Counted from the first letter of the stretch, positions 1 through 64,000 are shown. The stretch is DNA of 64,000 bases from Octopus bimaculoides (GCF_001194135.2 NC_068987.1:11873484-11937483), one strand, 5' to 3'. Translations and numbers: made by a program. The notes: generated by a model from the letters alone, not told the origin.

Positions 1-188
1 CGGATGCCTGGTGAATGCCTTGGTGAATGCTGTCACAAGTACATGTGCAAGTATAGTAGCAGCGCCGTACCTGACGCAGGAACAATGCGCCATTACGTGT
101 TTTACTCGAATTTTGTACAGTATTAATAATAGCTACAGGATCTGAATGATTTTTCTGGTCCCGAAGAAGGACCGCAAAAATTGTATAA

Positions 189-400
189 GGCTCGTAGCCA
201 TGTGGTTTAGGGCGTTGCTCTCATGAACGTACGGTTGTTGTTTCGATTTCCGGATCGGGAGGTATGTTGTGTTCTTGAGCAAAACACTTCGTTTCACGCT
301 GTTCCAGTCCACTCGGCTGTAAACAAGTAACTCCATTCAGGACGGGTATTGAGTTCTCAGTAACTTATGGAACTGGGTAACCAGTCCTTTAAGTCCGAGG
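189..400 (+). mobile_element. SINE family C (tRNA head, CORE-like segment, V-domain-like 3' part), diverged
   Basis: tgttgtgttcttgagcaaaacacttcgtttcacg matches the minus copies at 1622-1827, 13130-13260, 18181-18427 and 30612-30859. Confidence 0.7.
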
Positions 401-423
401 ACGCGTGGACAGTAATGTCCATG

Positions 424-446
424 TGTTGATGATGATGATGGTGGTG

Positions 447-481
<35 letters not shown>

Positions 482-590
482 AATGATGATGACGGTGAGG
501 ATGATGAGGATGATAATAATGATGATGATGAAGACGATAAAGAAGATGAAGACGATAAAGAAGATGAAGACGAAGGCCTCTCTTTATGAA
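424..590. repeat. (GAT/GAA)n compound microsatellite
   Basis: Directly visible; explains the poly-Met/His ORFs at 357-746. Confidence 0.95.
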
Positions 591-901
591 GCAGTTTTTA
601 AGCCTCGAACTTCTACACACACACGCACGCACACACACACACGCACGCACGCACACACACACACACGCACGCACACACACACGCGCCCACGCACGGGCAG
701 AGTGTGGTACATAATTAGTTTTAGAAATGTATTACTCAGTGTTTAAAAGAAAATAGAAATGCAAGAAATTGAACTAATTACGAAAGCAGCAAAAGAAAAA
801 CTAAGGAAAAAAGATGTGGCATTCGAATGAAATATATAAATATACCTGGTTGTTTTCCATTCAGTTCCTTAGAAACGAAAAAAAATAATAACATTACGTC
901 T

Positions 902-933
<32 letters not shown>

Positions 934-1074
934 GCGCCCGCGCACACACACATACACACACATACACACACATACCTCCCTATACACGCACAAAAATATA
1001 TACCTATATACACATATATACATGTATATTTAATTACATATATATTTACATATACAGGTATATATATTTACACA

Positions 1075-1115
<41 letters not shown>

Positions 1116-1324
1116 GCATATATTTACACACATACACACACGACCACTACACATATTTTTTTCTCTCTTTGTTTCTCTCCTTGTTTCTTTCTGTGTTCCT
1201 TTCTGTGGAAGAGCGTAGGCTCGAAATGTTAAAGACTTTCTCTATTCCCGAGCGTTATACTAATACATCCATTTGTTGTTTACACCACCTGTCTTCGTCT
1301 GTTGGTTTTTCGTGAATTCTCCCC

Positions 1325-1359
<35 letters not shown>

Positions 1360-3182
1360 ATAGATTGACAGATATGTGTGTATGTGTATTGTGCAAACAC
1401 ACATATCTATCATACCCACTCACGCAAAGACACACACACACACACACACACACGCAAACACACACTGGCTCATTATAGAGTCAAATAAAAGCCAAAATTG
1501 TAATGATTCTGGAAAGAAAGTTGGTTCGTGGAATGAGTTGATGCATGCTTACTCTCTGTGCTTTCCATCAGACGTACATTTAACTTCTCCATCATTTGGA
1601 TATATATATGCAAAGGATAAAAGGTCCTTCATGAGCCATAGGGATTCTGTGATGTATAAATTTCTCCATCCCTGGATGGGCCGTCGGTCTGTCACAGAAT
1701 TGTACATTTTTACCAGTTGAGTGACTGGAGAAATGTGAAATTAAGCGTTTTGCTGAAGAAAACAACGCATCCAGGAATTGAAACCACAATCTTACGATCG
1801 TGACTGCAACCAATAAGCAACGCACCTACACACACTCACACACCAATAGTTGGATCCGAAGACTGTATCAATAACCCGTAACATCAATTTATGCATGCAG
1901 TCCCAATGAAATACAGATTGGTTTGCCGTGATGACGGGAGCTTTAACATTCCGAAGAAAGAATGCTCAACTGGTTATTCGAATTCGAGGTAAGGACAGGG
2001 AGTGGAAATTAAAAAGAAATAACATAAAACAAACAGAAATGAAAGAAAAGAAAAATAGAACACAGAGAAAGCGTTGGATTTCATTTTATCAGGCGTTCAA
2101 CTGCACAACCTGATATTTTTTTAAATAGCTCTTTTATTATGCATTTTGCGATTTTTACAACATTATAGGCTACGCAATGGTATAATTTTTTTTTTAAATG
2201 TCATTTTTTTCTTAATACTATGAAAGCAGAAAAAAATATTGAATTCATTTGACTAGGTACAAAGCTACAAATTTACAAGAGTGATTGGAATGTAATGTTG
2301 TGACGCCCACGATTATTCAAAGAATTCAGCGACAAAGTGTAACAACTAAACATCGGGAATTGAAACCAAGTCAGTATGGCACGTTCCAGCGGGAGTTTGC
2401 TTATTTCTCGGCTCGTAGCTCATCCTGATTTTATTTTATTAAATATATATATCCAGCTTAAGCTGAAATTAAGATTAATAAAATAAAATTCACTTGCGAC
2501 TGTTAAAGCAAACATGTTGAAACAAATGAAATGTTTATTGGGGTTAACTAATTTTAAATACTTAATACGTGTGTGCTGCGTTGGCGATGAATTCCATTTT
2601 ACACCGCTTAAGTATCAAACGAGACGATGATATCACAAAATCTCATTCACTTGTCTAAAACAATTTTAATAACATTTACATAAGACTGAAACACATCCAT
2701 AGAAATACAAACAAATACACACACATACACGCACGCACATTACACACACACAGACTTGTGTTGGCACTGTTGTTACGAAAATCCAGGCCGTCAGACTTAC
2801 GCTATTACGTAAATTTCTCTATGTCACCAAGAGTTTGTTTACGCACTTCATAAAATATATTCTTTTAAACCTCGGCAGTTGAGAGATGAGGCAAAACAAA
2901 CTCTGACGAGCGTTAAGAATGCCGAAACTAATCAGGTGACCTTCCCTCTCAGCTGTCAAAGATCTTGTTATACTTCTTTCACAGTCAAACTAGACATATG
3001 TTTATTAAACATATCTTATGTTTTACATATACGCATCAAATATATATTTATATATTATACATATATATCTATCTATATATAAATACACAAATTATAGATA
3101 TAATATGTATGTATTATATATACTCATAATACATAGATATTGTATATACATAGTATAGATAATGTATACATGATATACATAC

Positions 3183-3224
<42 letters not shown>

Positions 3225-3851
3225 ATATGTATACATATATATATATATATTTATGTGAATATGCATATATATATTTATGCATTTATATATATTATATATA
3301 TACTTACATATATATATATACACATACATACATATATATACATGCATACATATTATNNNNNNNNNNNNNNNNNNNNNNNNNNNNNNNNNNNNNNNNNNNN
3401 NNNNNNNNNNNNNNNNNNNNNNNNNNNNNNNNNNNNNNNNNNNNNNNNNNNNNNNNNNNNNNNNNNNNNNNNNNNNNNNNNNNNNNNNNNNNNNNNNNNN
3501 NNNNNNNNNNNNNNNNNNNNNNNNNNNNNNNNNNNNNNNNNNNNNNNNNNNNNNNNNNNNNNNNNNNNNNNNNNNNNNNNNNNNNNNNNNNNNNNNNNNN
3601 NNNNNNNNNNNNNNNNNNNNNNNNNNNNNNNNNNNNNNNNNNNNNNNNNNNNNNNNNNNNNNNNNNNNNNNNNNNNNNNNNNNNNNNNNNNNNNNNNNNN
3701 NNNNNNNNNNNNNNNNNNNNNNNNNNNNNNNNNNNNNNNNNNNNNNNNNNNNNNNNNNNNNNNNNNNNNNNNNNNNNNNNNNNNNNNNNNNNNNNNNNCA
3801 TTTCTTTGGCTTTTGTCTTAAATTCTTTTTTTTTTTTTATAATTTCTGATC

Positions 3852-3857
3852 TTTATT
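3852..3857 (-). terminator. Candidate polyadenylation signal AATAAA for the putative secreted-peptide gene
   Basis: tttatt on the plus strand, about 100 nt downstream of the stop at 3958. The hexamer is common in AT-rich DNA. Confidence 0.3.
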
Positions 3858-3957
3858 TCCTTTAACCCACAAAATAACCGCAGCTCCACCAAAAACACGG
3901 CAAAGTCAAGACCAATCAATCGACAGCTTTTCGCACTATCGAAAGAGTTCATTGTCA

Positions 3958-4129
3958 TCATTTTTTCGACACCGAGAAGTTAGGAACACAACTTGGATTC
4001 GCCAAACATCGTCGCATCTTCTGCATCAGTGCTCTCGTTACTGCAATGTTTCCGAGTTTTGAGCTCAATTGCGAGTATATACAGGGAAAACCCAGACATC
4101 TTGTATTGGCCGGAGGTCCTCGTCTGGCC
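3958..4129 (-). CDS. Putative terminal coding exon of a small secreted Cys-rich (neuropeptide-precursor-like) protein
   Basis: Strong acceptor on minus strand (gttttattttatttttatttttAG|G, AG at 4131-4130). Phase-2 frame reads ARRGPPANTRCLGFPCIYSQLSSKLGNIAVTRALMQKMRRCLANPSCVPNFSVSKK* (TGA at 3960-3958). It has dibasic RR sites and a C-x4-C-x24-C-x5-C pattern. The sequence is non-repetitive and more GC-rich than its flanks. Confidence 0.6.
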
Positions 4130-4360
4130 CTAAAAATAAAAATAAAATAAAACTTTTCATTAGAATTTCAAATGAAGAGAGCATGCGCAGGCACAAACGC
4201 AGAGGTACACACACATGACACACTCTAACACATTAAGTACTCAACATCGTCACGTACAAATAAACGATTTAAGGAGAAATTTAAGGACATGAATCTTATT
4301 ACTCTTAGAAAGCCTGCAAAAGGCTTTGCCCTTTCATGCAGACATAACTAATAACAATCT

Positions 4361-5060
4361 GCATAGGAGTGGCTGTGTGGTAAGTAGCTTGCTTACCAAC
4401 CACATGGTTCCGGGTTCAGTCCCACTGTGTGACGCCTTGGGCAACTGTCTTCTACTATAGCCTTGGGCCGACCAAAGCCTTGTGAGTGGATTTGGTAGAC
4501 GGAAACTGAAAGAAGCCCGTCGTATATATGNNNNNNNNNNNNNNNNNNNNNNNNNNNNNNNNNNNNNNNNNNNNNNNNNNNNNNNNNNNNNNNNNNNNNN
4601 NNNNNNNNNNNNNNNNNNNNNNNNNNNNNNNNNNNNNNNNNNNNNNNNNNNNNNNNNNNNNNNNNNNNNNNNNNNNNNNNNNNNNNNNNNNNNNNNNNNN
4701 NNNNNNNNNNNNNNNNNNNNNNNNNNNNNNNNNNNNNNNNNNNNNNNNNNNNNNNNNNNNNNNNNNNNNNNNNNNNNNNNNNNNNNNNNNNNNNNNNNNN
4801 NNNNNNNNNNNNNNNNNNNNNNTATATATATATATATATATATGCGTGTGTGTATGTTTGTGTGTCTGTGTTTTCCCCCGGCATCGCTTGACATCCGATG
4901 CTGGTGTGTTTGCGTCCCCGGAACTTAGCAGTTCGGCAAAAGGAGACCGATAGAATAAGTACTAGGCTTACAAAGAATAAGTCCTAGGGTCGATTTGCTC
5001 GACTAAAGGCGGTGCTCCAGCATGGCCGCAGTGAAATGACTGAAACAAGTAAAAGAGTAA
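4361..5060 (+). mobile_element. SINE family A (OR2-like: tRNA head, CORE-like segment, internal microsatellite, 3' half), full length with gap in spacer
   Basis: Head ggagtggctgtgtggtaag...ggttcagtccc...ccttgggcaa; tail catggccgcagt.aaatgactgaaacaagtaaaagagt. Many near-identical copies occur in the window. Confidence 0.85.
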
Positions 5061-7433
5061 GGATTTTCAGAGTTTCACACACACACACTAGGTATATGCC
5101 AGTGATCCTACTGACAATATTGTAGACACAAACACGGTGATAAGTGTTCCATACATATGGACGCTTTAAGCTTTTTTTGTTGTTGTTAGTTCAATTATAA
5201 GGTTTGTTGCAGATTTCAGAGCTTCTGTTCATTTTTCTGTTGCGTTTTTAAATGAAGGCGACTCAGTTCAAGGTTACCGCTATCAAGTGGAATTATCAGC
5301 GAAGCAAGCAGAATCTGGCTAAAACTGACCGATTTTTAAAATTAATTGTGAAGTTCAGACATCTGAAAATGTTCATTTAAGGAAAATCTAGTTTCATATC
5401 ACGTTAAAGTATAGGATGGCCCTATCAGTTCTGAGTAACGATAGTATGAATCACACTGTTCCCCCCCACACACACACACATTTGCGGTGTTTATGTGTGT
5501 GTGTGTGTACGTGTGTGTGTATGCGTCGGTATGTCTGCGTGCGTATGTGTATATGTCGGTATGTTTGCGTGTGTGTGTAATGCGTGCGCAATTTAAACAG
5601 CTGATATTTATACTTTAACAATCGATGACTCTCCTTCGACCATAACAAAGTTCATAAGTAGAGAATTGATGAATCACTTATCCTCTACTCACAGTCACAC
5701 ACACACATGTGTAAACTCTGCATGTTATCGTCCAGACGCCATATTTTCTGATAAAAGCGCAATGAAGGTTGAGATCGACGAAGCTGATTCCACCTTTTCT
5801 GTTCACGAAGGGAGTGTATTAAAAGGAAGTTGCCTACGACTGTCCTGTGTATGTAATGCAGTTTGATTTACTTATGCAGCGGGAAGAAACACACGGATCT
5901 AATCACTAGTGTACTACGTAATAATGTAACAACCATTGCTAAAGAATCCGTCATCAATTAAACGAAATACCTGTTGGGAATGCATTATTTATGCAAATCG
6001 GAACTGCCGACGGGGAGATTTTATATATGAAAAAGCAAACAAACAAACAAAGAGATAAAAAATAAAACATGTTTGAGATTGTTCTGGGTAATTAACGTTT
6101 TAACTGCACATGTGGTGTTGAGTGGCATTTGTAGATTTATCTATTCTGTAGTATATATATATATATATATATANNNNNNNNNNNNNNNNNNNNNNNNNNN
6201 NNNNNNNNNNNNNNNNNNNNNNNNNNNNNNNNNNNNNNNNNNNNNNNNNNNNNNNNNNNNNNNNNNNNNNNNNNNNNNNNNNNNNNAGAGAGAGAGAGAG
6301 AGAGAGAGAGAGACAAAAATCGAACACAAGGTATGTGTGTTGTTAGTTTGTGGGTCGGCTGCAGTTTCTAGGTGTACGAAAGTATAATCTCTCTTCACAT
6401 GGTATGAAAAAAAAAAAACACCTGAAGGTAAGCCATAGTCAAGCGAGATAACTCACATAGGTCCATTCTCGGAGCGACAGACATTAATGTTTCGTCGTTG
6501 TTGTGACTTATCAATACTGCATACCGAACAAGGCCCGCTGCAAGCCATACCGCCAGCTATGACTATATGCTAAATGGTTTAAACACTATCTGCTGGCATT
6601 TCCCAACGTTTCATGCCACAGAAAAACTTCAAATATGAATTAGAGGCAGCTGGAGGTCTTGTTCTGTATGCGGCATTGGTAAGTCACGACAATGACGAAA
6701 AAACTCATAGTTTTATCATTCGGTCAAACTGGATGTCTGCAATACTTTAACGTCTGTTCCAAATGCTATTGAACAACAGTTTTATTAAAGTTCCATCTTG
6801 AATCTGTATAGTTCAATCTTAATAACCGGTTATTTACAACATGTCACCTTCGTGATTTAAAATTATTTGATAACCTACAATTGCATAAGATTTTTCGGTC
6901 TTTATCTATCAAATGATTACTTGCGTTGATTATGTTAACGTTATTAAAAAGCAAGCAAACTTCTTTCTGAAACAGGAAATAAATGTACGAACCTGTGCCT
7001 TACAATATAAACATAGATTTTTGACCGCTAATCGAAAGGGGATTACTGATTAGGTGGCACTACATTCCTACTGCTCGACATAAGCTGGTTTTATCTTGTT
7101 AAATTCGCTTAGCATTGTAATGGGTATTATCAAAAAGTGTGTTTTGTGGTTGCTCTAGCTAAAACCAGTAAAATACGAAATGGTTTCTTGTTGCACAGGT
7201 ATGTCAACACAGTTTTTTGTTCTGCGAATTATCATACAAAAAAAAAAAAAATGCATAAAAATACGACATATTATTGTAACTGGATAGTATCAAAATCAGT
7301 GATAATTAGTTCTGGCATATAAAATGCTAAAATCGACTATTGTAAACAATAGACAATATTCTTACGTCAGTAACCTCGTATTCGACCTGACTTTGCCTGT
7401 TTCTGTATTTGTATTATTTGTAAACAAATTAAG

Positions 7434-7908
7434 ATGGTGGGCCGGCAGAATCGTTACAGTGCCGTACAAAATGCTTAGCTTCATTTCTTCCGGCTCTTTG
7501 CGTTCTAAATTCAAATGCTGTGGAGGTCGACTTTGTCTTTCATCCTTTCGAGGTCGATAAAAAATAAAACACCAGCCTAACACTAGGGCCGATGCAACCG
7601 ACGTACGCCCCCCCCCNNNNNNNNNNACTCATTTCCTTTGTAAGAATTTTGTCCTTGTCCCTGCATTATCATTTCATCTGATCGTAATGTGTGTGTGTGT
7701 GCGAGGGCGGCGAGATGGCAGAATCGTTTGTAGCCCGGACGCATTTCGCCCGCCTCTGCATTGTGAGATCAAATTTCGCCACAGTCGACTTTGCTTTTCA
7801 TCCTTCCGGGGTCGATAAAATTAGCGGCCGTTGAATACTAGGGCCGATATAATCATCTTAGTACCTCCCCCTCCACCGAAATTGCTGGCCTTGTGCCAGC
7901 ATTGAAAC

Positions 7909-7939
<31 letters not shown>

Positions 7940-8495
7940 CGCGAACGAGCGTACGTTTGATTCTGTAAAGGGTGTAAAGTCCAAATAGGTAGCACTGAAG
8001 GTGAGAAAATCTTTGAAAAATATGTCTCTGGCAATTTACAATTGTCACCTTTCTATGTTATTCTAAGTTGTAAGTGGTTATTTACTAGTTTTTGTCATTA
8101 CATCAAGAAAGAAATGGATGCACTCTAGAAAGAACTAGTTATAATTGTTCAAGACAAAATACTGATTCATTTCTCTTTTGTCATTCCATTGTGGTTATCT
8201 TGTTAAAAGTACTGAAAAGCAGTTCTAACAACAGAAGGAAATCGAAAATATAATCGATAATATTATCGCTATGTTTTAGGCGGCGAGCTGGCAAAATCGT
8301 TCGTACGCCGGGTGAAATGCTTAGCGGCATTTCGCCCGTCTTTACGTTCTGAGTTCAAATTCCGCTGAGCTCAATTTTGTCTTTCATCTTCTTTTGGGGC
8401 GGATAAAATAAATCCCAGTCGAACACTGGAGGCGATGTAATCGATTTACTCCCACCCCGAAATTACTGGCCTTGTGCCCAAAATTTGAAATTAAT
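7434..8495 (+). mobile_element. Cluster of three SINE family B copies (OR1-like; about 7434-7612, 7706-7910, 8279-8495)
   Basis: Head ggcggcgagctggcagaatcgttag, B box gagttcaaattcc, conserved core gtcgactttgcctttcatcctttcggggtcgataaa (Meta-type domain, by recall), tail ggccttgtgcc. Confidence 0.85.
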
Positions 8496-8796
8496 ATTTT
8501 TGTTTGTTTGGTAACGCTTTGGCAAGTCCAAATACACTCTGCCACATCGTTATTTTCATACCAAAGAAAATGGAATATCGTTAGAATTGAAACCACAGAC
8601 TCAATGAAGGATATTACAGTAACTACTTATCGCCGGATTCTAAATATATATATATCAATAAAAATTATATTTCACTTTTTAAAATATTTATTTACAGATC
8701 ACTAGTCTTTCGAATAATATAAATAACATAAATGTTGTTTACGTAAAAAAAAATTATGTCTTCAGTTTTATTTCGTAGTTTAATACATAATTGTCC

Positions 8797-9115
8797 TACG
8801 AATAAATGTTACTCTTGATTTCGTTTCGTTGTTTATCAGCGGATTGTGTTACGATTAATATAAATGTTATTTCTATAACAAATTATGACATTAATTTTAT
8901 TCCATAGTGTAACAAAGTAATTACCTTACGAATAAATGTTACAGTCGATTTCGCTTCATAGTTTATCTGTGAACTGTGTTACGATTAATATAAATGTTGT
9001 GCGAGAGCTAGATTATATCACTGATTTCGTTCCATAATTTATCAGTTAATTCTTTTAGGCAAAATACAACTGTTGTATGTATAATAGATTATGTCATAAA
9101 CTTCATTCCATAGGA
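8797..9115. repeat. Degenerate tandem duplication, period about 130 bp
   Basis: tacgaataaatgttac...gatttcg...tgtgttacgattaatataaatgtt recurs at 8797 and 8927, with a partial third copy after 9020. Confidence 0.8.
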
Positions 9116-9401
9116 AAGATAACGCTTGCTTAAAGTGTTACTTACGTAAACCATAGCAAAATCATATTATAGATATCTGATTATATATATATATATATAC
9201 AGGGAAATCAAAAATAAAAGCAAAAACAGGAAAAACAGCAAAAGTCAAAAGGATGTACACAGTGAATATATTCGATTAACGCTCAGAGAAAGTTTAAGAT
9301 GGAATAAAGAAGTGGTGTGAGGTTTCGAGCATGGCTCTTCGTCAGAAAGAAGAAAAAAATCCAGAGAAAAGGAAAAGAGTAGTCCGAGAGAAGTAGGCGT
9401 G

Positions 9402-9445
<44 letters not shown>

Positions 9446-10120
9446 GCAAATATATCTATCTATATACACGCTTCAATCGCGTAGAAAGGGTGGAGTCGAT
9501 GGGGTGGTCCATCTTGGGCGGCGCTTTTATGGGGGTAACATTTTTGTGTCTGCTGCATAAGCCTGTATAGGGGACAGGAGCGGCAGACTGAAGGGCAGTC
9601 CAAGGCGGCACACTCTCTAGCTAACACCACTCCCATACATCTGTCTCTCCCGCTCTCTATCAGTCAGTCTCCCTCCCTCCTCCTTTCTGTATTTTTCTAG
9701 ATGCAGTAATGGCCGAATGGTTAAGAAATTCGTATCGCGTTCACGGGATTTCCAAGTTCGTTTCCACTTTATGGTATCTTACGCAAGTGATATTTTAGAT
9801 AGTCTTCGGTTTCCAAGCTTTGTGAGTGAAATTTGGTTGAGGGAAACGGTGTGGAAGCCTGTTGGATTGTACTTAGAATTCAAAGTCTTGTCACACGCTG
9901 TATCTGATAATTATGTTAAGGGTACACGCGTGTCTCTGGATCACACACGCATACACACATTCTTTATTTGAAATCACTACAATTATTTCGACACATTTTT
10001 ACACACATAGTACATTTGTGGGTTGTGTAATCATCCTCACGGATCCAAGATGATAAAATGCGCCGCTTCAGGCGATTGTTTAAACAAGTCATTTTACTCG
10101 AATCTTATATATATATATAT

Positions 10121-10545
10121 ATAGGCGCAGGAGTGGCTGTGTGGTAAGTAGCTTGCTTACCAACCACATGGTTCCGGGTTCATTCCCACAGCGTGGCACC
10201 TTGAACAAGTGTCTTCTACTATAGCCACGGGCCGATCAAAGCCTTGTGAGTGGATTTGGTAGATGGAAACTGAAAGAAGCCCGTCGTATATATGTATATA
10301 TATATATATGTATTTGAGTATATTTTTGTGTGTCTGTGTTTGTTCCCCCACCATCGCTTGACAACCGATGTTAGTGTGTTTACGTCTCCGTAACTTAGCG
10401 GTTCAGCAAAAGAGATTGATAGAATAAGTACTAGGGTTACAAAGAATAAGTCCTGGAGTCGATTTGCTCGACTAAAGGCGATGCTCCAGCATGACCACAG
10501 TCATATGATTGAAACAAGTAAATGAGTAAAAAAGTGTGAAAAGAG

Positions 10546-10547
<2 letters not shown>
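10121..10547 (+). mobile_element. SINE family A, full length
   Basis: Both halves are present with a (TA)/(TG) spacer. Confidence 0.9.
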
Positions 10548-10576
<29 letters not shown>

Positions 10577-10699
10577 CACGCACACAAACAAGTTAAATAC
10601 ACATATCTCGTTGGGATTTGGACACATTTATATTGAAATGTAGTTAAGGAAAATCATAGGATTGTGACTGGAATAATCTTTGTCGGTAATGGCTTTGTA

Positions 10700-11000
10700 T
10701 AAATGGCGTAGGAAGTGGGATTTGAAGAAGCTAATGCTGACGATGTTCGGAATATTGCATTCTGATGATGTCAAAACTTTAAGTAGTCAACAGAATCGCA
10801 AGTGTCCAGTTCAGACAACGAAAAAGAAACTTAACTGTAACAGATTTTAACAACAGAAGTCTTATCTAAAATTTAGTGAAGAAGTCTTTACTTCAGAGCA
10901 ACTTTCAGAAAAGGTCTAAATTTTGAAGGAAGCATGAAAATGCATCATTAAAGTACAATAAAACGTCATTAAAGATTTTTTTCATCGGCAAATAGAGGCA
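10700..11000 (+). pseudogene. Decayed pogo/Tigger-like transposase C-terminal fragment
   Basis: MA*EVGFEEANADDVRNI at 10703-10756 resembles the acidic C-terminal region of pogo/Tigger transposases. Many stops and frameshifts follow. Confidence 0.4.
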
Positions 11001-11579
11001 AGAGCCTAAAGTATATGCTCTTAGCTAACTAACTAGCGGTGTTCTTAGTGTGATTTCAATGCAAGTGGATATACTGTAGGGATTCATTGGTTTTGTATAC
11101 AAGAAAATTCAAAGGGGTTTGTAGATCTAGATGGATCTTGTAAGGACCATGTTCACGATGATGTGCAATCCGAGGTTCTTAAGGAAAGGTTGCAAATTTT
11201 TCCTAAATTTATCTGTTGTTTGCTGTTTACACTTATGCTACGTCAATGGTCCGTCGTCTCGGTATAACCACCACTAATGCCCGAGAAGTACGAAGGTGAT
11301 GTAGTTGGCTCAGTCTGATGAAGCCACTGATCTCTGCTCAATTGTTCGCTTCTATGCTTACCTCGTTATTTAATTATCTTACGAAGGAAATGGAGAACAA
11401 AATAGAATCTTTCACCAAGGTTTCTAACTTATGCAGAGCATACCAAATAGATAATAATAATTATATTAATAATAAAAAAACTGGTTTACATAACGTAGAA
11501 AATTCCAGCTTAGTTTTGCACGGTGGTTGTCATAAGCACGATGTCCTTGAAGATAGTAAAATTTTACAGAGAAAGAGAA

Positions 11580-11667
11580 AGAGAGACTGAGAGAGAGACA
11601 AAGAGAGAGAGAGACAAAGAGAGAGAGAGACAAAGAGAGAGAGAGACAAAGAGAGAGAGAGAGAGAT
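11580..11667. repeat. (GA)n with 16-bp higher-order unit gagagagagacaaaga x4
   Basis: Directly visible. Confidence 0.9.
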
Positions 11668-11861
11668 GACGGAACCAGTAGCTCACATAGACGTAGACAT
11701 GGCTAGGGTAGACGCTTTGAATCGAAACTATTTAGCTGAGAAAATCTACTGATTAAAAATAAATACAGTGAAATTTATAGGTAAATCTAATTTTCAATAT
11801 CATGCGAAATATACCAAGAACTTCATTAACTGTTAAAAGAATTTCAAATATTATTTCGATA

Positions 11862-12048
11862 TAGGCGCAGGAGTGGCTGTGTGGTAAGTAGCTTGCTTAC
11901 CAACCACATGGTCCCGGGTTCAGTCTCACTGCGTGGCACCTTGGGTCGATAAATTAAGTACCAGGTACGCACTGGGGTCGATGTAATCGACTTAATCCCT
12001 TTGTCTGTCCCCTCTATGTTTAGCCCCTTGTGGACAATAAAGAAATAA
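11862..12048 (+). mobile_element. Chimeric SINE: family A head fused to family B body and Tx1-like tail
   Basis: Family A sequence runs to caccttggg and then switches directly to gggtcgataaattaagtacc...ccccttgtggacaataaagaaat. Confidence 0.8.
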
Positions 12049-13337
12049 GGAAGTGGAACGAGACCAGCTTATTGTGAAGAGCACAGGACATTGCAGTAAT
12101 GCTAGAAAAGACGGATAACACGGTAAATCTATGAGCCAGAGTTGAGAGATTGTGTTAGCGAGTAACTTAGTCACGTTAACTGATCATTGCTATGAAGTCA
12201 ATAAAGTTATGAAGTCAATAAAAATATAGCCAAGTTTCGGATTAGGCGACTTGTACTTCATGGGTTACGGAAGTGGGAAGTAGGGCAAAACATAAAAAAA
12301 AAATTAGAATTAAAAAAAAAATCAGGATAGTATCGTAATGTCGTAATCCCTGTTGACGAAACACAGTAATCCTCAAAAACAAAAGTAATAAATAAGATAA
12401 AAATGAAGGGGAAAAAATAACCTTTTCTTTTCCCGTGAGATATGGTGCGCCTAATCTAAAACTCCGTTTCAGTCGATATAGAAAGAAGTAAAGTAAGGTA
12501 ACTGCTTATATGTAGTACCAAGTAAATGTTTTATGTAGAAATAGTATAAATTCAGCATTTGCTGAATTTGAAAACGAAACCTATGGTTTACGATACATCC
12601 TTATTTATATAAGAATAATTAAACTGTGGGAATCCCGAAAACATTTTGAGAAATTGCATGTGATATACGGCTTTTGGTTATACAGTATCTCTCTTCTTGG
12701 TTCAAAATGCCTAGATGTAAAAGGTACGAAAAATACAACAGCCAGTCGGCGCTCTCGAATGGCTATGGTTTGATAATTTGTATTAAGTCTTAGTTAATTG
12801 TTTTAGTGTGCAATGTATTGGGCTGTCAGATAAATTAGTTCGTTATTCCCCACCCGCCAATTTATTTTATATTTTCCGAGGTTAATTGAATTAACATGAA
12901 AAATATTCTTATCATAGTGTTTTATGGTTTCTGGTAGCTTTGTTCGACTACGATTGTTGCTTATCGCTTCTGAAATTCGAATAAATTTTACCTTTTTTCA
13001 GACATATGACGATGGAGTTGTACCAAGTGAGAAAAAGAAGAAAAGAATTTATTTGACAACTCATGTTGTTGCAAGCAAAACACAGACACCCTCTCGGTTC
13101 CCCACAGCCTTTCCCCCATGGAAGAGCTCCATCAGCACCCAACTGGTACTTGCTACAGCTGAGTAGACTGGTGCAACCGGAAATGCAGTGTATTGCTGAG
13201 AGGCACAGCGCGTCGCCTAGCTCAAGAAGTGAAACCACGACTTTATGATCATGATCCAAACTCCTGAAGAACTAGGTCATTTGACTCTACTGCCAGATTA
13301 TTATACTTCATTAAATGTCTTGCTAGAAAAAGAAATG

Positions 13338-13550
13338 TGTCGTAATATATTCTTTTGGCGCAAAGCCAATAATTTCAGAGGAAAGAGATAAGTCGATTAC
13401 ATCGACCTCAGTGCACAGTTGGTACTTATTTTATCGACTCTGAAAGGACGAAGAGCAAAGTCGACCGTGGCGAAATTTGAACGTAGAATGTAAAATGGGA
13501 AGAAATACCGCTAAGCATTTCTGTCCAGCGTGCAAATGATTCTGCATACT
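13338..13550 (-). mobile_element. SINE family B
   Basis: Reverse complement of the core and head. Confidence 0.8.
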
Positions 13551-13674
13551 CGCTGCCTTTATGCTATATATAGGCGAAAAACGCAAAAAATTGCACTGAA
13601 ACTGGTATGTCGTCATGCCTAGCTTTGAAGACCAAAGTAACCAAAAGGCATGAACATTGGCTAAATTGTTAACA

Positions 13675-13878
13675 TTACTCTTTTACTCTTTTACTTGTTT
13701 CAGTCATTTGACTGCGGCCATGCTGGAGCACCACCTTTAGTCGAGCAAATCGACCCCAGGACTTATTCTTTGGAAGCCTAGTACTTATTCTGTCGTTCTC
13801 TTTTGCCAAACCGCTAAGTTACGGGGACGTAAACACACCAGCATCGGTTGTCAAGCGATGGTGAGGGGACAGACACAG

Positions 13879-13915
<37 letters not shown>

Positions 13916-14075
13916 CGACGGGCTTCTTTCAGTTTCCGTCTACCAAATCCACTCACAAGGCTTTGGTCGGCCCGAGGCTATAGTAGAAGACACTTGCCCA
14001 AGGTGCCACGCAGTGGGACTGAACCCAGAACCATGTGGTTGGTAAGCACGCTACTTACCACACAGCCACTCCTGC
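13675..14075 (-). mobile_element. SINE family A, full length
   Basis: Reverse complement of the 10121 copy with high identity. Confidence 0.9.
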
Positions 14076-14419
14076 TTAAAGGTTAATCAGGTGGTAGTCT
14101 TTAAGAAATTGATCGGGTCGCTCACGTTCGTAGCTATTATAACCTCATGAGGAAGTGAATGATTTTATAGTGAAATAATCAAATTTCAAAATAATTCCGG
14201 TTAATGCATTTAACTTGATGTTATGATTACACAACTACCTTCCCTCATATGGTATTGACGTATTAAGAAGCAGCAAGTTACGTTAGAAGCATCAAGTGCT
14301 ATTTGGAACATTTTACAAACATGACTGGCATTCTTATTTCAATAACAACGATACGAAAAATAGCTTCAGTTAACAGAAAGTTTGATTGTAATTTAATGCA
14401 AACATATGCGGCGATCTGA

Positions 14420-15040
14420 CAGAAACGTTAGCACGCCGGGCGAAATGGTTAGCGGGATTCCGTCTGTCTTTACGTTCTGAGTTCAAACGCCACCGAGGTC
14501 GACTTTGCCTTTCATCCTTTCGGAGTCGATTAAATAAGTACCAGTTACGCACTGGAGTCGATATAATAGACTTAATCCATTTGTCTGTCCTTGTTTCTCC
14601 CCTCTGTGTTTGGCCCCTTATGGGCAGTAAAGACATAAGAAACGTTAGCACGCCGGACGAAATGCTTAGCGGGATTCCGTATGTCTTTACGTTCTGAGTT
14701 CAAATTCCGCTGAACTCAATTTTGTCTTTCATCTTCTTTCGGGGTCGATAAATTAAGTACCAGTTGCGTACTGGGGTCGATCTAATCGACTGGCTCCTTA
14801 CCCCAAAATTTCGGGCCTTGTGCCTAGAGAAGAAAAGAATCGTTACCGAGCCGGACGAAATGCTTAGTGAGATTTCTTCCGGTTCTTTGCATTCTCAGTT
14901 CAAATTTCTTCTGGGGTAGACTTTGCCTTTCATCTTCTCGGAGATGATAAAATCAACACCAGCTGAACAATGGAATCGGTATAATCGATTAACCCTATTC
15001 CACCTCAAAATTTCAGGCCTTGAGCTTATAATAGAAACAT
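14420..15040 (+). mobile_element. Head-to-tail trimer of SINE family B monomers
   Basis: Monomers start at about 14420, 14640 and 14838. The first carries the Tx1-like tail; the others end in the ggccttgtgcc tail. Confidence 0.85.
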
Positions 15041-15457
15041 TCTAATCTAAATATTAGAAATTATTCAAGAAAACAAAAGAATAAATTTAATTTAAGGCGG
15101 TAGCCACAGTCAGATAACAGAAACAAATAGAAGAATTGATGTAGCAGGTGGTATTCTGAAAAATTTGTCGTTTGGCAGCATGATGTTTCGGTTATTCTGC
15201 AAGAGTAGCTTCTAAGCATTTTCGAGTTAGCGATTCCTTCTGCACACTTTCACCACATGAATTAAAAAAATATTTGTTACAACATTCTAAAGAACAGCAA
15301 TTAATTTCGCAATCTGTGGAAAATATAATTAATTCATTTTCCTATTCAAAATTGAAATATTTTTAAAACGGTGATCTAAGTTTTCCATCTGTGGTTTTCA
15401 TTTTCCTAATGAACATGTAATTCACTGTGAAGTATATAATTAATTATTATTAGAGGA

Positions 15458-15815
15458 AACGCTACGTTCTGAGTTCAAATTCTACCGGGGTCGACTTTGC
15501 CTTTCATACACTTTCGGGGTCGATAAATTAAGTACCAGTGAAACATTGGGGTCGATGTAATCGACTAGCCCCCATCCTTACAATTTCAGGCCTTGTGCCT
15601 ATAGTAGAAAGGATTATTAGGGAGAGGAAAAAGGTGGCGAGCTGGTAGGGTCGTCAGCAAATCAGACAAAATGCTTTGCGGCATTTCTTCCGGCTCCTTA
15701 TATTATAAGTTCAAATTCCACGGAGGTCGACTTTGTACCAATTGAGTATTGGGGTTCATGTAATCAACTAGCCCCATCCCCCACCCAAATTTCTGGCATT
15801 CTATCTATCGTAGAA
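15458..15815 (+). mobile_element. Two further family B copies in tandem
   Basis: About 15458-15618 and 15634-15815. Confidence 0.75.
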
Positions 15816-17298
15816 AGAACTCTGCGAGACAGGAAAAGGTGTATTTGTGTTGCCCCCCCACCACTGTGTAACAACCAGTGTTCATTTGCTTACGTCTCCG
15901 TAACTTATCGATTCAACAAGAGATCAACTGAATAAATTCCAAACTTAAAAAAATAAGCACTGGGATCGATCCGTTTGACTAAACCCTTTAAGGTTGTGCC
16001 CCAACATGGCGGTAGTCCAATGAGTGGAACAAGTGAACGATAAAAAAAAAATTGCAGCCACAAATGTTTCATTGGCATAAAATGTATTGCCAGTTCAACA
16101 TGAATTTTCAGATGCACCACTTAGACCCATCGCCACTGTTGTTTCCAGGGATCACTGGGAGTTCCGGCTCTTACAGCATACAAATCCCCATCCACCCGAC
16201 TCAACATAGGTCGATTAAACTTAGATGTGGGTCCGAGCTGATCTATGCTTCTCCTGATTCCACCGATTACATCTTTCCAATCAGAACCACGTAGAAGCTT
16301 TCACAGCAGTTAATCATTGCTGATTATTATAGCATTTATGCTGTTTCACATTAGCTTCGTACGATCAATATGATGGTACCATATTGTAACTGTCTCTGGA
16401 TTGATCTCCCACGTTAATTCAATTTCTATATTTCTGTTAAAACTTTTATTTTCTGGAAATTATCAGCTATTTTCTAATATGCTTGTCATCATGTTAATGG
16501 GATATTTTCGCACTAAAGTCAAACAAAGAATTATAAAAAATTGCACTAATGCTCATACTCAAAATACACAGAAGATACACAATATTTGTAAAAAACGATA
16601 TATGGAAAGTTCTGATTGTCAGTTAAGTTGATTCTGTTTTGGCTGAACTTCTAGTTAAACTCACAAAGCTTATACAGAAATTGATTCTCTTCTCTATATT
16701 TGCTCATTAACTTAAAGTAAATTGTTTATTAGATTCTTAGAAGAGAATATGTTAACTGCTGTCAAATCAAAAAAGTATGCGTTCGAAAAAAATATACTGT
16801 AGATATACACAGTGATCGAGTGCAAAGTGTTTTGATATGGAAGGATAATGATAAACTAAACAGTATCTTAGGAAATATATACGTTGGAAGGAGACGGTGA
16901 GGAGGAAGGATGAAGTGTTGATAGTGCTGCATTGGTTAGAATGATAAAGTGAAGTGTAGATGGTGAGATGGTGAAACAGATAGAGAATAAGAATGCTTCC
17001 GATACACAAATACATTAACCCAAGCATGGAAAGAAAGAAATATAACATAATATATATATATGCGTAAAAAGGAAGACAAATACAAGTAGGCTTGATAAGC
17101 ATATTTACATGAAATACAAATAAACAAAAGGAATTATGTAATTGTCTTATCTTGACAGCTGTTCCAGGTGAAACTATGGGTTATGCCAAAACAATGTCTA
17201 TTACGTAATAAAGAGCTGTAATATCGTAGGTGTATGGAATAACACGAATTTTTATAGATCCATGAAGTTATGTTATCCGTTACACTCACCAGAAGACG

Positions 17299-17339
<41 letters not shown>

Positions 17340-17341
<2 letters not shown>

Positions 17342-17596
17342 CTCTCTTTTACTCTTTTACTTGTTTCAGTCATTTGACTGTGACCATGCTGGGGCACCGC
17401 CTTTAGTCGAGCAAATCGATCCAAGGACTTATTCTTTGTAAGCCTAGTACTTATTCTATCGGTCTTTTAGCCGAACCGTTAAGTTACGGGGACGTAAACA
17501 CACCAGCATCAGTTGTCAAGCAATGCTGGGAGGACAAACACAGACACACAAACATATATACACACATACATATATATATATATACATATATACGAC
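17340..17596 (-). mobile_element. SINE family A, 3' half (rest in gap or absent)
   Basis: Reverse complement of the tail and 3' half, ending at an N-gap. Confidence 0.85.
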
Positions 17597-17821
17597 NNNN
17601 NNNNNNNNNNNNNNNNNNNNNNNNNNNNNNNNNNNNNNNNNNNNNNNNNNNNNNNNNNNNNNNNNNNNNNNNNNNNNNNNNNNNNNNNNNNNNNNNNNNN
17701 NNNNNNNNNNNNNNNNNNNNNNNNNNNNNNNNNNNNNNNNNNNNNNNNNNNNNNNNNNNNNNNNNNNNNNNNNNNNNNNNNNNNNNNNNNNNNATATATA
17801 TCGTCAATGTATTATATATCC

Positions 17822-17861
<40 letters not shown>

Positions 17862-18180
17862 GTATATGTAAAGAGAGGGATGGGGAGAGAAAAATAGGTA
17901 GATATAGATATAATTGACGTCACAACAATTTTATGAACTCTCTCGAGAACGTGAAATAATTCTTTTTTTTTTGCAGCATAGGACCTCGAAGCACAGATAA
18001 AGCCTTAAATAACAGCATGTAAATATTGGGTTCAGGAACCCTTTTGGATAGATAAAGTCAAAGGCTTCCCGGGCAGCTTTATGTAGTATGCTTCGAGATC
18101 CAGTGATCCAAAAAAGAATTACACACATACACGCACACAGAGTTTTGGTTGGGACAATACAGCAAGGCAGGAGGAATAAA

Positions 18181-18427
18181 GGTAAAGGTAAACTTTCCTT
18201 CTCGAGTCATACCGAGAAGGGGCGGTTTCTTGGTTTCTGCGACGTATATATTTCCCACCTGGACGCCGGTCTGTCGCAGGATTGCTCGTTTTGCCAGCTG
18301 AGTGGACTGGAGCAACGTGAAATGAAGCGTTTTACTCAAGAACACAACGCGTCAGCCGGTTCAAGAATCGAAACCACAATCTTACGATCATGAGTCCAAC
18401 ATCTAAACCCCTAAGCCACGCACTTCC
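18181..18427 (-). mobile_element. SINE family C
   Basis: Reverse complement of the head ggaagtgcgtggcttag...; contains ctgcgacagaccggcgtcc (V-domain-like). Confidence 0.8.
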
Positions 18428-18428
18428 G

Positions 18429-18773
18429 CAGGCCAAGTGGTTAGTGCAGCGGACTCGTGGTCGCAGGATCACGGTTTCAATTCTCAGACCGGGCGTTGTA
18501 AGTGTTCATTGAGCGAAAATACCTAATGCTCCACGAGGCTCCGGCAGTGGGTGGTGGTGAACCCTGCTGTACTCTTTCACCATAATTTTCTCTCACTCTT
18601 TCTTCCTCTTTCTGTTGTACCTGTATTTCAAAAGGCCAGCCTTGTCACACTCTGTGTCATGCTGAATCTCCCCGAGAGGAGTGCTCAGTCACTTGCACGT
18701 TAATTTCACGGGCAGGCTGTTCCGTTGATCCGATCAACTGGAAGCCTCGTTGTCGTAACCGACGGAGTGCCAC
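18429..18773 (+). mobile_element. SINE family D (tRNA head, long body, tail gtcgtaaccgacggagtgcca)
   Basis: Related copies at 22535-22726 (minus) and 27016-27320 (plus, 5' part in gap). Confidence 0.8.
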
Positions 18774-18803
18774 GTTATCAGTCACGTTTCAAGAGAATAA
18801 GAA

Positions 18804-19131
18804 TATAATTATAAGTAAAACCAAGGTTTAATTCCGTGAGGTTAGTAAACAGATGTACAGAGTTTTAGAATTTCAAACGCAGAATTATATAATTATAAGT
18901 AAAATCATATAATTATATAATTGTATAATATTATATGATTATATAAAATTATATAATTATAAGTAAAATCAAGGTTTCTTTTATATAATTATATAATTAT
19001 AAGTAAAATCAAGGTTCTTATATAATTATATAAAATTATATAATTATAAGTATAATTATAAATAAAATCAAGGTTTCATTCCCTGAGATTAATATACAGA
19101 TGTACAGAGTTTTAGAATTTGAAACGCGGAA
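18804..19131. repeat. About 80-bp direct repeat flanking an expanded tataattataagtaaaatcaaggtt array
   Basis: Copies at 18804-18884 and 19051-19131 share cagatgtacagagttttagaattt.aaacgc.gaa. Confidence 0.85.
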
Positions 19132-19897
19132 GCAAATACGTAAGGCTTATTTTTTCTACTGAAGTCGACTCGTCGAGGTCAGTTTGGATTTCAGCTGATA
19201 AAATAAAGCACTAGCCAAATACTGGTGTCGTTGGTATTGGATAACTCCTCCCCTCATAATTGCTGGCCTTGTACCAAAATCAGAAATCAGCGTTTCAAAA
19301 GAGGTATTTTGAATATAAACGAGTGTCCATGTAAAAAATTGAGTCGCAAGTCCACTTCGTTATATCGAAATATATGTTTTAGATTTCATACTTATTACAC
19401 CTAAAAGTCTTAACTTATATTAGATTCTATACCTGAACTTTTGATCGTTGTCACAAATATAAACTTGTTTAACGCAGATATTTTAATGATTGTTCTTGAA
19501 TATTTTAGGTCTCATATATATATTTGTATATATATATANNNNNNNNNNNNNNNNNNNNNNNNNNNNNNNNNNNNNNNNNNNNNNNNNNNNNNNNNNNNNN
19601 NNNNNNNNNNNNNNNNNNNNNNNNNNNNNNNNNNNNNNNNNNNNNNNNNNNNNNNNNNNNNNNNNNNNNNNNNNNNNNNNNNNNNNNNNNNNNNNNNNNN
19701 NNNNNNNNNNNNNNNNNNNNNNAATGGCAAAGTAACCTCCAAATTTTTCCCTATGAAAATGTAGAAATATGCTACTCTACTTAAAATATCGCACGATCTT
19801 CAATTTAATGTTCGACAGTTTTATATATAATTATACATCATCACACATACACACTCACATATATAGATATATGCTTCACATCTTCTGAGTGTATAAC

Positions 19898-19946
<49 letters not shown>

Positions 19947-20397
19947 CTCTGTGTGTCTGTGTGAATACACACACGTACGCTATTTTTATGGTAGACTAAA
20001 ACTATTTAAGACCCTAGTAAGCAATCCTTTCAACGACCTCTAATTCATACGATATCTACAACCAATAAAGAAGAAATAGTACTATCTTTAGAATGCGAAA
20101 CAAATCAAACAGGACAGTAACAATGTAGAAAGACATTAACGAGACAGTGAAAGCGCATTCTTATATAACCGAGAAATTTTTCTCATCAGCTGCCGATCCG
20201 ATAACGTCAGGATTTCGACACTTTATGGTACATCATAATTTTCGATGGTGTCAAAAAACATTAAACGTGTATATATATATATATATATATACTGAGGGTG
20301 ATAAATTGAATATTAATTTAATTAACGTCAATTTAAAACCAGTGGCCTAGCATATAAAAAAATCTGAAAATTCAGAAAAATTGTATTACATGCGTAT

Positions 20398-20593
20398 AGG
20401 GATGACCACAAAGTGGACATCCGATATGATAGAAAGAGGTCATCAACGACCCAACCACAGAGAAAAGAAAAATAATGTTCTCCAAACACCTGTGTTTGCT
20501 GAATTTTTTTCTGGAGAACATTACTTTTCTTTGTGGTTGGGTCGTTGATGACCTCTTTCTAGCATATCGGATGTCCACTTAGTGTTCATCCCT
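20398..20593. mobile_element. Long foldback element, probably a Tc1/mariner-type MITE with about 82-bp TIRs
   Basis: Arms 20398-20484 and 20512-20593 pair at 78/82 positions plus a 5-nt bulge, with a 27-nt loop. The terminus ta-tagggatgaccacaaagt resembles the TIR of the 30041 MITE. Confidence 0.55.
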
Positions 20594-20899
20594 TCTTATA
20601 CGTATATACATAGATATATATGTATGTATGCGTGTATGTTTAGAACTGCAAGCGTTTTATAAGCATACACGTTACTTTATATGATATATTGCACCTGGTG
20701 AACAATAACCTCTTTGGTGAAAGACTACCAGCGCCTCAATCATTGGTTTGTTGGTCTGTTGCATTTTTGAAGGAAAAGTTATAAAAGCGTGCCTGAAAAA
20801 TCGTTGCCGAATAAGTATCCTCATGGCGTATTTTGAAAGCATTAACGCTTTCGGAACTATCGATGATATTTATATCTTTTATACACAAAACCACATGTG

Positions 20900-20930
20900 C
20901 GCACGCACGTACAAGCATGCACACGCACGC

Positions 20931-21027
<97 letters not shown>

Positions 21028-21270
21028 TACACACATTCTCTAACACATACATACACACAGTCTCTCTCTCTCTTACACACATACACATTCTCTAACACAC
21101 ACACACACATTTTCTAACACACACATACACACATACACACACACACATGCATACATACACACTCATACATACGCACATCCATACGTACGTACATATATAC
21201 ATTCATACATACATACACACATACGCACATACGCACATACATACATACATACATACATACATACATACAT
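20900..21270. repeat. (CA)n / (TACA)n compound microsatellite
   Basis: Directly visible; hosts the R4-like insertions downstream. Confidence 0.95.
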
Positions 21271-21285
21271 GCATGCATGTGTTAA

Positions 21286-21371
21286 CTACATCCCAAAGAT
21301 GGAGCCTTGTATCTTTGCTGGAAACTGGCTTCCTCCTCAATGGAAGATTTATAATAATCAAAAATAGAAGA
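21286..21371 (+). mobile_element. Isolated 3'-terminal 86 bp of the same R4/Dong-like family
   Basis: Ungapped match to 22086-22171, 67/86 identical by hand count. It also ends ...agaaga followed by tacatacatac. Confidence 0.75.
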
Positions 21372-21410
21372 TACATACATACATACATACATACGTACAT
21401 ACAAACATGC

Positions 21411-22171
21411 GTGATTGCTATTAAATACCTAATAAACTAAAGAGACAAGGAAGCTCTTGGAGTTCCTAGATGTCACTGTAAATATAGATTATGTCATATT
21501 TCTGTGGAAGACATCACACATTTGATTAGCAGCTGCCTAAAAATGTCATCTACCGCTCTATGCAACATGACGTTGTCGCAAAAACAATATACAATGCCTT
21601 TCGGAAAAAAAAAAGATTGTCCTGGAATTAATATAGAGAATCCCGCTGTTATTGGATACAAATACAAGTATCAGAACAAGAAATACTGGTGGGACATCCT
21701 CGTTAAAACATCTGTCAAATGTAAACATAACAAGTCGGAGATTGTTGTTTGGAAGAGACGAGAAAAAGTATGTGCCGCCAAAGAAGTCGGCTGTTCTGTT
21801 GATGTGAATATCTCTTTGAAAATGAGAGAGAAAGTAGATAACTATGGACAACTGCTGAGAAAACTCCTTCTTCTATATCCGGGTTACAATTTTACATTTC
21901 TACCAAAAATAATTGGAGCACTTGGTCTTGTAAGTAAATGTCTAACTGTAACTCTGGGTAAGTTTGGATTTTCAAAAACAGAAATCAACCAACTGATTCG
22001 CACATTACATATCCAATCTGTAAGGGAAACAGTAAAACTATGAAGACTTCTTCTCAGGTTTAAACTGTAACATTGTTTTCATTATCTACATTTCAAAGAT
22101 GGAACTTTGTATCTTTGTTAGAAACCAGCTCCTTACTCAGAGGAAGAATTTAAATGATTAAAAACAGAAGA
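21411..22171 (+). mobile_element. 5'-truncated R4/Dong-clade non-LTR retrotransposon (zinc knuckle + restriction-like endonuclease + 3' UTR)
   Basis: One frame reads VIAIKYLIN*RDKEALGVPRCHCKYRLCHISVEDITHLISSC...YWWDILVKT..HNKSEIVVW..EVGCSVD.N..K..EK..Y..L...PKIIGALG. This matches the CCHC and PD-(D/E)xK-like C-terminus of R4-type elements. It is flanked by (TACA)n on both sides. Confidence 0.85.
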
Positions 22172-22866
22172 TACATACATACAAACCAAAACATACATAC
22201 ATACATGTGTGTGTGTGTGAAGAACACTTAATCCGTTTGTCTGTCCTCTCTGTGTGTAGCCCCTTGTGGGCAGTAAAGAAATAAGAAACGTTAACACGCC
22301 GGGCGAAATGCTTAGCGGTATTTCGTTTGTCTTTACGTTCTGAGTTCAAATTCCGCCGACTTTGCCTTTTATTTCTTTCAGGGTCGATAAATTAAGTACC
22401 GGTTGCGTACTGGTCTCGATCTAATCNNNNNNNNNNNNNNNNNNNNNNNNNNNNNNNNNNNNNNNNNNNNNNNNNNNNNNNNNNNNNNNNNNNNNNNNNT
22501 ATATGTTTGTGCCAGTCCATCGCAGCGTCACTCAACAAACAGGAAGAAAGAGTGAGAGAAAGTTGGGGCGAAAGAGTACAACAGGAGTCGCCACCACCCA
22601 CTGCCGGAGCCTCGTGGAGCTTTTAAGTGTTTTCGCTCAAATAAACACACACAACGCCTGGTCTGGGAATCGAAACCGTGATCCTCCGACCACAAGACCC
22701 ATAACCACTGGGCCATTGCGCCTCTACACGTGAATTTATAGAAAAATAAAGATAAAATGGTAGGAAACAAATTATTTATAGTAAAACATTTAACAACAGC
22801 AGAGCATGTTAGGGAAACAGAATTACACAAACAGAGTGCAGTGCAAAATATATAAAAATTACTTAC

Positions 22867-22985
22867 AGTCTATATCCCGGTAAGTATAATGCATCCACGT
22901 TACTGACGGATGTATAGACAAGTATCAGAATGACTAGTCCGCATGTCCACATCGAGAATGGTGAAGAAGCTTGATGTTTTGACAT
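22867..22985 (-). CDS. Putative first coding exon (exon 22867-23011) encoding a signal peptide
   Basis: Acceptor gtttcgcttcttcattctAG|A (exon starts 23011), ATG at 22985, donor ACT|GTAAGT (22866-22861). Translation MSKHQASSPFSMWTCGLVILILVYTSVSNVDALYLPGYR(ct): hydrophobic core plus a V-D-A| cleavage motif. It ends in phase 2, matching the 4129 exon. Confidence 0.65.
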
Positions 22986-23185
22986 AGCACGTGGGTACAC
23001 TGAAGTGGAATCTAGAATGAAGAAGCGAAACTACGGTTATCCACGAAGTCGAAACTATTGTCCATATTTCAAGAGAATTGGAAATAATTATAATTTCAAA
23101 TGATTTGCACAAGCAATGAAAATAGTCTTGGCCTGAAATCGTTTTGTCGGTCATTCGTCTATTACACACACACACATGACACATG

Positions 23186-23221
<36 letters not shown>

Positions 23222-23234
23222 CACAATAAATACA

Positions 23235-23286
<52 letters not shown>

Positions 23287-23307
23287 CATAGATATGTATA
23301 TATATGT

Positions 23308-23592
23308 GTAAGTGGATTTGGTAGATGGAAACTGAAAGAAGCCCATCGTATATATGTATATATATATATATGTATGTATGTGTGTGCATATGTTGTATAT
23401 CTGTGTTTGTCCCCCCAACATCGCTTGACAACCGATGCTGGTGTGTTTACGTCCCCGTAATCTAGCGGTTCGGCAAAAGAGAGTGATAAAATAAGTACTG
23501 GGCTTACAAAGAATAAGTCCTGGGGTCAATTTGATTCGACTAAAGGCGGTGCTCCAGCATGGCCGCAGTCAAATGATTGAAACAAGTAAAAG
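23308..23592 (+). mobile_element. SINE family A, 5'-truncated
   Basis: Starts at gtggatttggtagatggaaactg; complete 3' half. Confidence 0.85.
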
Positions 23593-24617
23593 TGTAGATA
23601 TTATTTACTTTTATCTATTACTATAGCAATCCAATTTTAGTGTCATATATTTCGAAAGAGCATTATAATACTTTGTTCAATCGTTTCTGTCTTGGTACCA
23701 GACACATTTCAAGTCCAGAGTGGATGTACTTGAGTAATGAACAGCAAGGAAAGTATAAACTTTGTCCACAATATGTTTGTTAATGGCCTCAACTTTTATG
23801 TCGCTAACTTCGACTGATCCAAGATACAAAGAAATCAAATAACAGTTTTCTTACGTGACATTATAATGGATTTTGGTCAGCAAAAAGACACGTATTTTCT
23901 AGTGAATTGGAAGACTACAGAAGTCAATAGAAAAAGCTCGCTGCCAACGTAATTTCTGTTATTTTCCAGTTACAAATAAGTACATAAAGACTCTGGAAGC
24001 GATGAAGCTGTATTCTACGACTGCATGATGAATTAAACCAAAACTAACTAAATACAAGCATTAATAGCAGCACATTTTCGTACTTGTTTCATCACTTCGA
24101 TATCATGAACGCACAATTAATCTAGCACACACACACACACACACACACACAAAGATAACGGTGGGAGAGTTTTGAAATCATTGTTGATAGCTTTTAATGG
24201 TTTCACCCACTGGAAAGCCGATATAGAGTAAATCTAAAGAGCAGCTCATGAATCACATATGCTGTTAGTGAAGAAGAGTCATGTGAGGGGGAAGTTAAAG
24301 TTTTACATCTTCGAAGACTATCCATTGAATATTATATGTACAGACGTATAAAAAGCATAACTGTTTACAACGTTGCTTGACCTGTAAAGTATATAACAAC
24401 ATGACTGATACAAAAGGCGGGTATTTTTCATATATGGATGCAGGCATGGGGGTGTAATTAGGAAGCTCACTTTGAAACCACGTACTTTAAGATCACGTAC
24501 AATCCTGCGGTATCTTCGGCACGTATCTTCTTCTATAGCCCCGGGCCAACCAATGCTTTGAGAAAGAATTTCGAAGATGGAAAATGAGTGGAAACCCGTC
24601 GTATATATATATATACA

Positions 24618-24990
24618 CTAGCTGTTGGACCCGGCGTTGCTCGTGTTTTCTGTGTTGAAGTTAAGCCCACCTCTGACCTTGCATTGAATAAGCATTTCTA
24701 TCGATTTTGTTGAAATTTTACACGTGAAAAAATGCAAAAGCTGCAGGAAAAATAACATCGTTATGGAAATTTCCATTCAAACACCCGATTGAGCTCACAA
24801 AAATCCATGCCAACTAAGCATTATCGAGTTTTCGAAAAATTCCGGCCTTATTTAAACTTCAGGCCAGGTGATCTACCTATGTGCCAAAAATCATTGTAAT
24901 CGGTTGGACGGTGTGGGAGGAGCTAGAGTAACCCCGAACATACACACAAAGACAGACACCCTTACACATTTATGTATGCATGTATATATA
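24618..24990 (-). mobile_element. Non-autonomous Helitron (reverse orientation, 5' end probably in the gap)
   Basis: Plus strand a|ctagctgttggacccggcgttgctcgtg corresponds to the minus-strand 3' end gagcaacgccgggtccaacagCTAG|T. The distal part (atgtgccaaaaatcattgtaatcgg...gaggagctag) aligns with the 5' region of the 52826 element. Confidence 0.65.
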
Positions 24991-26065
24991 TNNNNNNNNN
25001 NNNNNNNNNNNNNNNNNNNNNNNNNNNNNNNNNNNNNNNNNNNNNNNNNNNNNNNNNNNNNNNNNNNNNNNNNNNNNNNNNNNNNNNNNNNNNNNNNNNN
25101 NNNNNNNNNNNNNNNNNNNNNNNNNNNNNNNNNNNNNNNNNNNNNNNNNNNNNNNNNNNNNNNNNNNNNNNNNNNNNNNNNNNNNNNNNNATATATATAT
25201 AAATGATTGCTATATTACTTCAATCCTCACTGTACAATGTAGGAATATTATTATGCAACCTGAATGCAAACTACTGATGGAACTTTTTATCATTCCCGTT
25301 AAAATATCCATTAAAATCTCCGTGAAATGTAAGCATAATAGATCCAGCATAGTTTATTCGATAAGGTAAAACAACAACAACAACAAACGAACAAAGATCT
25401 ACAGTAGCAATGCGAGTGCAACTGATATGACTACCGCATCGAATTCAATGGAAAGGGAGGATATCGATGGTCAGCGGATGTAGAATCTACAACCATCTCA
25501 TCGTATTATAAATTCATTTTAGATTTAGAATCATTTTGGGAACGTGGTTACATTATCAATGTTTATGCAGCAGAATATGTCAAGTTACCTTTTGATAAAA
25601 AAAAAAAAAAAAGTTTCCAATTCCTTAAACACAATCTGTTAGCAACATAATAATAATAAAAAAAAAATGTAAACCTTCTTCCAAAGAGTTAGTTTTGCAT
25701 TTGATTGAAATTATCAACAAAGATCTTAGCTCTTTGTTACAGACCGACTCCTGTTCTGTTCAATAATCTTCCATTCAATAAAAATGTTAGTAATATAAGC
25801 GTGTGCATTAAAACCAACGACTCTGCGTGATTACAAAATGTCTAAACGTAAATTTAAAGCAGATTTGCTAGGAAAACGTTAGGAGGGAAAATAAGAAACC
25901 ACAGCGTGTGGTATCGGTATTATCTCGATATAAAAATGTTGTGTAATCGATGTTATATTCATGAAGAATTATCAAATGTATAGCGTTATGAAAAAATTTG
26001 CATTTTTTTTTTCTTTTCACATCTAATAGAACGCTTTTCAGATTTTAGATCACTCACTCTAGATG

Positions 26066-26450
26066 CAAGCATAGCTGTGTGGTTAAGAAACTCGACTTGC
26101 AACTACGCGCTTTAAGGTTCATTATCACAGCGCGGCACTTTGGGAACATATCTTATAGTTTAGTCTCGGGTCGACAAATTCTTTGTGAGTAAATTTAATA
26201 GGCAGAAACTGTACTGAACGGCGGCGAGCTGGCAAAAACGTTACCCCGCGGGGCGAAATGCTCAGCAGTATTTCGTCTGCCGTTACGTTCTGAGTCCAAA
26301 TTCCGCCGAGGTCGACTTTGCCTTTCATCCTTTCGCACTGGGGTCGATGTAATCGACTTAATCCCTTTGCCTGTCCTTGTTTGTCCCCTCTATGTTTAAC
26401 CCCTTGTGGGCAATAAAGAAATAAAAAACTGTATTGAAACCCGTCATACA
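26066..26450 (+). mobile_element. Old SINE family A 5' half interrupted by a family B monomer (26220-26425) with a 13-bp TSD
   Basis: TSD aaactgtactgaa (26206-26218) / aaactgtattgaa (26426-26438). The insert ends in ccccttgtgggcaataaagaaat. Confidence 0.8.
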
Positions 26451-27015
26451 TATATANNNNNNNNNNNNNNNNNNNNNNNNNNNNNNNNNNNNNNNNNNNN
26501 NNNNNNNNNNNNNNNNNNNNNNNNNNNNNNNNNNNNNNNNNNNNNNNNNNNNNNNNNNNNNNNNNNNNNNNNNNNNNNNNNNNNNNNNNNNNNNNNNNNN
26601 NNNNNNNNNNNNNNNNNNNNNNNNNNNNNNNNNNNNNNNNNNNNNNNNNNNNNNNNNNNNNNNNNNNNNNNNNNNNNNNNNNNNNNNNNNNNNNNNNNNN
26701 NNNNNNNNNNNNNNNNNNNNNNNNNNNNNNNNNNNNNNNNNNNNNNNNNNNNNNNNNNNNNNNNNNNNNNNNNNNNNNNNNNNNNNNNNNNNNNNNNNNN
26801 NNNNNNNNNNNNNNNNNNNNNNNNNNNNNNNNNNNNNNNNNNNNNNNNNNNNNNNNNNNNNNNNNNNNNNNNNNNNNNNNNNNNNNNNNNNNNNNNNNNN
26901 NNNNNNNNNNNNNNNNNNNNNNNNNNNNNNNNNNNNNNNNNNNNNNNNNNNNNNNNNNNNNNNNNNNNNNNNNNNNNNNNNNNNNNNNNNNNNNNNNNNN
27001 NNNNNNNNNNNNNNN

Positions 27016-27320
27016 GTGAGTGTTTATTGAGCGAAAACACCCAAGCTCCACGAGGCTCCGGCAGGGGATGGTGGCGAACCCTGCTGCACTCTCTCACCAC
27101 AACTTGCTCTCACTCTTACTTCCTGTTTCTGTTGTGCCTGTAATTCAAAGGGTTAGCCTTGTCACACTGTGTCACGCTGAATATCCCCGAGAACTACGTT
27201 AAGGGTATACGTGTCTGTGGAGTGCTCAGTCACTTGCACGTTAATTTCACGAGTAGGCTGTTCCATTGATCGGATCAACTGGAACCCTCAACATCGTAAG
27301 CGACGGAGTGCCAACAACAA
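27016..27320 (+). mobile_element. SINE family D, 5' end hidden in gap
   Basis: Collinear with 18500-18773 and includes a segment deleted there (aactacgttaagggtatacgtgtctgt). Confidence 0.8.
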
Positions 27321-27546
27321 ACAAAATTCGCTTCTATTTTCACTCATTACACCTACTTTGCATTGATGGAAGCGGAGGCAGTCTGTTCTAAGCAAGTTGC
27401 CTGCGAATAAAGGTATAACGTCAAGAAAAAAAAGACATTCGATTCTTATCCATTGATAGATATAGGAAGCTGAGATTACGATTCTTAAAAGGATTAACGT
27501 GTTACTTTATTTCATTGCATCTCCGGATACGCCAACTATAAACATA

Positions 27547-28094
27547 TGCGCTGGTTCTATTATTGGTGGCTGTGGCGAAAGAGGTTTGATGGACGAAAGG
27601 TATGAGGACTGATACATTCCTCTTTGGTAGGGCTCTCATTGATTTCTTCAAGTTTTACTCGAAAAAGAAGTTGAGAGTGGAGAGCGAAGTGCTGTTCCCG
27701 AGTGAGTTCATTGAAAGGTGGGTGAAAGCTGCGAAAAGGGCAAGAGTGGATGGTAGCTCTCTGAATGTAGACCTGGGAGTCGGAGAGAAGGAATTGGAGA
27801 GGGCACTTGCTCCTAGGATTTCAGAGAAATCTCGAACAGTGGGGATCCTCGATTATCCCTAGAGGCGTTCTTATATCAGGAGGGCCACATCTCTATCATC
27901 CTCCCCGCCATTTTATTTTAGCTATGTATGCTATCCCATCTTTTCCAGTGTATACCATGTATACTTTTAAAAATTTTACTTTATTTTTATATTTTTTATT
28001 TTTTGCTATCATTTCATTATTATATTTAACACCCACACTTTATGTCCGTCTCTGTATTGTCTCCCTCATCCTTCGCCCTTGTGGCAAATAAATG

Positions 28095-28098
<4 letters not shown>
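27547..28098 (+). mobile_element. 5'-truncated Tx1/L1-clade LINE: ORF2 C-terminus and 3' UTR
   Basis: Frame reads ALVLLLVAVAKEV*WTKGMRTDTFLFGRALIDFFKFYSKKKLRVESEVLFPSEFIERWVKAAK, typical of the Tx1 ORF2 C-terminus (AK.xIW...F...W). A T-rich 3' UTR ends aataaatgaaat followed by (ATC)n. Confidence 0.7.
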
Positions 28099-28126
<28 letters not shown>

Positions 28127-28799
28127 GTCTTGACAAACCTAATTGTTTGGTTGAAGTCAACCTCGGCAGAATTTGAACTCAGAATATAAAAAGCTGGAAG
28201 AAATGTCGTTAAGACGATAAAGTTTATTGAAGCTGGTGTACATGTGATAGGCACAACAATCTTCTGGCTATTTGAAAACATCTTGAATGACTGAACTTCT
28301 TATGTTAGTAATCAACGGCGGAAATAGAAGACAGAAATGTACGGAAGCAGCCGAAAAATCCAGAAGTTTTATTTGATTATTTTTTTGAATGAAAAATACC
28401 TGTGTGAAGTATTGATCTTACATATGGATCTTGTTTGATGTATTTAGATAAGTTTGTTGTTAGATAAGCAATAAACTTTAGAGATATTAGGGAGGCCATC
28501 TTGTCTCTAAATCTGTAATGTCGGAAATAAGAGGCAACGCCGAATTCATTCTATAATTACTGCCCTGATTACGTTTTAAGAATTAATGAAATAGACTTAA
28601 ACGATATCGGCTTTCATTTTAAAATCTTTATCAAAATCTGCATGATAATACTTATCTACAGTGAAGATAACAATCATTGCAATTAGTCTGTCTTAATGAG
28701 TTTAGAGACGTGTTTCTACTGAGAGAGTTAGCGGTCTACCAGAAGAAAAAAATGAATAAGAAATTACAAAAAACAAAACAAAAAAATAGAAACAATGAA

Positions 28800-29008
28800 C
28801 GTCATCATCATCATCACTCCCACCACATCATAACTATTATTAATCTCCCCCAATCATCATCATCACCATCATCATCCTGCCATCATCATCATTACCAACA
28901 ACACCCCACCACTATCCTCCTCATCTTCATGCTCCAAAAAAACCACCACCACCACCACCACCATCATCATCATCAATCCACACCCAATCATCTTCATCAT
29001 CATTACTC

Positions 29009-29072
<64 letters not shown>

Positions 29073-29160
29073 AACAACACCCCACCACCATCTTCCGCAT
29101 CCTCACACTCTAAAACCACCACCAACAGCAACAACATCAACAACAGCAACAACAACAACG

Positions 29161-29220
<60 letters not shown>

Positions 29221-29230
29221 NNNNNNNNNN

Positions 29231-29263
<33 letters not shown>
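28800..29263. repeat. Compound (CAT)/(CAC)/(CAA)n trinucleotide array
   Basis: Directly visible; explains ORFs 28677-29375, 29003-29269 and 29103-29345. Confidence 0.95.
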
Positions 29264-29264
<1 letters not shown>

Positions 29265-29479
29265 GCCAATGAAGGAGACCTCTACATTGTTACTCGATCC
29301 GCTAAAAATAGCATCCGATATTTTTCTCGAATGACCCTCTGGCATCTTAATAACAAAGAAAAGCAGATTGAGTAATGCAGTCCAAAGTAAACGATTGTGG
29401 TCACGTCTAAGCAGATTTGACCTTTGATCTACGTGGTGAAAACTGACTTGGGGTTAAGCAACAGCAAAAATGAGCCAAT

Positions 29480-29670
29480 GAGGCAAGCTTGTAAGCGGTC
29501 ACTTGATCTGCTAGAAACAGCAGCTAAAATTCCCTCAAACCAGAGACATTGGCAGGTCTTAGATACCCCCAAAATAAGATGGAATAGAATGGGATGGTCA
29601 TAGCCGGAGATCTTTGATCCAAAGCTAGATCAATCAGCATTAACCTGGGGTTAAACACCACCACCACCAC
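29480..29670 (+). mobile_element. SINE family E fragment (tail ...ctggggttaaacaccacc)
   Basis: Related inverted fragments at 29860-29945 and 61130-61205. Confidence 0.55.
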
Positions 29671-30040
29671 CAAAACTTATGAGTTTATTATCATTGATGT
29701 TTTAGAAAGTTATAGAAACCTCATTAACATAAAAGCTGGTTGCTAATTATCATATTCTAATCAGTTGAAAGGAAAATGTTATATTTAGAAATAAAATATC
29801 ATTGCACATTGAAGGATGAAAGATGACGTAATAATTCTATTTTAAATGGACTAAACCACAGTTTTTGTAGTTGTTCTTTAGCCCAGTTCAGTCTTGACAG
29901 AGTCAATTTATGATCAAAGGAGTTCCAGCCTTGACCATCTCTCCTGTAGTTATGCATATCTAAAACTACATTATCTAACGTGTTATTCGATTTTTGAGGC
30001 AGTAAGTCGTAATATGAAGGCGAGACGTGACTGCTATATA

Positions 30041-30255
30041 CAGGGTGGCCCAAAAGTAGGTTTACATTTATTCAACTACCTCTTTCGCATTCATATATTA
30101 ACAGTTTAGATCTTAATTATATAAAAAAAATATGAAACCATTATTCTATGCTAATTTAGTTAATTGTAAGGTAGAAATTTAAATGTAATAAAATGTTTTA
30201 AAAGAAATTCAAAGCACCTACGTGATAACTGTAAACCTACTTTTGGTCCACCCTG
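30041..30255. mobile_element. Tc1/mariner-type MITE
   Basis: 26-bp TIRs cagggtggcccaaaagtaggtttaca (30041-30066) and tgtaaacctacttttggtccaccctg (30230-30255) with 1 mismatch. TA on the left flank, TG on the right. Confidence 0.8.
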
Positions 30256-30504
30256 TGTAGAAGTACAATTGACTGCAACGAAATTCTTATAATTTGTTCG
30301 TTTTCTTTTTGTGAAGGGGATAGGGGAATGAAACGGAATGAAGGGGATAGGGGAATTTAGCATTATCTCCGTTGCTTTCAATAATTTTAACTTCCGAATC
30401 GAGTCATCCGGTTTCTTACTCATACACATTTTTTCTAGAACAATCCTTGCTCCACCTCCTCCGCTGTGTGATCAGATTATACATCAGCTACATAAATCTC
30501 ACCT

Positions 30505-30600
30505 CTGGGAAGAGGCCTGGCTTCTATCCTTTGGACTGTCCAGCATGGGGAGCCTTACCAAGAGCTTGTACTCTGCTGGTATAACTCTCAGCATCATTGA
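30505..30600 (+). mobile_element. Fragment resembling the 5' leader of RTE-clade LINEs
   Basis: ggactgtccagcatggggagccttaccaagagcttgtactctgctggtataactctcagcatcattgagg resembles the RTE leader motif as I recall it; not verified. Confidence 0.3.
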
Positions 30601-30611
30601 GGTAAAAAGAT

Positions 30612-30859
30612 AAAGTTATATTCTTTAGTCATACCGACTCATAAGGTCCGGTTTCTTGGTTTCCATGGCGTATATATTCCCCACATGGACGGGATGCCAG
30701 TCCGTCGCAAGATCACTCATTTTTGTCAGCTGAGTGGATTGGAGCAACGTGAAATGAAGTGTTTCGCTCAAGAACACAACGCGTCGCCCGGTCCAGGAAT
30801 CGAAACCACAATCTTACGATCATGAGTCCAACACCTTACCCACTAAGCCACGCGCTTCC
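30612..30859 (-). mobile_element. SINE family C, full length
   Basis: Minus strand ggaagcgcgtggcttagtgggtaagg...ggtttcgattcc...ttgcgacggactggcatcccgtcc. Confidence 0.85.
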
Positions 30860-31981
30860 ACAATCATTAAGGCACACAAGCTACCACACTACAACAATGA
30901 CTGGACCTTGTAGTGGCCTTTAGTCTTCTCTGTCGATAAAATAAGAACCAGTGAATTACTGATGTCGATTTAATTGAATTTTCTATCTCTATAGATTTGA
31001 GGCCTTGCGCGAATGTTTGCAATCGATGGTCAGATACAAATGAATTGACTGGCATGAAACGAATTTCAAAGCTTAGAAAACTGCCGGCTGTTTAAATGCT
31101 CGTCCTCTGACAGCAAAATCTCTTTATATGGTTTAGCTAATAAAACAATTTAATCATAAGGAAGCAAAAGAACAGAAAAAGAAAAAAATGGAGTAGGGAA
31201 TTAAGCAGCAGAAGATGGAGTGGGAGGGAGCAACGGGTGGCATACCCCAGAACAAATGGTGTGTTCAGCCACGCCCCGCAGTCAGGACCGCGATAGCGTT
31301 GCCGCGGAGAATGGCAAACGACGTTCGCCGCAGCGGCCACTCTACCCCGTGGAGCTAATTTCTCGGGTGGGCCGCCGTTATTCCGATTTTGAAGTTGCAT
31401 GGGGATTCGAGAAAACCTAAAGTCTCGGCGGTGGGCGGCGCAAACATCAACGGCCGGTTAGGTCTTGCATTTATTTACGAACAATAAATCCTGCTANNNN
31501 NNNNNNNNNNNNNNNNNNNNNNNNNNNNNNNNNNNNNNNNNNNNNNNNNNNNNNNNNNNNNNNNNNNNNNNNNNNNNNNNNNNNNNNNNNNNNNNNNNNN
31601 NNNNNNNNNNNNNNNNNNNNNNNNNNNNNNNNNNNNNNNNNNNNNNNNNNNNNNNNNNNNNNNNNNNNNNNNNNNNNNNNNNNNNNNNNNNNNNNNNNNN
31701 NNNNNNNNNNNNNNNNNNNNNNNNNNNNNNNNNNNNNNNNNNNNNNNNNNNNNNNNNNNNNNNNNNNNNNNNNNNNNNNNNNNNNNNNNNNNNNNNNNNN
31801 NNNNNNNNNNNNNNNNNNNNNNNNNNNNNNNNNNNNNNNNNNNNNNNNNNNNNNNNNNNNNNNNNNNNNNNNNNNNNNNNNNNNNNNNNNNNNNNNNNNN
31901 NNNNNNNNNNNNNNNNNNNNNNNNNNNNNNNNNNNNNNNNNNNNNNNNNNNNNNNNNNNNNNNNNNNNNNNTATATGTGTG

Positions 31982-32355
31982 TGCATGCGCAGGAGTGGCT
32001 GTGTGGTAAGTATCTTGTTTCCCAACCACATGGTTCCGGGTTCGGTTCCACTGCGTGGCACCTTGGCCAAGTATCTGCTACTATAGCCTCGGGGTCGACC
32101 AAAGCCTTGTGAGTGGATTTGGTAGGCGGAAACTGAAAGAAGCCAGTCGTATGTATATATATTTGTGTGTTTATGTCCCCCAACATCTCTTGACAACCGA
32201 TGCTGGTGTGTTTACGTCCCCGTAACTTAGCGGTTCGGCAAAAGAAACCGACAGAATAAGTACTAGGCTTACAAAGAATAAGTCCTGGGGTCGATTTGTT
32301 CGACTAAAGGTGGGGCCCTTCAGCATGGCCTCAGTCAAACGACTGAAACATTAAA
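31982..32355 (+). mobile_element. SINE family A, full length
   Basis: Both halves are present with a short spacer. Confidence 0.9.
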
Positions 32356-32502
32356 TGAAGCAGTACAAAAAAACAAAACAAAAAAAAAACAAAAACATCA
32401 GATAAGAAAAAGGCAGTCGTGGAGAAAAAAGCGAACGAGTTCAGGCTGTTGTACGTCTTTTGTTCGGCTCTGTAACGATTTTGCCAGCTTGATTCTTTAA
32501 TA

Positions 32503-32722
32503 ATAATAATCCTTCCTACTAAAGGCATAAGGCCTGAAATTTGATGAGAGAGGAGTAGTCGATTACATCGACCCAAGTGTTTCACTGGTGCTTAATTTAT
32601 CGATTCCGAAAGGATGAAAGGCAAAGTCGACCTCGGCGGAATTTGAACTCAGAACGTAAAGCTGGACGAAATGCTGCGAAGTACTTTGTCCGGCGCGGTA
32701 ACGATGTTGCCAGTTCGCCGCC
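32503..32722 (-). mobile_element. SINE family B, full length, next to (TAC)n
   Basis: Reverse complement of the consensus. Confidence 0.85.
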
Positions 32723-32724
32723 TT

Positions 32725-32774
<50 letters not shown>

Positions 32775-33162
32775 TTACTCCATCCCCAACTTTTATTTCT
32801 ACAACATCCTTCAGCAACCGTCAATTCTCATTAATTTCCCCAGCTGGAAATTGTAGCCGGAAAATTATAATTGCGAAGATGAGTCAGAAAGTAATGCAAT
32901 TTTTTGTTTGCTGCATTAGTTTCTGATTCAACATTGTCCCTTGCAAGTTTATAAGTAAATTTGATACTGAGGAGGAAAAAAAAATTGAAACGTTTCTTGC
33001 TAAACCATGCGCCAGATAAGAATAGCGTCACAGAAGCCTCTCACCCACTCACGTTCTATGTCTTTCTTTGTTTCAGGAGCGACCTCCCCTGCTCTCTTTA
33101 TCACGAAATTTTCGTTTTGCTTTTTAGCTGGATGAATATGTAATGGTAAAAGTATGTCAAAA

Positions 33163-33380
33163 ATAGGCGTGACTGTATAGTAAGAAGCCTACTTCCAAAC
33201 TACATGGTTCCGGGTTCAGTCCCACTGCATGACACCTTGGGCAAGTGTCTTTTACTATAGCCCCGGGCCAACGAAAGCCTTGTGAGTGGATTTACGAGAT
33301 GGAAACTGAAAGAAGCTCATCGTACACACACACACACACATACACACACACACACATACACACACACACACACATACACA
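33163..33380 (+). mobile_element. SINE family A, 5' half with (CA)n spacer running into gap
   Basis: Head and CORE-like segment match the other copies. Confidence 0.85.
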
Positions 33381-34216
33381 NNNNNNNNNNNNNNNNNNNN
33401 NNNNNNNNNNNNNNNNNNNNNNNNNNNNNNNNNNNNNNNNNNNNNNNNNNNNNNNNNNNNNNNNNNNNNNNNNNNNNNNNNNNNNNNNNNNNNNNNNNNN
33501 NNNNNNNNNNNNNNNNNNNNNNNNNNNNNNNNNNNNNNNNNNNNNNNNNNNNNNNNNNNNNNNNNNNNNNNNNNNNNNNNNNNNNNNNNNNNNNNNNNNN
33601 NNNNNNNNNNNNNNNNNNNNNNNNNNNNNNNNNNNNNNNNNNNNNNNNNNNNNNNNNNNNNNNNNNNNNNNNNNNNNNNNNNNNNNNNNNNNNNNNNNNN
33701 NNNNNNNNNNNNNNNNNNNNNNNNNNNNNNNNNNNNNNNNNNNNNNNNNNNNNNNNNNNNNNNNNNNNNNNNNNNNNNNNNNNNNNNNNNNNNNNNNNNN
33801 NNNNNNNNNNNNNNNNNNNNNNNNNNNNNNNNNNNNNNNNNNNNNNNNNNNNNNNNNNNNNNNNNNNNNNNNNNNNNNNNNNNNNNNNNNNNNNNNNNNN
33901 NNNNNNNNNNNNNNNNNNNNNNNNNNNNNNNNNNNNNNNNNNNNNNNNNNNNNNNNNNNNNNNNNNNNNNNNNNNNNNNNNNNNNNNNNNNNNNNNNNNN
34001 NNNNNNNNNNNNNNNNNNNNNNNNNNNNNNNNNNNNNNNNNNNNNNNNNNNNNNNNNNNNNNNNNNNNNNNNNNNNNNNNNNNNNNNNNNNNNNNNNNNN
34101 NNNNNNNNNNNNNNNNNNNNNNNNNNNNNNNNNNNNNNNNNNNNNNNNNNNNNNNNNNNNNNNNNNNNNNNNNNNNNNNNNNNNNNNNNNNNNNNNNNNN
34201 NNNNNNNNNNNNNNNN

Positions 34217-34248
<32 letters not shown>

Positions 34249-34552
34249 CGTGTGTGTGTGTGTGTGTGTGTCTGTGTTTGTCTTCGATTGTCAGTTTAAA
34301 ATCGGTGTTGGACACAGTCCAAAGATTGAAACCAATAAAAATATAAAATTTAATGCAATGTATAATTATATAAAAACAAAAGTTATAATATAAAAATAGA
34401 ATCATGGCCGTTACGCACGAGTGAATATGGCTTGATAACATGTACCATGCTTTCACTAATTGTTTTAGGTGCTTGTGTAATCGCGAGTCAGACTCAGTCT
34501 AAGAACTCTCAGATTTGAACAAATGGGACATAAAAGATATGACAGCTTAAAT

Positions 34553-34596
<44 letters not shown>

Positions 34597-34615
34597 TAGA
34601 GAGAGAGAGAAAAAA

Positions 34616-34666
<51 letters not shown>

Positions 34667-35234
34667 NNNNNNNNNNNNNNNNNNNNNNNNNNNNNNNNNN
34701 NNNNNNNNNNNNNNNNNNNNNNNNNNNNNNNNNNNNNNNNNNNNNNNNNNNNNNNNNNNNNNNNNNNNNNNNNNNNNNNNNNNNNNNNNNNNNNNNNNNN
34801 NNNNNNNNNNNNNNNNNNNNNNNNNNNNNNNNNNNNNNNNNNNNNNNNNNNNNNNNNNNNNNNNNNNNNNNNNNNNNNNNNNNNNNNNNNNNNNNNNNNN
34901 NNNNNNNNNNNNNNNNNNNNNNNNNNNNNNNNNNNNNNNNNNNNNNNNNNNNNNNNNNNNNNNNNNNNNNNNNNNNNNNNNNNNNNNNNNNNNNNNNNNN
35001 NNNNNNNNNNNNNNNNNNNNNNNNNNNNNNNNNNNNNNNNNNNNNNNNNNNNNNNNNNNNNNNNNNNNNNNNNNNNNNNNNNNNNNNNNNNNNNNNNNNN
35101 NNNNNNNNNNNNNNNNNNNNNTGCACATTTAATCGGTCTCTTTTGCCGAACTGATAAGCTACGGGGACATAAGCAAACCAATACCGCTTGATACACGGTG
35201 GTGCAGGACCTACATACACAAAGACACACGCACG

Positions 35235-35273
<39 letters not shown>

Positions 35274-36254
35274 ACACACACACACACACACGCACACACA
35301 CACACACACGCACACACACATATACACACACGCACACATACAAACATACACACGCGCGTGCGCATACAGACAGAGGAACAAGACAACAACACCGAGAAAA
35401 TGTTGAAAACGTGTTACATTTTTACGCACATTTTTCGGGGTTTAGATTAATCAAACTTTATATTTTAATATAAGGGGTAAAGAGTTTTATTATATCTATT
35501 TATATAAATGAAAATAAAAATACGAAATATGCGTTTTCATATAAGAAATGATTTCGTACTAAAAATATATTGATATAAAAAACAATTTATTGCTTAATCT
35601 TACATAATCTCGCATACTATTGTATGTCATGCTGTATAATGCAATGTGTTAATAGTAATAGATTTTGGCATCGAAACATACCGAATTATCGGTGCCTGTT
35701 TTCAATCATTTTAGTCTCGTGCCTCTCAGAACCTCTTTGGCTAAGGACTCCAGGCTGATAAAAATTGCACTATGGTTGATTTATTCGACTAAAAGTCCTT
35801 CAACGCAGTGCTCCATCGTGGTCGCAGTCCAATGATCGAAACAAGTAAACGGTAAAAGTTAAACATTATTCGGCAAATTCCGTTTATAATGCTTCAGAAA
35901 GACGAGTTGGTGAAAATTTTGAAATGTGAAATCGTTAAAACATCATGGATTAAAACAAATTCAAACTTCTTTCCCTTTGGATCACTTTCGTAAAGTACTC
36001 TTTGAAAATAAAGAAATTCACAAAACGAACTTGGAAGTAATCCAAAGGTTTTAGTGGCGTGAGAGATGTCCAGGCATTAATGGGTGCAGTATTGAACACA
36101 GATCATAAACTTCTACGATCTAAACTAATTTGTAAAGAGATGATTTGGTGTGAAATTTTAATTCATTGGCGGATGCTACTAACTAAATAGGATTTCCTTA
36201 AGCACAAAGTTTACCAATTTTCACGGAATGTCGCTTTGGCGAAGCGTATATATG

Positions 36255-36308
<54 letters not shown>

Positions 36309-37093
36309 NNNNNNNNNNNNNNNNNNNNNNNNNNNNNNNNNNNNNNNNNNNNNNNNNNNNNNNNNNNNNNNNNNNNNNNNNNNNNNNNNNNNNNNNNNNN
36401 NNNNNNNNNNNNNNNNNNNNNNNNNNNNNNNNNNNNNNNNNNNNNNNNNNNNNNNNNNNNNNNNNNNNNNNNNNNNNNNNNNNNNNNNNNNNNNNNNNNN
36501 NNNNNNNNNNNNNNNNNNNNNNNNNNNNNNNNNNNNNNNNNNNNNNNNNNNNNNNNNNNNNNNNNNNNNNNNNNNNNNNNNNNNNNNNNNNNNNNNNNNN
36601 NNNNNNNNNNNNNNNNNNNNNNNNNNNNNNNNNNNNNNNNNNNNNNNNNNNNNNNNNNNNNNNNNNNNNNNNNNNNNNNNNNNNNNNNNNNNNNNNNNNN
36701 NNNNNNNNNNNNNNNNNNNNNNNNNNNNNNNNNNNNNNNNNNNNNNNNNNNNNNNNNNNNNNNNNNNNNNNNNNNNNNNNNNNNNNNNNNNNNNNNNNNN
36801 NNNNNNNNNNNNNNNNNNNNNNNNNNNNNNNNNNNNNNNNNNNNNNNNNNNNNNNNNNNNNNNNNNNNNNNNNNNNNNNNNNNNNNNNNNNNNNNNNNNN
36901 NNNNNNNNNNNNNNNNNNNNNNNNNNNNNNNNNNNNNNNNNNNNNNNNNNNNNNNNNNNNNNNNNNNNNNNNNNNNNNNNNNNNNNNNNNNNNNNNNNNN
37001 NNNNNNNNNNNNNNNNNNNNNNNNNNNNNNNNNNNNNNNNNNNNNNNNNNNNNNNNNNNNNNNNNNNNNNNNNNNNNNNNNNNNNNNNNNNNN

Positions 37094-37138
<45 letters not shown>

Positions 37139-37812
37139 GCAGCTGTTATATTCTGGATTAAGGGCGAAGAGGTGCTTATCTCTGCTCGCGTCTGAATAGA
37201 CACCGAAAATCATCGCCAAAATTCGTGGCACAAATTACCAACTCATATACTCACTCGAGAGTGACGGATGGCTGCAATATGGGCAAACATGATGAAATCC
37301 CCCGTGGAAGGTAACGTACGAGTGTTCAGGGTTTGCTGAACGACCTGTAGCAATGATTTATTTATATTGATCAAAATCATGTGCTGTATATTAGCTCATT
37401 CCCTCCACTCCATCAAATTGACGTTGTCTGAACAGGTGCACGGTGTACGACAAGTCAGGTGTCGAGAGGTTTGCAGAGCAATGTGAGATGAGATGTTTGA
37501 TCCAAAACACAACGCACCACTTGGTCCGGGAACTGAAGCCACGATCTAGCGATCGAGAATGCAACACTCTGATCACCAGAGCACACATGCCTACATAAAT
37601 GCATACACATAAACACACACACACACGCACACACACACGAACACACACACGCGCACACGTGTATGTGGAGAAACGTGATCTTAAAAAGGAAGAGAGGAAA
37701 AAAGAATGAAAAACAGACAAATAGTGATCAAGCGAGAGAGAGAAAAGACATAAGAATGCAAGTATTGTCACACAACACTTTTCACATAACTTTATATTTA
37801 AGATAGAGTGTG

Positions 37813-37843
<31 letters not shown>

Positions 37844-50695: not shown

Positions 50696-51214
50696 TTATA
50701 AGTTCTTGAAAGCAATTTATAAGTTTAAGGAAACTTCATGAAAATCTAACACGAGGGCACTAATCCACGTATGTATAAAAAGCACACGTTGGATAGGATA
50801 ATAGAAATACATAAACCGGAATGCAAAATTAACGTCCTTTTTTCTTTGTCTGAAATTATCTACTTTCTTCTTTTACCAAAACAACACAGGAAAGAGGCTT
50901 TTGTAAAACGCTCTTCTGAGAAAGAGGAGACAATGAGCTACGACAAGCCGCGACCCATTAGTTTATGCTATTGAATAGTGTTAATAGTAAAGTATCACAA
51001 CTTATTAAGGCCATTCAAATAACACTTGATGAAGTGCATGCAACTAAAAACTCATTTCAGTTGTTGTTAATTGTGTCAGTAAGCCTTCTACTTGTATTTG
51101 TTTACAAACATACGAACTGAGTCAATGAATGTGACGAGTCAAAAGCTATAAGGAATGGTTTCAGGTCCCGTAACTTGACAACATCGTAACCGGTGAACAA
51201 AAGATTTTAGTTAC

Positions 51215-51600
51215 ATTGTACGCGTGGCTGTGTGGTAAGACGTTTTGCGTCCCAACCACGTGGTTCCGGATTCACTTCCACTACATGGCACCTCGGTCAA
51301 GTGTCTTCTAGTATAGCCTCAGGCTTACAGAAGATTTGTGAGTGGGTTTGGTTGATGGAAACTGAAAGAAGCGCATCGCGAGCGTGTCTGTGTTTGTCCT
51401 CCACCCCCACCCCCGCCACCGCTTTACAACTATTATTGGAGTCTTTACGTCACTGTAAGGTAGCGGTTCGGCAACACATCGATAGAATCAGTACCAGGCT
51501 TAAAAATAAGTTCTGAGATCAATTCAGTCCACTAAAATTCTTCAAGGCGGTGCCCCAGCGTGGCCGCAATTTAATGACCGAAACAAATAAATGATAAAAA
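51215..51600 (+). mobile_element. SINE family A, diverged copy with almost no microsatellite spacer
   Basis: Head tggctgtgtggtaag; tail cagcgtggccgcaatttaatgaccgaaacaaataaa. Confidence 0.75.
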
Positions 51601-52783
51601 ACATGGGAAATGTTTTAAAAATCATCTGATAGTCGAGTGTTAGAAAATCGAAACTTTATTTTGTTTCTGGAAGATTCTTATAAATTGAAATCATTGATAT
51701 TGAAAATTTGAACCAACCCAAATCTTAGTCGGAATCTATTAATAGTTTAGGTAACAGAATTAATTTTTCAAGATACTTGGCTATACTTATACTAAGNNNN
51801 NNNNNNNNNNNNNNNNNNNNNNNNNNNNNNNNNNNNNNNNNNNNNNNNNNNNNNNNNNNNNNNNNNNNNNNNNNNNNNNNNNNNNNNNNNNNNNNNNNNN
51901 NNNNNNNNNNNNNNNNNNNNNNNNNNNNNNNNNNNNNNNNNNNNNNNNNNNNNNNNNNNNNNNNNNNNNNNNNNNNNNNNNNNNNNNNNNNNNNNNNNNN
52001 NNNNNNNNNNNNNNNNNNNNNNNNNNNNNNNNNNNNNNNNNNNNNNNNNNNNNNNNNNNNNNNNNNNNNNNNNNNNNNNNNNNNNNNNNNNNNNNNNNNN
52101 NNNNNNNTATATATATATATATATATGTATGTGTGTACGCTTGTGTTTGTACCCCCAATATCATTTCAGAACCGATGTTGGTGTGTTTACGCCTCCGTAA
52201 CTAAAGACCGATAGAGTAAGCACTAGGGTTACAAAGAATAAGGTCAGCAATTTCGGGGGAAGGGGGCTAAGTCGATTAGATCGACCCCAGTACGCAACTG
52301 GTACTTAGTTTATCGACCTCCGAGGGGATGAAAGGCACAGTCAACCTCGACGGAATTTGAACTCAGAATGTAAGGACAGACGAAGAACTCTGGAAATATT
52401 GATAAAATAAATTACTCTTAGATATCAGCCTCTTAGATACGTAGAGAGAGAGAGAGGGAGAGAGAGAGAGAGAGAGAGACAGAGAGAGAAAGAGAGAAAG
52501 ACAGAAGGAGAGAGAAAGAGAGAAGGAGAGAGAGAAATATGTACTGATAGACGCTGGCATAGCTGCGTGGTTCAGAAGCCCACTTTGCAGCCACGTGGTT
52601 TTGGGTTCGGTCCCACGGTGCGGCACATTGGGCATATATCTTCTGCTACAGCCCTAGATCGTCCAATAATTTGCGAATCTGGTAGAAGGAAAGTGTGTGG
52701 AATCNNNNNNNNNNNNNNNNNNNNNNNNNNNNNNNNNNNNNNNNNNNNNNNNNNNNNNNNNNNTATATATATATATATATATA

Positions 52784-52825
<42 letters not shown>

Positions 52826-52826
<1 letters not shown>

Positions 52827-54183
52827 CTACTACATATGTGGGAAATTCTGTCTGTGGTTGTGCTTGTTTGTGGAGTTGTTTGCTAACTCCTCTTACATCG
52901 TTTTATCGATTTTGATGAAACTTGACACATGAGTAGAACTCATGTCTGGAAACCTCGTGACATACTTAGATTGTTGAAAAAAAAATCAATAATAGCCCCC
53001 CTGGAAGGGATTCTCATATCTACTACATATAACTAATATATTTTATTTAAACACCCAAGGGAAATAACCCATAGCACCTGCACTTACAATTGTCAGATCT
53101 TAGCGAAGCGATCAATATCTGATTCTCACGATCAGTGGACCTAATTCTGCATTTCACTTCTCAGAGTTTGAACTGCCAAACCATATTATTGCATTTTCTT
53201 GATTTGAATCTTAAACTTTAAAACATTCATTCATACATTTATATACATACATACTTTTTGCGCTTATATATACTACATTTACATATTAGCTGTAATAAAT
53301 TAGCCTTGATAAAGTTAACCTTTAAAATGCCACGATGAGTAAGAGTACGAGTGGGTACTTCTACTTCACAAGCTGCTCAATTGCAACAACGACGATCTCG
53401 AGTAAGTCTCTCATTCATTATGTTTGATATTTACTAAATCAAGCAATTATACTTTGTCTATTCCACTTCAATATCTAAACAGTTATATACATATTGATGT
53501 AATTAATTTAGACATTGCATTAATAGTCATTTTTTCAACATCTCCAAATAACTAAATGCTGGCAATGCATGCAGAGTTTTCAGTTAAATTTGATTACACT
53601 TTGAATGCCCATAACTCCGATAATTCTGAATTTTTCAAGTTAAGCTTTTTCGACGACAGTAGATAAAATTTTGATTCCAGAACGTATTTAATAAATGTGT
53701 CCCAATCCTGCTTTTTCTCACGGACAGCTCTATGTCGGATGCTTTAGAATTGGAAATCCGGAAAATTTATTAATCTATGCACCCAACAGCAACGCCAAAA
53801 ACATTGTGTATCACGAAGCCCAGTGAGACTGAAATTTTGGAACGAAAATGCCTTTCCCTCCGACAACCTGTCTCGCCAACCTCCGAAAACCTCTCTCGAC
53901 AACCTCCAACAATCTGTCTCGACAACCTCTGACAATCTGTCTCGCCAACCTCCGACAGTCTGTCTTACCAACCTCCGTCAACCCCGCTCGCCAACCTCCG
54001 ACAACCTCTCTCGCCAACCTCCGACAATCTCTCCCTCCTCCAGCTGACAATTTTTTGTTCTTTTCCGCGACGGAAGATACACCTTTTGTGGCAGTAATAA
54101 CGAAATTACATTTTTATACCAAGGTAATAAGGCGTTTAAATAGAACGTCTTTACTCCCGGGAATTACCAGGTACACCAGCTAG
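52826..54183 (+). mobile_element. Non-autonomous Helitron
   Basis: 5' A|TC (tctactacatat...) and 3' CTAG|T. A subterminal imperfect hairpin (cccgggaattaccagg) lies about 10 nt before the end. The 5' segment resembles Lep1-type Helitron cores (reverse complement atgtgtcaagtttcatcaaaatcg...). Confidence 0.7.
53857..54036. repeat. 23-bp minisatellite, about 7.8 copies, inside the Helitron
   Basis: Consensus ccaacctccgacaa(c/t)ct(g/c)tctcg; units start at 53876, 53899, 53922, 53945, 53968, 53991 and 54014. Confidence 0.9.
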
Positions 54184-57100
54184 TAGATATGTATATATTA
54201 ATATACAGCATGGCCACAGCTCTCTTAAACTAAGAATNNNNNNNNNNNNNNNNNNNNNNNNNNNNNNNNNNNNNNNNNNNNNNNNNNNNNCTGTGTGTGT
54301 TTTTATGTCTGTACTCGCCTCTGTTAGAAACCCGTGTTAGTTTGTTTACTTCCCTGTAACATAGCGGTTCGGCAAAAAGACTGATAAAATAAGTACCACA
54401 CTTTCAACAAAACAACAACAAAAAAATTAAAAGAAAACAAAGCAAAAAACACGTATGTATTGGGGTCAATTTGTTCGATGCAAATTCTTCATGTCAGTGC
54501 CCTCAGCATGGCTGCAGTCCAATGAATGAAACAAGTAAAAAAAAAAAAATCTTGCATTTATCCATCTCCACTACGAACAACGCTCCCGCCAAACAACAGC
54601 TATAACAACAACAACAACAACTACCACCACAACAACGATAACAACAACAATTCATCTTTCATGTAACTGTAAGGAACAGTTACTTCAATAATGAAATCGT
54701 AGTCGTGGATTTTACTAAAGCTTCTGGTAAACCGACCGGTTTCATTTCTCGTCGAGAGGCTATTTCACTTAGGACACTAAAGTGGTTGGAAAACGTTGTA
54801 ACTGCTTTCAATTTGTTCAGCTTTCAAACCATTGCAAGAAACAATTATTTACTGCATGATAACATTAAGTGGTTGTTTTATCATATTTCACGAAGTTCGT
54901 CGGTTCACTGTTCTAAGCTAAAATTCAGGCTGGAGTGGATAAGTAGGTAGGTAGGACATTTAGCTGTTTCATGTTTTTCTGCGATTTGTAACACAAACTC
55001 ACTCACTCGCTGTCATTCGTTTATTTTCTGTCACTCTCTCTCAGACACACACAAAGGCAAACGCACACCAACATAGAAACATACATACTAACATATTCAG
55101 AAACACACGCATGAACGCAAATGCTCTCTCACACACACATACACACACACGGAACTAGACACAAAACACACACACACACTGACGTACATTCACAACCACA
55201 CACTTACGCAAAACTCATACATACACACACATTCACAGGCAAACACGCACAAAACACACATACATACGCACATAACAAGCACACACAAACACACAAAACA
55301 CACACATACCATTACACACACACTCATGCACGCACAAAACACACTCAAACATATACAGACTTGCATACACACACACACACACACGCGCACACATATACAC
55401 ACTTATTCAAAATATTTTTACTCGTTCCAGTGTCTGGGTTGTACATTTACTGCGAACTGCCTTGTATAGTTTTAGCGCGAAAATATCGGCCCGACCCCAG
55501 TACGTATCCCAGACTAATACTGTTTGATATCGGTTTCTAAGTAGCGAATGGTTAACTTACAGCTTGACGTACAATCGCAAATTGGCATGCCATTTTACAC
55601 TATTGTATGCAAATATACACAAACAAGCTTAAGCACACACATGCCCCATATTCATGCAAACGCACCAAGGATTTAACAGTTTCCCTCTAAAAATTCTAAC
55701 ACAAAGGATTAGTCAACGCAGGAATATAGAATAATCTTTGCTAAACCAGAAGAAATGCCACCAAGCATTTTGTTCGACGTGCCAGCTCGCTGCCTTAACA
55801 TTTAAAAATACTAAAAATAAAATATTTTGCAAGAATAACAATATCAACAACAATAACAACAGTAGTATTAAAATCGGAAGTATGCCAAAAATTCTAAGTG
55901 TGCCAAAATTCTTTACAGAATACACTTATCAATTGTCATACATAACTTCGTAAATATGACATAAAAAGTATGAAATATTTTCAGAGAATATTAAAATCAT
56001 ATTTATTGTATATTTACATATTTTATATTACATTTATTTTACAGAATTTAGGAATTGAAAAAAGTTTATCACTGCCTACATTTATGTTGTAATAACCCGT
56101 GAAAAATATTTACTATAAAAAGATAGAAAGCCGCCTACCATTCCCGTTTATGCACAAATCAAACTATACGAACTCTTTTACAACGGTGATGGTCTTATAA
56201 CATACAGTAACCTGCATTCATTATTCAGATATCACAAATGATATTCGTAAATGAATCGCAAACGCTGAGACATTATACACCAAATGATATCTTTCAAAAC
56301 TAGCAACATGCAATACATTAAATATAATAGACGTATACATATCACCAGTAATCTCCTCAACCGTGTTACAAGATTACGTGCTCCAGGTACGGAACTTTAA
56401 TACTTTTTGGAAGGAATGTTCAACATGTACACGATATTTTTTGGTTTTCTGAGTTTCTCTCCATATCTACAAATGAACATGAGTGGTGGGCTACGATGTC
56501 TTCCACATTTAAACGACCAATGTTCAAAGCGGCTTTCAAATTGCTGTTTAAGAGATTTGTTTCTGTCCTCCTTCCAAACGGTGTACATGTTGAAATCCGA
56601 ACTATAAACACTATGTTATATAGACATGAATAGAACTCAAACATACATATGTAGAGAACTACATACACTCACACATACACACCTAATAAAACAAAATGTC
56701 GTTTTCTCTAAGTTGATCAACAATACCAAATAACAACCCTCCACACATGCTAAATTGTACTATAGAATATATCTATACATTTTAGCCAACATTGTATGGA
56801 ATATGTAAATAGACGGATGATCCTGAGCGTAACAGTAGAAAATGTAATAACGAAAATGAATCAATTACACTTTAAAAAAGAAGAAAATGGATCAAAAGGG
56901 ACTGCAAAACGAACTGCAGCAAAAATGTGCATGCAAATGATGTATGCTATCTAAATACATCACGTAATTATATAAGAGGTTCAGAAAGATAAAAAAAACT
57001 ATTAAGAGATACACTTCAAAGCAAATTAAATAGAAATATAAAAAGAACATTAAGGTACAAATAGTAAACAGCATTTCATGTTATAACTCGGTATTAGATG

Positions 57101-57488
57101 AATAAAAGAAAACTATGTAATATTAGAACAATCAGGATAGAGACAAATAAAAAATAAAAAACAAGTGGCAAACTGGCTCATAAATAAACGAATAATAAGT
57201 TTTATAAATGGAATATAATTAAAGGAAACCATATAATCATATCTTTGTAGAAAACGTGTAATAACTAAGAAATTACGAAGAAATCTATAAATATGAATAA
57301 ACAAAAAACATGAACCCACAAATATGTGTAGATGCCTATAATTCATTTAACAGTACTATACAAAATGCAGATAAGAAACATTTAAAAGATATAAACGTAA
57401 ATCTGGACCTATGTCAAGTATAATATATGTTAGCATTAATATATATTAGCATAGAATATCGTAAGAACGTTTGTACAAAATAATAAAC

Positions 57489-57590
<102 letters not shown>

Positions 57591-57805
57591 CGAACTGAAG
57601 AAAATTCTAACTGGACTCCACTTGCTGTTTATTTTGATATGAGATCACCATGTCACGCACATATCGTTGTGATGCATGTGCCTGGTGTACCCTTGTCAGA
57701 CGGGTAGCCATGACGGGTATACTGGGCTTCGTATATTTTACCCCAGTGTCACTTTGATGGCATGCACTGCTTTCTCACTCAATGATATGATAATAGTAAT
57801 AATAA

Positions 57806-58063
57806 TGATAATAGTGGTTTCTAATTTTTCTAGAAGGGCAGCATTTTTGGGGGGTGAGGTGGGGAGGGATGGGTCGATGTAATCGACTCATCCCTTCCGC
57901 ACAAAATAGTGTTCAACTGGTATTTATTTTATCGATCCCCGAAAGGACGAAAAGCAAAGGTGACCTCGGGAGAATTTGAGCTCAGAACGTAGCGGTAGAC
58001 GAAATACCGCTAAGCATTTCGCCCGGCGTGCTAATGATTCTGCCAGCTCGCCGCCTTGTAATA

Positions 58064-58134
<71 letters not shown>

Positions 58135-58752
58135 ATGTTTTGACAGGCATTCTCTAGAACAATACTCTGTGCAAAACAAAAATATATGGTATCCTGGTCA
58201 TAACACCAACTTGAACTTCTAATTTGTTGTCTCTTAAGGACTCTGGGTGAGACTTGGAGTCAACTTGTACAAGTACAAAGCAAAAGTCAAACATATAATA
58301 ATAATAATAATAATGTCTACTATAGACAGAAGGCTTGAAATTTTGGAGGAAGGGGCTAGTCGCTTACATCGACCCCAGTGCGTAACTGGTACTTATTTCA
58401 TCAACCACGAAAGGATGAAAGGCAAAGTCAACCTCGGCGGAATTTAAATTTAGAACGTAAAGACGGACGAAATCATTTTGTCTGGTGTGCTACCGATTCC
58501 GCCAGTTTTCCACCTTGACAATAATAATATTAATTAATAATTGACACAAGACCAGCGATTCTGAGGGAAGGGGCAAGTCGATTACATCAACTCCATTGCT
58601 CAAGGGGTACTTATTTTGTTGACAGGAATGAAAAGAAGAATCGACGTCAGCAGAATTAGAACTCAGAATGTAAAGAGCAAGAAGAGATACTTCCAAGGAG
58701 TTTGTCAAACGCTCTACCAATTCGGCCATCTTGCCGGCTTATCACCACCACC

Positions 58753-58784
<32 letters not shown>

Positions 58785-58960
58785 CAACAACAATAATAAT
58801 CCTTTTTTACTATAGGCACAAGGCCTGAAATTTAGAGGTGTGGAAGTCAATTACATCGATCCTAGGATGAAAGGCAAAGTCGATTCAGTGGAATTTGAAA
58901 TTAACGTAAAGACGGACGGAATGTCGCTAAGCATTTTGTTCGGCATATTATCGATTCTGG
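57806..58960 (-). mobile_element. Cluster of four family B copies interleaved with (GAT)n, (AAT)n and (CAC/CAA)n
   Basis: About 57806-58036, 58312-58515, 58535-58735 and 58810-58960. Confidence 0.8.
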
Positions 58961-59094
58961 ATAATAAACATCAGCAACAATAACAGCAAAAGGAAATATT
59001 TTAATCTCCCTAGAAATTCAAATCAATCTAAAAGCTTGGTCATACGTTAAAAGTGTAAAGGAGGAGTTACTAATCTTCGACTCCTTATCTGCTC

Positions 59095-59420
59095 GAGGCA
59101 TTAAACTGCGACCATACTGGGGCACTGCGTTGAAGAATTTTAGTCTTATCTTTTAAGCCCAATACTTAATCTATCAGCCTCTTTTACTGGACTGCTACAT
59201 TACGAGGGATGTAAACACCTCAACACCGGTTTTCAAGCGGTTCCGGGAGACACTGGCATAAAGTCACACACACATACGATAGGCTTCTTTCAGTTTCCAC
59301 CATAGTCTCGGACCGAGACTATGATGGAGGACCTTTGCCCAAAGTGCCACGCAGTAGGACTGAACTCGGAACCATGTGGCTAGGAAGCAAACTTCTTACC
59401 ACACAGCCAAGCTTGTGCCT
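59095..59420 (-). mobile_element. SINE family A, diverged copy
   Basis: Reverse complement of the head is clear at 59330-59410; the 3' half is degenerate. Confidence 0.7.
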
Positions 59421-62400
59421 GTAGCCCATTAAGGCACAATTTACATGTATGTAATTATAAAAGGGGAAAAACGAGTTAAAGAAACCCTTACCAAAGATAC
59501 TTGTATTAAGAGCATCAACGAGAAAAGAGATGATTATTGAAAATTCGTAAAAAGAAAAGCGAAAAGGATGCTGCAAATAATATGGAAATTTAAATAAAAA
59601 AAAAGAAACATTTTAAATAGAAAATAATAAAGCAATTGCTAATTGAGTAAACTAGAGAAAAATTTTATAGAAGAATATGGAATAAAGCAGACAAGTTGCA
59701 GACATAAATTGAGTTATATCAATATACGAAGTATAGTGGAAGATAAAACAACTAAATATGTGTTGTAAGTCAATAGTGATGCAGAATATGAGAAGAAGTA
59801 TAGATGAAATATCGATTGCGAACCGTTCACTTTAGAAAAACCAAGAGATACGCAGTCAAGTAATAAGTGAATATTCAAAGTCAATAGTAATGCTGGATTC
59901 GAGAAGGTTGGTAGTATTAAAGGAACGTATACCTATCATAGAAGAAAATATGGGCTTAGCTATAGTGAGGAAGGACGCAAATTGTCATTCAGAATAGTTA
60001 ACTGTGAAGTAAAAGAAAGTTCTAAGAATATTGTGATTGCACGTAGTGAAGTAATGCTCTAAGACTTTTCTGAAGAGGTTTTAAGATAAAAAGTTCAAGT
60101 GCTTCAACCGTACACAGGTTACAGTAGTTTCTGTTTCCAGCATATAATGAGGTTTTTTCTTATAAATGATCCATTTACCTTCAAAAGGCTACGTTCTTTC
60201 AATTCACAGAAAAATCAGATAACGAAGAGGTGTTTCTTATTTCAGGCTACCAAAAAGAGTATGTATGAAAATAAAATACACCTTGAAAGTTACTCACGGT
60301 GAGTACAGAACGCACTATTTGTACTAGATATTTGAATTGTTCATGAAATAAGACTCTAAAGAGCACTCACTAAAATTAGTGAAATATTATTCCTGCCTCT
60401 ACTTAATTTAGCAGCTTTAAAGGAAGATATATTTTGGGCTAAGTTAGGAATGGTGGAATAAGAATGCTCTCAGAGTTTTTGTTACAGATACGGTAGTATA
60501 TTTTCCGGGATGAGACTTTTATAAGTATAAAGAAGAATATACTTGCATAAGGAGTTGCGACTTACAAATTATAAGGAGGACTATACCAGCCGATGTGCCG
60601 TTTCCTATTTCTCTTGTTTCTTGTACTGCTACTGCTTGTGCATAATATATCTTGTCAGTATACCCACATCTAGCTAATATTTCAATATGATACACAGAAA
60701 TCTTATTAAAGATTTTTCAGAAAGCATTGATAACCGAAGTGAAATATGACGAAGGACGTTCTTACAACGTTCCTACTGGCAGAATCGATAAAGCATCGGA
60801 CTAAATGCTTTGTGGTGTTTGTTCTGGCATCTTACGTTCTGAGGTCAAATCGCACCGAAGTCAACTTTACTTTTTATCTTTTCATGTGGAAAGGCAACGG
60901 ATTTGAAAAGTCAGTACTGTCATTTATTGGAGTCGAGGGTATCGACAACCACCCCTACTCTCGAACCTGCTCGCTTTGGACCTAAAACAAAACCACTATT
61001 TTTTAACCTCACTTCATCAAGGAGTGAGTAGACTTGTGAACAAAGACAGTTCTACCGTCACCACCACATTTATTTTCAGCTACTGTGTATCTAATGCTAG
61101 GTTACTTTATATTTATTTCGTCTATTTTAGGTTGGGAGAGTGTGATTTGAGGAAAATTTGGCTTCTATTTCTAGCAACGCAAGTGATCACACAAAGACTC
61201 CCTCCTTCGTTTGCACCATGCCTTAGTTTAACATAATGGCGTTACATTAAGGAAAATACGTGTTTAGCTGTTATCCATAATAAAGCATAATTTCGAAAAT
61301 AGAAATTTCCATAATCCTTAATGACTCGGTCAATATTTTAGCTTGAAATCAATATCATATTTTATCATCAATATTTTATCCTGAAAATCAATGCTTGTTA
61401 ATGGTTAAAATACCCATTAGATTTAATTTTAACCTTCTTCAATATTAACACTATTAAAAGTGGCGGTTCTCCGTCGCTCGACGTTGAGGACTCAATATTT
61501 CGATCAACTGGCGTGGCCGTGTGGTAAGAAGCTTGTTTGCTAACCACTTGGTCCCCGGTTCGGTCCCACTACGTGGAAACTTGGGCAAGGGTTCTACTAT
61601 AGCTTCGGGCTCACCATATTTGATACACAATACACCCAAGCCTCAAGATTTTTGGTCTTGTACCACATTAAGTCTAACTAAATTACCAAGGGTGGTGGTA
61701 GAAATATTAATGAAGGAGCAAAAGACAAATATGGGTGCATGTCAGTCTGGCGAGGTTTATCTTCCTGTAAGATGTTAGCTTGGTTGGATATTCGGTGATA
61801 AAAAAGGTTAGTTACTTAACCATATTTTGAACGCCTATCATGTTCTAGAAAAATGAAGATAAGGAATTCAACGCTACAGTTATAGCCGTGGTTAAGATGT
61901 TTCCTTCGTAAAAACGTGGTTCTTGGTCCAGTCTTCCTACATTGCACTTTGATAGTATCGACCCAAGACTTGTAACCGAAACTTGATAGACAGAAACTAT
62001 GCAAAAGCCTTCCAATTTTTCTGCCCATCGGAGTTTTTAACCCAATATTTATATGCTATTATTAACAGTTTTATCTGCTTCGAAGTTCACCGTTCCAAAA
62101 AGGAAAAGAGAATTATTTCAGCTTCTTTCGAAGGTTTTAAATTTATATGACGTGAACATATACATATATATATATATATAAGCAATAATTATAACGATAG
62201 AGAATATGGAATCAGGTAGATCCTCACAATTTATTTCCTTTTATTTTTCAATGTCATACAGCATATTTTTATGGCTACAACACCTGGGACATGATTGAGA
62301 GCTATTAAGGAATCCACCTGGGTAATATATCCTTCTAAGCTCACACCTCAAATGTAAAATTTTTCGCTGAAGAGAGAGGCTGGTATTATCTGATGATGGA

Positions 62401-62602
62401 ATCAATTTACAATCACTATTTTGGACCATCAAGCCCATAGAAACAGCTGTTGGACACGTAAAACTCCTATTCAACCTCTTTAATTCTTGATATCATTTCT
62501 ATTCTGTGTAATACGTAAACGTAGGTACATTTTTTGTATTAAATGTATTTAATATTTTTGTATATCACCTTGACTAATTTGCTTATCCTTTACATTCACT
62601 CC

Positions 62603-62663
<61 letters not shown>

Positions 62664-63783
62664 ATATTATATATATATAAATAATACAAAATGGAACAAG
62701 AATGCAAAACGTCCAGACAGTTAGGTGATACAAAAAAGGGACAAGAAAGCATCCAGATGGAGAAAGAAAAATCAAATGAAATTGAAAACCCGACTGAGAG
62801 CTATATGCGTCTGCTTCGTCGCCCCACGGAATTTACCCAGAGCAAAGTATACTGATTTATACGACAGGTAACTGGTCTTGAATTTGGGGGAAATAGGCAT
62901 TCCATTACATAGACTCTACTGCTTGACTGATACTTTATTCTATGGGCACCGAAAGTTTGAAAAGCAAAGATGCCTTCAGGAAGATTTGAGCTCAGAAACC
63001 AAAGCGTTCTAAATAAATACTACTCAGCAGTTTTTTTTGTAATTATATATTTTTAAACTTCGAATAAGAATGAAATTATATATGACTGTTTTCAGAATTT
63101 CCTTTATTAGTCTAGTAGAAAGAAGAGAGAGTAGAAACCGCGGCATAATGCTTGCAACAAAGTGCAATCTGGTAAGGTAGCAAAGGACATTGCAATATTA
63201 AACCAGACGACATTCTGATGATTGTAGCCATTCAGCGCCTTATGTTGGTTAATAGTCTATAATATGAAAACGTTCTGTATCTGTCCCACGCAAATATATT
63301 TATAGTTGATTTGATTTTAAATATTTTGTATTCAAACCTCGAAAAAGAACACAATCCAAAATGTGGCGTTCATGTCGGATAATATCAATGAAGACGGATT
63401 TTGTTTAATCCAGACAACATTTTAAAGACAATTTGGAGGTGGACGAAGAATTATATGAGGAAATTAATAACGCCAATTAATAAATGATATGATATCCTCA
63501 ATGACATTTTTCCGAACACAGACGCACTGTCTGACAGAAAGAGACGGATAGGAAGATAAATAGCCTGATACACACACACACACGTTAGAAAGAGATAGAG
63601 AGGGGTGAAAGAGAGAGGTGAAACAGAAGGATACGGACAGAGCACTATTGAAGCAATTACTATATTGGTTATACGTGTACGAATTTTCAACACTCTTAAC
63701 TACGTGATTGAAGAAAGGAGTAATTTCAAAAACATATATAAGAGGAATCTAGCTGTATATAACTTTGCATCTATCTATCTATC

Positions 63784-63834
<51 letters not shown>

Positions 63835-63840
63835 CTATCT

Positions 63841-63884
<44 letters not shown>

Positions 63885-64000
63885 GATATATATGTGAGCG
63901 TGAATGTATGTATGTACATAGGCATTTATGTATATATGTTGGCGTCCAGTACACACATACACACATACTTGAACATATGCGTGTATGCATATATATATAT

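What the first reader, a model, noticed from the sequence alone, without database searches (positions are those of the whole stretch)
3958..23011. Hidden two-exon gene for a 96-aa Cys-rich neuropeptide-like precursor, invisible to the ORF track
Seen: two non-repetitive minus-strand segments with strong splice sites and matching phase 2, separated by an 18.7-kb intron (4130-22866). Joined they give MSKHQASSPFSMWTCGLVILILVYTSVSNVDA|LYLPGYRLA-RR-GPPANTRCLGFPCIYSQLSSKLGNIAVTRALMQKM-RR-CLANPSCVPNFSVS-KK*. Established: a signal peptide plus dibasic convertase sites plus paired Cys is the standard prohormone architecture. Inference: this is a secreted signalling peptide. The internal RR before the second Cys pair could yield either two looped peptides or a disulfide-linked two-chain hormone. 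From memory, the CxGFxC..C-x5-C layout recalls HIGA-type lophotrochozoan proneuropeptides, but the HIGA residues are replaced by QLSS; I cannot confirm orthology. Gaps in the intron could hide extra exons, and a non-coding first exon must lie upstream of 23011.
Basis: partly seen in the sequence, partly recalled or inferred. Interest (0 to 1): 0.82.

Follow-up and report, generated by a model that had tools for sequence, protein, structure and literature searches.

The report
Orphan octopus secreted-peptide precursor gene
The two minus-strand segments do join into a 96-residue secreted, prohormone-like protein, but this exact protein is already in UniProt as an uncharacterized Octopus bimaculoides protein, it has no detectable relatives, and neither its expression nor any hormone role could be tested here.

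Summary
ATG 22985 to donor CT|GTAAGT (22867/22866) plus acceptor AG|G (4130/4129) to TGA 3960-3958 gives the 96-aa protein exactly as written, with a phase-2 intron. All six assembly gaps in the range lie inside the intron, so the reading frame does not depend on them.

The gene is not hidden. The identical 96-aa sequence is UniProt A0A0L8HNW2 (Octopus bimaculoides, uncharacterized protein).

A generic screen found only these two exon candidates in the whole window. Sixty simulated windows gave no compatible pair.

The layout looks like a prohormone:
- a signal peptide of about 32 aa
- a 9-aa spacer, then RR
- a 35-aa basic peptide with a C-x4-C loop, then RR
- a 14-aa peptide with a C-x5-C loop, then KK and the stop

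No family could be assigned. Pfam, PDB, a 5.8-billion-protein search and a 1.84-billion-protein HMMER search found nothing real. HIGA, allatostatin C, molluscan urotensin-II-like and calcitonin-type membership each fail at least one defining feature.

The protein is absent from RefSeq and from Logan RNA contigs, and no orthologue is annotated in O. sinensis, O. vulgaris or Argonauta. Two control neuropeptide precursors are found in those sources.

Verdict: probably a real, lineage-restricted secreted-peptide gene. A signalling function is inferred only.

The parts
22986..23011 (-). 5' untranslated stretch between a possible upstream 3' splice site (AG at 23013-23012) and the ATG. There is no in-frame stop within these 26 nt. 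Kozak context is GCT ATG T, with a purine at -3.
   Evidence: sequence read directly
22867..22985 (-). Coding part of exon 1: M1 to the first two bases of codon L40 (119 nt).
   Evidence: tblastn 100%
22890..22985 (-). Predicted signal peptide, residues 1-32 (MSKHQASSPFSMWTCGLVILILVYTSVSNVDA), with cleavage after VDA.
   Evidence: Hydropathy and the -3/-1 rule. AlphaFold2 models a helix at 9-32 at low confidence. SignalP was not available.
22861..22866 (-). 5' splice donor GTAAGT (exon side ...AGACT).
4130..22866 (-). Phase-2 intron of nominally 18,737 nt. It contains six assembly gaps, SINE copies, microsatellites and a TE-like ORF. Its length is only an estimate.
4130..4165 (-). 3' splice region: branch-like CTAAT, then a T-rich tract TTTTATTTTATTTTTATTTTT, then AG.
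3958..4129 (-). Coding part of exon 2: third base of codon 40 to K96, plus TGA at 3960-3958 (172 nt). GC is 47% against 37% for the window.
4015..4119 (-). Predicted peptide 1, G44-M78 (GPPANTRCLGFPCIYSQLSSKLGNIAVTRALMQKM). It is flanked by R42R43 and R79R80, has a C51-x4-C56 loop, net charge +4, and no amidation signal.
3967..4008 (-). Predicted peptide 2, C81-S94 (CLANPSCVPNFSVS). It has a C81-x5-C87 loop and an N90-F-S sequon, and is followed by K95K96 and the stop.
3852..3857 (-). AATAAA polyadenylation signal 103 nt after the stop codon, followed by a genomic A13 run.

Best explanation
This is a real but lineage-restricted ('orphan') protein-coding gene of Octopus bimaculoides. It has two coding exons split by a long phase-2 intron.

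The proposed route of the 96-aa product:
1. It enters the secretory pathway through a signal peptide of about 32 aa.
2. Proprotein convertases cut at R42R43 and R79R80.
3. A carboxypeptidase trims K95K96.

The predicted products are a 9-aa spacer (LYLPGYRLA), a basic 35-aa peptide with a small C51-C56 disulfide loop, and a neutral 14-aa peptide with a C81-C87 loop. Neither peptide would be amidated. If R79R80 is not cut, the product is instead a single 51-aa piece with two disulfides. The peptides would act as extracellular signals (neuropeptide or hormone) through an unknown receptor.

Shown: the gene structure, the reading frame, the sequence motifs, and the identity to a public gene model.
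Inferred: transcription, secretion, cleavage, disulfide pairing, and any signalling role.
For: - The exon pair, phase and protein are verified.
- The identical 96-aa model was produced independently by the published genome annotation (UniProt A0A0L8HNW2).
- These are the only signal-peptide first-exon candidate and the only Cys/dibasic terminal-exon candidate in 64 kb on both strands, and they are compatible. Sixty simulated windows gave 0 compatible pairs.
- Exon 2 is GC-enriched, and both exons are non-repetitive.
- AATAAA lies 103 nt after the stop.
- The layout 'signal peptide, short spacer, dibasic, ~35 aa, dibasic, C-terminal cyclic peptide, basic end' parallels a mass-spectrometry-validated molluscan precursor, Aplysia apUII, whose pieces are 30 + 12 + 38 + 28 aa (PMC3493602).
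- A bona fide octopus neuropeptide gene, AstC, has the same build: 102 + 171 bp of CDS and a 24.3-kb intron (bioRxiv 10.64898/2026.02.18.706622). That precursor is also missing from annotated proteomes and turns up only in Logan RNA contigs. Absence from annotation is therefore weak evidence against a small gene of this type.
Against: - There is no evidence of transcription or of the exon junction.
- The protein is only in UniRef/MetaClust. It is not in RefSeq, EukProt or Logan contigs, and it has no orthologue in the O. sinensis, O. vulgaris or Argonauta proteomes. The control LFRFamide precursor is found in all of these, and AstC is found in two Logan RNA runs.
- No homologue appears among 5.8 billion or 1.84 billion proteins. 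The five non-self HMMER hits are long multi-repeat proteins; the two I inspected are Cys-free and repetitive.
- The peptides carry no amidation signal, and no peptide is repeated.
- The 2015 gene model could be purely ab initio.
- AlphaFold2 confidence is low (pLDDT 46).
- My chance screen was designed after I had seen the sequence.
Confidence: 0.45

Rival explanations
1. The gene model is spurious. A chance ATG-initiated hydrophobic ORF with a GTAAGT and, 18.7 kb away, a chance open frame behind a T-rich acceptor were joined by an ab initio predictor, and again by the first reader. Nothing is translated.
For: - There is no independent support: the protein is absent from RefSeq, EukProt and Logan and has no annotated orthologue in three other octopods, while a control precursor is present in all of them.
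- There are no homologues anywhere.
- The window is AT-rich, with 200 open stretches of at least 69 codons, 26 GTAAGT sites and 38 strong acceptors.
- Across a 2.7-Gb genome, even a chance rate of about 0.002 per window yields dozens of such pairs.
Against: - The two candidates are the only ones of their kind in the window, and they are compatible in strand, order and phase.
- The features are coherent beyond what a gene predictor scores: the -3/-1 cleavage site, dibasic sites that exactly bracket the Cys pairs, an even number of Cys, a basic C-terminal trim site, and AATAAA at a normal distance.
- Exon 2 is GC-enriched.
- A proven octopus neuropeptide gene of the same size and structure is likewise missed by annotation.
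Confidence: 0.27
2. The gene is real and the product secreted, but it is not a neuronal or endocrine signal. It could be a defence (antimicrobial) peptide, a salivary or venom peptide, a skin or sucker peptide, or a reproductive-tract peptide.
For: - Peptide 1 is cationic (+4, pI 9.9) and hydrophobic with a small disulfide loop, a composition seen in many host-defence peptides.
- Being lineage-restricted with no homologues is typical of fast-evolving effector or reproductive genes.
- Lack of amidation is more common outside neuropeptides.
- Expression limited to a rarely sampled tissue would explain its absence from Logan contigs.
Against: - The segment after the loop is not amphipathic (helical moment 0.05, lower than 96% of shuffles), which argues against a classic helical antimicrobial peptide.
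- It is a single copy with no tandem paralogues in 64 kb, unlike most toxin or antimicrobial-peptide families.
- Internal dibasic processing into several peptides is more typical of prohormones.
Confidence: 0.18
3. It is a highly diverged member of a known cyclic-peptide family: the somatostatin / allatostatin-C / urotensin-II-like group (C-terminal loop) or the calcitonin type (N-terminal loop followed by a helix).
For: - The precursor layout parallels Aplysia and oyster UII-like precursors. Both octopus loops start 'CL', as in CLWKVC.
- From the first Cys to the C-terminus is 14 residues in both sequences, and the ends resemble each other ([FW]-x-[VI]-S).
- The gene build resembles octopus AstC, and CLANPSC loosely resembles C-x-x-N-[PA]-x-S-C.
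- A C-x4/5-C loop followed by a predicted helix recalls calcitonin/CGRP.
Against: - BLASTP against the octopus AstC precursor gives no alignment even at E<=100.
- Ring sizes are x4/x5 against x6 for AstC.
- The WKV core, which is invariant from Aplysia to oyster to Capitella, is absent.
- Intron phase is 2 against 0 for AstC, as deduced from the 102-bp first exon.
- Protostome calcitonin rings have 7-9 residues and a C-terminal Pro-amide (PMC6002491), and neither is present.
- The helix is not amphipathic.
- Pfam and PDB searches are empty.
- Octopus already has its own canonical AstC.
Confidence: 0.07

Closest known systems
Lophotrochozoan urotensin-II-like precursors (Aplysia apUII, PMC3493602; Crassostrea Cragi-UII and Capitella, PMC8398477 supplement)
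   Same: Both are precursors of about 100 aa built as signal peptide, short peptide, dibasic site, a linker peptide of about 35-38 aa, dibasic site, and a C-terminal disulfide-looped peptide ending in basic residue(s). In both, the loop starts C-L, the peptide is not amidated, and 14 residues run from the first Cys to the end.
   Different: The family motif C[LI]WKVCPxxPW is absent. The octopus C-terminal loop has 5 inner residues rather than 4 and starts directly after RR, without an N-terminal extension. The octopus linker peptide carries its own Cys pair, whereas the UII-like linkers have none. There is no significant sequence similarity.
Octopus allatostatin C precursor (OvAstC, AVITACYFQAVSCY; bioRxiv 10.64898/2026.02.18.706622; 90-aa sequence recovered from Logan contigs L003/L004)
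   Same: Both are tiny precursors (90 vs 96 aa). Each has two coding exons (102+171 vs 119+172 nt) split by a very long intron (24.3 vs ~18.7 kb), and a cyclic non-amidated peptide at the extreme C-terminus after a dibasic site.
   Different: The ring is C-x6-C in AstC against C-x5-C here. AstC has no second Cys pair in its pro-region. Intron phase is 0 against 2. BLASTP finds no alignment at E<=100. AstC is seen in Logan RNA contigs and this protein is not.
Calcitonin / CGRP-type peptides (features as listed in PMC6002491)
   Same: Peptide 1 is 35 aa long with a small disulfide loop near its N-terminus, followed by a segment modelled as helical. The 4-5 residue ring spacing equals that of deuterostome calcitonin-type peptides.
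   Different: Protostome calcitonin-type rings have 7-9 residues. There is no C-terminal Gly for amidation and no Pro-NH2. The helix is not amphipathic. Pfam Calc_CGRP_IAPP gives no hit.
   Same: Both are secreted lophotrochozoan precursors with dibasic sites.
   Different: [quoted passage not shown] This protein has no repeats, no amidation signal and four Cys.

Membership tests
Generic neuropeptide/prohormone precursor | N-terminal signal peptide | tested here: met
   K3 in the n-region, an uncharged hydrophobic core at residues 13-24 (Kyte-Doolittle mean up to 3.4), and V30-D-A32|L33 fitting the -3/-1 rule. This is rule-based only; SignalP was not available.
Generic neuropeptide/prohormone precursor | Mono- or dibasic convertase sites that delimit the peptides | tested here: met
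   R42R43, R79R80 and the C-terminal K95K96 are read from the sequence. Actual cleavage was not shown.
Generic neuropeptide/prohormone precursor | Transcript expressed in neurons or endocrine cells, with processed peptides detectable | not testable with these tools
No Logan contig encodes the protein.
Generic neuropeptide/prohormone precursor | Conservation of peptide and Cys positions in related species | tested here: not met
   No orthologue was found in any annotated proteome or assembled contig searched, although control precursors were found in O. sinensis, O. vulgaris, Argonauta and Sepia. Raw genomes of other octopods could not be searched, so this is a weak negative.
Lophotrochozoan urotensin-II-like | C-terminal cyclic hexapeptide core C-[LIF]-W-K-[VY]-C followed by P-x-x-P-W | tested here: not met
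   The octopus loops are CLGFPC (internal) and CLANPSC (C-terminal, 5 inner residues). There is no W-K.
Lophotrochozoan urotensin-II-like | Precursor layout with the cyclic peptide at the C-terminal end after dibasic-delimited linker peptides | tested here: met
   The pieces are 32 + 9 + 35 + 14 aa here against 30 + 12 + 38 + 28 aa in Aplysia.
Allatostatin C / somatostatin-type | C-x6-C ring with the C-[YF]-F-[NQ]-x-[VI]-S-C core | tested here: not met
   The rings are x4 and x5. Octopus AstC is CYFQAVSC.
Allatostatin C / somatostatin-type | Detectable similarity to the same-genus AstC precursor | tested here: not met
   BLASTP gives no alignment at E<=100.
Allatostatin C / somatostatin-type | Shared gene structure (intron position and phase) | tested here: inconclusive
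   Both genes have two coding exons and a long intron, and the second exons are 171 and 172 nt. The first exon is 102 nt (phase 0, by arithmetic) against 119 nt (phase 2).
Calcitonin type | N-terminal Cys pair with protostome spacing of 7-9 residues | tested here: not met
   The spacing is 4 (peptide 1) and 5 (peptide 2). The criterion comes from PMC6002491.
Calcitonin type | Amphipathic alpha-helix after the ring | tested here: not met
   The helical hydrophobic moment of residues 57-78 is 0.05, and 96% of shuffles score higher. AlphaFold2 helices at 54-64 and 68-82 are low-confidence.
Calcitonin type | C-terminal amidation (Pro-NH2) | tested here: not met
   Peptide 1 ends ...QKM-RR and peptide 2 ends ...SVS-KK. 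Neither has a Gly donor.
HIGA (Platynereis) | [quoted passage not shown] | tested here: not met
   There is no internal repeat and no amidation signal. The family description is from PMC3890597.

The most novel reading that the evidence does not exclude
This is an octopod-specific, possibly recently evolved peptide-hormone gene. Its single small precursor releases two unrelated disulfide-looped, non-amidated peptides, or a disulfide-linked two-chain product, that belong to no known bilaterian neuropeptide family. A narrower version: one of them is the missing second ligand of the octopus AstC-receptor pair, because OvAstCR2 responds about 100-fold more weakly to the only AstC known.
Probability: 0.2. 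Interest if true: 0.6.

Novelty: new member of a known kind. Interest (0 to 1): 0.33.

Why it matters
If the gene is expressed and processed, it would add a lineage-restricted cyclic-peptide signal to the cephalopod peptide repertoire. It would be a candidate ligand for orphan cephalopod GPCRs. It would also be an example of new peptide-hormone genes arising in a lineage known for neural novelty.

There is also a practical lesson. Even the experimentally validated octopus AstC precursor, which has the same tiny two-exon build across a >18-kb intron, is missing from annotated proteomes. Exon-pair scans of this kind can therefore recover real peptide genes.

As it stands, the locus is one of many uncharacterized orphan models in a draft genome, with no expression evidence.

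Tried and rejected
The read-laying run was a single attempt using a run id that had appeared in the output. I did not pursue it further.
- Exact-protein look-up in public assemblies: nothing on record.
- Homology searches. The 5.8-billion-protein word-seeded search found only the protein itself. The exhaustive HMMER search of 1.84 billion representatives returned the protein itself plus five long multi-repeat proteins. The two I inspected (P0004, P0006) are Cys-free, repetitive and look bacterial, so I rejected all five as summed weak repeat matches. Pfam, PDB sequences and JGI metagenome contigs gave nothing.
- Paralogues in the window: none by tblastn.
- Literature. No paper in the library contains any of the peptide strings or the accession. 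The held parts of the De Oliveira 2019 mollusc supplement lack it, but those files were truncated when stored.
- HIGA was rejected on the family description.
- Calcitonin type was rejected on ring size, amidation and amphipathicity.
- AstC paralogy was rejected on ring size, intron phase and BLASTP.
- UII-like membership was rejected on the core motif.
- Structure prediction from the single sequence was too uncertain for a fold search (pLDDT 46).
- Rfam and tRNA scans of the window were empty.
- The long 222-codon open frame overlapping exon 1 (22903-23568) comes from a TA/CA microsatellite and is not coding.

Full report
1. What is in the sequence

On the minus strand an ATG at 22985-22983 opens a frame that runs 119 nt to a donor, AGA CT|GTAAGT (exon end 22867). 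An in-frame stop lies 17 codons upstream of the ATG. Unspliced, the frame stops immediately after L40.

At 4130/4129 there is a 3' splice region: a CTAAT branch-like site, then TTTTATTTTATTTTTATTTTT, then AG. An open frame of 172 nt follows and ends at TGA 3960-3958. 119+172 = 291 nt. An AATAAA sits 103 nt after the stop, at 3857-3852.

All six assembly gaps flagged by the scan's program lie within the intron. The nearest are 401 nt from the acceptor and 367 nt from the donor. No coding base depends on continuity across a gap. Only the intron length and the relative order of the two contigs depend on the scaffolding.

2. Is it more than chance?

Open frames and splice motifs taken singly are common in this AT-rich, microsatellite-laden window:
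- 200 stop-free stretches of at least 69 codons, the longest ones microsatellite-encoded
- 26 GTAAGT sites and 38 strong acceptors

I therefore enumerated, on both strands, every candidate matching either of two generic patterns.
- First exon: ATG, signal-peptide-like N-terminus, GTRAGT donor.
- Terminal exon: pyrimidine-tract acceptor, at least 40 open codons, at least 4 Cys, at least 2 dibasic sites, AATAAA within 300 nt.

Exactly one of each exists in the window. They are the two segments of the finding: same strand, correct order, compatible phase. Sixty synthetic windows from a third-order Markov model gave means of 0.12 and 0.18 candidates and never a compatible pair. The criteria were written after I had seen the sequence, so the true chance rate is somewhat higher. 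Over a whole genome a few chance pairs must exist.

Exon 2 is GC-enriched (47% against 37%), and both exons are unique in the window.

3. The gene is already public

The identical 96-aa protein is UniProt A0A0L8HNW2, 'Uncharacterized protein', Octopus bimaculoides. This identifies the organism. It also shows that an independent annotation pipeline joined the same two exons. So the gene is missed by an ORF track but not by the published annotation. No paper in the searchable library mentions the accession or any of its peptide strings.

4. How much independent support is there?

The database footprint is thin. The sequence occurs only in UniRef and MetaClust, in a cluster of one. No contig in the assembly collection encodes it.

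Two controls calibrate this.
- The O. bimaculoides LFRFamide precursor is present in RefSeq, EukProt and a Logan RNA contig. Its orthologues are found in O. sinensis, O. vulgaris, Argonauta and Sepiidae. Those sources therefore do cover octopods.
- The experimentally validated octopus allatostatin C precursor is a 90-aa, two-exon gene with a 24.3-kb intron. The search returned it only from Logan RNA contigs, not from any annotated proteome. Tiny two-exon peptide genes are thus routinely missed by annotation.

Taken together, absence from annotated proteomes is weak evidence. Absence from Logan RNA contigs is a modest negative, pointing to low or tissue-restricted expression, or to no expression.

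5. What the protein looks like

Residues 1-32 have the n/h/c organisation of a signal peptide, with VDA|L at the cleavage site. The rest divides as follows:
- LYLPGYRLA, followed by RR
- GPPANTRCLGFPCIYSQLSSKLGNIAVTRALMQKM (35 aa, net charge +4, C-x4-C loop), followed by RR
- CLANPSCVPNFSVS (14 aa, C-x5-C loop, NFS sequon), followed by KK and the stop

There is no Gly before any basic site, so no amidation is expected. No peptide is repeated. AlphaFold2 without an alignment gives only a low-confidence model (pLDDT 46) with helices at 54-64 and 68-82. As one helix, the post-loop segment is not amphipathic (moment 0.05).

The layout fits a small prohormone. Whether the four Cys form two local loops, cross-link two chains, or fold an uncleaved 51-mer cannot be decided from sequence.

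6. Family assignment

No statistical similarity exists to anything:
- Pfam gave nothing.
- PDB gave nothing.
- The 5.8-billion-protein search found only the protein itself.
- The exhaustive HMMER search of 1.84 billion representatives found the protein itself plus five long multi-repeat proteins. The two I inspected are Cys-free and repetitive, and I rejected all five as spurious.
- Metagenome contigs gave nothing.

I tested four families by their defining features.
Not met.
- Calcitonin type requires a protostome ring of 7-9 residues, an amphipathic helix and a C-terminal Pro-amide. None is met.
- Allatostatin C has a C-x6-C ring. The octopus already has a canonical AstC precursor, which I recovered as MHTQ...KRAVITACYFQAVSCY. 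It shows no BLASTP alignment to this protein even at E<=100. The gene builds are alike (102+171 against 119+172 nt, each with a long intron), but the intron phase differs.
- The lophotrochozoan urotensin-II-like family is the closest in architecture, and the MAFFT alignment places CLANPSCVPNFSVSKK under CLWKVCPAAPWLISK. However, its core C[LI]WKVCPxxPW is invariant from Aplysia to oyster to an annelid and is absent here.

I therefore file the protein under no named family.

7. Verdict

My estimates are:
- about 0.65-0.7 that this is a real gene
- about 0.45 for the specific reading that it is a real, lineage-restricted gene for a secreted, convertase-processed, disulfide-looped signalling-peptide precursor
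- about 0.27 for a spurious model
- about 0.18 for a secreted peptide that is not a signal
- about 0.07 for a very diverged member of a known cyclic-peptide family

The finding is correct as an observation. It is overstated as 'hidden' and as 'HIGA-like', and it is untested as a neuropeptide. Interest is moderate to low until a spliced transcript and conservation in other octopods are shown.

Noticed in passing
window 4348-4530, 10112-10294, 11852-11943, 31974-32156, 33148-33330, 48164-48346, 61492-61583: At least seven copies (63-93% identical) of a SINE-like element of about 170-180 nt with a tRNA-like head (GGCGCAGGAGTGGCTGTGTGGTAAGTAGCTTGCTTACCAACCACATGGTTCCGGGTTCAGTCCCAC...). One copy lies about 220 nt inside the intron from exon 2. 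Several copies abut microsatellites and assembly gaps, which suggests that SINE-plus-microsatellite junctions are where the assembly broke.
   Followed up: partly
window 14423-14581, 14640-14800, 14915-14999, 15491-15575, 42755-43074, 50267-50655, 7783-7867, 8295-8444, 22286-22435, 26236-26385: A second dispersed repeat family (core ...TTTGCCTTTCATCCTTTCGGGGTCGATAAATTAAGTACCAG...), often in tandem pairs about 220-230 nt apart. One copy lies in the intron about 430 nt from exon 1's donor.
   Followed up: no
window 21504-22043 (+), and a related fragment near 25200-25369 (+): A 179-aa ORF on the opposite strand inside the intron (…DILVKTSVKCKHNKSEIVVWKR…IIGALGLVSK…). From memory it resembles the C-terminal region of retroelement ORFs. 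It has no significant Pfam hit. A second fragment with the KCKHN motif lies outside the gene.
   Followed up: partly
window 23187-23381 and ORF 22900-23529 (-): A (TA)n/(GTATATAT)n microsatellite starts about 200 nt upstream of the ATG. It creates a 209-222-codon open frame that overlaps exon 1 in another frame, so an ORF listing shows this spurious ORF instead of the real short exon.
   Followed up: yes
loci L003 (265-612) and L004 (262-609), Logan RNA contigs SRR29271458 and SRR25158130: These contigs hold the full 90-aa octopus allatostatin C precursor (MHTQTLVCLFLLLTCSSMFIQAMALNEV...QRKRAVITACYFQAVSCY). The search returned it only from Logan RNA contigs, where it was called from an internal Met as a 73-aa product, and not from any annotated octopus proteome. 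This illustrates how small two-exon neuropeptide genes escape annotation.
   Followed up: partly
window 13671-13970, 40068-40367, 49243-49542 (with inverted partners at 10297-10535): A 300-nt dispersed repeat in three direct copies (79-92% identical) plus inverted copies next to SINE copies. It may be a composite element.
   Followed up: no
window 28677-29375 (+), 401-582 and 58024-58160: Trinucleotide arrays (GAT/ATG-type, CAT/CAC, AAC/CAG) give long His/Asn/Gln/Ile or Met/Asp-rich pseudo-ORFs. These look like low-complexity DNA rather than genes.
   Followed up: no
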